Assembly: GCA_964187785.1 (NCBI GenBank)
Contig: OZ076409.1
Location: 10,108,001-10,172,000, forward strand
Reading direction: 5' to 3'
Origin: Amphiscolops sp. MND2022
Taxonomy: Eukaryota
Length of the DNA: 64,000 bases
Below are positions 1 through 64,000 of this stretch, piece by piece. How positions within the stretch are numbered: the stretch's first letter is position 1; every line of letters begins with the position of its first letter. Made by a program: the position numbers and the translations under genes. The notes beneath the pieces were generated by a model. It had not been told where the DNA came from. It made no database searches and saw nothing but the letters and a program-made list of their open reading frames with translations.

Positions 1-3000
1 GGAATACTATAAAAACGTTCCATTAGACCTACAAAGTCAGGAAGAGAAAAAGTTGTTTGGCTAATTTGCGGAAACACTTAAAAAAATCAGCGAATTTTGT
101 TGAAAAATAGTCAAATTGGGCTAATTGGACCAAATATGACAAAGGCAAAGACTCAGGCGCTTTCACTTGAGACTTCAGAGAGTGTTCCAAAACCCTATTT
201 TTGTGCTTGGTAGTACAAAACACTACTTCCAAGTCGTTTTCCAAGTTCTTTTCAATACAAATTGAAACGTCATCAGTGCTTTTCTTTTGATATATTTGAC
301 CTGAATAGAGGTCGCAATAGACCTGAGAGAAATAACATCAAAACGAATAATTGAATCAGCCCCAGTCCTCAAAATTATATTTTAAAACCTTCTTACACTA
401 CTGTCAGAACCACCCGGAAAGTGTGAGAACGAAGAAATAAAAATTTCTTGGTGAAAATACGTTATTTCAGCACTGTTCCGGGAGTGTAAAAACTGTAATG
501 TGAAAAAATTTTGGGAGACCTTGTTTGATACCTGCCGGGTTTTGCTTGCCTTTTTCTGTTAGTAGAGAGTTAAACGTTGCAAACGCAGAAAGACGCAAGT
601 GATTCCAACCAGTGGTTGCCGAGAGATAGCCAAAATTGTGTTTTTTTGCGACATTTTCGGAACATTGGAGTAGCGTTTCTGAGACAAGATAAAATCCTCC
701 TTAGTAGGAGCAGATTGCTTCATCGCGTAGACCCTAAACCGTTACGTTAGTGGTGTTGTATTCGTAGCGCTAGCATTACCAGTGATTGAGAAATCGTAGC
801 TGCAGTTCTTCTTAAAAAGAATATGAAAGTGTCAAAAAAAAATCGTTGAGAATCCCCAGGATATCCCAGCATCAAAATATTTGCATTTTCACACCCACGG
901 CACTAAATCCCGACGATTTGTGCAATTTAAGCAGCTACTGTCCAACCTGGCGAAATTGACTTCGGTTACATCATAGTTTTGTCACCTCGAATCGTCAGAG
1001 AGTGACCCAGGCACCTAGCAACTGCGTTTTTTCTGTTACGTGGGCATAATTTGCACTCGCACACAAATTTTCAGGTAGCTAGGACGCCTAGAAGGAGAGT
1101 TTGACAACTCGTTGCGAATTTCACAACATAGTCGATTTTTATATCAACATTGTTGAGCCACCGCAAGTCATAGAATCAGTTTTAGTTAATTCCCCACGAT
1201 TCGGCCAGTGTAGTATACATTGTGAAATTTGCTGGTCGCTAGCAACGCTAGAAGGGATTTTCACCTTTCCCAGACGTGCATATTGACAACAATTTGCTTA
1301 TTTTGTGAATTTTCGTTATAAAAATTCACACTTTTCGCAAGTGTAGTTGCAAATGAGGGCTCGAATGACCCTAGATCTACACCAGTCACCAGTGGCACGT
1401 CCTGGTGAGATAATTTTGGTAGAGCTAAGGTGACCCTAAGACCTTGGGTCCCTGAGAAAACAATCTACGAGACGTACTAGTGAGAAAGTTGGAAACCCAA
1501 CGTTCCTCATAGCTGCCAACAAAAGTCTTCTAGGTACGCAACCTTACCAAAAATTGTGCGCGCCTCCCACTCTGCCTTAGTTTTTCCGAGCATCTCACGA
1601 CCTTACTTTTTTAGCTCCCTCTCGAGGGGTCCGGGGCGATATCTTTCTCTCTCTCTCTTGTGTTTTTTTAATTCAGGGACCTGCCAGGTCGGCCATCTTG
1701 ATTCGCACATTTTAGATTTTTTGTACCACTTTTTGTACGTCTTTTGCCGGACGATACAGCCTCCCCAGGCTGTAGTGTGGCGTCCTCGGCAATCAGAAGA
1801 GAATGTCATATACCCAGAGGGTTTAACAACATAATTTTCAACCTATCGGATCTGATGAGGTCCCTGAAATCGCAAAAAGTAAACACAAGGGCGAGAGAGC
1901 CCCCGGACTCCTCGAGAAGAACTGAAAAAAGATAAAAACACATATGATAGGCTAATCCTTGACACACCACGAAGTTGTGCTTTCCCGTCAAAAATGAACA
2001 TTTTCTTCGACAAAAACTAGAAGAATGATAAAAATCAGTGGTTATCCCCTGAAAATGAGGAATGATTACAAGCACGGAACTGACTAAACTCGAATTGTGA
2101 CATTATCGAAGCATCCCATTATAATATTATTGCTGTTTCCAGGTATTCTGATGATGTTTGACCTGCTAGGTCTTTATTTTAGTATTTTTCCTCAAAATTA
2201 TTGTTTTTCAGGTAAACCGTTTTTCGGACCTCGGAAGTATGTAGGAAGTCGCAGGAACCTTAGGATTCCTTTTTACAGGTTTGTGGGACATGTCCGGACT
2301 TTGAGTGTGCCGGCACGTCGCCACGAAGCTCTCATTGGGGAATCTCCTGAGACGCACAAAAAGTCCCCTTAGGAGACCATTTTGGGATTAAAAAGTTGTA
2401 ATCTCTAGGTTGTAGTAAAACACTGATCTCCTGTTCAAGCAATCTAGGCATTGTCCCACTTCTTGGATGTACACTGCTAGCTGGACGTTACATCTAGAAT
2501 TGTTTTTATAGCGCCCTACAGGGAACTTTTTTTTGTTTCGGCGTCGTACAAAGAAATTTTTCCTGCTTTCCGGCCCCGTTAGGTCCGGATTTAGGAAAAT
2601 CTTGTTGGAGGGTCCTAGAGTTTTTAATTGCCTTTTTCTAGACTAGCCGGTTTCGTACTAGTTTTTTCGTGTGTTTCTTGCATGTTTCCGAGGTCTAGCA
2701 CAAGAAACAGTCGGTTAAACACAGAGTACCCCTTTCACCCTAATAGTAACCGTTTAAATAGCTATTCCGGCCTATGTGGACCTGGTTTTAAAGGGTTTTG
2801 CAGTTTGATTTCATCTTATTGGCAATGTATGGGAAGTGTGAGGACGCGGAATGAAGGTCCCCGCTTGCTGTGACGAAGTGGTGGCGTCCTTCGCAGCTCT
2901 ACTTTCCTTCATCCATTGATTGCCACACCCACGACAACTGCTGGGTTACTTCGTTTTGTTCGAATTTTGTAGCTTTAAAAGCACAATCCCACGCCTTACC

Positions 3001-4754
3001 CATAATATCTGAAAAAGAAACCCTGCGTGTATTTTGACCGATTTTTGAGAAAAAATAGCAAGATCGAAACGCTATTTTAGCTAAAATTGCCCGAATTTTA
3101 GTTTAATTACTTTTGAAACCCAAAATTTCTCACAAAAGGGTACGGCTAGTGGGAATACTATAAAAACGTTCCATTAGACCTACAAAGTCAGGAAGAGAAA
3201 AAGTTGTTTGGCTAATTTGCGGAAACACTTAAAAAAATCAGCGAATTTTGTTGAAAAATAGTCAAATTGGGCTAATTGGACCAAATATGACAAAAGCAAA
3301 GACTCAGGCGCTTTCACCTGAGACTTCAGAGAGTGTTCCAAAACCCTATTTTTGTGCTTGGTAGTACAAAAAACTACTTCCAAGTCGTTTTCCAACTTCT
3401 TTTCAATACAAATTGAAACGTCATCAGTGCTTTTCTTTTGATATATTTGACCTGAAAAGAGGTCGCAATAGACCTGAGAGAAATTACATCAAAACGAATA
3501 ATTGAATCAGCCCCAGTCCCCAAAGGTAATTTTTAACACCTTCTTACACTACTGTCAGAACCACCCGGAAAGTGTGAGAACGAAGAAATAAAAGTTTCTT
3601 GGTGAAAATACGTTATTTCAGCACTGTTCCGGGAGTGTTAAAACTGTATTGTGAAAAAATTTTGGGAGACCTTGTTTGATACCTGCCGGGTTTTGCTTGC
3701 CTTTTTCTGTTAGTAGAGAGTTAAACGTTGCAAACGCAGAAAGCCGCAAGTGATTCCAACCAGTGGTTGCCGAGAGATAGCCAAAATTGTGTTTTTTTGC
3801 GAAATTTTCGGAACATTGGAGTAGCGTTTCTGAGACAAGATAAAATCCTCCTTAGTAGGAGCAGATTGCTTCATCGTGTAGACCCTAAACAGTTACGTTA
3901 GTGGTGTTGTTTTCGTAGCGCTAGCATTACCAGTGATTGAGAAATCGTAGCTGCAGTTCTTGTTAAAAAGAATATGAAAGTGTCAAAAAAAATTCGTTGA
4001 GCATCCTCAGGATATCCCAGCATCAAAATATTTGCATTTTCACACCCACGGCACTAAATCCCGACGATTTGTGAAATTTAAGCAGCTACTGTCCAACCTG
4101 GCGAAATTGACCTCGGTTACATCATAGTTTTGTCACCTCGAATCGTCAGAGAATGACCCAGGCACCTAGCAACTGCGTTTTTTCTGTTACGTGGGCATAA
4201 TTTGCACTCGCACACAAATTTTTAGGTAGCTAGACGCCTAGAAGGAGAGTTTGACAACTCGTTGCGAATTTCAAAACATAGTCGATTTTTATATCAACAT
4301 TGTTGAGCCACCGCAAGTCATAGAATCAGTTTTAGTTAATTCCCCACGATTCGGCCAGTGTAGTATACATTGTGAAATTTGCTGGTCGCTAGCAACGCTA
4401 GAAGTGATTTTCACCTTTCCCAGACGTGCATATTGACAACAAATTGCTTATTTTGTGAATTTTCGTTAACAAAATTCACACTTTTCGCAAGTGTAGTTGC
4501 AAATGAGGGCTCGAATGACCCTAGATCTACACCAGTCACCAGTGGCACGTCCTGGTGAGATAATTTTGGTAGAGCTAAGGTGACCCTAAGACCTTGGGTC
4601 CCTGAGAAAACAATCTACGAGACGTACTAGTGAGAAAGTTGGAAACCCAACGTTCCTCATAGCTGCCAACAAAAGTCTTCTAGGTACGCAACCTCACCAA
4701 AAATTGTGCGCGCCTCCCACTCTGCCTTAGTTTTTCCGAGCATCTCACGACCTT
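1..4754. repeat. Tandem duplication, period 3151 bp (1-1604 repeated at 3152-4754), in the long non-coding LTR/leader-like region upstream of the gypsy gag
   Basis: GGAATACTATAAAAACG at 1 and 3152; near-identical until CATCTCACGACCTT (1604/4754), where the copies diverge; duplicated spurious ORFs at 29/3180 and 1101/4251. Confidence 0.95.
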
Positions 4755-7700
4755 GCCAGGAAAAACCATACCAAATACAGTGTCCTCCTCCACACTCATT
4801 TCCAAGGTCTGCACTAGTCCCAGCTTAGCCGGTAATTCCCATCTTGTGCTCACCTAAAAAGAACAGCACAAGTACAGAAAAACACTACTTTGTGATACTA
4901 CGCGCCACGTTGTAATTTTTCTCAAAACCATAGCCAAGCCGGTTTCAAGCGCTAAAACGTTTTGTTCATACCTGTCGCACAGCCTGCGGCTTGATAAAAA
5001 GAAGATTAGTGTGTAGTTACCTTTTCAAGTAGTTAGAAAAACTTTTCCCTAACCAGCGGGGAAAGAAATATTTCGTTCTTTTTTGTAGTACTTATGCTTC
5101 ATTTAGCTAGTCGAGAGACCGTCGACCGTAGACCACAAGCCAACCATTTTCCATTCAGAAAATAGAAGGCCATTGTGAGCTACAAGCTCCAAACTCCGAT
5201 AAACGTTTGTCTTGAGTTACAGGCCTAGCATAATCGTAGATATCAGTTCTCTCCTTCATTCGCGTCCGGCTCAAATTTTCACGGGGGAAGGAGTAGGCAA
5301 GTCATCAGAAAGCTAAAGCGAAGCCCAAAAAATGTAGCAGTCAGAATTGTGCCTACTAAAACCAGCGACCGAGAAAGGATTTGAATTAATGGAAACACCT
5401 GCAACCCTTAAGCGAGTCTCTTAAGGAGCCCAGTGGCCTCCATGTCACCAACTTATTTGCAAGCGACGTGGAGGCATTATCCAGACTGAATAAAACGGAT
5501 ACTATAATTGCGAACATATAAATCATGTCAGACAACGTATCCAATGCTGATCAAAACGCGGACATAACTTCAACGAGCCAGCCCGAATCATCGCTTCCCC
5601 CGACAGTTCTAATCCAGTAGAAGGCGCTGAAACAGCAAGCCAAAGCAAGGCCTAGTGTCCTCCAAGAGGAGGTCACCAACTCTATACTTGATGATTGGCC
5701 GAACTCCAATAATAGGCTGGCAAATGAACAAACAACCACTAATGAATGGATACAGGAAACAGGTGCAAGCGCAACCACTGTGCAAGCGCATCCTAAAGCG
5801 ACAACACAAAATGACCCAACGGACTCAAAAGGAAACAACAATTCACACGCATCGGATTGACTAGAAGCGAAAACAAAAACAAACGATTCACTCCACTAAT
5901 GACACCGACCAAATCCAAAAAACGGCCAGCGGAGAAGCAGAAGGCCCCAGTTGAAGATAATCTTCTAAGATTCACGTTTCGACCGCCGGTGGCAGGTATT
6001 AGTGCCCGCCCAGCCAACGTGGAACAATTAAACCACACCTCGGGTTCCAGAGTTAGTAGTGTGGCCGCCACGGTTTCGACTATAACGAAAGGCATAAAAG
6101 AATCGAAAGCAATAAAAGTTTATTTTAGACAAAGCCTAGCCAAGCATACACTGGTACAAACGGGGCTCGCTCAAGAAAACAATGAGCATGCCCTGCGGGC
6201 TGAAGTGATCATGAGATATTTGAACCAGATGCCCAGAGGACTCATAGAAACACATGCGGAAGGACGCATGAGTCAAGAAAGATAGCCTCAACCAATGATC
6301 AGATTAGACTACGTGAAAACGTAGCCAATGTACGCATGTCGGAGATGTCAACCATTATGAAAGAGAGGGATCGCCAAGCATGCGAATGCCTGAAGCTCAG
6401 AACTCATGCAACGTCGGGATTCTGATGCCAACAACTGTGTGGTGGAGCTGATGACGACCATGCAGGACCAAACCATGCGAGTGAGAGCAGTAGTGGCTCA
6501 AACCAATGCAGCGCAAACACGTTTATGTCAGTGGCACCGAATTCGGCGAACGTACCCTCCACCAGCCCAGTACCTCCCCCAATACAAACCACGTACAGGA
6601 AAGTAGCTCAGCCCAGTGGAGAACAGGCCAAGCAACGTAAGCTGATATCGCCCGCCACATACAAAACGGAACCTACCAAGGCAAAAAAGATGGCAAGAAT
6701 AATGTATGCCGAATCACGCGATGAGGCAACTGACCCAATGATAGGTCTCATCCTCTGACCCATTGCCCGCGATGCATCGGATTGACTAGAAGTGAAAACA
6801 AAAACAAACGATTCACTCCACTAATGACACCGACCAAATCCAAAAAACGGCCAGCGGAGAAGCAGAAGGCCCCAGTTGAAGATAATCTTCTAAGATTCAC
6901 GTTTCGACCGCCGGTGGCAGGTATTAGTGCCCGCCCAGCCCACGTGGAACAATTAAACCACACCTCGGGTTCCAGAGTTAGTAGTGTGGCCGCCACGGTT
7001 TCGACTATAACGAAAGGCATAAAAGAATCGAAAGCAATAAAAGTTGATTTTAGACAAAGCCTAGCCAAGCATACACTGGTACAAACGGGGCTCGCTCAAG
7101 AGAACAATGAGCATGCCCTGCGGGCTGGTGTGATCATGAGAGATGTGAACGAGATGCGCAGAGGACTCATAGAAATACATGCGGAAGGATGCATGAGTCA
7201 AGAAAGATAGCCTCAACCAATGATCTGATTAGACTACGTGACAACGTAGCCAATATACGCATGTCGGAGATGTCAACCATTGTGAAAGAGAGGGATCGCC
7301 AAGCATGCGAATGCCTGAAGCTCAGAACTCATGCAACGTCGGGATTCTGATGCCAACAACTGTGTGGTGGAGCTGATGACGACCATGCAGGACCAAACCC
7401 TGGGAGTGAGAGCAGTAGTGGCTCAAACCAATGCAGCGCAAACACGTTTATGTCAGTGGCACCGAATTCGGCGAACGTACCCTCCACCAGCCCAGTACCT
7501 ACCCCAATACAAACCACGTACAGGAAAGTACCTCAGCCCAGTGGAGAACAGGCCAAGCAACGTAAGCTGATATCGCCCGCCACATACAAAACGGAACCTA
7601 CCAAGGCAAAAAAGATGGCAAGAATAATGTATGCCGAATCACGCGATGAGGCAACTGACCCAATGATAGGTCTCATCCTCTGACCCATTGCCCGCGATGC

Positions 7701-10700
7701 ATCGACAACCGGGGACTACTACTCCGCGTTGAGCTGTTTGATCACTCAAAAATCAGACTACCACACAGCACTATCACTTAGTGCAGGTACCAAGCCACCG
7801 ATATCGTCCTTCGGAGAGAACCCAGTGGCCTCAAGCACACAGTGGAAACTTAGTGCGAAAAGAAACAGCCCTGACCCAAGGCGACACGGAAGACAGAGTA
7901 TAGGCCAAACACGGGATTCCAAATACGCGTAGAACCATTCAAAGACAAGCCTTAGCAGAAGCGATATCGACGGCCATGTCGAAAAGTCTAGAACCGCTGC
8001 TAGCGGCCAAAGAGACACAAAATAAGCCGACCAAATATCGATGCTCGGGAGATGGGAATGCCGATGAATGAATAATGATCAAGAAGCACCATCCAAAGAA
8101 ACCACATACCAACGCAGCACCAATGGAAAGACGTTGGACGATCATTGAATCCTTAGGAGAACAAAGCGCGTGATTATATCACTATTAAATCGGAAGCCGA
8201 AAAGGACACTGGTGAAAAAGTGTTCGCGCTTCTTGCGCGCCGATTCGGAACGGGATCTAGCAAAAGCCATATACAACAACACTTTCGAACACGTAACCAG
8301 AACAGTGAGGAAGACTATATGCAGTACATCGATGCCCTTGAGGGTCTGCGCAGCCAGGGATTCCCTAATGAGAAAGTGACGGTACGTCGGTACGAGATTA
8401 TGCGAAAATTCATAGAGGGCGTAAGTTACTTCGAGCTGAAGCGAAACCTCGCTTTAAAGTATGCACAGGGAAAATATGTAGAGGCACCACCGACTGTAGA
8501 AGCGCATGCGCGGTGCGACACAATCGGAAAACCTTCCAGGGCAGCTGCAACCTCAGCCCGCTGATCAACAAACCTTGGGGACCACCAGCATCTAACGCCT
8601 AGCAGCCTCCGCAACCGCACCCTATCGTCCACAGCAACCAAGAGCATGTTTCAACTGCGGTGGTCCATCTTATTTTGCGATAGATTTTCATTTGAAGGAT
8701 GGAGCACGCAAACCGACACAGCAACAAGTCAAAGAAACGCAGAAAACCGCAAGTGATTCCAACCAGTGGTTGCCGAGAGATAGCCAAAATTGTGTTTTTT
8801 TTGCGACATTTTCGGAACATTGGAGTAGCGTTTCTGAGACAAGATAAAATCCTCCTTAGTAGGAGCAGATTGCTTCATCGTGTAGACCCTAAACAGTTAC
8901 GTTAGTGGTGTTGTTTTCGTAGCGCTAGCATTACCAGTGATTGAGAAATCGTAGCTGCAGTTCTTGTTAAAAAGAATATGAAAGTGTCAAAAAAATTCGT
9001 TGAGCATCCTCAGGATATCCCAGCATCAAAATAACTGCATTTTCACACCCACGGCACTAAATCCCGACGATTTGTGCAATTTAAGCAGCTACTGTCCAAC
9101 CTGGCGAAATTGACCTCGGTTACATCATAGTTTTGTCACCTCGAATCGTCAGAGAGTAACCCAGGCACCTAGCAACTGCGTTTTTTCTGTTACGTGGGCA
9201 TAATTTGCACTCGCACACAAATTTTTAGGTAGCTAGACGCCTAGAAGGAGAGTTTGACAACTCGTTGCGAATTTCAAAACATAGCCGATTTTTATATCAA
9301 CATTGTTGAGCCACCGCAAGTCATAGAATCAGTTTTAGTTAATTCCCCACGATTCGGCCAGTGTAGTATACATTGTGAAATTTGCTGGTCGCTAGCAACG
9401 CTAGAAGTGATTTTCACCTTTCCCAGACGTGCATATTGACAACAAATTGCTTATTTTGTGAATTTTCGTTAACAAAATTCACACTTTTCGCAAGTGTAGT
9501 TGCAAATGAGGGCTCGAATGACCCTAGATCTACACCAGTCACCAGTGGCACGTCCTGGTGAGATAATTTTGGTAGAGCTAAGGTGACCCTAAGACCTTGG
9601 GTCCCTGAGAAAACAATCTACGAGACGTACTAGTGAGAAAGTTGGAAACCCAACGTTCCTCATAGCTGCCAACAAAAGTCTTCTAGGTACGCAATCCACC
9701 AAAAATTGTGCGCGCCTCCCACTCTGCCTTAGTTTTTCCGAGCATCTCACGACCTTGCCAGGAAAAACCATACCAAATACAGTGTCCTCCTCCACACTCA
9801 TTTCCAAGGTCTGCACTAGTCCCAGCTTAGCCCGTAATTCCCATCTTGTGCTCACCTAAAAAGAACAGCACAAGTACAGAAAAACACTACTTTGTGATAC
9901 TACGCGCCACGTTGTATTTTTTCTCAAAACCATAGCCAAGCCGGTTTCAAGCGCTAAAACGTTTTGTTCATACCTGTCGCACAGCCTGCGGCTTGATAAA
10001 AAGAAGATTAGTGTGTAGTCACCTTTTCAAGTAGTTAGAAAAACTTTTCCCTAACGAACGGGGAAAGAATTATTTCGTTCTTTTTTGTAGTACTTCATTT
10101 AGCTAGTCGAGAGACCGTCGACCGTAGACCACAAGCAAACCATTTTCCATTCAGAAAATAGAAGGCTATTGTGAGCTACAAGCTCCAAACTCCGATAAAC
10201 GTTTGTCTTGAGTTACAGGCCTAGCATAATCATAGATATCAGTTCTCTCCTTCATTCGCATCCGGCTCAAAATTTCACGGGGGAAGGAGTAGGCAAGTCA
10301 TCAGAAAGCTAAAGCGAAGCCCAAAAAATGTAGCAGTCAGAATTGTGCCTACTAAAACCAGCGACCGAGAAAGGATTTGAATTAATGGAAACACCTGCAA
10401 CCCTTAAGCGAGTCTCTTAAGGAGCCCAGTGGCCTCCATGTCACCAACTTATTTGCAAGCGACGTGGAGGCATTATCCAGACTGAATAAAACGGATACTA
10501 TAATTGCGAACATATAAATCATGTCAGACAACGTATCCAATGCTGATCAAAACGCGGACATAACTTCAACGAGCCAGCCCAAATCATCGCGAGCTTCCCC
10601 AGACAGTTCTAATCCAGTAGAAGGCGCTGAAACAGCAAGCCAAAGCAAGGCCTAGTTTCCTCCAAGAGGAGGTCACCAACTCTATCCTTGATGATTGGCC

Positions 10701-13700
10701 GAACTCCAATAATAGGCTGGCAAATGAACAAACAACCACTAATGAATGGATACAGGAAACAGGTGCAAGCGCAACCACTGTTCAAGCGCATCCTAAAGCG
10801 ACAACACAAAATGACCCAACGGACTCAAAAGGAAACAACAATTCACACGCATCAGATTGACTAGAAGCGAAAACAAAAACAAACGATTCACTCCACTAAT
10901 GACACCGACCAAATCCAAAAAACCGCCAGCGGAGAAGCAGAAGGCCCCAGTTGAAGATAATCTTCTGAGATTCACATTTCGACCGCCGGTGGCAGGTATT
11001 AGTGCCCGCCCAGCCAACGTGGAACAATTAAACCACACCTCGGGTTCCAGAGTTAGTAGTGTGGCCGCCACGGTTTCGACTATAACGAAAGGCATAAAAG
11101 AATCGAAAGCAATAAAAGTTGATTTTAGACAAAGCCTAGCCAAGCATACACTGGTACAAACGGGGCTCGCTCAAGAGAACAATGAGCATGCCCTGTGGGC
11201 TGGTGTGATCATGAGAGATGTGAACGAGATGCGCAGAGGACTCATAGAAATACATGCGGAAGGATGCATGAGTCAAGAAAGATAGCCTCAACCAATGATC
11301 TGATTAAACTACGTGAAAACGTAGCCAATACACGCATGTCGGAGATGTCAACCATTATGAAAGAGAGGGATCGCCAAGCATACGAACGCCTGAGGCTCAG
11401 AAATCATGCAACGTCGGTATTCTGATGCCAACAACCGTGTGGTGGAGCTAGCTGATGACTCAAGAAAACAATGAGCATGCCCTGCGGGCTGAAGTGATCA
11501 TGAGATATTTGAACCAGATGCCCAGAGGACCCATAGAAACACATGCGGAAGGACGCATGAGTCAAGAAAGATAGCCTCAACCAATGATCAGATTAGACTA
11601 CGTGAAAACGTAGCCAATATACGCATGTCGGAGATGTCAACCATTATGAAAGAGAGGGATCGCCAAGCATGCGAATGCCTGAAGCTCAGAACTCATGCAA
11701 CGTCGGGATTCTGATGCCAACAACTGTGTGGTGGAGCTGATAACGACCATGCAGGACCAAACCCTGGGAGTGAGAGCAGTAGTGGCTCAAACCAATGCAG
11801 CGCAAACACGTTTATGTCAGTGGCACCGAATTCGGCGAACGTACCCTCCACCAGCCCAGTACCTCCCCCAATACAAACCACGTACAGGAAAGTAGCTCAG
11901 CACAGTGGAGAACAGGCCAAGCAACGTAAGCTGATATCGCCCGCCACATACAAAACGGAACCTACCAAGGCAAAAAGATGGCAAGAATAATGTATGCCGA
12001 ATCACGCGATGAGGCAACTGACCCAATGATAGGTCTCATCCTCTGACCCGATGCCCGCGATGCATCGGATTGACTAGAAGCGAAAACAAAAACAAACGAT
12101 TCACTCCACTAATGACACCGACCAAATCCAAAAAACGGCCAGCGGAGAAGCAGAAGGCCCCAGTTGAAGATAATCTTCTAAGATTCACGTTTCGACCGCC
12201 GGTGGCAGGTATTAGTGCCCGCCCAGCCAACGTGGAACAATTAAACCACACCTCGGGTTCCAGAGTTAGTAGTGTGGCCGCCACGGTTTCGACTATAACG
12301 AAAGGCATAAAAGAATCGAAAGCAATAAAAGTTGATTTTAGACAAAGCCTAGCCAAGCATACACTGGTACAAACGGGGCTCGCTCAAGAGAACAATGAGC
12401 ATGCCCTGCGGGCTGGTGTGATCATGAAAAATGTGATCGAGATGCGCAGAGGACTCATAGAAATACATGCGGAAGGATGCATGAGTCAAGAAAGATAGCC
12501 TCAACCAATGATCTGATTAGACTACGTGAAAACGTAGCCAATACACGCATGTCGGAGATGTCAACCATTATGAAAGAGAGGGATCGCCAAGCATACGAAC
12601 GCCTGAGGCTCAGAAATCATGCAACGTCGGTATTCTGATGCCAACAACCGTGTGGTGGAGCTAGCTGATGACTCAAGAAAACAATGAGCATGCCCTGCGG
12701 GCTGAAGTGATCATGAGATATTTGAACCAGATGCCCAGAGGACTCATAGAAAGACATGCGGAAGGACGCATGAGTCAAGAAAGATAGCCTCAACCAATGA
12801 TCAGATTAGACTACGTGACAACGTAGCCAATATACGCATGTCGGAGATGTCAACCATTATGAAAGAGAGGGATCGCCAAGCATGCGAACGCCTGAAGCTC
12901 AGAACTCATGCAACGTCGGGATTCTGATGCCAACAACTGTGTGGTGGAGCTGATGACGACCATGCAGGACCAAACCCTGGGAGTGAGAGCAGTAGTGGTT
13001 CAAACCAATGCAGCGCAAACACGTTTATGTCAGTGGCACCGAATTCGGCGAACGTACCCTCCACCAGCCCAGTACCTCCCCCAATACAAACCACGTACAG
13101 GAAAGTAGCTCAGCACAGTGGAGAACAGGCCAAGCAACGTAAGCTGATATCGCCCGCCACATACAAAACGGAACCTACCAAGGCAAAAAAGATGGCAAGA
13201 ATAATGTATGCCGAATCACGCGATGAGGCAACTGACCCAATGATAGGTCTCATCCTCTGACCCATTGCCCGCGATGCATCGACAACCGGGGACTACTACT
13301 CCGCGTTGAGCTGTTTGATCACTCAAAAATCAGACTACCACACAGCACTATCACTTAGTGCAGATACCAAGCCACCGATATCGTCCTTCGGAGAGAACCC
13401 AGTGGCCTCAAGCACACAGTGGAAAGTTAGTGCGAAAAGAAACAGCCCTGACCCAAGGCGACACGGAAGACAGAGTATAGGCCAAACACGGGATTCCAAA
13501 TACGCGTAGAACCATGCAAAGACAAGCCTTAGCAGAAGCGATATCGACGGCCATGTCGAAGAGTCTAGAACCGCTGCTAGCGGCCAAAGAGACACAAAAT
13601 AAGCCGACCAAATATCGATGCTCGGGAGATGGGAATGCCGATGAATGAATAATGATCAAGAAGCACCATCTAAAGAAACCACATACCAACGCAGCACCAA

Positions 13701-14309
13701 TGGATAGACGTTGGACGATCATTGAGTCCTTAGGAGAACAAAGCGCGTGATTATATCACTAATAAATTGGAAGCCGAAAAGGACACTGATGAAAAAGTGT
13801 TCGCGCTTCTTGCGCGCCGATTCGGAACGGGATCTAGCAGAGCCATATACAACAACACTTTCGAACACGTAACCAGAACAGTGAGGAAGACTATATGCAG
13901 TACATCGATGCCCTTGAGGGTCTGCGCAGCCAGGGATTCCCTAATGAGAAAGTGACGGTACGTCGGTACGAGATTATGCGAAAATTCATAGAGGGCGTAA
14001 GTTACTTCAAGCTGAAGCGAAACCTCGCTTTAAAGTATGCACAGGGAAAATATGTAGAGGCACCACCGACTGTAGAAGCGCATGCGCGGTGCGACACAAT
14101 CGGAAAACCTTCCAGGGCAGCTGCAACCTCAGCCCGCTGATCAACAAACCTTGGGGACCACCAGCATCTAACGCCTAGCAGCCTCCGCAACCGCACCATA
14201 TCATCCACAACAACCAAGAGCATGTTTCAACTGCGGTGGTCCATCTTATATTGCGATAGATTGTCATTTGAAGGATGGAGCACGCAAACCGACACAGCAA
14301 CAAGTCAAA
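3732..14309. repeat. Tandem duplication of leader + gag (unit 1 ~3732-8733, unit 2 ~8735-14309)
   Basis: Near-identical sequence at offset ~5003 (4251 vs 9254; 5857 vs 10857); junction at ~8731 where the gag 3' end (CACAGCAACAAGTCAAA) returns to leader sequence (AAACGCAGAAA). Confidence 0.93.
5526..8733 (+). pseudogene. gag: gag remnant, copy 1, with an internal 925-bp duplication
   Basis: VFALLARRFGTG...EEDYMQYIDALEGLRSQGFPNEKVTVRRYEIMRKFIE matches VFDLLASRFGTG...REDWMQYLDALEGLRSQGFPGESVTTKRYEILQRFIE at 56.4 kb. Confidence 0.85.
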
Positions 14310-14470
14310 CACCTGCCACACCAGCCCAGGCTGGGGATGGACTTGCCCATCGAATTTGCACGGAACGAACCAGGCCGTTTTTCCCGCAATGTTGCCATTG
14401 CAAGGAACGGCAGCTTTTAGCGCTAACTTTGGACGGACGGACATTCAGCATCCGATTGTCTGACGCCTGA
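10521..14470 (+). pseudogene. gag: gag remnant, copy 2, with internal 1213-bp and 289-bp duplications
   Basis: Near-identical to 5526-8733; same MQYIDALEGLRSQGFP motif at 13895. Confidence 0.85.
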
Positions 14471-14744
14471 AATCACTAGACAAGAAGAACTTTGAGAACG
14501 GCACTGTACGCCCCGTTAACCTACACGCGGAAAACATGGACTCCGATGACCAAACAAGCTCAATCTCCGTAACGGAAGTTGGAGACCTTCGCGACCAAAT
14601 GTAGTCACCTGCGGTGAAAAGTAAGTTTTGACCACCCTAGAAGCTCCAGCACCAAATTGCATGCAGACCATAAATTCCATCTACTTATGGCTTTCGGCTG
14701 AACAACAATTGCGCCCCACCTCAACCGTGGCAAAACAAAAAAAT

Positions 14745-15400
14745 GGTGTCGAAATACAAGATACAAGGTAGCGTCCAGGCCCCTCATATTTTTCGCGAGC
14801 GAGAACGAGACAAAATTATCACCAGTCCCAAACGTTGAAACCATCGCACCGGTCCCAGTAGCCATTTACGTCGACGGTGTCGATATGAAATTCGACGCAA
14901 TAGTCGTCCTGGAAGGAATTTTCCCACAACGATCGTACCTAGGCCGGCATGAGCTGAAACGCTAAAAAATTGGCGTACAAGACGCAACTGGGGAATCTCG
15001 CATCGATGAGAGGGCTTCTTTGGTGGTTGACACTTATACGGGATGGTTGACACTGGCTCAGGCGTCTCTATCCTTTCGCTTATCAGAAAATAGCCAACTC
15101 CAACGCGCTCAATATCCAACCATATGAAGGTCAACTCTACGCCGTCTACGGGAAAACCATTAACACCGTTGGTATCGCCGAGGACATTTGCTTCCAGCTC
15201 GGATGGTATACGCTAAAGACGAACTTCATCGTAAGAGCAGACCACATTGCTGCCGAATCTTTCCTCCTTTGACGAAACTTTCCGTGCACCTACAATGTGT
15301 TGTTGACCTTACGGCCATGAGACTAACGATTCGAGAAACCAGAGCGCTCCAACAAACAAAACTGTGCATGAGGTTTGTAATCCAGAACCATCTTTTGTAG
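14745..15400 (+). pseudogene. Retroviral-type aspartic protease remnant preceded by a protease-like segment
   Basis: GMVDTGSGVSILS at ~15040-15078; upstream PVPVAIYVDGVDMKFDAIVV...LGRHEL...RIDERASLVV matches 57470-57660. Confidence 0.85.
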
Positions 15401-15589
15401 TCCTAATGGAGTTAATATTCCTAGGATCCTTCGAACGAAAAATAGTGCATGCACAAGTCGTCACTCAGGACACCAATGAAATCCTTTTGGATTCCATAAA
15501 CTGTATTGGTCACTCCCAATAGCACGCAGCCCGCCTGTTTTAAAAGACACTTTTACGTCAGGGAAGGAGTAAGGAAGGTTGTTTCTGGC

Positions 15590-16425
15590 AGAACATGAGC
15601 CATGAGCCAGCGGCAGTCTTGGTGAAGAAGAAAACAGACGAACTTTGCTTCTGTTGTGACTTTCGTCCCCTGAATAATGTAACTGTGAATGATGCATTGC
15701 CCCTCCCCAAAATTGATGAGAGTCTTTCTCGGACCGGAAACGCGAAGATCTGGTGTGGGCCTTCTGGCAAATTCCACTCACGAAGCGTGACCGAAGGAAA
15801 ACAGCATTTGCTTGCGAACTGGGACTGTTTGAATCGCGGCACCTGCCTTTTGGCCTATGCAATGCATCCGCCACCTTCCAGAGATCAAGTAGAAAAGATC
15901 AGAGAAGTGTTCAAAAGCCTCAGAGAAGCTGGTTTCAGGATGGGAGAGGATAATTGCGTTTTCATGGGCACCGAAACCAAATACCTTGCACAGGTAGTTG
16001 CCGCGGAAATGAATAAAGAACCAGCACTTTCTTCGGAGCAAGCAACATCAAGAAGCAATCAACTCAGTGGAACAAGCACTAGCCGACGCTACTGTTTTGG
16101 CAGCACCGAATGAAGAAGGAAGATTTGTATTAGTCACCGATGCCAGCGCAGTTGCGATAGCTGGAATTCTACATCAAGAACAAAAGCACGATGGAAAAAT
16201 CATCTGACGACCTATCGTTTATGGTAGTAAGTCACTGACACGCACGCAACTAAACTACGGAGCCCCAAAATTGGAGAAGTACGCCGTATTCGATTTCATC
16301 GAAAACTTACACTCGTACCTTTCAGGTCGAGAATTCGTCTTGCGCGTAGAAAATCACGCTCTCTGGTGGTTGAAGACATATTCAATGAATCAAGCCATGA
16401 TCGGACGCTGAATTGCGCGTTGGGC
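15590..16425 (+). pseudogene. pol: Reverse transcriptase (internally deleted, YxDD lost) and RNase H remnant
   Basis: VLVKKK..LCFCCDFRPLN..DALPLPKIDESL; PFGLCNASATFQR joined directly to the downstream REVF segment; FVLVTDASAVAIAGILHQ...YGSKSLT..NYGAPKLE. Confidence 0.9.
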
Positions 16426-16722
16426 TAAGCAAAAGAACCAACGATGACGTGCACCGAGTGAAGATCATTGAGGAATTATCGGATGTGAGCATGGGCTTTA
16501 GCTTCATGTCTTGAAAGGATTACTAAGATTTTCCACTCTGCCATGTTGATAAACATGGACGGCTAATACCAAGCCATCCAGATCATCCGGTAGAAGCTCG
16601 AGCGTAGTTCCTGGTACTATACACACGGAAGAGGAAACCAAGAACCAATTGAAAACCAAGCTTCTAACTCTATCCCTTGGTATCCACAAGTGCAATTAGA
16701 AACATCACCAACCACCTTCGAA

Positions 16723-16728
16723 CACGAA
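16723..16728 (+). other. Left target-site duplication CACGAA
   Basis: Identical hexamer immediately outside both termini. Confidence 0.95.
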
Positions 16729-17084
16729 AGTAGTTAAGATTTCCGCCGGCCTTTCAACGGGGGGGGGGGTCCTCGGTTTTCACGGGGTGGGTCCTTGCTC
16801 TGAAATTTTAGGACCTATCCCTAAAAGGAAGGGGTCCTTCCAAATTGGAGTTCGGAAATACTTCGGCTTTTGACTACGAAAGTAAATTATTGGTCGGATT
16901 CTTTTTGTATTCGTTTTTTGGATTCTTTTTGTATTCGTTTTTGGAATCGGATTTTTGCGAAAGTACATGTAAAAGCGTAGACACTCTTGTTTATTCTTTG
17001 AATGCCTGAAAGTTTGGAAAGTACTAACCTTGAAATTTTGTTGTAATTGAATTGTAAAGCTGGATTGACTAATACTGGTACAAC
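16729..17084 (+). repeat. Left terminal inverted repeat (356 bp)
   Basis: Reverse complement of 33112-33470; by eye two substitutions plus a G11 vs C14 tract-length difference; contains a short ~24-bp tandem repeat. Confidence 0.96.
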
Positions 17085-17404
17085 TTTCTTGTAAATAAAG
17101 GGAGTGGTATTTCCAACTTTCTTATCTGTATGAACACTTAATATTATTAGGAATAGTAATATGCGTTCCTCCAAATGTAGTGGTAGCGGTGTTCTTATTT
17201 CTACCTGTAAAATATCTTAACTTCCCAACAAATTCGTTTTGAATCTACATGTTGTTGCTAACCCCTGACCTACCCAAGTTAAATTTAATATAACTGTAAA
17301 CCACCATTCTTCGTTTCAACTCTTGTTTGAAAACAAAATGAATTTCACAAATTCAAGCTTTATTATGCTGTTAACGTTATACAAAGAAAAATTAGTGAAT
17401 GATA

Positions 17405-20400
17405 TTACTGTAATTCATTATCAATATAAAATTTGACTTTTTTCTGAGGAGGGGGACCACGGGTGGGAACTTCCACTGCTTCACAGTCTAAAAATACATT
17501 TGGTTGGGTATTGGGTAAGTCTTCTTCGAAATCAGACAACTCTGTTAGGTCAATAACGTCTGGTAATTCACTTTCTTCTATTGCATCTTGATTAAGTCCA
17601 GGGTCGGGTGGGGAAAATAAAGCTGGTTGGTTGGAGTTTGACTGTATCGGTGACTGAATAAAGTCCTCCTCCTCGTCCCCCCAATCGCAATCCGCCCCAA
17701 TTTCTCTGAAAATTACGTCGTCTCGCAAAGAATAATGTCCAAAAGGTAAGGTATCAACGCCGTTTGGCATTATATATCTTTTATCGTCAAAACAGCTTAG
17801 AGAAATTTTTGTCGTCTGCAAGGTAAACAGATTATGTCTTTCACTATTTATTGTGTAGTTTAATGTTCTAAGTAGTGTTTCTTTTTCGAGAATTCGATAA
17901 AATACAGAGTGTTGTAGGTTCTTTTGTGCATGTTTGGTGGTTCCTTTTGCAGAAATTTTTAGTTGATCACCCATCGCGATTGAATACAATTTTGATTTTA
18001 GTGCAACAATGCTGTGTATGATTTTACCACCAACTTCGTCTTTGAATTTCAAAGTTTCCAACTTTTGATGTTTGGAATATAGTTGATTATCTTCTTTATA
18101 GTTTGAAAAGTCAAACTCTGGGTGCACTTGTTCGTTTTCTTTGAGGTCAGCGTATATGTCTTCCGATTCGATTTCATAAATTAGGGAATCTGTATCGGAG
18201 TAGAGCACTAATGTTCGGAAGTTTGGTTTCATGTACATGTAATGAAACCAGTACATATGTCGTTTAGATAAATCCAAGATGGTAGCGCCGACTATCGTTG
18301 GCTTGTCCCAGTAAATTTTGCGCTGTGCAAACGTTATGGCAGCCAACTGGTTGTTGAAAATCTTGAACGTTTTCATCCACATTTTGCTTGTTTGCTTTTG
18401 CAACTCATCTTGCGTGCGGACAATCTCAATGGACAATCGTTTTCTTTTACTTTCCATGGTTTTACCAAAAGCAGAGTTGCTCATTAGTTTGAAAAAGTTT
18501 TCTTCAAACTTGTTTGTAGACGCTTTTCGTTTCATTGTGTTTAACTGTATATATGGCTGAAGCCATTTTGACTGTTCAAATTGCAACACTCTATGTACTT
18601 TGGTAACTTGTAACCCCAGTTCACAGTATAATTTCAATGTCATGTAATGTATAGTATAATTGGTTTTGTCGTAGAGTGTTTGGATCAACTTTTTGTTTTT
18701 TGTTGAAAAGGTCTTTGTTCCACTCATTTCCAGCAATCGTGTTTGATATTCACCGAGCCAAAAAAAATTAATTGTTTCCTTCGTAGGAGCCAAAGGGAAA
18801 TCAGTGTGTAAATCGTGCAAATGATCAGGATAATGCAAGTCAACTTCCAATACATATCCAACTGGTGAGTTATTTGGAGTATTTAGTATTTCTTGTAGGT
18901 CAACTTCGCCTTCTCTTTTCAATACAAAGTTTTTTAAAGGCAAGGGGAACTTTTCCATGATTCCTCCATACAAGTTGTTTGCATCAATAAACAACCCAAA
19001 TGTTTGCTTCTGTGAAGAGTTGTATGTTGGTAGATATTTGTTATTTGCTTCAAATTTGCGTTTTGCAAACACGGAAGAAATTCCTCCGCGGATTAGGTTT
19101 TCAGCAACTTCAAGGTGTTCTCGATTAGTTAGTAATTCGATATCTGCGTTGCACACTTTAAGGAAGGCTTCACCGGACAAATTTGACGCAGTATAAAAAT
19201 GAGCACAATCCAGTCCGTAAGTTGCATAACACACTTTTCTAAACTCTTCGAATACCGAGGCCAAAATCAAAACATCGGTGTGTAAATATAAATCGTGATA
19301 GTGACCTAGTGTTTTGCAATCAAACTCTTGGTATACAAGACTAGCATGTTGTAAATCCTGATCACTAATTGTGACTTCACCCCCTGCGAGAGTGTTTTTC
19401 CAAAACTCTTTTGGGGGAAGCTTTTCCTCGACAAATTTATCGAAACTGTCCATGTATGAATAGGGATAAACACCTTTCCTTTTCAGCAAGTCAATTTGCG
19501 ACGGTGTTTTGTATGTATTGAATTGACTCTCCAGATAAATGAATTTATCCTGTGAAAAGAAACCCGCCAGTTTATCTAGTGACTGGGGCATGAACTTGAA
19601 AGAGTCCAAGAATCGCATGTCTTCATATACATTTTTTGTCATTCCATTCTTGTCAGTATATGAGTTTACCCACACAGAAAATGTGAAGGAAATGTACTTT
19701 TCGTCAGTTGTAGGGATAACTGAAAACTTGTTCTTTGGATTACAATTGTTGATTGCCGAACAAATGTGGTGTATATCATATCCAGCCATGTTGTGTGCTA
19801 TCACGGGGGTGAAGTTTATTGACTTCCTTTGTAGATTACATTCTGAATGTGCCCACCCTAGGAATGTACCACTGTAATGACAATGGTCCAACACTTTCTG
19901 CTCGTCATTCGTGAAAGGTTTTTTACAAATCCAACAATCATTTACAGTGTCTTTGTGCGTCGAAGGCTTGCCCTTGTAAATTCGGTGACTTTGTTTTCTA
20001 TGATAAATGTCTGTTGCCAATTTTTCCAATTCTTTTATTAAATCGTCCAAGCAATCGGGACCTCGGATGATTCTGTAAGACAAAACTTTATCATTTCCAT
20101 GTTCTACAATTACAAAAGCATAACCACAAGGCACATGTTTTTCCAACTTTACTTGACTGCTAATGCTGGGTGAAGGAGCGCATGTAGATAAAGGCACTAG
20201 GAGCGCTTCAGTATCAAGGTAAATAACCAGTGGAACAAACCAAACTGCTCTTGTATTTTTGAATTGATGTATGTTTTTATGCTCATCGGGTAAAATGATC
20301 GCCGCGGCCTCGTTTTCGTAACAGTTGAGCTTGTGTATTTCGAAACTCCCGGTTGAACTACAAATATGAAAACAGTTTCTGCAAATTTCATCCCTCGATC

Positions 20401-20965
20401 CACTTTGTTTATTTTTCAAAAAGTTTACAAAATGTTTCAAATCAGTAATCAGTACGTAGTGATGAGAACCTCCTTCTGTCAACAATAAAAGATCCATGAT
20501 AAAGTCACTGGGGAATTTAGAGACTCTGAGAGGTAACAAATCTTTCTTCTCCAATATAAACACATTGACTTGGACTTTGTTGAGTTTTTCGAATCGTTCA
20601 AGTTCATGAAATGGCATTGGCATCCGAAAGTTGCCTGCATGCTTTTTTGCCAGAGGATTATATGTAGGATTATAAGTGCCTGGGTTTGTTTTGCAGCGCC
20701 ACGAACTTGTTTCAACCAATGGTATGTCTGTGTGCAAGTGGTAAGCGGCCGTATAACAATATATAAAGCAATTCTCATCTTCAATGTTCCGAATATTGAG
20801 TAGTGACCTACAACCTTGAAGTTTATTTGGAAGTGCGATGTAAGAGCTACCCCGAATAGGAGAATAGGATGTAAATTTAACAAAAAGGTTTTTAATTTCG
20901 GACAAAATCCACCCACTTCCTTGGGATGCAAAAGTAAATAAAGCTGAAGTAAGTTGTTCTATCAA
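17405..20965 (-). CDS. polB: Protein-primed family B DNA polymerase with an OTU-like region and an inserted endonuclease VII (His-Me finger) domain; true start probably 21571 across one in-frame stop
   Basis: ExoI YLDTE, ExoII HNMAGYD, ExoIII YLHTD, pol motifs DANNLYG, KLMSNSAFGK, YSDTDS; CWIC...DHCH..G..HSECN between ExoI and ExoII; DENCF...HHY OTU-like dyad; AATAAA downstream on the minus strand. Confidence 0.96.
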   Translation of the reverse strand: MIEQLTSALFTFASQGSGWILSEIKNLFVKFTSYSPIRGSSYIALPNKLQGCRSLLNIRNIEDENCFIYCYTAAYHLHTDIPLVETSSWRCKTNPGTYNPTYNPLAKKHAGNFRMPMPFHELERFEKLNKVQVNVFILEKKDLLPLRVSKFPSDFIMDLLLLTEGGSHHYVLITDLKHFVNFLKNKQSGSRDEICRNCFHICSSTGSFEIHKLNCYENEAAAIILPDEHKNIHQFKNTRAVWFVPLVIYLDTEALLVPLSTCAPSPSISSQVKLEKHVPCGYAFVIVEHGNDKVLSYRIIRGPDCLDDLIKELEKLATDIYHRKQSHRIYKGKPSTHKDTVNDCWICKKPFTNDEQKVLDHCHYSGTFLGWAHSECNLQRKSINFTPVIAHNMAGYDIHHICSAINNCNPKNKFSVIPTTDEKYISFTFSVWVNSYTDKNGMTKNVYEDMRFLDSFKFMPQSLDKLAGFFSQDKFIYLESQFNTYKTPSQIDLLKRKGVYPYSYMDSFDKFVEEKLPPKEFWKNTLAGGEVTISDQDLQHASLVYQEFDCKTLGHYHDLYLHTDVLILASVFEEFRKVCYATYGLDCAHFYTASNLSGEAFLKVCNADIELLTNREHLEVAENLIRGGISSVFAKRKFEANNKYLPTYNSSQKQTFGLFIDANNLYGGIMEKFPLPLKNFVLKREGEVDLQEILNTPNNSPVGYVLEVDLHYPDHLHDLHTDFPLAPTKETINFFWLGEYQTRLLEMSGTKTFSTKNKKLIQTLYDKTNYTIHYMTLKLYCELGLQVTKVHRVLQFEQSKWLQPYIQLNTMKRKASTNKFEENFFKLMSNSAFGKTMESKRKRLSIEIVRTQDELQKQTSKMWMKTFKIFNNQLAAITFAQRKIYWDKPTIVGATILDLSKRHMYWFHYMYMKPNFRTLVLYSDTDSLIYEIESEDIYADLKENEQVHPEFDFSNYKEDNQLYSKHQKLETLKFKDEVGGKIIHSIVALKSKLYSIAMGDQLKISAKGTTKHAQKNLQHSVFYRILEKETLLRTLNYTINSERHNLFTLQTTKISLSCFDDKRYIMPNGVDTLPFGHYSLRDDVIFREIGADCDWGDEEEDFIQSPIQSNSNQPALFSPPDPGLNQDAIEESELPDVIDLTELSDFEEDLPNTQPNVFLDCEAVEVPTRGPPPQKKVKFYIDNELQ

Positions 20966-20971
20966 TTGATA

Positions 20972-21571
20972 TTAGTCGTTGTCTGTGATCCCATAAAAGT
21001 AAACTGGTTGCAACTTTGTGTTGGTATAAATTGTGATTGTCTCTTGAGAGTCATCATCAACTTTCGGTTTAACTAACTTCAAATCAGTTGTTAATTGAAA
21101 TTTCTTGGGTCCATTGCGACATTTTTCTCTAATAAGGTTTTGTATTTGATTTTTTTCCTTACAAAGTAGTTCGAATAAATCAATTGATGTGATCCTTCGC
21201 TTGAGTTGATACGTTTCCAATGATCCCCAAAAGGCTTTTTCCACCTGTTGATAACCGGTCATTCTTTCGATGTTGTCATTTTCGCGGGGTGTAAATATTG
21301 TTGGTAAACCATGATCATGCTCAAGATGATACGAGTATTTCATAGCTTCACCGTAAACTATGTTGCAATAAAGGCAATGATTTACTATTATATGTCCATG
21401 TTTTTGTAAAAAATGTTGTTTCATCGTAACCAGAGAAGTGTTTTGAAAATCACAATCGGAGCAAGCAAAAGGTTGAACTTTGGGTTGTGTGTTGTGTATA
21501 TTTTGCTTGTGCCGACGCAAATTTCTCAAAGAACTATATGTTTTTAGACAAAGATCACACTCCACACCCAT
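20972..21571 (-). CDS. Three-C2H2-zinc-finger ORF; probably the N-terminus of pPolB cut off by a single TAA
   Basis: CDLC..HKQNIH, CSDC..HFLQKH, CLYC..HLEHDH; reads GAC-TAA-TAT-CAA-TTG-ATA straight into the PolB frame; ATG at 21571. Confidence 0.85.
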   Translation of the reverse strand: MGVECDLCLKTYSSLRNLRRHKQNIHNTQPKVQPFACSDCDFQNTSLVTMKQHFLQKHGHIIVNHCLYCNIVYGEAMKYSYHLEHDHGLPTIFTPRENDNIERMTGYQQVEKAFWGSLETYQLKRRITSIDLFELLCKEKNQIQNLIREKCRNGPKKFQLTTDLKLVKPKVDDDSQETITIYTNTKLQPVYFYGITDND

Positions 21572-21644
21572 TTTGGAAAGTCGAGTGTTCCTCAATGTTG
21601 AGATTGAGAAAATGTTTTTGCACTTCGCTCCGATCAATTAAGGA

Positions 21645-21885
21645 GGTGATTACCATTTATGGTATCCCGAGCGACTGAATTCTTTGAATTCTGATTCGAT
21701 CACTATTTATGGTATCCCAGGTGCCATTTTTACCAGGAAAATTGTTTGCATGTTCGACTTTTAACAAGGCGATAACCAATTATGGTATCCCGAGAGACTG
21801 GATTTCTTTAAATTTTGATTCGACCACCTTTTACGGTATTCCAGGCGCCATGTTTTTTCCAGGAAAATTGTATGCATGTTCGACT
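21645..21885. repeat. Two diverged ~123-bp direct repeats upstream of the ZnF-PolB start
   Basis: TATGGTATCCCGAG...CCAGGAAAATTG...GCATGTTCGACT at ~21658 and 21781; TA(T/C)GGTAT(C/T)CC occurs four times. Confidence 0.8.
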
Positions 21886-21942
21886 AACTTTTTTTGTTTC
21901 CGTATATTGACTGCTGGGCATTATAGGGGGGGGGAGGAACGG

Positions 21943-23370
21943 GAATTTTTTTCATTTTTTCAAAAAGGTCAAATTTTCCATGCACCCCCCTTTTTCGAAT
22001 TTCATTTTTTCAAAATCGTCTGGCGCACCTACCTGCAAATTTTCAGACCGATCCGACCAACAGTTTTTGAGAAAATTGACATTTTTTGTCAAAAAATGGC
22101 ATTTTAAAAAAATGCATTTTTTGGTCAAAATCTCAACACTCGGTAAAGCTAGCGCCCTGCGGTTTTCACCAGCGTTTTTAGCGTCCTCTTTTTTAGTTGT
22201 GTGCCAAATTTTGGCTCCGAAACTTTTTTCAATGTTGAGAAATGTTTGTTTTTTTGACCGAAAATGATCAAAAATTGAGTTTAAAAAATGTTCAAAATCT
22301 CGTAAACTACGCGACTTTTGAAATTTACTCCTGTGGAAAAGTCTTGTAAATTTTTCACAAACTCAACTCTCAAATTTGGTTTCTAAACAACTTTGACTGC
22401 TTGAACAATCAAATTTCGCCTATAATAGAGGAGTGCAAAGTGAATTTTTCCATTTTTTCAAAAAGGTCAAAATTTCCATGCACCCCCCTTTTTCGAATTT
22501 CATTTTTTCAAAATCGTCTTGCGCACCTACCTGCAAATTTTCAGACCGATCCGACCAACAGTTTTTGAGAAAATTGACATTTTTTGTCAAAAAATGGCAT
22601 TTTAAAAAAATGCATTTTTTGGTCAAAATCTCAACACTCGGTAAAGCTAGCGCCCTGCGGTTTTCACCAGCGTTTTCAGCGTCCTCTTTTCTAGTTGTGT
22701 GCCAAATTTTGGCTCCGAAACTTTTTTCAATGTTGAGAAATGTTTGTTTTTTTGACCGAAAATGATCAAAAATTGAGTTTAAAAAAAGTTCAAAATCTCG
22801 TAAACTACGCGACTTTTGAAATTTACTCCTGTGGAAAAGTCTTGTAAATTTTTCACAAACTCAACTCTCAAATTTGGTTTCTGAACAACTTTGACTGCTT
22901 GAACAATCAAATTTCGCCTATAATAGAGGAGTGCAAAGTGAATTTTTCCATTTTTTCAAAAAGGTCAAAATTTCCATGCACCCCCCTTTTTCGAATTTCA
23001 TTTTTTCGAAATCGTCTTGCGCACCTACCTGCAAATTTTCAGACCGATCCGACCAACAGTTTTTGAGAAAATTGACATTTTTTGTCAAAAAATGGCATTT
23101 TAAAAAAATGCATTTTTTGGTCAAAATCTCAACACTCGGTAAAGCTAGCGCCCTGCGGTTTTCACCAGCGTTTTCAGCGTCCTCTTTTCTAGTTGTGTGC
23201 CAAATATTGGCTCCGAAACTTTTTTCAATGTTGAGAAATGTTTGTTTTTTTGACCGAAAATGATCAAAAATTGAGTTTAAAAAATGTTCAAAATCTCGTA
23301 AACTACGCGACTTTTGAAATTTACTCCTATGGAAAAGTCTTGTAAATTTTTCGCAAACTCAACTCTCAAA
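21943..23370. repeat. 498-bp tandem array (~2.9 copies) inside the Polinton
   Basis: CAAAAAGGTCAAA at 21961, 22459 and 22957; near-identical units; identical spurious ORFs at 22433 and 22931. Confidence 0.95.
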
Positions 23371-23499
23371 AACGATTTCCTAGGCTACTTTAAACAGAAC
23401 TCTGCATAAAATGTCTTTAAATTTCGACGTGGTTAGTAAGCTTTTGACAGTATTTGGTTAGATTGGTTAGTAAGCTTTTGACAGTATTTGTTAGATTGG

Positions 23500-24099
23500 T
23501 TAGAATCGCTTCAAAAGTTTCTTTTCCTGCTGTTTTGCCTTCTTCACTGGTGGTGGCTCCAACGCTGCAGTTCGAGTACTATCAGGCGTCACAATTTGAG
23601 GACTCACTGTTAGATCATCACCATCTTTCGTCTCTTCGTCTTCTGTTGTACAGACCAGAACTTCTGGGGAGACTTGTGGTGATGGAGATTCAGGATCATG
23701 TTCAACTCCCCAAAAATCTTCAAGTGAATCAACCTCCCTGAAGAAACCCATTTGATTCTCTGTTAATGGAACCATTGCGCAGTCGTCTCTACACAGGATG
23801 CGTTTGATTTGTATAGGTAGTATTGGTAGGTCACAACGATGAAGACTTTCTATATCCCAGTTAGACGCTGCTTCACAGTCCACAGAGTCAATCTTTCTCT
23901 TTCTTTCCAGAATCGTCTTTTCAGTCGGTTGTTTGCTCAACTTGTGATAGACCATGTTTGGTAACAGAATATGTTGCTTTGTTTCCCACCGGTCATTTTC
24001 GTCAGACCTCATCTGTTCAATTATTGAGAGCGCTTTTTGAAATTGTGTTTCATAAATGATGAAGCGTTTGCTTGTAAAATGTGTAAAGACAGTAGCCAT
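23500..24099 (-). CDS. Polinton hypothetical protein (199 aa, acidic then basic C-terminus)
   Basis: ATG-initiated ORF; C-terminal NLS-like PPVKKAK; no family recognised. Confidence 0.65.
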   Translation of the reverse strand: MATVFTHFTSKRFIIYETQFQKALSIIEQMRSDENDRWETKQHILLPNMVYHKLSKQPTEKTILERKRKIDSVDCEAASNWDIESLHRCDLPILPIQIKRILCRDDCAMVPLTENQMGFFREVDSLEDFWGVEHDPESPSPQVSPEVLVCTTEDEETKDGDDLTVSPQIVTPDSTRTAALEPPPVKKAKQQEKKLLKRF

Positions 24100-24513
24100 A
24101 GTTGAATCGTCGACTTGGACAAGACCAACTGTTTGAGCGGTAGCGAATTTATCGAATAACGGCTTGAGTTTTGAACGCTAGTGAATCTACAGTTTTTTGT
24201 TTCTCACGGTGGTCCGATTTCCACATGGTAACAATGTGTTTTGAATTATTACATTGAGTCTATTTTGATTTTTCAGATGTTTTGAATTTTAACACCAGTG
24301 TCGTGGCCTGGGCGTTTGCTGTCTACTTGAAAGATCAACGTGGGTGGCAATGATCTTGATTTATCAGTCGGCGGTGCAAGCGTTTGTTGTTTACACGAAA
24401 GATTAAAGCAGGGTGACCAAACCTTGAACCATAAAAGCCCGCCCACCTCAGACATTGACCTTGCAATATTTACCAGGTTCTTCATACTTTTGATTTTGTT
24501 TCCAACATTCAGA

Positions 24514-24909
24514 ATGTTCTCTGGTGATTTTACTCTTGCTAAGGACGAGGATTTTGGAGACTATTACTGTGACTTATCAGAAAAATCCAACAGAATATTG
24601 CGAGCAACGGTGAAAACATACGAGCATACAGGAACCTACGTGTTTCTAAAACTCTTCAAAAAGAAGCCAGACGCCGAATTTGCTCTGGTTCAAAAAATCA
24701 CGTTGACAAAAGAAGAGTTTGAAATTCTACTGTGGAAAGGAAAATCAGTTCTACAACCGTCGAATATCAAAAAAGTTACAAAAAAGTGCAAAAAAATTAA
24801 GAAACCCTCATTTGTTGATTCTGTGGCGGAGGAGGATGACGGGGACAACGTAGACGGAGAAAACAAGGAGAATATTGATCCTAGAAAGTATGGTGGAAGC
24901 AATGTTTGA
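24514..24909 (+). CDS. PC4-like putative ssDNA-binding protein (131 aa)
   Basis: RATVKTYEHTGTYVFLKLF...ITLTKEEFEIL resembles the PC4 beta-sheet plus ISLT..Q/EW..L helix pattern; basic then acidic tail. Confidence 0.6.
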   Translation: MFSGDFTLAKDEDFGDYYCDLSEKSNRILRATVKTYEHTGTYVFLKLFKKKPDAEFALVQKITLTKEEFEILLWKGKSVLQPSNIKKVTKKCKKIKKPSFVDSVAEEDDGDNVDGENKENIDPRKYGGSNV

Positions 24910-25480
24910 GCGTTCTCCCGATTACCTTAAGCAATTTAGAAAAAACTTTCGCTTCTTTTTATTCAAGGAAAAACCCAAAGCTGGCGTGGACTTCCCATTA
25001 GATGTTGTTATTTCCATTGGCTTACACTCACCTGTGCATGATGGGCTTTGTAACGCTTTGCCAGACAATCACTATCATGTTTTGGCCCAGTGTTTTGGTG
25101 AAAATTATAAAGGGCAACCCAAAAGTTATTTATTACCATGTTTATATTCAACCTACGCCTTACTAATTGCAAACAGTGATGAAAAGGAAATATGTGGTGA
25201 AATTTTTGAAAAATTGGATCAAGCCGTTCAATACAATTGTGACCCTCCTAATCGAAACCCAAAGAAACTCTTGCCATCAATCTGTTTTTCTGTTCAAAAA
25301 TGTGACAAGGCTGTGCAAGTCAGCTCTGGGTTGAGTCAAGGAACAATACAACGCTTGGAAAATGTTATGCTTGGACCGTATGGTGGTCATTTCCTACTCA
25401 TTGCTGATATTTTCCAAACTGGTCACGGATCGCTTAATTTTGTGCCTGTACTAACCTTTTCTCTGAATGAAATTGTTTGA
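24890..25480 (+). CDS. Hypothetical protein with an HUH-endonuclease-like motif
   Basis: RFFLF...IGLH...HYHVLAQCFG; overlaps the stop of the PC4-like ORF; AATAAA just after the stop. Confidence 0.6.
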   Translation: MVEAMFERSPDYLKQFRKNFRFFLFKEKPKAGVDFPLDVVISIGLHSPVHDGLCNALPDNHYHVLAQCFGENYKGQPKSYLLPCLYSTYALLIANSDEKEICGEIFEKLDQAVQYNCDPPNRNPKKLLPSICFSVQKCDKAVQVSSGLSQGTIQRLENVMLGPYGGHFLLIADIFQTGHGSLNFVPVLTFSLNEIV

Positions 25481-25510
25481 GAATAAAAATGTTTGAAATT
25501 AAACATTAAA

Positions 25511-25951
25511 TTACATGAGAGTTTTTACAAAGCGAAGCAAATCAGTTTCAGAAATGTAAGAAATCAATGGATAATACGAACTTAACAAAAAATGAGCAAT
25601 ATAAATACAATACAAACCACACAAGTTTGAATTTTGATTTTGTAACGGCGTCTTTGTGGCATCTTTTAATGTCTGCTGAACTTGGATTGGTATCGCGGAG
25701 ATTCTTTTAGCAATATTAGGATAATGTAAAAATAGGTCTAGTCCAAGGGGATCTGCAAAGTTGAAAGTACCTTTCACGTTGCTCCAAACAATCCAATGTT
25801 TCCCAGCGCTGTTTGAGTTTTCTGAATTGACAATTACAAAAGTGTTGTTGGGTAATAGGATAGGAAACTTGTCTGCGGGATAAATTCCTCCAAACTTGTA
25901 TTTCAATCTTGGGCTGTTTTTTATTAGGTGGGCAATGTAATCTTCATCCAT
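25511..25951 (-). CDS. Adenain-like (C5 family) virion maturation cysteine protease
   Basis: GKHWIV, FADPLG, LQNQNSNLCGLYC (His-Asp-Gln-Cys); next to the major capsid gene. Confidence 0.93.
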   Translation of the reverse strand: MDEDYIAHLIKNSPRLKYKFGGIYPADKFPILLPNNTFVIVNSENSNSAGKHWIVWSNVKGTFNFADPLGLDLFLHYPNIAKRISAIPIQVQQTLKDATKTPLQNQNSNLCGLYCIYIAHFLLSSYYPLISYISETDLLRFVKTLM

Positions 25952-25954
25952 TTT

Positions 25955-27262
25955 TCAAGTGGTAGGGTTTAACATGACGTTTTTGGAGACTTTTCTATGA
26001 GAGTCAATGTAAATTGTTGATGCTTTTGCGCCCAACAGAAACACCTCAGTGTTCACTGCCAGCGCTGCTGAAAACTTCAACTCGAGCGAAATGGCAGCGT
26101 TAGTGAGCTCAGGATAAAGAAAATCATGAGATGCTTGTTGGGTGCTTGTCAGGTCAAACACCATTACAAAATGATTAGCATAGTCGGCGAAAGGAATTCC
26201 ATGTCCATGATGACCAAAGGCGAGAGCATCCATTGTTGACATGTAAACTCGTTTTAGATCATCTGTTGCCAAAGGATTTCCTGCACCAGGGTATCCATTC
26301 CGGTAAACAGTAACTTCGTTTAGGTTATGTTTTTGGTAATGAAATGGATTTGTGTCTTTTGAACCAAGAAAAGACGCATTACTGACGAGCGCCAAAGCGA
26401 ATCGTCGAATTGGTTCTCGACTGAAAACGTCTTCCTTACTCCAACTGCGACTACCTGTCGGAATGAGAAATGTTTTGGGTAGAACCTCTGTGTACCGATA
26501 CAGAGCTGGAGTTTTTGTCAGAGTTTTCTCTATGGCTATGAAAACCTGCTCAGAAACTGTCATTTTCCGGACGTAAAGATTGGCTTGGGTAATGGTAATT
26601 TTGTAATTTTTTGCAACGTCATCATGAATCAAAACAAACTCTGGTTTCGAACGGACAAAAGAAATTCGCAAAGTCACTCCACTCAGTAAATGTTTATCAC
26701 AAGAAAATACATCAGCTGCAACTTTTCCAAAAAATGTTAATTCTCCAGACTGTCTCGACTCCAATTCTCTGTTTGTAAATGGAGTTGTTGTACTGTTCCC
26801 AGGATGCTGCTCATATGTATATCCTTGGCAACGTAACCATGTATCTTTGGCTTCCTTGCCATTCGAATATTCGGTTTCAATAAAGGCCTTGTGTGCGTAA
26901 ACACCGTTTGCATTGGAAATTTTTATTCCATTAGCAGTAACAGTGCATTCGGAGAATAGAGAGTGTAATGTATTATTCACAAAAATAGGAGTGTCTGTTT
27001 GTGTTGGATCCGTTGCATCATATCGTAAGTCATTTCCATCGCTTTGTTTATTTTTGCATTTTATCTCGAGAAAAATTTTTTGTATGTCCAAAAAATTATT
27101 TCGGTCTCCTACAACTTCAAATTCCAATGTTAGTCCATTGGGGGAGTAAATCGGGCCAATCTTTTGTTCAAAGGAAGTGTCAAATGTAATCAAAACTGGT
27201 GATCGCTCAAAAATGTCGAGGGAACTATGTGAAGCTTCGAGTGGTAAAATATTAGGCAACAT
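25955..27262 (-). CDS. Major capsid protein (double jelly-roll, Polinton PY), 435 aa
   Basis: SSLDIF N-terminus, LEFEV, NNTLHSLFS...NG, LYVRK, NPFHY, FDLT motifs typical of Polinton MCPs; intact frame. Confidence 0.9.
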   Translation of the reverse strand: MLPNILPLEASHSSLDIFERSPVLITFDTSFEQKIGPIYSPNGLTLEFEVVGDRNNFLDIQKIFLEIKCKNKQSDGNDLRYDATDPTQTDTPIFVNNTLHSLFSECTVTANGIKISNANGVYAHKAFIETEYSNGKEAKDTWLRCQGYTYEQHPGNSTTTPFTNRELESRQSGELTFFGKVAADVFSCDKHLLSGVTLRISFVRSKPEFVLIHDDVAKNYKITITQANLYVRKMTVSEQVFIAIEKTLTKTPALYRYTEVLPKTFLIPTGSRSWSKEDVFSREPIRRFALALVSNASFLGSKDTNPFHYQKHNLNEVTVYRNGYPGAGNPLATDDLKRVYMSTMDALAFGHHGHGIPFADYANHFVMVFDLTSTQQASHDFLYPELTNAAISLELKFSAALAVNTEVFLLGAKASTIYIDSHRKVSKNVMLNPTT

Positions 27263-27625
27263 TTTTGACTTTTGAAAAGAAATCGGACCGACTTCTCTGT
27301 TTGCGTTTTGATTTCGTAATGGTTTTTCGTTTCTTTGAAGAACGTTTGCTTTTTCCACCAATCTGCTTCTTTATCGTCTTTTTCATAGCTGTTTTAGCAG
27401 CCTCACGTGGCGATTTTCGCTTTGCAATAACATCAAAGACCTCAGGGACACTTTGAACGAGCAATTCTTTGCCATTTTTTTTGCAGCAGGTAAAATAAAA
27501 TTTTTTGCAAAGGGTAAAGCCACTCGGCCAATACCGGCTGCCAGTGCACCAATTCCACTACCTCGTTGTCTGTTGTAACTGGCGAAATGGGGTAAATACA
27601 CTTGCTTTGAGTAATAGTCTTCCAT
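27252..27625 (-). pseudogene. Basic core-like virion protein, frameshifted at an A8 run (~27475-27482)
   Basis: YY..Q....QRGSGIGALAAGIGRVALP N-terminus, continued in the -1 frame by GKELLVQ...KQIGGKSKRSSKKRK; QxGxG and QIGG resemble adenain cleavage sites. Confidence 0.8.
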
Positions 27626-28492
27626 TAGGCGAATTTTTTAAATTTTAGGGTCAAAACAACTTGACCTTTACCACAAAAGGGTACCAGGATCCCAGTCTCT
27701 GTTCTGAGTTGAATGCTTATTGTTTGAATATTTTGAACCAACAGTTTCTTGTATTGTAAATCAAAAAATGATCTTGTTTCCAAATTCTGGGTTGTCACGA
27801 CCTTGCCACTTTCAACACGTTTCCCACTATCAATGATTCTCAAAACGGGTGCTTTTACGTCGCCCGTGTTTTGATATTCAATCAAATCAGTGTAAACAAG
27901 AATTAGACTAATGCCAGAAATTCAAATCCACCGGAAAGTCATTCACAACCCATCTACTGTTCAGGATGTCTTCGTTTCCTATATGAATACCAAAAGCAGT
28001 CTCTTTTCCCTTGAATCCAAGTAGGTTGGGGATGTTTCTGTTAGGAAAAGTGTAGCCAGCATATGCATCAAATTTAATTTCTAGGCCATTTTCGGTGGAT
28101 CTATGTTTACCGTCTTCCGTGAGTAAATTTACTTTTGAACGCATTTCAAAAAGTAGGTTGTTGATATGACTGTACATCGAAGGTCTTATCTTTAGTTTTT
28201 GATAATATGGAACAACTGGTTCAGAGTCAATTTCAATTTCCTCTGCTTTTTCTTCATCAATTTCGTCAAGGTTTTCTTCATCTTCCTTCTTTTTGGTAGT
28301 GTGAACGTAATAAAAAAAGTCTGTGTAAACGTTATTAATTTCCGAGGGAAAAATAATTTCTGATAGAGCAACACGCCAGTCGCCTTCCAGGGAAATATTT
28401 TGTGGGAGTTGATTTTTGAATGCTGCCAATGTATTGTCACCAAAAATTTCTAATGACGCTGTGGATAATAAATGAACTTCAAATTCGTCCAT
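27625..28492 (-). pseudogene. Minor capsid (penton-like, Polinton PX) protein, frameshifted near 27915-27922
   Basis: N-terminal FEVHLLSTAS..F.DNTLAAFKNQLP..I.LEGDWRVALSEI; C-terminal LVYTDLIEYQ.TGDVKAPVLRII...ISIQLRT..G..VPF...VLTLKF in the adjacent frame. Confidence 0.88.
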
Positions 28493-29477
28493 TTTTCTTT
28501 TTCACCAAAATCAATTCAGGCTGATAAAACTTGCCCAAGAGTTTTTCCTTCTCAGAGTCCAGTAAGTTGTAAGTTGGGGGATTGAGAGTTGCGATTTTTT
28601 CAATTTGAAAAATTTCGTCGGTAAAATTCTGTTTGTAACCTTTTTTGAAGGGTAAGTTTTCTTTTGACACTCTCACAAAGTCACCGACTCTGAATTTCGG
28701 CACTCGTAGCTGTTTAGTGGACTTGTAAGAAACCAGAGAAATCAAATGAGGTACATCTTTATCTGAAACCTTCTATGGAGCCAATCCTGTCACTCGGTTT
28801 ACTCGTGAATTTATGATGTCAACAAAGTCATGGAGTTTTTTGATGTATTGATAAGACCATCTCTTTTCCAAATGTTTATATATAATGTTTTTTAGATAAC
28901 GAATATTACGTTCTGCAAAAGCAGATTTTGTCTCACTATGAGTGCTGTAAATGTCAATGTTTTTGGAATCGCAGAACTGCTTAAATTCCCCTTTAAACTC
29001 TGATCCCTTGTCTGACCAGATTTTTCCGGGAATGGACTTTGTTATCATTCTTTTGAATGCTCTTGTTGAATCTGCTGCACTTTTTGTTTTCATTGGTTCA
29101 ACCCGTAGGAATCTCGATAGTACATCAACTGCAACTAGCAAGTATTTCACACCGTTGTTGTATTTTGCTAATTTGTCCATATAAGCAACATCTATCGACC
29201 AAATCTCATTGATTCTGTAAGCTTGAACCTTCAATCGTGGAAATTTTTTTCTGGGAGCGTGATATTTTGTATGAGCGTCTGTTTGAGCCAAAAATGTTTC
29301 CACTTTCCTTTTTGGAGGCTTACTAGCTTTTTTCAAGTTTTCAACGCTACCATAAGCAGCTGGACCTTGTGTGTAAAGTTTCTCGAGGGTTTTTCTTTCA
29401 GATTCCGAGAGATGTCCATATTTTCGATCCAGACGCTTTGCTTTTAGCAATTTCTTCAGATTCTTCGTTGCTGGCAT
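28479..29477 (-). pseudogene. int: Polinton rve (DDE) integrase with one in-frame TAG at 28773-28775
   Basis: WSIDV, LVAVDVLSR, WSDKGSEF, AERNIR; after LAP-TAG the frame continues into KFRVGDFVRVS...FKKGY..NFTDEIF...GKFYQPEL. Confidence 0.93.
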
Positions 29478-29982
29478 CTGATTCGTCTCGAGTGGGTTCT
29501 GCTCTCTTTCTTGTTGTACTAGGGTTCAAAATGTTTTTGGCGTTCCGGTTAGGCACTAAATTAGGATTTACCATCAATTCTTTAAGAATGATAGAGTATG
29601 AAGGATCAGTTAGGTTTTTGTTGGGTTGCTGCAGATTATAAAGAAATGTTGAGAGCGAAATTTTTGTGGAAATTTTGTTTACTGTAATATCGCCTGTTTC
29701 ACCAAAATCAATTGTTTCGGAAGATTCAATTTTGTTCAAAATTTCTCTCGTTCTTTGTTTTTGTGCCGCTGTGAGCATATCCAAAGACTTTAAAATATTT
29801 TCTTTACTGGTTTTTTCTTTCTTTTCTACTGTTGAGGGGTCCGGAAAAGTATTGTTTCTTTGCAGTAGAGTGAGAGACTTTGCCTTTTGTTCAACTTCTG
29901 GGTCTCTCAAAACTTGCAGTGTGGAGTGTTTCTGTTGAGTATAAAAACTTTTTGGGATAAGTACAAATTCTTGGGTGTTCAT
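29398..29982 (-). CDS. Polinton hypothetical protein (FVLIP N-terminal motif)
   Basis: ATG-initiated ORF packed between the integrase and the small conserved ORF, overlapping the integrase start. Confidence 0.7.
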   Translation of the reverse strand: MNTQEFVLIPKSFYTQQKHSTLQVLRDPEVEQKAKSLTLLQRNNTFPDPSTVEKKEKTSKENILKSLDMLTAAQKQRTREILNKIESSETIDFGETGDITVNKISTKISLSTFLYNLQQPNKNLTDPSYSIILKELMVNPNLVPNRNAKNILNPSTTRKRAEPTRDESDASNEESEEIAKSKASGSKIWTSLGI

Positions 29983-29990
29983 AACGGAAT

Positions 29991-30293
29991 TCAATCTGTC
30001 AGGTAACAGAAACAAGGCCGAATAATAAAATTTAACAATTTGAGACCTTTTGGTGACATTAAAATTTTTCTGCGTTCCTTATTGGAGGTAGACCTTTTAC
30101 AAAGTAATCTGAGTTGGATTTCGTACTGTTTTAATTCGTCCACGTTGATACCAACCGTTCCATTCACAACATTGATTGCACACTCGCAACAAAATTTCAA
30201 AAATTCCTTGTCACAATGTCGTAGAAGTTTTTGTTGCTGTACTGAAGTGAGTTTTTCCAAGAGACTGAGTGTATGCAAATTTTTCTCGCTCAT
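29991..30293 (-). CDS. Small conserved Polinton-type protein (100 aa)
   Basis: CECAINVVNG.V...RRKIL..KG..LL pattern recalled from small ORFs beside Polinton ATPases; not verified by search. Confidence 0.7.
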   Translation of the reverse strand: MSEKNLHTLSLLEKLTSVQQQKLLRHCDKEFLKFCCECAINVVNGTVGINVDELKQYEIQLRLLCKRSTSNKERRKILMSPKGLKLLNFIIRPCFCYLTD

Positions 30294-30936
30294 TGTTAAT
30301 TTCTGTAATTTTTGCTTGTGACGAAGGCAAATAAAATATTGTTGGTCCTGGTCCTACAATGTTTGAACAAAAGCGTAGACATTCACTTGTCTTTGGATCC
30401 AAATCAATGAGTAAATGACCATGTGGTTCTGCAACAGCGTCTGTGTAGCACTCTTTTAGAAATACAGCTTTGTTTAATTGTCTTCCAAGATATTCAATTT
30501 GCTGTGTGTCACGAGGAGAATTAAAAAGAATAATGTGGGTTGTGTTGAGGTCAATTGTACGTGACCACTTACTTTGATGATACAAATTATGTTTGACAAA
30601 AATACAGTTAATTCCTCTGTGTCGGCCAGAGACTGCAATTTTTGCAAAGTTTTTATCTTGGTAAATTTCTTCGCAAGAGTCGTCAAATATCAGCAAACAC
30701 TCCTGAAGCGTCTTTATCAAATCAAAATCTAGACAACTGATAAACTCGATGTTCATCCGTTTTTCCACTTCTTTGAAAATTTGTTGGAACTCGCGATAAA
30801 AGTAGTAAATTTTTTGAAAGCGTGGATAAAAGGTCTTGGATGTGAGCATAGAAAAAATCAGTCGGGTTTTTCCAGATCCAGATGGTCCAACAACTGACAT
30901 GAAAACTCTTTCTGTAGTAAAAATGATTTTGTTCAT
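30211..30936 (-). CDS. A32/FtsK-like DNA packaging ATPase
   Basis: Walker A GPSGSGKT, Walker B LLIFDD, GRHRGI motif, HLLIDL. Confidence 0.95.
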   Translation of the reverse strand: MNKIIFTTERVFMSVVGPSGSGKTRLIFSMLTSKTFYPRFQKIYYFYREFQQIFKEVEKRMNIEFISCLDFDLIKTLQECLLIFDDSCEEIYQDKNFAKIAVSGRHRGINCIFVKHNLYHQSKWSRTIDLNTTHIILFNSPRDTQQIEYLGRQLNKAVFLKECYTDAVAEPHGHLLIDLDPKTSECLRFCSNIVGPGPTIFYLPSSQAKITEINNEREKFAYTQSLGKTHFSTATKTSTTL

Positions 30937-31211
30937 AATTTTGGGCTAGGTAAAAGATATCCAACTGATCCAGCCAAAAGTGATGTCCAAAATGGCATGT
31001 CTTCACATGATACTTCAAAAAAGATTAGTTTCACCAGACAAATTGTTATCACAAAGAAAGCTGAGAATACATGAACAAAAAATATAACTTGCGATCGTGG
31101 TATGTTTGTAGCAAAACAAAATTTCCAGGCTGGTCTCTCATTATTATCTTTATCGAACACAATTTCTTGACATGATAATACATCTGGTAAATCAACTGTT
31201 TCTGAACCCAT
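30933..31211 (-). CDS. Small two-transmembrane protein (92 aa)
   Basis: Two hydrophobic segments ending GYLLPSPKL; its stop overlaps the ATPase ATG (ATGA). Confidence 0.75.
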   Translation of the reverse strand: MGSETVDLPDVLSCQEIVFDKDNNERPAWKFCFATNIPRSQVIFFVHVFSAFFVITICLVKLIFFEVSCEDMPFWTSLLAGSVGYLLPSPKL

Positions 31212-31548
31212 TTTTCAAAAAGTGTACTACGAAATTATTAAATTCAATTCCAGTTAATTGTACATTATTACACACACGGCGTATATCAGAAATGGTTCAA
31301 AATTGTTAAATAAAATGTTAGTACAAAAGATACAAAAAAATTGTACTGCGGAACATCATGCATTGTTTCCTTAGTACGTGCCGGACCTTGTGTGTCGTTT
31401 ACACAAGTTTTTTGTTGGCTGTCAATGTTGAGGTAGGTTAAGGTGCAGAGACAAGATTTTTCATGCCATTGAGGCACCGAAGGACTACACTACAGAGAGA
31501 GTTAGTTTCAAAACAAAAAAAAAGCATTATATCAAATCACACAAAAAG

Positions 31549-31893
31549 TCAGTTCAAACTTTTGCTCCTTGGTAAGACGAATATTCTTTGGGTTTCCAGC
31601 ATTATAAATGAATTCCATTCTTTATCTTTTGTTTCCAAATCGATTTTGAATTTTGAGCCAGTTTTCCCAGATCCGTAATAGAACCAAATTCTGAGGACAC
31701 TTTTGGATTTGACTACGTCCCTCACTTCTTGTGGTAGATTCGGGCAATTTTTGTCAATTTCGACAGGAGGAGGTGGCCTGGAAATGTGCATGTTTAAAGG
31801 AGGTAGTTTCTTTTTCATCCTGGACAGTTTTGAGTCTCGTGCACTAGAAGCTACTGACATATTCTTTCCAAAAGTCCTGCTTGCTTCCACCAC
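31549..31893 (-). CDS. Polinton hypothetical protein (start uncertain)
   Basis: ORF directly downstream of the nuclease-like gene on the same strand; no motif recognised. Confidence 0.5.
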   Translation of the reverse strand: MVEASRTFGKNMSVASSARDSKLSRMKKKLPPLNMHISRPPPPVEIDKNCPNLPQEVRDVVKSKSVLRIWFYYGSGKTGSKFKIDLETKDKEWNSFIMLETQRIFVLPRSKSLN

Positions 31894-31897
31894 ACCA

Positions 31898-32467
31898 CTA
31901 TTGTTTGGAACAGCCTACACACAAACGCTCAAGTTTGGAGTCAACTTTTGATTGGTTTGCATTGCGCCTACTCTCTAACCACTGATAAGCAACAGCAGTT
32001 TTCAATTTGCTGCAGTGCCAGAAATGTTGTTGTTGACTATTCCATGGGAGAAAGTTTGCGTGGTTCCCACAAGAAACCACAGCATTAACACATAAATGTT
32101 TAATTGGGGGACAACCAAGCCTTTGCAAAATGTAAACTTTTTTAAAATAGTTGGAGATAAATGCTCTCTTCACATGTCCGTCGACAAAAACAATTGCGTT
32201 GGGAAAACGAAGTCGTAAACTGGCCAAATAATTATGGATAGAAGTGTAAGGGTAAACGCCACTGTCCCAGTCAATACCGTGTATTCTTTTTGTTAAGAAT
32301 ATTATCGAGTCGCGGTTAATAGTTGAAATTGTGGAAAAGGCTTGAGGAGGTTTAAAAAGTAGGGTTTTTTGATAATTTTTACTGTGAACGCTCAGCTCTT
32401 TAACGATAAGACCGTTGTAGTCAAACCCTTCAAAGTCAATAACAAGAATTTCGTTCTCATTCAACAT
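31898..32467 (-). CDS. DEDD/DnaQ-like 3'-5' exonuclease-fold protein (189 aa)
   Basis: ILVIDFEGF ExoI-like motif, IVKELSV, LFKPP, IHGIDWDSG; C-terminal Cys/His cluster. Confidence 0.7.
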   Translation of the reverse strand: MLNENEILVIDFEGFDYNGLIVKELSVHSKNYQKTLLFKPPQAFSTISTINRDSIIFLTKRIHGIDWDSGVYPYTSIHNYLASLRLRFPNAIVFVDGHVKRAFISNYFKKVYILQRLGCPPIKHLCVNAVVSCGNHANFLPWNSQQQHFWHCSKLKTAVAYQWLESRRNANQSKVDSKLERLCVGCSKQ

Positions 32468-32871
32468 TCCAATTCACGGAACCAGTGGGCTTGTGCTGAA
32501 TATTTGAGTTTCAAAATGCTCCAGAGAGGGCGAACTGAGCATGACCAAATTTTTTGCAATCTGGTTCTTCTATCCAAGCAGTCACACACGTCACTAAACG
32601 TCCCCATAAGCTCTTGCGAGTCGCGAACAATCACAAATAATCTGTACACTTTGCAATACTTGTAGAAAATTTCACATTTGATTTCTGGTTCTTCTTTCAA
32701 CAAATATTTCAAATGGCCCAAAGTAATGTTGTTGAAGTTGCATTTTTTTAGATATACCAAACAAAAACTTAGCACATACTTTTGATAAGTTTCGAATTTG
32801 TCCGAATTGTCTAATGAAAGTCTATGAAAAGTTTGCTGCACTTTTACAACGTCTATTTTTTGGGGGTCCAT
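32461..32871 (-). CDS. Polinton hypothetical protein (136 aa)
   Basis: First ORF inside the right TIR; its stop overlaps the next ATG (ATGTTGA). Confidence 0.6.
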   Translation of the reverse strand: MDPQKIDVVKVQQTFHRLSLDNSDKFETYQKYVLSFCLVYLKKCNFNNITLGHLKYLLKEEPEIKCEIFYKYCKVYRLFVIVRDSQELMGTFSDVCDCLDRRTRLQKIWSCSVRPLWSILKLKYSAQAHWFRELEC

Positions 32872-33111
32872 TTCCAATTTTGATTCTCGATTCTCAGCAT
32901 TCCTTCCTGCTGCTGATATTTGCTTTATAATGAATTTTTATCAAAACACGTTCGTAACATCAGACGAATAATGCATTCGAACAAAACTGTACATAAATTT
33001 CACACCCTCTCGTACCCTATTAAACTTTGGTGTGAATTATACGACAAACTAGATTACTTTTTATTGGCCGATCGATCGCTTGGCACAACAATACTACAAC
33101 CCGACTTAGTT

Positions 33112-33470
33112 GTTGTACCAGTATTAGTCAATCCAGCTTTACAATTCAATTACAACAAAATTTCAAGGTTAGTACTTTCCAAACTTTCAGGCATTCAAAG
33201 AATAAACAAGAGTGTCTACGCTTTTACATGTACTTTCGCAAAAATCCGATTCCAAAAACGAATACAAAAAGAATCCAAAAAACGAATACAAAAAGAATCC
33301 GACCAATAATTTACTTTCGTAGTCAAAAGCCGAAGTATTTCCGAACACCAATTTGGAAGGACCCCTTCCTTTTAGGGATAGGTCCTAAAATTTCAGAGCA
33401 AGGACCCACCCCGTGAAAACCGAGGACCCCCCCCCCCCCCGTTGAAAGTCCGGCGGAAATCTTAACTACT
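33112..33470 (-). repeat. Right terminal inverted repeat (359 bp)
   Basis: Reverse complement of 16729-17084; ends CTTAACTACT. Confidence 0.96.
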
Positions 33471-33476
33471 CACGAA
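33471..33476 (+). other. Right target-site duplication CACGAA
   Basis: Matches 16723-16728. Confidence 0.95.
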
Positions 33477-33713
33477 AGATCGAATTACCGAATTGCATCC
33501 TTGGTGTAACCGCCAAAGTGCCTCCGGGACGCATAGACACGGTAGAGCCTGACCCAAACTTATGGAGACTACCATCGACGTGCCGAGAGCAAGCCGATGT
33601 CTTCTGATTGGTGGGGACAAAATTGCACGAACACCAACCGACACAGCGTGGCCTCAAAGACCTACGGCTGGCGCAAAACCGAGACGTCCACCTCCCAGCG
33701 TTGAAAAGCCTAA

Positions 33714-33913
33714 NNNNNNNNNNNNNNNNNNNNNNNNNNNNNNNNNNNNNNNNNNNNNNNNNNNNNNNNNNNNNNNNNNNNNNNNNNNNNNNNNNNNNNN
33801 NNNNNNNNNNNNNNNNNNNNNNNNNNNNNNNNNNNNNNNNNNNNNNNNNNNNNNNNNNNNNNNNNNNNNNNNNNNNNNNNNNNNNNNNNNNNNNNNNNNN
33901 NNNNNNNNNNNNN
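33714..33913. other. Assembly gap, 200 N
   Basis: Run of 200 N. Confidence 0.99.
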
Positions 33914-35130
33914 TCAATGAAGAACCATTAGATGACACACTAGTCACCGAGGACGACCAAGACTTTGCCAATCGCTATTACCATCAAAAGAAGGACCTAC
34001 TCTTCATTATCGCGGATGACATATTGTGCGTCCACTACATTCTGCAACAACGCGCAATGCACGTGCGACCGAGCATGATAGTCGTGCTGCAGCTTTATCA
34101 ACACGAGATCTTGTACCGAGCACATTATAAGTCCGGACACCAAGTCGTAGGGAAAGTCCTAACAAGGATTCAAGAGAAGCAAACCTGGCCGGGCATCAAG
34201 CGAGACGTGGAAAATCACACCAAGCAGTGCCTGAAGCACCCTGCAGGGAACCCCTGTTATCCTCCATCCTCTGCAGAACATCAACAGTACCAAGTTTAAT
34301 GACTTGTTCAAATTGATCATTTGAAGCTCTGCAAAACTAAATCAGGCAACACTGGGTTGGTAGGTATCATAAAACCACTTCACGAAATTCGCGGAAGCTA
34401 TCCCATGTGGTCATGACGAATACGACGCCCAGACTACAGCTAAAATCATCCTGAATCATGAACAAGTGTTTTGCACGTCATGGCACTCCTTCCATTATGC
34501 AATCCGACATCGCCACCAACTTTACTGCAGAAAAAGCTCAAGAACTCATGACGCCCTCCCAAGTCACAAAAGTAAGCCCCACCTCAGCTCACCCACGAGG
34601 CAATGGCCTGGTGAAACGACAAAACAGGACACTACTCACCCTACTCAGAGGATACACATCCCGTAGGAAGCAAGACTGGGATGATCATATTAATGGAGTA
34701 CTAGGAGCCTACAATTCCATCCGACACGCGACAACTGGATTTTCACCATACATGCTCCAACATGGGGCCGAAAAGTCAATCCCGCTCTCATTCATGTACC
34801 CTGAATTCGCAGCACAAGGATTCGAGTCGAAGGAAGAGTTCGTAGAGCACTTACTGGCCAGGCATCAAGAAATTCATGAGCTTGTTCGCGGAAACACACA
34901 CCAGGCTCAGCTGAGACAAAAGCAAAAATTCGACAAAGACCTAAAAGCAAAGGGAATGCAGTCTGGGTCTTTTGCCACATAAAACCAAAAAGTGCTACCC
35001 GTAAACTGATAAGCGATTGGCGCGGTCCACACAAAGACACCGATGTTTTGCAAGATGGTGGATTGTACCTGTTGGACACTTGTCAAAAGATCCGCTTCGA
35101 GCGCTTGAAAGAACATATTCCAACACCAGG
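33914..35130 (+). pseudogene. int: Gypsy integrase remnant of element 1
   Basis: QHEILYRAH..SGH...TWPGIKRDV, MQSD, HPRGNGLVKRQNRTLL, YNSIRHATTGFSPY, WRGPH; frameshifted. Confidence 0.92.
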
Positions 35131-37353
35131 GGACTGGACGACACATCAACCCTTCGGGGTGGATCAAAACATAGCCGTCATTGCTGACCAATACGCAGAA
35201 CAAAGCCATAAAGTGGTAACGTCCGACATTTCTGGAGATTCCTTCTTGGCAGAACAACTACCCGAGGTATCATTTGAGCTAGAACCAACCAGGTCAGTCC
35301 CTCTTCGTAGAATACAAACCCACACATGTACAGCTATGGAACAAGGGCTGCCTCGCAGGCGATTCAGACTTTTTGGATACCAGTCTGACTTGGAGTGTGA
35401 TCGAGAAATGACCGAACATCCAATCATGCAACCTGCACGCCAACGATTTTCCCAGAGTTAGACGACTTGGTACCCCTATTCTCAGACCATGAAGAGATTC
35501 TCCCTATGCCTCCGCACAGTCTAATACTTTTGCAATCAGGAACGCCCGCACAACTGCTCTCCAACCCAGCACTAACAGATACGCTGAGCAACTTCCCTTT
35601 AAGCAGCTCTCAAGCTGGAAACCGAACAGAACAACAATCAAGTATGGATGACGGACTCAATGAGGAAACGAACAGTTAGAATCAAGCAACAAATCAAGGA
35701 ATCGAACCACCTCAAATGCTAGACAGACCCTCCTTACAAAGAGGTCAACGAAGACGTTGTCCACTTGGCCGCAGAAAGGGCAGCACCACGTCTTCAGGCA
35801 GAAAACGAACGACATCCAGCAGAACCTCCACTCAGCCTCACAAAGGATCCAGAAGTCGAACCTAGACTACGGGACTCTGAAGATAGAGCCATGACACTCT
35901 CGGATATACCAGAGACGACCTCATTAAGCCAACAGGGTGCGGAATAAACCTCATCACAAGTACACCCTAGCCATTTAAGAGCCAAACGAGTCCCGCGATA
36001 TCGATGTGGAACCTGCCGTTTCCGGAATTGTATTTGCGTCAACCTAGTGGAGGAGAAAGAGCCTGACAAACGATGGGCCCGGGGAAGAGACCACCTTCTA
36101 CAACAGGCATGGGGCGCGACGCACCATCTCCAACGCAAAATCTTAGCATTACAAGTCAAACGATTTGAACCTCCTATGCTTCATCACAAAGTAATAACAA
36201 TAGAAAAGATGTATTCAAGCATTAAATCAGGACCGGTACAATCTCTAGGGACAACATTGAAAGCAATAAACAACACTTCTCTCGTTGTTTCAAAGAATGG
36301 ACTTCCCACGACAAGAGTGGACTCAAATTCACCTCAGCTGCAACCATTCCACAACTGCAACATTGATGGTGTTCGAACATATTCGACCTGTGGACGACAA
36401 ACTCCAAATAATACGATGCATAACTGCCACCAGAAGATATCTACAGGCCAACCAATGTCTGGTGGCTATTAGTCACCTCCATAGATGAAACTGAGCCTGT
36501 GGCCCCAGGAACCCTCTTGAAGTGGGTAGGAAACCTACACACGCTGGTCAACTCAGACGAAACCCTTTGCTTCGAACTAGCAGATAAATTTCGTGACTAA
36601 TTTTCAGCCAACATTGGCTGCAACCGATTGCAATCATCTGCCGGCAACCGAAACTCCGCATGCTAGACATACAAAAACGTATACGTTCGAAATACCCGTA
36701 ACAGTGCTCGAAGCACTCTCCGTTGTTCACGACTGGTCAACCACAAGCATGGGGACCCCCCCATGCGACGAACATTATGGCAAGATCGCCGAGCCATCTT
36801 CGAGTACATAAAACCGACCAAGGCTTCCGATGAGCGGTCACTGGAATGGTTAGTCACGCAGCCGAAAACCTGACCAAATTACTTTCAATGGACCTACTAG
36901 GACTATAACAACATACTACAACCACCCGCCAACGTAGTTTTCTGTTGTCCAGAGAACCTTGACTCGCAAGCAGCAAAAACGCCCTACGTCATTCGAGGAT
37001 ACGGTCAAGAAATGATTTTCAAACGACGGCCCGCGATATGTGAACCCTTGCATTTAGCTGGACCTCCAAACGCGGCATGGGATAACAACTTCGTCTTTTC
37101 ATTCACTAGAGCTTCTAATAAACTTCCGCTACTCCACGAAATTCTCCATCTGTGTCTAGGCGATCTGGCTAAAAAGGTCCCAAACGTTATCGTCAAGTCA
37201 TTACACTTTCCAATCCTTGACCCAGAAAGATCTGTTGATCAGCTGCATACCTGGTATTCCATGCTCGAAGAACATTCTTCCGATCCAAACGTCAAAATAG
37301 TACTCCCCGATCGAGCCTTTGTATCGGTTAGCGTAGATCACAACATTAAATAG
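35130..37353 (+). pseudogene. Post-integrase tail of element 1 with a Cys motif and macrodomain-like remnants
   Basis: PRYRCGTCRFRNCIC (~35990), VWWLLVT (~36460) and 36901-37353 (NVVFCCPENL...HFPILDPER...FVS) all match the tail at 62.5-63.9 kb. Confidence 0.75.
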
Positions 37354-37619
37354 TGAAGAGTAGTTGAGAGAAAAGTTCTACTATAGAAACTCGCAAGGCT
37401 TACGGTCTTCTATTAGTCCCTATTTTACCCTATTAGAGACTTGCTTTTTCATCCTAATCAAGTCAGCACATTTTATTCTACCAACTTGTTTCTGGTCTTG
37501 ACCAAGCATTGTTCAAGTATCTTTTTGAGCAATGTTTTTTCCCATGAATGTAACCTCTTTTCTGTTTCGTGCTGCTTCATTGCCCTTGTGTGGCACTCCG
37601 TCATTTACCCCCTTCTTTC

Positions 37620-40400
37620 CTAAACACCTTATCAAAGACATTACTACAAGTTGCTACCTGTTATCATGTACCAATCAGCCCGTCCTTGAATTCCTTCACC
37701 GCCTCCCACAAGTCAAAGGTCAGCACCACAAGCACTAAACAGCCAACAACAACTGCCGGAACATGGGCATCTGCCCACACCAGCACCTGATGAAGAGATA
37801 GACGGCACAGTGAACCAAATTGCCTTCGTAGAACGCACGCTGCGTAATGGCGCCACCGCAACGCTTGTAGCAGGGATAGCCATGTTAATTGCTCAGATGC
37901 AGGCGCAGGCTGATCTTCCTGATCACTAAGGTGGTACTCTCCACCACGAGCGGCATAGGCTCTCTCACTCGCACAGTTCGCTTTCCAGATGGAATTTGGC
38001 AAAGATATGACCTGACTCACAGTCTTGGAGATCCCCGCTCACTTGCAATCTTTGGTGAGCATACACTGCGCATGGGCCGAGAACCTACACGAGCTGAAGC
38101 GCCACCCATTCAGCCTACACCAATTCAGGGGTTACTGCCAACACCTCCACCCCAATCTCAACCCGACTTAACCTGTACTCAGCCAACAAGACCACCACTC
38201 ACACTTACACCACCTGCGCATGCTTCAAACGCCATAAACCTGTTGATGCAACCCAATCTCCTTTCAGATGATTACTTAGGCTGCAGAACTCACATCAACA
38301 TCGAGCGAAACAGAAGAACGCAAACCCAGGACCGTGACGTTCAAGGACTTCCACGATGTGCTGCTCCCAACTACATCGCAAGTTGAGGAACAAAGGAACG
38401 CACCACGACACCTGATAGGCTACCAACAAGATCTTCGACCACAGCAACAGCAACGACAACAACAACGCGCCGAAAGCAAGTCGTTGAGAGCACCAATTGA
38501 CTTAAGAGACATGTCTGTCGCACTGAAAAGAGCAAGAGATCCAATGGATGGGTGCGAACTCCTCCGTCAGAACACCAATTCCCCACCCATACAACAGCCG
38601 GAGTCTAGAAGAGGAAAATTCTCAGTATAGTCGCTATCACAAGCAGAAGAACAGCTAGACATTACGGCAAAGAACGCTGCGCGTCTGCAACAAGAAGGTC
38701 GAACCATGGACCAAGATTCGGATCCAAATGCAGGGAGATTTGACAGAGCTACCAGCAAGGGAGACCCAGAAAGAGGGCCACCGTAGGCGTGCATTACCTT
38801 CGTCCTGTCGAGAATCGTGTTCCTCCATGGTTCCTGAGACTGAGGACCGAACTACACCGAGACAAATCTCCATACGTGAACACCCTACCCTCTGAGGTTC
38901 GGTTGGACCGACAGCCAGCCCGAAGATACGATGAGAGGCTACTCAGAACGAAGGACTTCATGAGGGATCCCACTAGAACATTGCCAATGTTTAAGGAAAT
39001 TCTACAGAAAACGACAATTGCGTCTTTTGTCGACTCAACCACAGGCAACCACAAACATGAACAACACCAAGATGGGTGTTAGAGTCATGAATAGGCCGAT
39101 ATTCGGTTCAGTAATGGCCATGTAATATCTCTCACAAACCCTGAGGGTAGCACTCAACTCTCGCTCTTTCTCGGTACTGAACTTCGTTCAACAATCAAGA
39201 ACAAATACCAGTCTTTCCGTCTTTGGTGGGCGACTTTGCAAACCTACGGCACCCAATGGCCTACACGGTGATAAAGGACAAGACGCAAGCCGAGTATAAC
39301 CATATGAAGATCATCGAAGCCAGAGTGCGGTGCGCTCTCCTCATGTCATTGGAATTCCACCCGGTGATATGGTTGAACATTCCTTTGAACCCAGAAATTT
39401 CAGCAGCTGACTATTTTCCTGGATGGGATGCCACATTTATCCTTAGAGCATTGACGTCAATGATTAAAAGACTTGGAGGCCGAGAGCAAGGCCAAGAGCC
39501 CTGTGGGCTAAACTACCCGTTCGCATGTGATACATCCAGAATGTACTGTCTCTGATCAGAGCCTCAACACTGCTGCAGCAACCCTAGCCACCATCACTCA
39601 CTGGACTAGATCAGAACTAGTCGACCAGGCCTTACATCAGTACTACCAAAAGCTGGAAGGCGCAACACCACTAACTGCCTTCAAACCGAGAACTAAGACG
39701 TTGCCCATGAATGAAGAGGCGTCAAACAACCCAAAAGTAGCCTTACAGTTCTCCCTAAAATTGCTAAATAGGTAGAAGGAAAAGAGCGAACCACTGCTTA
39801 AGGACTTTGCTGATGCAATCCAAAGTTTCAAGCAATGGTTCATACATTACAATCAGCCTCATCTTGCCAACTATTTCCTAGACATACCACCAGAAGATCA
39901 GCATAACGAGGAACTAAAACTAGATGCGAAAGAAGTTGCTGCCTCTGGCAGTGCTTCCTCACAGGTTCCCGTATTGAACCAAGCTGGCCCTTCCCAGGTT
40001 CAGGCAGTTGAGGACATCCAAGCGACAGAGAAAGCCTCGTCTGTCAACATGACTCCTGACGATCAAACTATCTTGTCGGGCAGCACTACACCTCTGCTGA
40101 GCGAATCTGCTGTAGAAATAATGCCAACAAATATGGTAGCAAAAGAGTCAGAACTCAAGGAGCTGACAAACACGGAGCAGCTTCAAATCAATTGCAGAGA
40201 AGGTAGCAACCGATGTCCAATCGACCAGTGACCCGGAGAACCAATGAAGTGATTGAATTGACGGAGTTGAAAACTGATCCGAATCAAACCAACAAAATAA
40301 AGCTACTCTTAATTACCTCAATCTAAAAACCCAAGCGTATGAATTTGAAAAATCGGAAAACTCAAGAAGAAAAGCCTGAACAAGAGTAACGAACATTAAA
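37620..40400 (+). pseudogene. Decayed additional coding region downstream of pol, product unknown
   Basis: About 2.8 kb of abutting plus-strand ORF fragments (37889, 38334, 38789, 39223, 39527, 39974) with element-like composition, ending at a shift to AT-rich DNA. Confidence 0.5.
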
Positions 40401-41299
40401 ACAGAAAAAGGAACCTTTTTGTGAGAATCATAATGAAGGATTTGTTTGGATTTGCTGATCAAGGAATAATTACTATGAGTTAAGTTGTTCTCTCACCTTA
40501 ATAAGTTACACTAATAAAAATGCTATCATTCCATAGATCTATGCTGGAAAAATTAGAATAAAAATTTTGGTTGGAATACTCCATACTACACCCCATCCCT
40601 GGAAATTCAGCAAATTGCGATACATAGAACGAAGTGTTTTCAGAAGAGTTGTTAACACTAATAAAAATTGGACATTTGGTTAGGAAACCGTGTAGAATCG
40701 ACACCAACTTTCAGAATTGTTGATTTTCAATCTAGGAATAAAATTGAATAACAAACACATAACTATGCAACATTTGACAGACTTCTTTTTTCTAATGCGC
40801 ATTGTAACATAGTATCGGAAAAACATCCTGTTGATGCAATTGAGTGTAAATATGATAGAGATAAGTATCATCAAGCATATTGTGAAGTAGAAAACGTTTG
40901 TAAACTCCAAGTTTTAAACTCCTAAGTACATTTTATGTATTTGACCCATTCAAACGGTGTCTCATGCTCTTATTCTAACTTCAAAGTTAATAAGCCTGTG
41001 TAGTGATGGGCAAAGACACTTCGCTCTCTATGAATTAAAAAAGTGTTATGAAAACAAAAAAATGTATTATACTATTATTAAAAAAACAAATATTGAATTT
41101 AAAATGAAGTTGTTTTTATTATTTTTAATGTTATACACTTCTGTTTTTATTTTTAAAGTTGTGCTTGCTCATTTACCAGTTTTAAGAGTGCTTGATGGTT
41201 TTACTTTTCTTTCAAACAACATGCAGACAGAAAAGTTTCTTCATTTGATTTATTTTCAGTTATTTATTTCAATTAAACTGTTTTTCGACAGACCACAGA

Positions 41300-44200
41300 T
41301 GTTAAAATGGTCCAACTGTCTACGAGACGTTGTAGTGAAAAACACAAAAATCGCGTTTTTCCTCTCAACCGTTATCAAAGTCACCTGAGTGCAAGCCATT
41401 CATTGAAATCACGCACGCTCAGTTTCTACGGGCCCTGCCGGTGCTAGAGCGCGTCTATAGGCACTTTCGGATGTTTAGATTTTGTACGCAGTGCGTCTCA
41501 AAACAGAACAAAAAGCACACTCATGACTACCATTGTTGAAAAAAAAACACTTTTTCAGATCGTACAACGATCGTAAGTCAAAAATCACTCCAGACTCAGT
41601 GTCCCTCTTCCTACTCACCCCAAGGTCTACCCGCAGTCCTTGATCACCTTTACACTTTTACTTGTGCTCTCCAGAAACAGGGCAGCAAGAATGACCGAAA
41701 GACTTTTCAGACAGTCTAACTTCCGTAGCCAAACAGGTTTTTCAAAAATCAGTGTTCGTCTCTCTGTTGACCCCTAGGGTCTACCTGCGGTTCACACTAC
41801 TGCAATAGCGAGAACCATGTGATTGTGAAAACACCGGACACATGATTGTGTTTGTAGCGGGAACACGCAAGAAACCCTAGGATTCGTTTTTACAGGATTG
41901 TGGGACGTGTCCGGGTTTTGAGAGTGCCGGCACGTTGCCTCGGAGCTCTAACTAGAGGAGCCTCCTTAGACGCAAAAAAAGTCCCCTAGGAGACCATTTT
42001 GGGAACAAAAACTAGTGCCTAGGGTAGTAGTAAGACAACGGTCTCCAGTTTAAGCACACTAGGCATTGTCCCTCTTCCTAGACATGCGCCGCTAGCCGGA
42101 CGTTACATTTGGAATAGGTTTTATGGCGACCACAGAGGGATATTTTTCCATTTTCACGTCCCAGTAGGAGCAACTACTGCTTTCCGGCCCCGGAGGGTCC
42201 AGATCTAGGAAAACTTACGGGAGAGTCCTAGAAAGTTTTTATTGCTTTTTTGGAGCCTACTACGTTTTTTTAACGGAATTTCTGCGTTTCCTGCATGTTT
42301 CCGAGGTCTAGAGCCAGAAAAAGATAGTTTCAGACGATGAACCACTTTGCCTTAACTGTACTTGCGGAAAGAGCTATTCCGGCCTATCCGGAACGTGTTT
42401 TAACGGGTTTTTCAGCTCCCTTTCAGCTAATTGGCAATGCCCAAGGACTGAGAGGACGACCCGTGAAGGCCCCAACTAGCTGAGTGCAAGACGTCAGGTC
42501 CTTCACGTCGCAGCCTCCACCTCCCATTCAACTGCCGAATCTACGACGCCAGCTGGGTTTTTTCGTTCCCCTTGTTTTTAAAACCCCCAAAAAAATTCTC
42601 AGGCCTATTCCCACGTAAACTAATTGGAAAAAATATCCAGCCGGTGTTCGGACCGGTAGTTAAAAATTTTGAGCGCTAAAACCTGAAATTAACACCATTC
42701 ATAGCTCAAATTCCAAATTTTTCGATTTTGACAGTCAAAATTTTGTAGAACTGAGTACGACCAGTGGGAATACTACACGAACGTTCCAACAGACCCACTA
42801 AGTTGGGAACAAAACCTTTTGTTGGGATCCACACACCTCGCCGCCGTGTTTTTCTGTTACGTGGGCATTATTTACGCTCGCATTTAAAATTTCAGGTAAC
42901 TAGGACGCCTAAAAGGCGAGTTTGACTAACTTTTGTGAATTTCACGACATAGTCATTTTTTCAGTGAACATTCTTCAAGAACATTAACTTAAGTTAAGTG
43001 ACCAAAACACCCACAGAGTCAGTTTTGGCAAAATCGGAGGTTGATTCCCCACGATTCAGCTAATGTGGTAAACGGTGTGAAATTCTCAGGTCGCTAGCAG
43101 TGCTAGAACGGAATTTCACCTTTCCCGGAGGTGCCTGTTGACGAAAAACTTGTTGATTTTGCAATTTTGTGAGACAAATCGCACACTTTTTGTCAGTTTA
43201 GGTGCCAGTGAGGGCCCAAACGACCTCATGAACATACCAGGCACGCTCAGCACGTCCTGTCAAATTAAATTGTTTTCATTTGTGATAAACCGACCCTAAG
43301 ATCTTGGGTTTGAGAGAAAACGGTCTACGAGTCATAGAGGTGAAAAACTAAAAATCGAAATTCGCCTCCTGACTGCTATCAAAGTCACCTAAGTGCCAGT
43401 TATTCGTTGTGAACACGCTTGCTTGGTGCCCTGGGTACCCTGTGGGTGCTGGAGCGAGCCTGTTTTTGGCACTTTTACAGGTTCAGACTCTGAACGCAGT
43501 GCGTCTCAAAACAGAACAACAAGTACAGTAGTGACTACCATAGTTGAAAAAGAACGCTTTTTCAGATTGTACTACGATCCTAGTGCACGAAAGCACTTCA
43601 AACTCAGTGCCCTTCCTCTTACTCACCTCAAGACCTATTCTCAGTCCCTGATCACTTTTACGTCCTTACTCTTGCTCTCCAGAGACAGGGAAGCATGGGT
43701 GACAAACGGACTTTTCAGACAATCTAGCATCTGTAGCCAAACAGGCTTCTCAAAAAATCAATGTTTGTTGCTCGATTCATGCGTGAGGTGTACCTCGGTT
43801 CTCAGTACCACAGCAGTGTGAACCATGTCGATGTGAAAACACCGGACAAGAGATTGGCCCGGGAGTACCCGTACTCTCCCGAGAGAAATCAACACCAAGC
43901 ATGATGAAACTCCTAGAAATTCGAAGCTCTGAGAACTGCTTGGCCAAATGCCGTGCTTTTAAAATACCAAGGATTGTCCTGGAATTCGTTTTTAATGCCC
44001 AAGGTTGTTTTCATGATCTATCATGCCTGATTATTTGATTTTGATAGGATCTGCTCTATCATCGCTGTCGACATAATCATCCTCTTGAGAAGCAGTTGAT
44101 TTCCATATCTTACTTATACACTGGTGCTTATATACCTAGACGATACCTTCATCTGAGCGTACACTGCTAATACAATAGACTGAATGTGTCCTCACTTTTA

Positions 44201-45470
44201 GTGATATTTTGAATTTTTGAGCTCTCTTTTCCCATTGGTGCTATTTATTGTGCAGTTTCTGTTGGCCATGAACTACGACACTTTTGCAAGACCACAGCTG
44301 CTACTTTTATTTTTCATTTTTCAAGTGCTATTGTGCATTTTATAGAACCTCACCTATCAGGTGGGCCCTCGGCCAATGCCAAATCTGTTCTGATGAGTGC
44401 TTTTTATACTTCTACAGATGCGGTAACACAAAGTGCTAGTAATTTTGGTGCCAAATTAAAAGTTGGAAAACGTCTTGAATACAATGCTAAGTGTCTAAAG
44501 GTGCTAAAAGTATTCCAGTGCTAGGACCCAGTGGGTGTGGAATCCAAGGAAGCCTGCTAGGCTGGCAAAAACTCATGTTTTTAGGCAGTAACATGTTTTT
44601 GGGCAAATACTTCTATTTAGATTCCTGACGTACCATGTTGCAACAGTATCACTGGATGACTGGATGGTGGCAACCAAGACGTGAACGTCTGCTCTCGTTT
44701 GTCGAGGACGACAAACTACGGCCCGGGGAGGATGTAACGTCAGGCAAAAGACGTTGCAAAAGTTTTTGAAAATTTCGTTCAATATGTCAAAATATGCGAT
44801 ATCGAAAAATGCACAAAATCAAGATGGCCGACCTGACAGGTACTGGAAATTGAAAAAGAGGATAAATAAGAGTGCAAAAACGACACCCCACTCCCACCCA
44901 GGAACGTAAATGTCCGACATGGCATCACCCAGAAGGCGAGAGAATCAGGAATTGTGCCATCTGACAGCAAAAAGACAGGGTCTCGGCAGAAAAATGCCAA
45001 ATGAGACCATTGTGCCCCGGAGATGAGGAATGATGCCGTAGGCCAGACTGATGACCAACCCTGAACTGTAATGTTATTGGGGCTTATTTCCGTGTTTTGT
45101 CACCGTTTACAGAGTGTTTGGATGATGTTTGACATACTAGGTCTCCATTTTAGTCCTTATTTCCCAAATACAATGTATTTCAGTTAGAAACCTTTGGACC
45201 TCGGAAGTATGTAGGACTTGCGGGAACACGCTAGAAACCTCAGCATTCGTTTTTAGAGGCTTGTGTGGCGTGTCCGGACTTTGAGAGTGCCGGCACGTCG
45301 CCTCGGAGCTCTAACTAGAGGAGCCTCCTTAGACGCAAGAAAAGTCCCCCTAGGGGACCATTTTGGGAACAAAAACTAGTGCCTAAGGTTGTAGTAAGAC
45401 AACGGTCTCCTGTTTAATCACCCTAGGCATTGTCCCTCTTCCTAGATGTGCGCCGCTAGCCGGACGTTAC
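41300..45470. repeat. Mosaic of fragments related to the LTR/leader-like repeat at 1-4754
   Basis: 41865-42810 resembles 2250-3195; 42845-43385 resembles 1025-1520; 45010-45470 resembles 2045-2490; 41400-41840 resembles 43395-43848; 44640-44900 is inverted relative to ~1610-1860. Confidence 0.85.
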
Positions 45471-46588
45471 AAGTGTTGTTTTCGATACACCTGAAGTTAC
45501 CAAAATAGTTCTACCGAAAGTTCTACAAAATTATGTTGTACCTGTTGGACCAGGGAACTGAACCAAAATGGTTTCCCTTTTTTTCCCCGCGTATCATATA
45601 ATACCGGGCGAGACTAAAGGGCCCCTTTTCATTTTTTTTCGGCATTGTGCGACATTTTTTGGAAAAAAATCCCCAAAGGGTTCCCCCTTTTAACTTTTTT
45701 TTGGAATTTTGAGACAGAATAGATGAAAAATCCCACAGGGTCCCCCTTTCAATATTTCAGCGTCGTGAGACGTTTTTCAAAAAAAAATCGAATGCTGTAA
45801 AAGAAATTACTTTGACACTTTGAAGTCCTTTTGCTATATTTGAGCCTTAGATAGGGCGCTGACTTTGGCCGGCCTGTGCAATTCGAATCGTTAAACAAGC
45901 CATAGAAGCTAATCTTTTTTGCGTTGAAGGAAACAGTGACTGAAAAAAATCCACGTTCACGGCTTTTCTCGTGAATCATTCATGAAGTTTTTGAAATCCT
46001 GCGTATGTATAAAGTTCGAAACACATTGTTCTTAAATTATGAAATAGACAATAAAAGCAAGATCATGCATTGGTTGGAGAAATATGAAACCATGAAGCAG
46101 AACCTGATCTGTCTTTCGTAAAAGATTGAATTAATTATGTTGACTTCAAATTTATTGAGATCAGCTGTGTATTTAAAGAAAGTCTCTTCTTTCCATCCTT
46201 TTATTGTGTTTTGACGTTGCTTGGTTGCAGAAGTTTGTAATGATGGAAGTTTAAACTTTTCAGGTTTGAATCCCTAAAAGACTCTTGTTGAATTGGACAC
46301 CTGGTCGATTGTCACTGTGGAACACAATTCATCAATTCAATTCCTCAATACTTTATGCAAAATAACGGCTTATACAGTTGACGATGGTTAAATGTTCAGT
46401 TTGTTCTTTGTTTATATAGACAAAAGGTTTTTGTTTCTGTAACTGTCCAAATCTCCCCATTCGTTCGAGTACGATACTCGCCAGCAAAAACAAACTTCAC
46501 AATCAGTTCAATGAGACAATTTTCCTCTACTGTTACAATTGAAAAAATGTTCAACTAAATTCAGGCTGTTTTTTAGAAGACAAGAGTT

Positions 46589-47509
46589 ATGTTTGGGGTT
46601 ATCAGCGTTTATGTAACATTTACTCTTGGTGCAAAAACAGTGACAGGAGATCCCAATACATTTCGTTCCACGGCATTCGAAGACCCAATAAATGGGAAAC
46701 GTTTGGACGCAGGAAAAGTTATTGAAACACGACAAGAAGCATCGAGTACAAAATGTGCCCTCGCTTGTTCTAAAAAGGATGACTGCCTTTCTTTCGGTTT
46801 CTGCGGGGAGAACGCCTGCGAATTGTACAACGAAGACATTTTTTCAACGAAGTATGGAGAGAATATTCTAGAAGAAGATTTAAGCTGCAATTATTTTGGG
46901 ATGAAGAAGGACTCTAAGCCAATATGCCAGCAAGATGGTGTGTTTGCACACATTCAGAGTGACGATGGAAACAGTGAGTTTTGTCCAATAAGTGGGAAGC
47001 GAGTTGATACAGAGTGGGGCCAATGGGGAGGGGAAGAAACAGTATACGACCCTCCTGATTGGAAGTTAGTAAACAGGAGCGAGACTGTTATTGAAGCAGC
47101 CCATGAGGGACTTCTTGACTTGGGAGATTCTGAGCGAGTTTTAGAATGGATCAAGTTTGTCGATCAAGAGATGACATGGGAAGATGCAAAAGCAAATTGC
47201 GAAACTTTAGGTGGAACTTTGTTCTCCAGAGTAGATGGAACTGAAGAGCAATTAGATTTCTTGCTACAGAAAATGAATCGAAACGTACATTGGTTGGGGA
47301 TCTACACTGAGGATCATGAAGTCTGGAAATCAGTGGCGGATGATGTCATTGAACCCACATCTTTGTATTGGAAATCTGGGCAGCCAAACAATGTAGGAAA
47401 CCAACAAAAATACGTCGCTAACCACCCTGCGTGGGAAAAAGTTCCCTTCACTGGTTTAGCTGATGACGAAAACTCAAAAGTCAAGGGGTCAATTTGTGAC
47501 ATGTTGTGA
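46589..47509 (+). CDS. Putative secreted PAN/Apple + C-type lectin domain protein (306 aa, intronless)
   Basis: Short hydrophobic N-terminus; KCALAC....CLSFGFC....CELY (PAN); MTWEDAKANC...GGTL...WLGI...W.SGQPNN...SICD (CTLD); AATAAA at ~47572. Confidence 0.88.
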   Translation: MFGVISVYVTFTLGAKTVTGDPNTFRSTAFEDPINGKRLDAGKVIETRQEASSTKCALACSKKDDCLSFGFCGENACELYNEDIFSTKYGENILEEDLSCNYFGMKKDSKPICQQDGVFAHIQSDDGNSEFCPISGKRVDTEWGQWGGEETVYDPPDWKLVNRSETVIEAAHEGLLDLGDSERVLEWIKFVDQEMTWEDAKANCETLGGTLFSRVDGTEEQLDFLLQKMNRNVHWLGIYTEDHEVWKSVADDVIEPTSLYWKSGQPNNVGNQQKYVANHPAWEKVPFTGLADDENSKVKGSICDML

Positions 47510-48751
47510 TGCCTGCAGGAACTGGCCAAGGTTGAAAACTGTAAAAATTAGAAAAAAAACTGATCAATACTAATAAAAACAAATGCTCAGTTTCTCAATA
47601 TCTTCAGTACCCATTGTTTCGAAAGAAATTCATGTTTTGATTTCATTCTCGCTTTTACAATCACTCTTTTAATATCTTTCCGTAAACTATTAATTGGCAA
47701 CAAACGAACACTCGATCGTTTTCAGTCAACTTAGTTCCTAGGGAGTTAACCTCGTCAGTACACCGAGAAGTCGAAAAATTGACAAAAATTTGGCAAAATT
47801 TTTTCAAAGCTTCATTTCTCCACAAATAATAGCCGCAGCTCCAATCGGTTTTCTGAACCGGGCCTTTCAAATATCGGTTGAACTTCTATATGCGTTTTCA
47901 ATGGTGCCAAACTGTGTTATTAGAGTGGGACATTAACAGTTGCTCAGTTATTGGGTAAAAACGAATTTTCTGAAAAGTACTTTTTTAGAATTTTTCACTT
48001 TTTTCCAGTTACTTTTTGCCAGTGGCTCGGAAAAAATCTATATTGACACAAATAACAATTCACACCAGATATTCCAATAGATTGTCGGTGAGAAAGACAA
48101 TTTTTCGTTTTCCTCTATGCTTTTTGCGTGTCGTAATTTATTATTGATTGCGAAAAAAATCGCTATCCTCATTTGAGGACGAAATCACTGTTGAGTTTAA
48201 AGAAATAACAACGGACGATGTTAGGTTAAATTTAAAACAAATTATATATTTTCAGGACCTTTTATGTTGACTGAAGAAAACATTTGCCATTGTAAGAGTC
48301 TTGGATTTTACTAAGAAGCGCCGACCAGTAACACTAACCATGGAAAAACTACTTGATCGGACATTAAAAGTAAGCGAAAAGAAATGTCCAAAGAGTACAG
48401 GAGAAAAACATCACATGCTCTATTGGCCCAACTGAACTTGGTAAAGTTAAAATTTAACACACCTCTTCATTTTTCTGATTTTTTCTAAAACGAATGCTGC
48501 TGAAATATGAAATTTCCCCTTCACGTGATCCACTGGATTTTTTAAACTTGTGAACTGTCTGAAGACGAAACATTGAAATGTCTTCTGTCACATTTTCTTC
48601 AAAAATTTTTCATCAAAATTTTCAGGCTGCCATTTCAACTTTTTTTAATTTGGGTCCCAGTTTCGAGTTTCTCTCAACTCACCAGCATTCAGTTTCACTA
48701 GTATCAATTATTTCGGAGAGCAAAAGTTATGTCGAATATTTGGTTACATGA

Positions 48752-49160
48752 TATATTTCGTCCTATACACTTTCAACCTATGCAATTTCAACTGCTGCCA
48801 TTCCAACCGTTGACAATTTTATCCTATTGCTTTTTCAACTGTCGCAATTTCGACCTAAACCAAAATTGGCTATTGATCCTATTAGTTATATAATTATTTG
48901 AGGTGGTTTTCATTTTGATTTATTTCTAAACTTAAATGTGCTAATTTTTACACCAGTTTTGTTACTTTTTGGCTTCTTCATGAATAATTACCACAAATTA
49001 AGGCTTTTTGACTCAATACTAACTTTTATAATGAAACAATAGCTCAACTGAAATAAAACGAAATAGCCAAAATTAGTTTAGGTCGAAATTGCGGACGGTT
49101 GAAAATGCAATATTGGAAAATGCAAAAGCGGACGGTTGAAAGTGTATAGAACGAAATGTC
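48752..49160. mobile_element. Foldback/MITE-like element with ~100-120-bp imperfect inverted arms
   Basis: ATTTCGTCCTATACACTTTCAACC...GCAATTTCGACCTAAAC...TTGGCTATT versus AATAGCCAA...GTTTAGGTCGAAATTGC...GGTTGAAAGTGTATAGAACGAAAT. Confidence 0.75.
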
Positions 49161-49406
49161 CCTGTCCTGACACCGAATGTTTGATGAACGATAGGTGGCC
49201 CAGGAACGTGCCTGAGAAAGTCTTGTGCCAAATGCTGACCCAAATTTGGCACCCAGAGTTGTCCACCTAAATGTATTTCACCACCAATTTCGTGGTCTTT
49301 CGAAGCTGGAACCCGAAGAGTTGATTATATGGTTAGATACGAGCCCAATTAAACAATGCCATTTGCACAGCGCGAAAATTTCTGCACGAACTACTTCATT
49401 TACGGA

Positions 49407-49827
49407 GGTATGCGAAAAACTCGTCGAAAACAACTAGTCGAAATTAAAGGGCGGAAAACTGGTCGAAAATTAACTCGTCGAATAATAATTGAGTTCAAAC
49501 TCGTCGAAGAATTACAGATTACACACAGGGATTGTCCAGTGCTAATTATGGACTCATTTTTGTTGATTGATACGTGGAATTTTCAGTTTTACGCATAATA
49601 TAGCTTTTTGGTTACATAATTGCTTGAAATGTTTCACTTTTATAGTTTACAGTGCAGTACTTCATAATAATTTAGAGGTTCATAACACGGTATGATCACA
49701 AAGTTATGACTATATTTGCCTGAGATTATTATCTGTTCTTGCGACGAGTTTTCCGTTTTAGAGTTTCAGCGAGTTGCTTTTCGACGAGTTGTTTTCGACG
49801 AGTTGTTTTCGACGAGTTTTCCTAGAT
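49407..49827. mobile_element. Second foldback/MITE-like element with AACTCGTCGAAA subrepeats
   Basis: Several AACTCGTCGAA units at 49416-49510 and inverted TTCGACGAGTT units at 49740-49820. Confidence 0.75.
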
Positions 49828-50135
49828 TCATTTACGAATACTTTATTGCTGGAGCGGTAAAGGTTTTGCAGATTTTATTCTTTTTTAAAAGAGAAAAAAC
49901 TCCAAATTTCGTTTTACGATAGTATGCTGAGCAGCAAACATGTTTGTTATTGAAATGTAACCTCTGCAAAAACGTGACCCAATTGTATGAATGAGAATTG
50001 TACTCAACGAGAACAAAGACGATGCACATTTAAATCCCACGTACTCTCAGCCACTTTTGTCAGAGTCTTCATATCATCACTGAAGGGCCTTTCTGAAGAG
50101 CATCACAAGAAAGCCAGCAATTCAAAACAACAATT

Positions 50136-50360
50136 GGGGGGATCAATGGCGTAGTGGTTAGAGCATTCGGTTTGTACTGGGCGGTAGCAGGTTCGAATCT
50201 CTTTCAACTCACCATTGTTGGTCCTTAAGCAAGTCTTTTATCCCTAGCTCAGTGGTATGGTCAATGATAAAAAATAACTCCTTTGGCGGAAAAAAGCAAA
50301 ACAAAAAGAGCAACGGTGAGCAGTCAGACCATTGTGACCTTGAGCAAGTCACTTTGAAAT
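50136..50360 (+). mobile_element. tRNA-derived SINE-like relic with a CORE-like segment (3' end not defined)
   Basis: A box TGGCGTAGTGG (50147), B box GGTTCGAATC (50190), TGTGACCTTGAGCAAGTCACTT (50333-50354). Confidence 0.65.
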
Positions 50361-52959
50361 CACAGCTTCAAGTCCACCATTGCTTGGCCACTTGGCTGCA
50401 AATATGGTGCCATAGCTTGCTATGGGAAGATAGTATCCAAAAGGGCACCGACTTAGAAAAGCAGAACTTCCACCCCGCGGTAATGGGGAAACTATTTACT
50501 CCTCCTCCTAACAACCACAAAATGAAAAGTAACAGAACGCGTAACATAAGCAGAGCGTCGACCCTCCGGCAGCAAACAAATCAACCGATTTTCAGGTAAG
50601 TTTATGAACCAGATCTCAACATCGGGAACGAACGTTGAAAATCTTTGCAAGTTCCTGAGGATAACTCAACTCGGGAAAAACCTAATTGCAATGCCTATCT
50701 TTTTATCTTTAAAATGTTTAAACTTACTCGTTGGGGTGATAAATAACTATGGTCGCTTTTCCAGAGATCAAAAACCTGTGATGTGTTTCTACAAAAACCA
50801 GGTTTTTTTAACCAAGGAATGTATTTATAGGAGCGGCATTGCGAGAGTTTTATTTCGATTTTTGACGCAAAAACTCAAAATTCTTTACATTCAATCCTCC
50901 TTTGTATGCCATGTATGTACCAGTTTAAAATACAATTTGTTCCAAGATACCCCACCTTCAGTTACATGGTCCGAATTTAGCGGGAAAGCGTGCGAAAGCT
51001 CTAGAAAACTAATGCTCTCCTATGACGTCTAGTTATTGTAACGGCATCCTGTGATCAACGACGATTTTCGAAACTTTCAAGATTTGCTGAAAAATTCAGG
51101 GATGACGTGGCACTCGAACATGGTTTTCATTCGAATTACCTGCCCAGAGAAGCATTGAAAGCTGGAAGAGCAGACCCCGCGAAGCGGAGAGAACCGAAAA
51201 AGCGTAAGATGGACCTGTGAAACGGTCCGAGAGCCTAGCCTATGCGCTAAACTTCGAAAAAACCCACGGTGACAAGATGAAAACGTGTTGTGCCAGACAA
51301 CCCATATGTTGAGATCATTGCCATTCCCGGACCCATGGATGTGATCAGCCCAAGAACCGCCGGTGCTATGCCACCTAGACTCAACTGCTCGCCAAACACT
51401 GGATTTAACTCTTTTATGAGGCTGTTTAAGGATTTGTTTGATTAATTTGTTATTCGAGAGCTTTTGATGCTATTTACGATTCTGGACGATTCAATTGAGT
51501 TCTATGCACTAGCCCCGTTTTTATAGGCTGTTTAGACGGTGGTTGTGAAGAGAAAAAGCATAAAGCCCGTTATTCTCAGCAGTTAAAGACTGGAACAGGT
51601 CAGAGAGCATCCCTTAGGACGGTTGCCCCTGCTCGGGACCGGCTACCCACAGGAGGACAAAGTGAGCTGGTGCTACGGTGGTTTGTCCCGGACCATATCC
51701 ATAGTGTCAGTTCCTCTACTCCAATGTTTCGTCCCAAACGCTTAGCGCTTGCCGATACATGGAACTTCATTTTTTGGCCACCACAGAGGGATCGTCTATG
51801 GAAAGCTTTCCTGCATGGTTATTAAAATTTCTGACCCTCTGGTGTTTAGCGCCAAGACCGTTTCGACTCTGGGAGAAGCCAGAGTTTTCCTTTATTTTAA
51901 CGTTTATGCGTATTCCTAGCAGCTGGAACGAAGAAAGCCCAGAAAAACCCGAGAAAGATGCGTTTTCAGGTGTGAAAATAGCATTTTTCAGGTTGAAAAA
52001 CCCGTAAATGCATGTTGTGTGATGTCATGTTGTTAGCCCATCAACGGGTACATGTTTTGCAGGTTATGGCTACCGTAGCACGTGGCTACGGGTGGTTAAC
52101 CGGTTTATCTAGCCTTTTTCAGCTTTTTGAGCTATGCAAGACAGGTACCGACGGAGGAAAATCCATACTCCACCCGAGCGACGGGGAGGTGAAATTGAGT
52201 GCTATGGTTCGCCGTAACCCCTTTCTCGTGGAGACGTCCGTTATAGGTGAAATTTGGTGGACAGCTAGTACAACTCCTGACGAAGCTAACTGGTCTCCCG
52301 CAAGTCTCTAACTGGTCTGGATGTGGAGAAATTGCGTGGCGAAGGTACACGCCCTTGGAGCAGATGTGTCGTTCAGATGGGTCATGGTCCCTGAAAATTT
52401 TAAAATTGCGTCTTTTTTCATGGGGAATCATTGGTACAGAACAATCACACTTTTTGACGATGTAACGACACCCTATGGAACGCTTTTGAGCAAAGAAAAC
52501 AGAGTTTTTCCAAAAAACAGCGAAAATTCGTGTTTTTGAATGTTTTCTTTGGTTGGAGCACGAGTGCTCCGTAAGTCCAACGTAGCTCTGCCAGAATGAT
52601 GGCAAAAGCTGCCTCAAAGCCTGAGGGAGCAGAAAAAACAACGGGCAAGCGTTCCCGTTGCCCCTTTCAGGTGAAAAAGTTGGAATTTCAAGTGAAAAGG
52701 TGCGAAAAGTGAGAAAAAGGGTAAAGAACACCCTAAAAACACCACAGTGACTAGGTGTAGAAGCCTGGGGTACCGCCATAAAGTGGTTTCTCGAGCGAGT
52801 CACAACCCTAGGGTACCGGAAATACTTTCAGTACTTTCAGTAACTGTTTGGCTGGTATAGAAGCAGCAAGAAAGTGAAAATCTTGCAATATTGGCCGTCT
52901 GTGGTGAAGTTGGACATAGCGTGAAAAATTCATTGAACTCAAACCTTAATTATTTCCGC

Positions 52960-53234
52960 GAGCCTAAGCGCTCTCATTTTCTGTTTGTACAATAAAAACA
53001 ACGCATTGTGGTGAAAACCGCGTGCAAAAATTCCTTTTCAGTGTCAAGAAAAGTTGAAAAACCTTGACTTTTAGTTAGTTTCAGGAAAGTCTGAGTACAC
53101 AGTTAAAACCCCCAGGGCACTCCGTCTTTTTGAGCCTATGCGCCCTCATTTCCTGTTTGTCTATAAAAAATAACGTGTAGTGGTGAAAACCGCATGTAAA
53201 AACTCCCATTCAGTGCTGAGAAAAGTGGAAAAAC
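52960..53234. repeat. Diverged ~100-bp direct repeat pair (period ~172 bp) in the leader of element 2
   Basis: GAGCCTA.GCGC.CTCATTT.CTGTTTGT...GTGGTGAAAACCGC.TG.AAAA at 52960 and 53132. Confidence 0.75.
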
Positions 53235-54825
53235 GCACTAAATTTGGCCGAACTCCCACAAAATCGGACTGTCCAATTGTTAGGGTCGGGTCATTAATTC
53301 CCGAACCCTAGCTAAAAACCGGTGGCATTTTCGTTACCACTGCCAAAATAAATGCTAGTGCAGAAATTTTGGTGGCCCTAGCGCTAACCAAAGTCGAGAA
53401 AAATCCTCCGACGTTTTGACCTCAGACAGCACCGACATAACCAAAAAAAGCCAAAACTGTAGGACCGACAGCGTCTTATACCTAACGGGCACGTCCAATT
53501 GAAGGGCTTGTGACAGTGCTGTGATTAGTGGGGCAACACGTTGACCCTACTTTGCCTGCCGTAACATTTCTAGTGTCGACCCTCTTAGCCGATTTGTGAG
53601 AATAGTGTCAAAAAGAGGACCGCTTTCTCTAAGAGCGTGTCGGTACTCAGCCGAAGTCCCAAATAAGCCAAGGCGTTTCAATTGGACTATCAAACCAGCA
53701 TAGTGACTGCCCACTGGCAACGCGTACCAAGTTTTGTGTCGATTAGTACGATAGTGATCGAGAAATAGACGGAAACGTACTGTACAAAAACGGGTAGAAA
53801 AAGGCAGTTTTTTCAAAATTTTTTTCGAAAGACCCGGATGCCTTAGTCGGAGAGTGAGAACAAATTGACGCTCACTGACGTAACTGGTACCAGTTGGCAC
53901 ACCGCTAGCGGAAAAACCAGACCGCTGACAATTGCCAGTGTCTAGAAGTTGTGTGATAAGAGTGCATTTTGACCCCTATTGGTATACAAGAGTACCGCAC
54001 GTCTGTACCCAGGAGAAAGTGTGCACAAGTCAAGGAACCCAAATCGGCGTTTACCATCGTGTACCTACATGTATGTACAATCTCCTGGCCAAATTTGAGC
54101 CAGATCCAACTGCTGAGTGACGAATACGAGCCACTTGTGTTTTTTGCGTAATCTGAGAAAATAGCGAAAGTGTGTAAACGTTCCGCACTGGTCTCCACAC
54201 ACACCTAATGTAAATCCAGGCTCTCTTTCGGAGTTTGTGGGTAAATACCTACTGCGTGTGCAAATTTGAGCTCGATACTACCGTTGGAAGTGTTTTCGAC
54301 CTTCCCGAAACGTGCTAAGGTCGAAAATATCTTAAGTCCTCACCGGAACGACTGGAGGTCGCATTCCCCCTGGGAACCCCTGAGGGCAGATTGCGGGAAC
54401 CGTAAGGATCTCCCGAGTTCCCGGAACTCCTGTTACGGAAGGTGACCCTTGCAGGGGTGTTGCGGACACGACTTCGCGTGACCACATAGCCTATAGGTTG
54501 TCGGATTGGACGTCATCGGTACGTTGATTCAAATCACTGCGCGGTCGTCCGATTGATAATCATGTTCTGGACCGGTGTAGCGGCCATTGTCAAGCTGCTC
54601 ACGCGCGGGATGCCGAGAACTAGCGAGTCCAGCACCAGCAATGCAGTAGACACCGATGATGCGCAAGAAACGAGGTCGATCCAACTAGAGGACTCTAGCA
54701 CTACTGGCGAACTGAGCCTAACGGCATGGTCCTCTGTGGATTCCTTAGTAACCGGTTCTTCCTTTTCAGAAGCAATGAGTGATTGTGTAACTGCCGATCA
54801 GCAGTGACGAGAGGAGCAGAATGCC

Positions 54826-57220
54826 ATGACTCTCAATCGTGGGGATTCGTCCGTATCCAATGAGCTTATCCGAACGGGACAGTGGATCCAAGACAATCGG
54901 GGTGAATTGGTATCGCCTCAAACCGCGAGGTTCTGGCCCAACTCAAATCAAACGACAGCGCAGGTGACCTCTACGCGTGATGGGTGCTTTAGGGCACCCC
55001 GAGACGATGATAGCACAGCCAGTGTCGACACTGCGGCGGTCTTGGAGAATATGACCTACGTTGGTGGCATGAACTATGCTAAATACCGCCTCGAGGCAAG
55101 CCGAGCCAAAAGCGCTGGCAAACAGAAGAAGACACGCCCTCCCACATTGTGTGTGCAAGAAGAATTGGCCGTAACAGTGCCTCTTGTTGTCGCGATGGCA
55201 CCACGTCGAGCACCTCTTCACGACGTTCCTCGGCGTACAGAGCCGTTGAGGAGGCGGCAGCAGCAAGGACCGCGATGCTCAAAGCGGAAGCTGAAGCCCA
55301 GCGGGCCTTGACACGTTTAGCCGACACCCGCGCTGAGTGCAATGAACAACACCAAGCTATCACTTCGGAACTGGAGGCTATGCAGACCTCGGTAAAGGAA
55401 AGCTTGAGGCCTGCCACCCAACAGACAACAGTGCAAGCAGCCAAGGTCGACGCCTTGGGGTATCGTCTGGAAGAGATGAAAGACATGCTCATCCAACGCG
55501 AACTGCGCATGGAAGTCCAGATGGTGGAGCTTAACAACCAGATGCATACCCTGAGCGCTGCGTCCCGCACAGCGGCACCTGCAGATAAGCAACCCAAGGC
55601 CGCCGAACCCATCGCATCCACCAGCAAGACAGTGCCTATGCGCACTCCTAATCAGTCGATCACGTTGAAGATGAGCCCCAAGTCTGAACCCAGAGTATCC
55701 AAACCGCCACCGACAGGCAAGAAGACCAACAAAGTGCTTGTGTGCGCACCCAACCCACTTAGTAGCGTGTCGCTACCGCCGGCACCAACATTTACTCGCA
55801 CCCAAAATCGAGCAGTAGATCCCATGACGACTACCTCATCAACCGTCGATCTAACTGACACCAATGCAACAGCTGGCTCACGCGATAGCAGCGCCGAAGA
55901 CGAGGTCTACACCACAGCCAGAAGCGGAACCGCAGGTATCACCTCAATGTTCCTCACTGCGAGTGAGGGAGTCCCCACTGGTGACCCTTGCGCCAGTAGC
56001 ACTCGTAAGAGGGACGACGTAAATGGTGAACTGTCTATGCAAGCCACCAGGGAAAGTCGAGACAATTCTCCCGCCCCTAGTGAGAAAGGAGAAGTGGTCT
56101 CCCAAGAGCAGTAACTTTTCACTGCGGCAATTTCCAAAGCCATGTCCAAAAAGTTAGCCCCATCGCTGGCCGGGAGTGACCCGACGCAGGCCAGGCCCAG
56201 TGTCTACCGAGGTTCAAAGGAGGGTTCCATTGATGATCCTAGTTATACGTCGCTACCTCCAACGCACTCAGGCCAAAGCCACCCCCGATGACAAAGCATG
56301 GAGAATCATTGGGCACCTAGAAGGTGAAGCCAGAAACTACATCATCAACAAGGCCGAGTCTGAAAGAGACACCCCGGAAAAGGTCTTCGACTTGTTAGCT
56401 AGTCGATTCGGAACGGGAGGTAATCGCATGCAAGTGCGTCAGGCCTTCGCAACGCGACAGCAATCCGACAGGGAAGACTGGATGCAGTATTTAGATGCAT
56501 TGGAGGGGCTGAGAAGCCAAGGCTTCCCTGGTGAGTCCGTCACAACTAAACGTTATGAAATCTTGCAGCGCTTTATCGAAAACGTTCGTGACCCAGCCTT
56601 GCAGAGGGACTTCTCCATTATCTATGCGTCCGAATCCACGGTCACCGAGCCTCCCACTGTTGAATCATTGCGATTTACAACACGGCAACTGCAACGTACT
56701 CAACAAAGGTCGGCGCCTTATAACCCTCGATACGCCATGAGGTCAAGGCCTCATCCTTTCGCACCACTACCCCCCAACAAGACGTTGCTACCTCAAGGGG
56801 TGATGCCTCCCCCACCTGCGAGCAATGCCCGCTAAACCAAGCAGCGGCACAACCTGCCGTGCGTTTACCCTTGGGTGCTTGCTTTAATTGTGGCCAAACT
56901 GGACACTCTGCTCGAGACTGCCCCAATCGCGACGAAGCTCGTAAACCACCGGCTGCCCCCGAGCCTGAAGGCGTGAAAGTCACTGCCGAAGATGTGGCTG
57001 ATGGTATTCTGGAAGGCTGTCCCGGAATTCGTCAATGCAGCAACTGTGGAATTTTCGATCATGCAGATATGCAAAGCGGTGAGCACTCTAACTCTCCGAA
57101 ACCAAGTGACGAATTCACCTACAACCGATGGGCCGAGGTCGAGTCGGGTGGCGTTGCTGCGCACACAGTACCCCTAGAGGATGATCGCGTATTAATGCTA
57201 CATCCGGCGGAACCGCCAAC
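54826..57220 (+). pseudogene. gag: gag: coiled coil, capsid-like domain and CCHC zinc knuckle
   Basis: KAWRIIGHLEGEARNYI...LASRFG; CFNCGQTGHSARDC at ~56880; frameshifts and stops between fragments. Confidence 0.9.
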
Positions 57221-57221
57221 A

Positions 57222-58436
57222 TTCTACACCCCGCTAACAACTACTTGCGGTGCCAAGCAAGTCCAAACCTGCTGAGAGCCTACCACGTTCGACCCACAAG
57301 GACGGACGTCGATCTCCATTCACCTGATGTTAGCCGCCGAACAACTGCGGAGGCCAACGTTAACCCTGGCGAAGCTCTGGGTTGAACTATCCCTCCTCTA
57401 TAGACGAGTTGAGTTGCCCCGTCCCAAAGAGTGGTACGCCCCTGGAGATTCTGAAACCCTGACGACGTATTCCCCAGTGCCAATCTGTGCCACCATGGAC
57501 GGTGTGGACGTAAAGTTTGAAGCCTGTGTGGTGGTGGATGTGTTCCCACCTGGCATATGTCTGGGTCCCCAAGAACTGAAATGCTACAATATCAACCACC
57601 AGGAATACACTGGTGAGGCGCGTATAGACGAACGTGCGTCACTTGTTGTTTCTTTCGTAGTGCCCCATGCGGCACCTATCCCACTACATGGACTGGTGGA
57701 CACCGGTTCAGGCGTATCGATATTGACATTCTCCGCCTTCAGTCGAGTGGGTGCTCGGACCGGCACTGTCCTAAAGCCCTATCAAATCGACTTGTACGCT
57801 GCTAACGGAAAAACAATAAAGACCTTTGGACTTGCCGAGCAGATTCGTTTTCAATTAGGAGGGTACGAACTTGAAACCAACTTTGTCGTGGTGGACGATG
57901 CAATGGGTGTGGAGGACTTTCTGCTAGGCCGGAACTTCCTCCGTTCCTATCAGGTCCTGGTAGATCTCACGTCCATGAAGATTGTTGTGCGAGCGCCCGT
58001 GAAGCCCGTTTGGCATCATGCACACGCTCAGGAAGGTGATACTTCGTTAGCCACCCCGGTTGCCTTGGACAGCAATCTAGTCCTACAGCCTTTCGAGCGC
58101 ACAGTGGTTAAAGCCAAGCTCATCACTGACACGCTTGAACCATTGATCTTTCAAAGTGTAGCCTTGAACGCAGCCATTGCTGATGCATCGTTGCACAACG
58201 TTGTGTTTTTAGAGGACATGGTCGCCACTGTCAGCGAGTCAGGCTTGGTGTTCGTCAACCTGATGAATCTAACAAGTAACCCTCAACGAGTGCGGAAGGG
58301 AAATCGACTTGGCCATGTAGTACCTGTCTCCTTGGTCTACCAGGCCATCCCTCAGCAAACGCCAGACAACCCCGAAACTGAGGTCAATAACGACCATCTC
58401 TCGTTTGCAAATAGAGTTTATGAGCAAATGAACTAA
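57222..58436 (+). pseudogene. Pseudo-protease-like segment, aspartic protease and degenerate dUTPase-like linker
   Basis: LVDTGSGVSIL (GAC at 57699), FLLGRNFL; downstream VNLMNLT...VRKGNRLG; in frame with the gag knuckle across TGA 57273. Confidence 0.88.
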
Positions 58437-58478
58437 AGTACTGATTCTCAATTAACCTCTTCGTCCGAATTTGTATTT

Positions 58479-59925
58479 TTGTCTTCAACTGAGCCAACCG
58501 AAGCAGGTCTCTCGGATCGTGAGATACGCAAGCGCACGGACCCGGAGCTCATGGCTCCCATACCGGGACCTGAGTCACAGCTTAAGGATTTCCAGGACCT
58601 CTGGAGCCCAGCGGCCTGTACAGCGCTTGAGAACATTCTTACAGAGTTTGATGATCTGTTCATGAACCACAAAGCTGACATTGGTCGTTGTACCATAGCT
58701 AAGCATCCAGTGGAGGTGGAACTAGGCGCCATACCTCTCCGCGAGGGTGCAAGGCGCATGTCTCCTGAAAAAGCCAAACGGGCTAATGAGGAAGTGCGCA
58801 ACTTGCTTGTATTGGGAATGATCCGACCTTCCCTGTCCCCTTGGGCAAGCGGAATTGTGTTGGTGAAGAAAAAGAACGGCGAGTTACACTTCTGCTGTGA
58901 CTTCCGCCCCCTGAATGAGGTCACTGTAAAGGATGCGTATCCATTGCCTCGCATCGATGAAAGCCTAGCTAGGCTGGGCAAAGCTAAAATCTATACTAGC
59001 ATAGATCTAGCTTGGGCATTTTGACAAATTCCGGTTCGGAAAGATGACCGCCAAAAAACCGCCTCTGCCTGTGAGTTAGGATTGTTCCAGTGGAGACGCA
59101 TGTCCTTTGGCATGTGCAATGCCTCTGCCACCTTCCAAAGAGCAATAACACGAGCACTACGCAACATCGTGAATCGTGAAGGTAGCATGGTTATGGCCTA
59201 CATAGATGATATAGTCATCGCCACGGAAACCGTGGAAGACCACATGATACGTCTCCGTGAGGTGTTCAATTGCTTGCGCGAGGCTGGCTTCAAGATGCGA
59301 GTTGCTAAGTGCGATTTCATGAAGTCCAAAATCAAGTACCTCGGTCGTGTAGTGTCCGCGGAAGGGATAAAGCCCGACCCCAAGGCCGTTGCAAAGCTCC
59401 GCGACTGGGAAGTTCCGCGTAACAAGACAGAAATGCAACGCTACCTAGGCTTTGCCAATTATTACCGCGAATTCATTCCCTGGCATGCCAAACTGGTGGC
59501 CCCCTTGCATGCCATCACTGGCCTCAACGCTACCTTTGCTTGGGGATCCGAACAACAGCTTGCCTTAAATGAAATAAAAAATGCGCTCATCGATGCCACC
59601 GCGCTGGCGCAACCGGATTCCGAAGGCGAATTTGTACTGGATACCGATGCTAGTGCTGTTGCCATTTCTGGCATCCTCCACCAGTGGCAAGGCCCACCTG
59701 GAGAGCGACGTTTACGTCCAATACTCTATGATAGCAAGAAGCTCACCGCGACGCAAGCGAAATAAGGAGCGCCTAAACTGGAAATGTACGCTGCTTATCA
59801 CTTCATTGTGAAGAATCACAGCTACCTTTGCCCGCGCAAGTTCACGTTGAGAGTGGACAATCAGGCCCTCTCGTGGCTCAAAACCCCGAGCGCAACATCG
59901 CAATGCCGATGGATTGTCCAAACGA
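58479..59925 (+). pseudogene. pol: Reverse transcriptase and RNase H
   Basis: SPWASGIVLVKKK, DFRPLN, YPLPRID, FGMCNASATFQR, YIDD, YLGR, TDAS, DNQAL; stops at 59022 and 59763; short deletion near 59885. Confidence 0.96.
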
Positions 59926-61730
59926 ACAAATGATTACCCATGGAGGGAACAACAATTCGAGAGGCTGCCCCCAGTAGCAGAGCGCTGGAATTTCCTATCT
60001 CAAGAGGATTACGACCAGCTGCCCACAGCACCCTGGTTCGATCTACAAGGCCGGATTATCCCGAACCATCCTGAGCTACCTGAGCATCTCAAAAACCTGC
60101 AGCCCACACCTCCTGATATTGTCCAACGCGTGATCCGCCGCGCACAACGAAACCAACGGCAGAAAGCACTGGAAGCACCCTTGCCGCAACCGCCACCCCC
60201 AGTTCTTCATGCTCACGAAGACTTCTATCCCGACTATCCAGAGGACTGGATTGATGTGACTGAAGAAGCTCATCATGATTATCTGCTGCCCACGCACATT
60301 ACCAACGTACCCTCGCATACCACCTACGACCTGGCAAACACTGATGGAATGACCATGCAAAATGTCCCAGGTCACATCAGGCAAGCCGCACTGGCTGTTC
60401 ACAGTGTGGGTACCGAGCTGCACGAGCATACCCACACGGTTCATGGCATCAAGGACCTACTCCTCGCACAGAATCGAGACGTGCATGTTCTTTTACTCAA
60501 AAAACTGGTGAATGGGAAAAACAACGATCAAGATATATTTCCCGAGGACGTACGTGCATTTGCCCGGAACTATTTCAAGCAAAAGAAGGAGCTACTTTTT
60601 CTAAATTCCAACGGCGTGCTCTGTGTGAAATACCCCCCAGTGCAACGTCCACTTCATGAACGCCCTTGCATGATTGTGATGCCTCAGTTATATCAACATG
60701 AAATTCTCTTCCGTGCCCTCGATGCTATGGGTCACCAAGGCATCGGCAAAGTCGTGGCACGAATACAGGAACGCCACACCTGGCCTGGCATTCGCCGCAC
60801 TGTGGGCGAGTACGTGAGCCAGTGTCTCACGTGCCCGTATGTTCGAGACAAACCTGGGGACGTTCGGTTCCATCTCAAGAATATTCAATACGGATACTTC
60901 AATGAATTGGTCCAGTACGATCATATGAAGCTTTGCCCCACCGATGATGGAAACACGGGAATCTTAGTCATTATTGATCACTTGTCTAAATTTGCCGAGG
61001 CAGTCCCTTGTAGTCATGACGAGTATGACGCAATTACCACCTCGCGATTGCTCTTGCAAAAATGGTTTGCCCGTCATAGCACCCCTACCCGGATGCAATC
61101 GGACAATGCTCCGAATTTAACAGCGGAAGTCTCTAATGAATTTATGAAAGCCTCACAGGTCACGAAGGTGACCTCCACTGCTGGTCACCCCCGCACACAA
61201 GGTCTAGTAGAACGCCAGAATCGCACGCTACTCACTTTGTTGCGTGTTTTCTGCTCGCGACGAATGCGCGATTGGGATCGTCACTTGGACGAGGTCCTAG
61301 GTGCGTATAACTCCACACGTCACGCAACCACAGGGTTCTCACCTTACATGTTGACCAGGGGCACAGAAAAAGCGATACCCCTTACGTACCTGTATCCCGA
61401 GTTTGCCTCACGGTCCTTCCCCACACATGACGCTTACGTGGATCATGTACTAGCACGTCTCCAAGAGATCCACGACCTGGTGCGTAGAAACACGCACCAA
61501 GCTCAGCTGCGGCAAAAATTAAAGTACGACCGCGCAATACAGGCCAAAGCCTAAAAACCTGGCGACTTGGTCCGGGTCTTTTGTCGATACGTTCCTCAAA
61601 AAGGTTCACCGAAACTGATGCGAGCTTGGCGTGGCCCGCATCGCATTTTTCATACTCTGCAGGATGGGCGTGTTTACATCCTGGACACAGGACAAAAGGT
61701 CCACTTTGAACGTTTGAAACCTCATAATAG
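59914..61730 (+). pseudogene. int: Long RH-IN linker and integrase (degenerate HHCC, DDE, GPY/F-like)
   Basis: GHQG...WPGI...CLTC; QYDH, QSDN, LVERQNR; WRGPHRI beyond the in-frame TAA at 61552. Confidence 0.95.
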
Positions 61731-63976
61731 TGGCCCCGTGGAATCCGCCGCCACCCCATTAGATACCGGTGACATCGCCGTGGTAATGGATCCTGAGCCC
61801 GAGCGCTCCGTAGAACCTATTGATGATGATTGCTCCAAGCCCTCCTATCACTCTGAACAATTACTTTCAGAGGCCTCGGATGTGTCGCTACCCTCTAGGC
61901 AACGCCATTGGATGGACACTAGATTGCGCACAAAGCTGCGCGCGGGAGGAACCCGGCAGCATTATCAACAGTTCGATTATTCCACGTCTGAGACCGACGA
62001 TGAAACGTCGGACGCGATGCTCCTCATTCCTACCCATTCCCTACAACTGGTCCAGACACAACCTGCAGACATCGAAGCCCCCGCCGTGCCTGCTATTTCG
62101 TCAGACACATCTATGTTCGACTGCCTTCCGCAGTTATTCTCCGATCATGAGCATAGGCGCTCACCCTCACCACAGTTATCACCGTCAGATGATCCACCGG
62201 AGCTATCCCCATCGGGTACCTCTGCTCCGCTGCTGACGCATCCTTCCTTTACCGACTACCTCAGTAAATACCCACTTTGGCCCAATCACGCCAAAGATAC
62301 CAGCGCCCCCACTTCTCGTCCGCCTACACCCCCAGCGGACCAAGCCCCACCACCATTACCCAAACCACCCACCGCTCCTTCTGTTAAAAGGGGGAAGGGG
62401 AGACCTCGGAAAAAGACAAGGGCGACAAGGGCACCCCGTTCACGTAAACCTTCGGCAAAGGCAGCGTCCAAGGTCCACGCGCCAATTTCAGACACGCAAA
62501 CGGGATCCCAACATAGATACCAATTGAGGCATAAACGGCAGCCCAGATACAAATGTGGCACCTGTGGCTTGCGCGACTGCGCATGCGTGCTAGCTGTGCA
62601 CGAGAACCGGGAGGTTCCCATTGGAGCCCGGGGAGTTCTCCCGGAGGGACGACACAATGCTGAACTGGTTCATCGTATCGTGGTGCGAGCGGAAAAGACC
62701 TTCATTGGATTAGAGCGAACCGAGAATTATTCAGCAGAAACCATCTTGCAGCGAATCGGCGTACCGGGCGTTGCGAAGGCACCATGTCCTCAATTTAAGG
62801 AATGGACAAATGACGGCAAAGGCCTAGAATTCACGCTGGCAATCGTGGTACCCCCAGTGCCCCCTAACGTCGTGTTTGGTCCGTTCAACTTTGAGCGGGA
62901 GCCAGTGCAAATGGCCAGATGCACCACTGCTGATCTACGGTTGGACCGATACGGAGTCGAGGTAGAACCAGGAGGCGAGTATAGTCCAGCCCCGCACTGG
63001 TGGTTGTTGGTGACTGCACCGCGTGAAGTTGCGCTAGTGGAACCACGGCATTTGCTGCTTTGCCTGGAACGTTTGAGGACTTCCACAACGGAACACCTAC
63101 TCTTGTGCTTCCACCTTATTGACTGGTATCGTGGGAAAGTAAAATTTGGCTGGTGGTTGGAGCTGATCATAACGTGCTTCACCAACAACCACCGCATTCG
63201 TCTATTGGACGAATGGATCCACACTTTTGAGGAACCCCCGCTAGTGAGAGCAGCATTGAACACGCTGGACACATGGGTCCGAGCAAGTGTGGATAACAAA
63301 GCGTTGCCGCGCTCGGTGTGGCAGGATTTAGCTGCAATACAGGGTCGCACCGGGTCGCACCCCACGCGTATGCTTACCCCCTGATAATGGACCGGGTCGG
63401 GAAATAGTGTATCCCGGCAGCCTGAACATGGTGGAATACATTTCTTATGACACCACTGACTTTTTGCAAGTCGAAAGGCATGTAGCCCTGGCGTGCCCGG
63501 CGGATTTAGAAACCAGCTCGGCAGCACTGCGCTACGTGTTGCGGGATTGCGGCAAGGAGCAAGTATTTTCACTGCGCCCCCGGATAGGAGAATTTCTGAC
63601 CCTGACTCCTGCAATCACCAATAAACCCACCCAGACCATACACTTGCTAATCACCCGTGCGAATCAGCGCGCCCCGCTAATAGCAGATGATTTCCTATTA
63701 TGCATGCGACAATTGACGGCATGGTTAGAGGACAGGGGTATTGCCCGAGTCCATTTTCCGATACTGGACCCCGAAAGACCAGTATTCTCCCTGACCAACC
63801 TGTAAAAGGCACTAGTGGATTTGTTCGTGGACACGAACATTCACGTGTTGCTACACAATCGCGTGTACGTGTCTATACTCGGCATAGAGATAGGTGTTAA
63901 ACCACCTGAGTGCCATCTCTCAAGTTATTCTTGCTTGAGCGAAAACTCAAGTAAATTCGGTTTTAATTTCTGTTAG
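61731..63976 (+). pseudogene. Post-integrase tail: disordered linker, AT-hook, CxxC-CxC motif and tandem macrodomain-like domains
   Basis: KRGKGRPRKK, RYKCGTCGLRDCAC; 63431-63860 follows the TARG1/OARD1 macrodomain pattern; the frame is restored by removing a 10-bp duplication at 63342-63361. Confidence 0.72.
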
Positions 63977-64000
63977 AGTACGTCTTTTCTGTCATTAAAT

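Follow-up and report, generated by a model that had tools for sequence, protein, structure and literature searches.

The question raised by this locus is whether a viral element in the genome of Amphiscolops sp. is still equipped to make particles. In the window, the whole 64,000-nt stretch of contig OZ076409.1 that was analyzed, an initial annotation had described a complete Polinton with intact ends and a full virion module and had predicted virion formation. The element is very probably a full-length endogenous Polinton/Maverick that was recently integrated into a decayed gypsy element and has since decayed neutrally; it would be non-autonomous, and it carries an extra HUH-like gene.

Ends and target site of the insertion

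The element and its boundaries were placed as follows.

16729-33470, full-length element, 16,742 bp, endogenous Polinton/Maverick
16723..16728, plus strand, left target-site duplication (TSD) CACGAA, by sequence comparison
33471..33476, plus strand, right TSD CACGAA, by sequence comparison
16729..17084, plus strand, left terminal inverted repeat (TIR), AGTAGT at its start, by TIR alignment
33112..33470, minus strand, right TIR, ACTACT at its end, by TIR alignment

The TSD is a perfect 6 bp on both sides, as annotated, and a 6-bp match would arise by chance at about 2.7e-4. The TIR arms aligned over approximately 356/359 nt with the two substitutions previously noted, plus a 3-nt length difference within a G run, and the termini are AGTAGT...ACTACT, i.e., (AGT)2-type ends. 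Polinton/Maverick TIRs end in (AGT)2 or (AG)3 (PMC8097293), and target duplications of these elements span 5 to 8 bp, most often 6 bp. With the TSD, the TIRs of about 356 bp and these termini all present, the ends are indeed intact. A recent insertion had also been proposed, and this was supported by the sister alleles, from which the element differs by 34 missense changes in 3632 codons (about 0.4% at the DNA level, an upper bound), and by the TIR arms, which differ at 2 of 356 sites.

The GC content of the element is 0.372, versus 0.48 in each 5-kb flank. The insertion target was an old, decayed gypsy pol gene: the left flank (16422-16589) resembles residues 21 to 77, and the right flank (33569-33712) residues 172 to 219, of the gypsy frame at 59851, so the two flanks represent, in colinear order, the halves of a single gypsy pol region. 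A scaffold gap of 200 N lies 240 bp to the right of the element, and the junctions, like the gene breaks described below, are those of one assembly. From established Polinton biology, the 6-bp staggered insertion would be the work of the integrase, replication of the linear genome would be protein-primed and start at the AGTAGT ends, and an icosahedral particle would be assembled from the major capsid protein (MCP), the penton and the core protein together with the ATPase and the protease.

Gene content and the broken genes

Between the TIRs, the following features were mapped.

17405..21571, minus strand, pPolB frame (protein-primed DNA polymerase B), 1388 codons, broken at codon 200
21644..23503, no strand, central non-coding repeat block: 124-bp x1.9, 498-bp x2.9 (98% alike) and 34-bp x2.2
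23500..24099, minus strand, accessory ORF, 199 aa, near-identical allele on 7 contigs
24514..24909, plus strand, accessory ORF, 131 aa, identical on 39 contigs
24890..25480, plus strand, 196-aa ORF with an HUH-like N-terminal domain and a small C-terminal helical domain
25511..25951, minus strand, adenain-type cysteine protease, 146 aa, open, with His/Asp/Gln-Cys motifs
25955..27262, minus strand, MCP, 435 aa, open, double jelly-roll model
27252..27625, minus strand, putative core gene with a basic C-terminus, frameshifted at about 27470-27510
27625..28492, minus strand, putative penton (minor capsid) gene, by position, frameshifted at about 27922
28479..29477, minus strand, retroviral-type integrase with D-D-E motifs, stop at 28773-28775
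29398..29982, minus strand, conserved ORF adjoining the integrase, 194 aa, near-identical allele on 23 contigs
29991..30293, minus strand, ORF, 100 aa
30211..30936, minus strand, A32-like packaging ATPase, 241 aa, open, with Walker A and Walker B motifs
30933..31211, minus strand, small hydrophobic, probably membrane, protein, 92 aa
31549..31860, minus strand, accessory ORF, 103 aa, identical on 24 contigs
31898..32467, minus strand, DEDD/Maelstrom-like ORF, 189 aa, weak named match
32461..32871, minus strand, accessory ORF, 136 aa

The core genes all lie on one strand, in the order integrase-penton-core-MCP-protease. Pfam matches identified the integrase (rve PF00665, E 4e-11), the adenain protease (E 5e-5) and the A32 ATPase (E 2e-6), and the predicted structure of the MCP (pLDDT 85) matched the Sputnik MCP at E 7e-16. 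The pPolB frame has N-terminal C2H2 zinc fingers, an endonuclease VII/HNH-like insertion, and exonuclease and palm motifs in the correct order; candidate Cys and His motifs at codons 265 and 370 may belong to a putative vOTU domain, as expected next to a terminal-protein domain at the pPolB N-terminus. Many of its 1574 homologues have a precomputed PF03175 match; its own Pfam search gave no such match, and the phage collection contained no pPolB match. The endonuclease VII-like insertion was considered as a special trait and dropped, a matching motif being present in 112 of the 120 listed pPolB homologues. The part of the annotated hallmark gene set that held comprises integrase, protease and ATPase by Pfam, MCP by fold and pPolB by motifs; penton and core gene are putative assignments by position and motifs. 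The penton, putative and named from its position, had no sequence match in Pfam or PDB, and polyubiquitin matches to a penton piece were noise from adding up repeats, no single stretch of which passed. The core gene is presumably pVII/PW/'Cupiennin'-like, judging from motif and position. Together, the TIR ends, TSD, pPolB, integrase, MCP, ATPase and protease are those of a Polinton/Maverick, and the element belongs to the polintovirus family Eupolintoviridae, formerly Adintoviridae.

Pfam searches gave no family match for the 199-, 194-, 103- and 136-aa ORFs. The 131-aa ORF was tentatively read as a PC4-like single-stranded-DNA-binding protein, a reading to which Pfam and PDB searches lent no support. 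The 100-aa ORF may resemble the PZ/'GasderminX' class, and the small genes of the element may likewise resemble the Cupiennin and GasderminX genes of the Beta module.

Four of the hallmark genes are broken. In-frame stops interrupt pPolB (20972-20974) and the integrase, which loses its last 97 codons, and frameshifts interrupt the penton and the core gene, the latter at an A run. Against a published definition of 'intact' Mavericks, in which all core ORFs are uninterrupted (PMC8097293), the element has two stops and two frameshifts. These breaks and the opposite-strand 196-aa ORF had been overlooked in the initial annotation. Sister proteins passed the stop positions in frame (eight fetched for pPolB and three for the integrase), the penton frames were joined in 6 of 15 listed penton-cluster members, and in sisters at 98 to 99% identity one uninterrupted frame spans each of the sites of the pPolB, integrase and penton breaks. 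The truncated pPolB piece (199 aa) and the truncated penton piece (194 aa) each occurred on one contig only, and the 80-aa form of the core gene was also found on at least five other contigs. One sister protein (P0194) likewise ends no more than 4 residues away from the pPolB stop. Frameshifts at positions specific to a single contig occur in many sister proteins, a pattern that fits either decay or error-prone assembly, and none of 15 listed pPolB-cluster members and none of 15 listed penton-cluster members combined the full length expected with a normal end.

It is highly improbable that the examined copy is intact in the animal, with the breaks being assembly errors and virion formation possible. 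Such errors would suit the private frameshifts common among the sisters, the core break at an A run that is common to at least five other contigs, and the scaffold gap only 240 bp away. However, errors would have to explain each of the four breaks, two of them are stops that leave the frame unchanged, and the number of stops fits the 34 missense differences (2.4 nonsense changes expected under neutral decay, 2 observed). Even less credible, and close to negligible, is the reading that the breaks are natural organization, i.e., a terminal protein (TP) split from the polymerase or programmed read-through or frameshifting in the integrase, penton and core gene. A terminal protein separate from the polymerase is known from adenoviruses and, as a natural TP/pPolB split, from a polinton of the coral Stylophora (PMC11161782), slippery sites have been proposed in adintovirus pentons (PMC11071296), the pPolB stop precedes the putative vOTU motifs beginning at codon 265, and the 80-aa core form is shared with other contigs. 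Nevertheless, the closest sisters read single frames across three of the breaks, the first ATG downstream of the pPolB stop is codon 317, beyond the putative vOTU cysteine, and the pPolB and integrase stops are different codons.

Neutral decay after integration would account for the element as it stands. Read from its sequence as assembled, the examined copy cannot encode its polymerase, integrase, penton or core protein at full length, and because of this it would be non-autonomous. At most, proteins supplied by sister copies could mobilize its intact ends. The prediction that a complete element with a full virion module forms virions is unsupported for this copy, given the breaks in these four genes.

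The HUH-like 196-aa ORF

The N-terminal domain of the 196-aa ORF carries the motif string H..C..HYH..PCLY, and about 130 distant relatives share a conserved form of the ORF. In 55 aligned relatives (numbering follows the 195-aa query), the H-x-H motif is near-invariant (H60 and H62, each 51/55), as is a third histidine (H45, 51/55), and all three occur together in 45. Two cysteines (C83, 55/55; C53, 51/55) are conserved like the histidines. Candidate catalytic tyrosines are more variable (Y85, 37/55; Y114, 40/55), neither position being Tyr in 17 relatives, and Lys at Y85+3, the residue that a Y-x-x-K motif at Y85 would require, was found in 0 of 55.

The predicted fold matched HUH Rep nuclease domains in three structure libraries, each weakly. 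Among 48,161 chains, the top 8 were all HUH Rep nucleases (Z 4.1 to 5.0, rmsd 3.0 to 4.0, 76 to 97 residues aligned, scores below the tool threshold), followed by the SV40 and papillomavirus origin-binding domains and by RRM/ACT-like folds (Z 3.0 to 3.9). The top Foldseek PDB rows were pMV158 RepB, and in a viral structure library most of the named rows were NS1 of parvoviruses or Rep proteins of CRESS viruses or microviruses; these Foldseek matches also fell short of the threshold (E of at least 0.027, best 0.03 to 0.045). In the model, the H-Y-H motif opens one strand and the third histidine closes a second. The alignment had no match in Pfam or PDB profile searches, and the ESM Atlas gave no usable match. 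The family alignment is too divergent for a contig scan.

On the most likely reading, the gene product is an HUH-fold domain that binds metal and DNA and was acquired from a rolling-circle replicon. A less likely reading, though one of appreciable probability, is that the ORF is unrelated to HUH nucleases and is a small zinc-binding alpha/beta domain of the common RRM/ferredoxin-like arrangement. Every HUH score is below its tool threshold (Z of at most 5.0, E of at least 0.027), RRM/ACT-like folds follow closely, the cysteines equal the histidines in conservation, 17 of 55 relatives have no tyrosine at either candidate position, and sequence matches are absent from Pfam and PDB; against this, HUH Rep nucleases and then viral origin-binding domains headed the chain search, pMV158 RepB and the viral Rep and NS1 proteins led the other two libraries, and the histidines sit at strand ends in the model. 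Within the preferred HUH-fold reading, DNA binding by the protein is more probable than DNA cleavage, given the variation at the candidate catalytic tyrosine.

A targeted literature search found no published report of an HUH-like gene in animal Polintons. If the protein were an active nickase, animal Polintons would own a second, rolling-circle-type tool, which might, for example, release the integrated genome or initiate replication from the central repeats, and it would offer a testable enzyme for the open question of how Polintons exit from the chromosome. That the element represents a marine-invertebrate polintovirus lineage, very recently amplified in its host, with a conserved stand-alone HUH nuclease-fold gene beside pPolB, is a speculative reading that we hold to be rather unlikely.

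Relatives and comparison with known systems

The family is multi-copy, with identical proteins on 24 to 51 contigs, in agreement with the suggestion that close relatives exist; the MCP cluster of '131 members' includes an unrelated 199-aa protein and is unsuitable as a copy number. Four sequencing runs (X1 and X2 apparently being one data set) contained a relative about 94% alike over most of the element and distinct from the examined insertion, and there were no junction-bridging or empty-site reads among the listed pieces of these runs. Contig depth cannot tell many copies from free virus. The only organism-named matches among the best 120 MCP and best 120 pPolB matches were from the acoel Convolutriloba macropyga (MCP, 57 to 59% identity; pPolB, 53%). 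On the strength of these named matches, all under 60% identity, the host is probably an acoel worm. Viral-contig scans with the MCP and an MCP alignment gave no relative, and a metagenome scan gave 2 short loci, 53 to 57% identical. In another acoel genome, Mavericks make up 4.5% and gypsy elements 28% (PMC6451197). The near-identical sisters, which number in the dozens, suggest a recent burst in a host amenable to screening for expression or for particles; no Maverick particle had been observed as of 2021 (PMC8097293).

Intact vertebrate Mavericks average 16.9 kb with 402-bp TIRs, compared to 16.7 kb and about 360 bp here, and have the same 6-bp TSD and (AGT)2//(ACT)2 ends (PMC8097293). The element shares pPolB, integrase, ATPase, protease and MCP with animal Polintons (Polintoviricetes; Eupolintoviridae; PMC12451622); it differs in keeping all core genes on one strand, an arrangement reported for Xenopus, in its four broken genes and in an opposite-strand gene pair that includes the HUH-like ORF. 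Its pPolB lacks a PF03175 match, which is also the description given of the divergent Beta-class adintoviruses (Terrapene type; PMC8502044), but many of its pPolB relatives do carry a precomputed PF03175 match. The published adintovirus maps that were consulted carry a MAEL-like accessory gene, comparable to the DEDD/Maelstrom-like ORF, and an HUH label was not found in the portion of the gene maps consulted in the PMC8502044 supplement.

With HUH Rep domains (nanovirus, circovirus and vientovirus Rep, pMV158 RepB and AAV Rep), the 196-aa ORF shares the H-U-H motif and a third histidine, and the predicted fold of its residues ~17 to 110 resembles theirs at weak scores; it differs in standing alone, without a helicase or Y-x-x-K, and in its two conserved cysteines and partly conserved Tyr. 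Mriyaviruses, Zora/VC218 polinton-like viruses and Gulliviroviridae-type virophages are likewise small double jelly-roll dsDNA viruses; they carry an HUH gene, and some carry an rve integrase (10.64898/2026.06.19.733378; 10.64898/2026.10.13.758929). They belong to other capsid lineages, in which HUH is thought to serve replication initiation, whereas here the HUH-like ORF shares the genome of an animal Polinton with a protein-primed polymerase. Endogenous DNA viruses of this type are already known from animals, and the one unusual feature of the element is its HUH-like gene.

Insertion site and ends of the element

The element, an endogenous Polinton/Maverick copy, spans 16729-33470 (16,742 bp), and a copy of CACGAA lies on each side of it, as expected from the 6-bp target site duplication that the initial annotation had claimed. 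Its terminal inverted repeats can be aligned over about 356/359 nt and differ by two substitutions, in agreement with that account, and by 3 nt in a G run. The termini read AGTAGT and ACTACT, the commonest end motif of Mavericks in the available text of PMC8097293, and the GC content is 0.372 within the element versus 0.48 outside. Because the two flanks are colinear parts of a single decayed gypsy pol gene, matching residues 21 to 77 (left) and 172 to 219 (right) of the better-kept gypsy at 59851, the element is a true insertion, to the extent that a single assembly can show this. No junction-bridging pieces were seen among those listed from four sequencing runs. A 200-N scaffold gap (33714-33913) lies about 240 bp to the right of the element.

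Elsewhere in the window, positions 1-14200 hold near-identical segmental repeats of gypsy gag-region sequence (96-100% alike; spacings of 3150, 5003, 925, and 289 bp), reflecting either recent tandem duplication or assembly redundancy. The better-kept gypsy (55083-63805) encodes gag, protease, RT, RNase H, and integrase within a single frame that several in-frame stops interrupt, and belongs to the same family as the Polinton-interrupted copy (32-80% protein identity over matched pieces). An intronless host-like ORF with a signal-like N-terminus, a PAN domain, and a C-type lectin domain occupies 46577-47509, and short inverted repeats with a 14-bp tandem array (48843-49820) possibly represent a small non-autonomous DNA transposon.

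Gene content and broken genes

The ORFs of the element include the following.
17405..21571 (-), pPolB
24514..24909 (+), 131-aa ORF
24890..25480 (+), 196-aa HUH-like ORF
25511..25951 (-), protease
25955..27262 (-), major capsid protein (MCP)
27252..27625 (-), putative core gene
27625..28492 (-), putative penton
28479..29477 (-), integrase
30211..30936 (-), ATPase
30933..31211 (-), 92-aa ORF
31549..31860 (-), 103-aa ORF
31898..32467 (-), 189-aa ORF

Pfam matches were obtained for the integrase, the adenain protease, and the A32 ATPase, with catalytic motifs present in all three. The 435-aa capsid ORF, folded from a 66-sequence alignment (pLDDT 85), resembled the double jelly-roll capsids of Sputnik, PBCV-1, iridovirus, and mavirus (best E value, 7e-16). 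The penton and core gene, for which sequence searches gave no identification, were assigned by position between the integrase and MCP, and also by motifs that we take to be theirs. The pPolB frame carries zinc fingers, an insertion resembling endonuclease VII, and the motifs of the exonuclease and palm, in order; the insertion is common among pPolB relatives (112 of the 120 listed), and such insertions are already known in Polinton polymerases (PMC10748475 and PMC11161782). By the features tested, the element is a Polinton, a family now named Eupolintoviridae according to the accessible part of PMC12451622.

The reported gene set stands for the integrase, protease, and ATPase (Pfam), MCP (fold), and pPolB (motifs), but the description of the element as complete is not supported, since four genes are broken. 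In-frame stops interrupt pPolB at codon 200 (20972-20974) and the integrase at 28773-28775, and the frame changes at about 27922 in the penton and at about 27470-27510 in the core gene, where distant homologues pass from one frame to another. Among the sister proteins compared, from near-identical copies on other contigs, eight cross the pPolB stop in frame, and three cross the integrase stop; the two penton frames are joined in 6 of the 15 listed penton-cluster members, and the truncated pPolB and penton pieces each occur on one contig only. Counting against private breakage, the pPolB stop lies no more than 4 residues from the end of a pPolB piece in one sister. The 80-aa core form, likewise, is found on at least five other contigs with its break at an A run, so the core-gene break could have been passed on from an earlier copy or could stem from an assembly error that recurs. 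Under the definition used in PMC8097293, the element does not count as "intact".

MAEL, SSDBP, and SLATT accessory genes have already been mapped in adintoviruses (PMC8502044, Fig. S2, in the part available). This set accounts for the 189-aa ORF, which has a weak Maelstrom match, and may also account for the 131-aa and 92-aa ORFs. The hydrophobic 92-aa ORF (30933-31211) has L-x-C-x-E at residue 12, a motif short enough to arise by chance. A central repeat block (21644-23503) comprises 124-bp, 498-bp (2.9 copies), and 34-bp (2.2 copies) repeats, and one 498-bp unit shows better folding than shuffled sequence does (z, -2.7). Natural variation in repeat number is probable, since the related variant in all four runs has one 34-bp unit fewer and raised depth in some portions of the block.

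Age, sister copies, and host

Across 13 ORFs, 34 of 3632 codons differ from sister alleles, about 0.4% at the DNA level, which is an upper bound because, for two of the comparisons, the allele used occurs on a single contig. This rate predicts 2.4 nonsense changes; the observed number, 2, fits neutral decay. Identical proteins occur on 51 (protease), 39 (131-aa ORF), 31 (ATPase), 25 (92-aa ORF), and 24 (103-aa ORF) contigs, the longest being 0.65-0.93 Mb; these counts are not per-genome copy numbers, since the contigs possibly come from more than one assembly. The low divergence and the identical proteins support the earlier proposal of a recent insertion with existing relatives. No wholly intact gene set was seen among the listed pPolB and penton cluster members: the longest pPolB among 15 listed of 122 reaches 1345/1388 codons, and 0 of 15 listed members of the penton cluster (41 in all) has a full-length penton with a normal end. 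A relative about 94% alike spans most of the element in four sequencing runs, two of them apparently the same data set; contig depth does not discriminate between many copies and free virus. The MCP (25955-27262) differs from the commonest sister allele at 9/435 residues, and the protease, ATPase, and several small ORFs at none; the MCP excess is possibly chance or a recombined segment. Overall, the element is a real, full-length Polinton, young and defective, whose family has amplified recently.

Of the 120 top-ranking matches to the MCP and the 120 to pPolB, those bearing an organism name all came from the acoel Convolutriloba macropyga (57-59% identity for MCP and 53% for pPolB), and the host is probably an acoel, judging from these matches. 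In another acoel genome, Mavericks make up 4.5% and gypsy 28% (PMC6451197, available text).

The 196-aa HUH-like ORF

Two ORFs of the element lie on the opposite strand, and the 196-aa one was absent from the initial annotation. Representatives clustered at 50% identity yielded 132 matches to it, of which a few are noise from repeats, and 54 picked for length and coverage were aligned with the query. Each of three histidines is conserved in 51/55 sequences, as is one cysteine, and a second cysteine is conserved in 55/55. With the model of this ORF, which is confident (pLDDT 89), the 8 best-scoring of 48,161 chains were without exception structures of HUH Rep nucleases (Z, 4.1-5.0; rmsd, 3.0-4.0). 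In the PDB, the first Foldseek match was pMV158 RepB (E value, 0.045), and among the named viral Foldseek matches parvovirus NS1 and the Rep proteins of CRESS viruses or microviruses predominated (E values of 0.03-0.3 among the matches listed). No structural match scored beyond the tools' own thresholds; the case is the agreement of three libraries with the motif, a single model being behind all three. Because the candidate catalytic tyrosine is present in only 37/55 sequences and a lysine at +3 is absent, we regard an HUH-derived fold as likely and nicking activity as doubtful. The longest contigs of one HUH-family protein, one MCP, and one integrase have the same length (15,348), and so do those of another HUH-family protein and one pPolB (7,623), indirect evidence that relatives of this ORF may also lie inside Polintons.

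In the passages covered by the literature search, no report of an HUH gene in animal Polintons was found; the ORF may already be listed in the PMC8502044 sequence files or in preprint supplements, for example under an "Adintoc" name. The interest of the element lies mostly in this gene and in the recent burst. HUH genes have been reported for Mriyaviruses, for some of the polinton-like viruses, and for one group of virophages.

Follow-up and report, generated by a model that had tools for sequence, protein, structure and literature searches.

Structural modeling has confirmed that the Pol protein of a Gypsy element carries a long tail ending in two TARG1-class macrodomains in tandem (M1 and M2). 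The module is real, conserved, and in frame, and represents a case of domain capture by Gypsy elements. Its carrier is a Ty3/Gypsy LTR retrotransposon of ~19 kb, as seen from the order Gag, protease (PR), reverse transcriptase (RT), RNase H (RH), and integrase (IN) and from its TG...CA LTRs. A decayed representative occupies the window (the whole stretch of 64,000 nucleotides that was analyzed, G000:C1:10108001-10172000, in a eukaryotic assembly of 1.07 Gb) from ~54.7 kb to its end, where Pfam recovers a CCHC Gag, protease, RT, RNase H, and integrase in this order. The features of this copy are as follows.

51511..51759, + strand: remnant of the 5' LTR (its 3' third), matching the LTR of L061, a natural copy, at 68% identity across 252 nt
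54709..57275, + strand: broken Gag region with a CCHC zinc knuckle at 56877-56927 (tblastx to L031; PF00098, E 3.9e-8; PNMA weak)
57681..57944, + strand: aspartic protease (PF13975, E 6e-7)
58863..59890, + strand: RT and RNase H, interrupted by stops and one frameshift (PF00078, PF17919, PF17917)
60682..61730, + strand: integrase with H2C2 finger, core, and C-terminal GPH segment, GPH at 61633 (PF17921, E 4.5e-12; PF00665)
61731..62385, + strand: Pro/Ser/acidic low-complexity linker, 37-66% amino acid identity between families
62386..62412, + strand: AT-hook-like basic motif, G-K-G-R-P in the window and R-G-R-P in natural copies
62554..62586, + strand: C-x2-C-x4-C-x-C motif, present in 10 of 11 tandem-family tails, pLDDT ~35
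62662..62859, + strand: ordered beta/alpha extension preceding M1, pLDDT 74-96, beyond the range aligned to C6orf130
62860..63213, + strand: predicted macrodomain M1, TARG1-class, with loop 1 deleted (model of the window frame, structure search)
63214..63433, + strand: conserved helical spacer, which carries the window frameshift at 63342-63361
63434..63862, + strand: predicted macrodomain M2, TARG1-class, with a stop at 63803 in the window (L017 model, structure search)

Similarity in the leader continues downstream of the 5' LTR remnant to 53846. A first-pass annotation of the window had described a Gypsy Pol with a tail of ~750 aa, which is borne out by the Pfam domain order and by a natural copy with a tail of nearly the same length (see below). 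All motif positions that it quoted are found as stated, with WWLLVTA at 62998, DWYRGK at 63121, and IRLLDE at 63196 upstream, followed by TTDFL at 63452, CPADL at 63494, SSAAL at 63515, LITR at 63647, and DPER at 63767. It missed an in-frame stop at 61552, between the integrase core and the tail, and likewise passed over the AT-hook-like and Cys motifs, the sister lineage with one macrodomain, and the families of this genome with canonical macrodomains. The element is cut by stops and frameshifts, and gag/pol is broken at several more places besides the tail, where the frame shifts at a tandem duplication of a 10-mer and a TAA stop interrupts M2. Given the stop at 61552 and the multiple gag/pol breaks, the window copy is dead. 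The codon matching 63803 is a sense codon in 27 of 29 other close copies (one is unreadable and one, L002, shares the stop), and thus the breaks are lesions of the window copy. L002 (C1:10332242) is a 97% identical copy located 160 kb from the window that has both the same stop and the same duplication, which suggests a local duplication after decay.

Several other parts of the window are recorded here as observations. Between the protease and RT, the stretch at 58060-58330 resembles a dUTPase by eye, and amino acids 214-294 of another element, L072, give a weak match to PF00692 (E 0.0013). An unusually long insert of ~270 aa (59900-60680) separates RNase H from the zinc finger of integrase, and the insert of the sister lineage discussed below is longer still and acidic. 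On the - strand, 17405-29525 holds open reading frames (ORFs) of 1188 and 471 aa and a third ORF, located between inverted arms (16729-17084 and 33112-33470) that form 326-nt perfect terminal inverted repeats. By eye, we take this to be a Polinton/Maverick-like element whose three ORFs are presumably DNA-polymerase-B-like, capsid-like, and integrase-like, respectively. Positions 1-14140 hold nested direct repeats (~0.9, 3.15, and 5 kb) that are 96-100% identical and show a strong AT skew, and an intron-less ORF of 310 aa at 46577-47509 (+ strand) resembles, by eye, a secreted protein that combines PAN/apple with a C-type lectin.

Elsewhere in the genome, natural copies have a single uninterrupted Gag-Pol frame of 3,100-3,300 aa. 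Searching the genome with the final domain produced 3,396 first-look candidates, of which 150 were scored, and 33 of these 150 (by hand count) have open frames of >3,100 aa that run through the macrodomain region rather than ending Pol before it. One of them, L031, is a single frame of 3193 aa with the knuckle at 814, protease at 1082, RT at 1480, RNase H at 1706, and integrase at 2116-2285, and its tail of ~760 aa starts at the GPH motif (aa ~2434) and closes the protein at aa 3193. Its AT-hook gives a weak match to PF02178 at aa 2679 (E 1.3, under the Pfam cut-off), and Pfam finds no chromodomain at E<=10 across the whole frame, whose terminal folds are macro. This copy, located on C13, spans 18.9 kb, carries a second large ORF downstream of pol, and has LTRs of 722 nt with TG/CA ends that are 100% identical, and therefore its insertion is recent. 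This copy also has a purine tract before the 3' LTR and a TGG-type primer site ~15 nt inside. A target-site check of one copy revealed only a 3-nt match, where Ty3/Gypsy elements typically leave a duplication of 4-6 bp, with flanks of 60-68% AT, which is near background.

Two further families in the genome have tails that are 54% and 41% identical, each with many frames of 3,000-3,300 aa, so that three families, whose tails share 41-55% identity, carry the macrodomain tail as an in-frame continuation of integrase. The AT-hook-like motif is present in 10 of 11 tandem-family tails, which are the same 10 that have the Cys motif, a possible zinc site; both sister tails lack the two motifs. A profile search of 1.84 billion representatives yielded 411 matches at E<=0.001, and all of the 150 matches listed are fragments of the tandem module, with identity down to 31%. 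At strict cut-offs, the diverged homologues P0062, P0073, and P0034 were not found in G000. A tblastn search of a phage collection gave zero matches, and none were listed for the L031 tail among RNA records, a result with no bearing on expression.

A second large ORF (ORF2) is located between pol and the 3' LTR, at L034:679-2103 and 2211-4001+, immediately beyond the end of the window, and at L060:932-5223. It encodes ~1,400 aa, in two pieces in L060, and its conserved blocks are 48-62% identical between families. Searches of Pfam, the ESM Atlas, and the PDB gave no credible match for ORF2, a match to designer PPR proteins being the sum of weak repeats. The motif spacing of its middle part recalls, as we read it, SGNH/GDSL esterases.

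The macrodomains are not apparent from simple sequence searches. Pfam Macro (PF01661) has no match in the window tail, the L031 tail, or 73 homologues, and PDB sequence searches with a single sequence or a 9-sequence query gave nothing useful. When a profile of the 73-row alignment was compared with 177,635 PDB sequences, there were five matches at E<=10, all of them TARG1/C6orf130 at E ~0.02. The ESM Atlas ranked a Macro cluster first (score 0.90), which serves as a lead only. Structure models were more informative. For M2, the last 454 aa of natural copy L017 were modeled with AlphaFold2 (pLDDT 83.6), and the model matches TARG1 over M2 only, both in Foldseek (E 1.8e-8, TM 0.82) and in a VIA-align comparison with 4J5R (Z 17.4, rmsd 2.1, 136 residues aligned), with DarG and Poa1p as the next matches. 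For M1, the window's own open frame at 62662-63339 was folded alone (pLDDT 90.4); its first match is C6orf130 (Z 13.1, rmsd 2.5, 115 of 152 residues aligned), and the top eight Foldseek rows are all TARG1. Both the fold class and the tandem second copy that the first-pass annotation had read from motif spacing are thus recovered. Profile comparison matches M1 to M2 at 92% (E 6e-7) and the single domain of the sister lineage to M2 at 99%; against the canonical domain, the values are 97% for the sister domain, 96% for M2, and 10% for M1.

The pocket that holds ADP-ribose in TARG1 has been remodeled. Residues were counted in alignment A3, with the TARG1 register taken from sequence and profile alignments. 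M2 has Arg at the K84 position in 37 of 40 rows (Lys in 2 of 40) and Ala at G43 in 39 of 43, where loop 1 of TARG1 reads G-A-G-I-A and the window reads SSAAL. Loop 2 of M2 is D-P-E-R, not G-C-G-L-D, with Asp at G121 (35/37), Glu at G123 (31/36), and no D125. These counts agree with the loop replacements (SSAAL for GAGIA and DPER for GCGL) noted earlier in the window. D20, which we take to be the adenine-site Asp, is kept by M2 in 35 of 42 rows, and invariant Arg, Asp, Glu, and His residues are found near the M2 pocket. D20 is not kept in M1, which has loop 1 deleted, Ala (22/35) or Ser (10/35) at the K84 position, and a second loop that reads D-x-Y-R-G-K (Asp 30/37, Arg 30/34). In L017, M1 is neutral (pI 7.2) and M2 is acidic (pI 5.4).

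Mutational data for TARG1 help to interpret these changes. Catalysis depends on K84 and D125 (passages of PMC9411070), and the G43E, I44E, and G123E substitutions each abolish ADP-ribose binding and activity, even though the G123E protein is folded, is more stable than wild type, and retains RNA binding (passages of PMC5928194). The related protein SCO6735 is active without K84 or D125 (passages of PMC9411070), and thus the loss of catalytic residues is no proof of inactivity. Nevertheless, the change of K84 to Arg, the Glu at G123, and the replaced or deleted loops make it quite improbable that either domain binds ADP-ribose in the canonical manner. The suggestion in the first-pass annotation that the module is non-catalytic is therefore probably correct, given that TARG1 with the G123E change loses binding (passages of PMC5928194).

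Related elements offer some insight into how this arrangement came about. Among the 120 RT-IN relatives listed, P0291 (whose best PDB match is Ty3 Gag-Pol, E 5e-96) and P0294 (with its last part out of frame) end in one remodeled macrodomain, without an AT-hook or Cys motif, and this domain shares D-x-x-R-G-K with M1. The P0291/P0294 lineage is sister to the tandem families in both an RT-RH tree (96.7/95) and an integrase tree (96.5/99), each with 15 rows and rooted on more distant Gypsy proteins. The sister relation rests on these trees and not on an earlier RT tree, a quick search in which 4 of 36 rows were dropped for short coverage. The best match of the lineage in G000 is only 32%, which indicates that it comes from another genome. 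Because the sister proteins have a single remodeled domain, remodeling would have come before duplication, and the simplest reading of the history is capture, then remodeling, then duplication.

Macrodomains also occur in other LTR elements of this genome. A Pfam Macro search recovered three loci that look host-like and another three matches that sit within long element frames. The matches in element frames align to TARG1 at E 1e-27 and retain K84 and GCGLD. Four more regions have TARG1-type domains after integrase, after protease, or after RNase H. In the follow-up search, 150 of 1,449 candidates were scored, and the following families were opened.

L070/L072 (C12:44821580): domain after integrase, canonical in L070 (E 1e-27 to TARG1)
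L075: TARG1-type domain after integrase, partly changed
L073: domain after integrase, independently degenerate with the same motifs lost
L074: TARG1-type domain after protease, at the end of the Gag-PR frame
L076: TARG1-type domain after RNase H, before integrase

Since near-canonical domains occupy at least three polyprotein positions in these other families, the TARG1-type fold is a recurrent cargo of LTR elements in G000. The RTs of other macrodomain families are 25% and 35% identical to that of L031, and the remodeled clade forms a long branch of unresolved placement in the macrodomain tree (88.8/53). The idea that L070/L072 is the direct ancestor receives no support from this tree or from its RT, which is only 25% identical. 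The nearest non-element relatives of the canonical domain (P0225-P0241) include proteins with DNA-ligase Pfam domains (PF01068, PF04679, PF16759) and a protein of a crayfish-associated tombus-like virus.

Any proposal for the function of the remodeled pair must account for its conservation. Ten pairs were compared for dN/dS, a check proposed with the first-pass annotation, and most are saturated in M1/M2, including most between-family pairs; the four unsaturated subfamily pairs, all uninterrupted copies, give 0.04-0.11 across M1 and M2. Such strong purifying selection shows that the module is maintained. The linker, which is the least conserved part of the tail, gives 0.23-0.27 where measurable. 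It is true that the window copy is dead and that the L073 family has independently lost the same motifs, as might be expected of functionless cargo that decays while remaining in frame only by its position. However, the difference in dN/dS between the module and the adjacent linker, together with residues that have become invariant even among homologues as distant as 31% identity, largely refutes this idea and renders it very improbable. With a pocket that looks closed and a sequence that is strongly conserved, the fold probably has a new job, most likely the gripping of a host protein. A role in opposing host ADP-ribosylation, which the first-pass annotation had also put forward, could be exerted either through binding to a host transferase, which would be blocked, or through a changed chemistry at M2. 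The near-canonical domains in at least three polyprotein positions of other families suggest that a common pressure acts on these elements. Proteins of the TARG1 class also inhibit the DarT transferase through interaction, an effect tested on inactive mutants, and SCO6735 is functional despite lacking K84/D125 (passages of PMC9411070 for both). M2 also keeps D20 and its invariant residues near the pocket. Yet the diphosphate loop is filled by acidic side chains, including the binding-blocking G123E change, loop 1 is lost in M1, and the pairs measured are under strong purifying selection without a sign of fast surface change. The closed pocket in particular makes this role less likely, and we consider it rather improbable overall.

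By analogy with the SARS-unique domain, the pair might bind a translation factor or the nucleic acid of the element (RNA or cDNA). RNA binding by TARG1 takes place away from the pocket (passages of PMC5928194), M1 has an invariant Y-R-G-K loop, and chains of the SARS-unique domain (6yxj, bound to Paip1, and 8ufm) appear in both the M1 and M2 fold lists. These matches reach only Z 6.8-7.7, far below TARG1, and concern the fold only, and the neutral and acidic pI values of M1 and M2 in L017 also argue against such a role, which seems unlikely. The proposal that we prefer, though the case for it is about evenly balanced, is that the remodeled pair acts, without catalysis, as a module of the integrase tail that binds proteins, probably as a tether to chromatin or a host factor. 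A Gypsy ancestor would have acquired a macrodomain of the TARG1 class at the C-terminus of Pol, and its pocket would have been remodeled to a D-x-x-R loop. In one branch, the domain was presumably duplicated and joined by the AT-hook-like and Cys motifs, although the order of these events might differ. To judge from TARG1 mutagenesis, the resulting pair would no longer bind or hydrolyze ADP-ribose in the usual way and would instead serve as a protein-binding module on a long flexible linker behind integrase. With the AT-hooks gripping DNA, the pair would most likely anchor the integration complex to a nuclear host factor or to chromatin. In MAGGY-type Gypsy elements, the chromodomain that directs targeting has the same position behind integrase (passages of 10.1101/2021.11.30.470311). 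Position alone does not imply tethering, however, because other families carry macrodomains after protease or RNase H. Also counting against a tether are the lack of AT-hooks in the sister lineage, the AT-hook Pfam score below cut-off, and the adenine-site Asp that M2 keeps in most rows. The distribution of copies bears on scale: among the 150 matches, the 77 copies of P0004, a related young family, on seven chromosomes of known length are uniformly distributed (KS p 0.39; distance to ends p 0.44), and therefore no centromere- or telomere-scale targeting is seen at the level of chromosomes.

With these findings, the domains captured by the integrase tails of Gypsy elements gain a new class. 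The related data provide a natural series that includes an intact enzyme-type domain, a single remodeled domain, and a tandem remodeled pair. The pair itself is a conserved pseudo-macrodomain, invisible to Pfam and with a putative ligand, in one of the most abundant young families of the genome. ADP-ribosylation restricts RNA viruses and phages, and whether it restricts retrotransposons as well can be tested directly in this host, since several LTR families carry intact versions. A broader scenario, which is offered tentatively and may well prove wrong, is that TARG1-class macrodomains are recurring mobile cargo of LTR retrotransposons in this host group that first served as erasers against an ADP-ribosylation-based anti-transposon defense, and that one lineage was turned into a tandem pseudo-enzyme reader that steers integration, the macrodomain equivalent of the chromodomain in chromoviruses. 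Some transposon proteins carry the label OARD1-like in automatic annotations, and so the canonical form may already be on record. The literature search, which lay outside Repbase, subscription journals, and supplements, found no paper on macrodomains in Gypsy elements, and passages of six sources (10.1101/2021.11.30.470311, PMC6431247, PMC7729036, PMC5408684, PMC8195603, PMC7217437) describe no retrotransposon macrodomain.

Among known systems, the closest structural relative of both domains is TARG1/OARD1/C6orf130 (PDB 4J5R, 2LGR), which belongs with DarG, Poa1p, and SCO6735 to the ALC1-like class and has the same order of strands and helices. M2 keeps the D20 and D37 positions. The predicted M1-M2 pair differs from TARG1 in that identity is only 13%, K84 and D125 are absent, both glycine loops are replaced or deleted, the domains are in tandem, and they are fused to a retrotransposon Pol. 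The tandem macro folds of the SARS-unique domain (Mac2/Mac3) in coronavirus nsp3 are likewise part of a viral polyprotein, but they represent another macro class and virus group and provide an analogy only. They bind nucleic acid and, to our knowledge, do not bind ADP-ribose. The Paip1 complex of this domain is taken from a PDB title (6yxj). Fish epsilon-like endogenous retroviruses also have a macrodomain on an LTR retroelement (macro-domain ORFs in passages of PMC4977317, citing Basta et al. 2009), but these are Retroviridae with occasional extra reading frames. Large elements with a single long polyprotein, captured domains, and an ORF after pol are described for planarian Burro (passages of PMC6431247) and bdelloid ORF3s (passages of PMC5408684), and the word macro is absent from the main text of both. 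The chromoviruses (MAGGY-type) offer a parallel in architecture, because they too have captured a fold of the reader type downstream of the integrase GPY/F segment in a Gypsy element. The window element differs from them in that it has a macro fold in place of a chromodomain, a tail of ~750 aa, and a targeting role that is putative.
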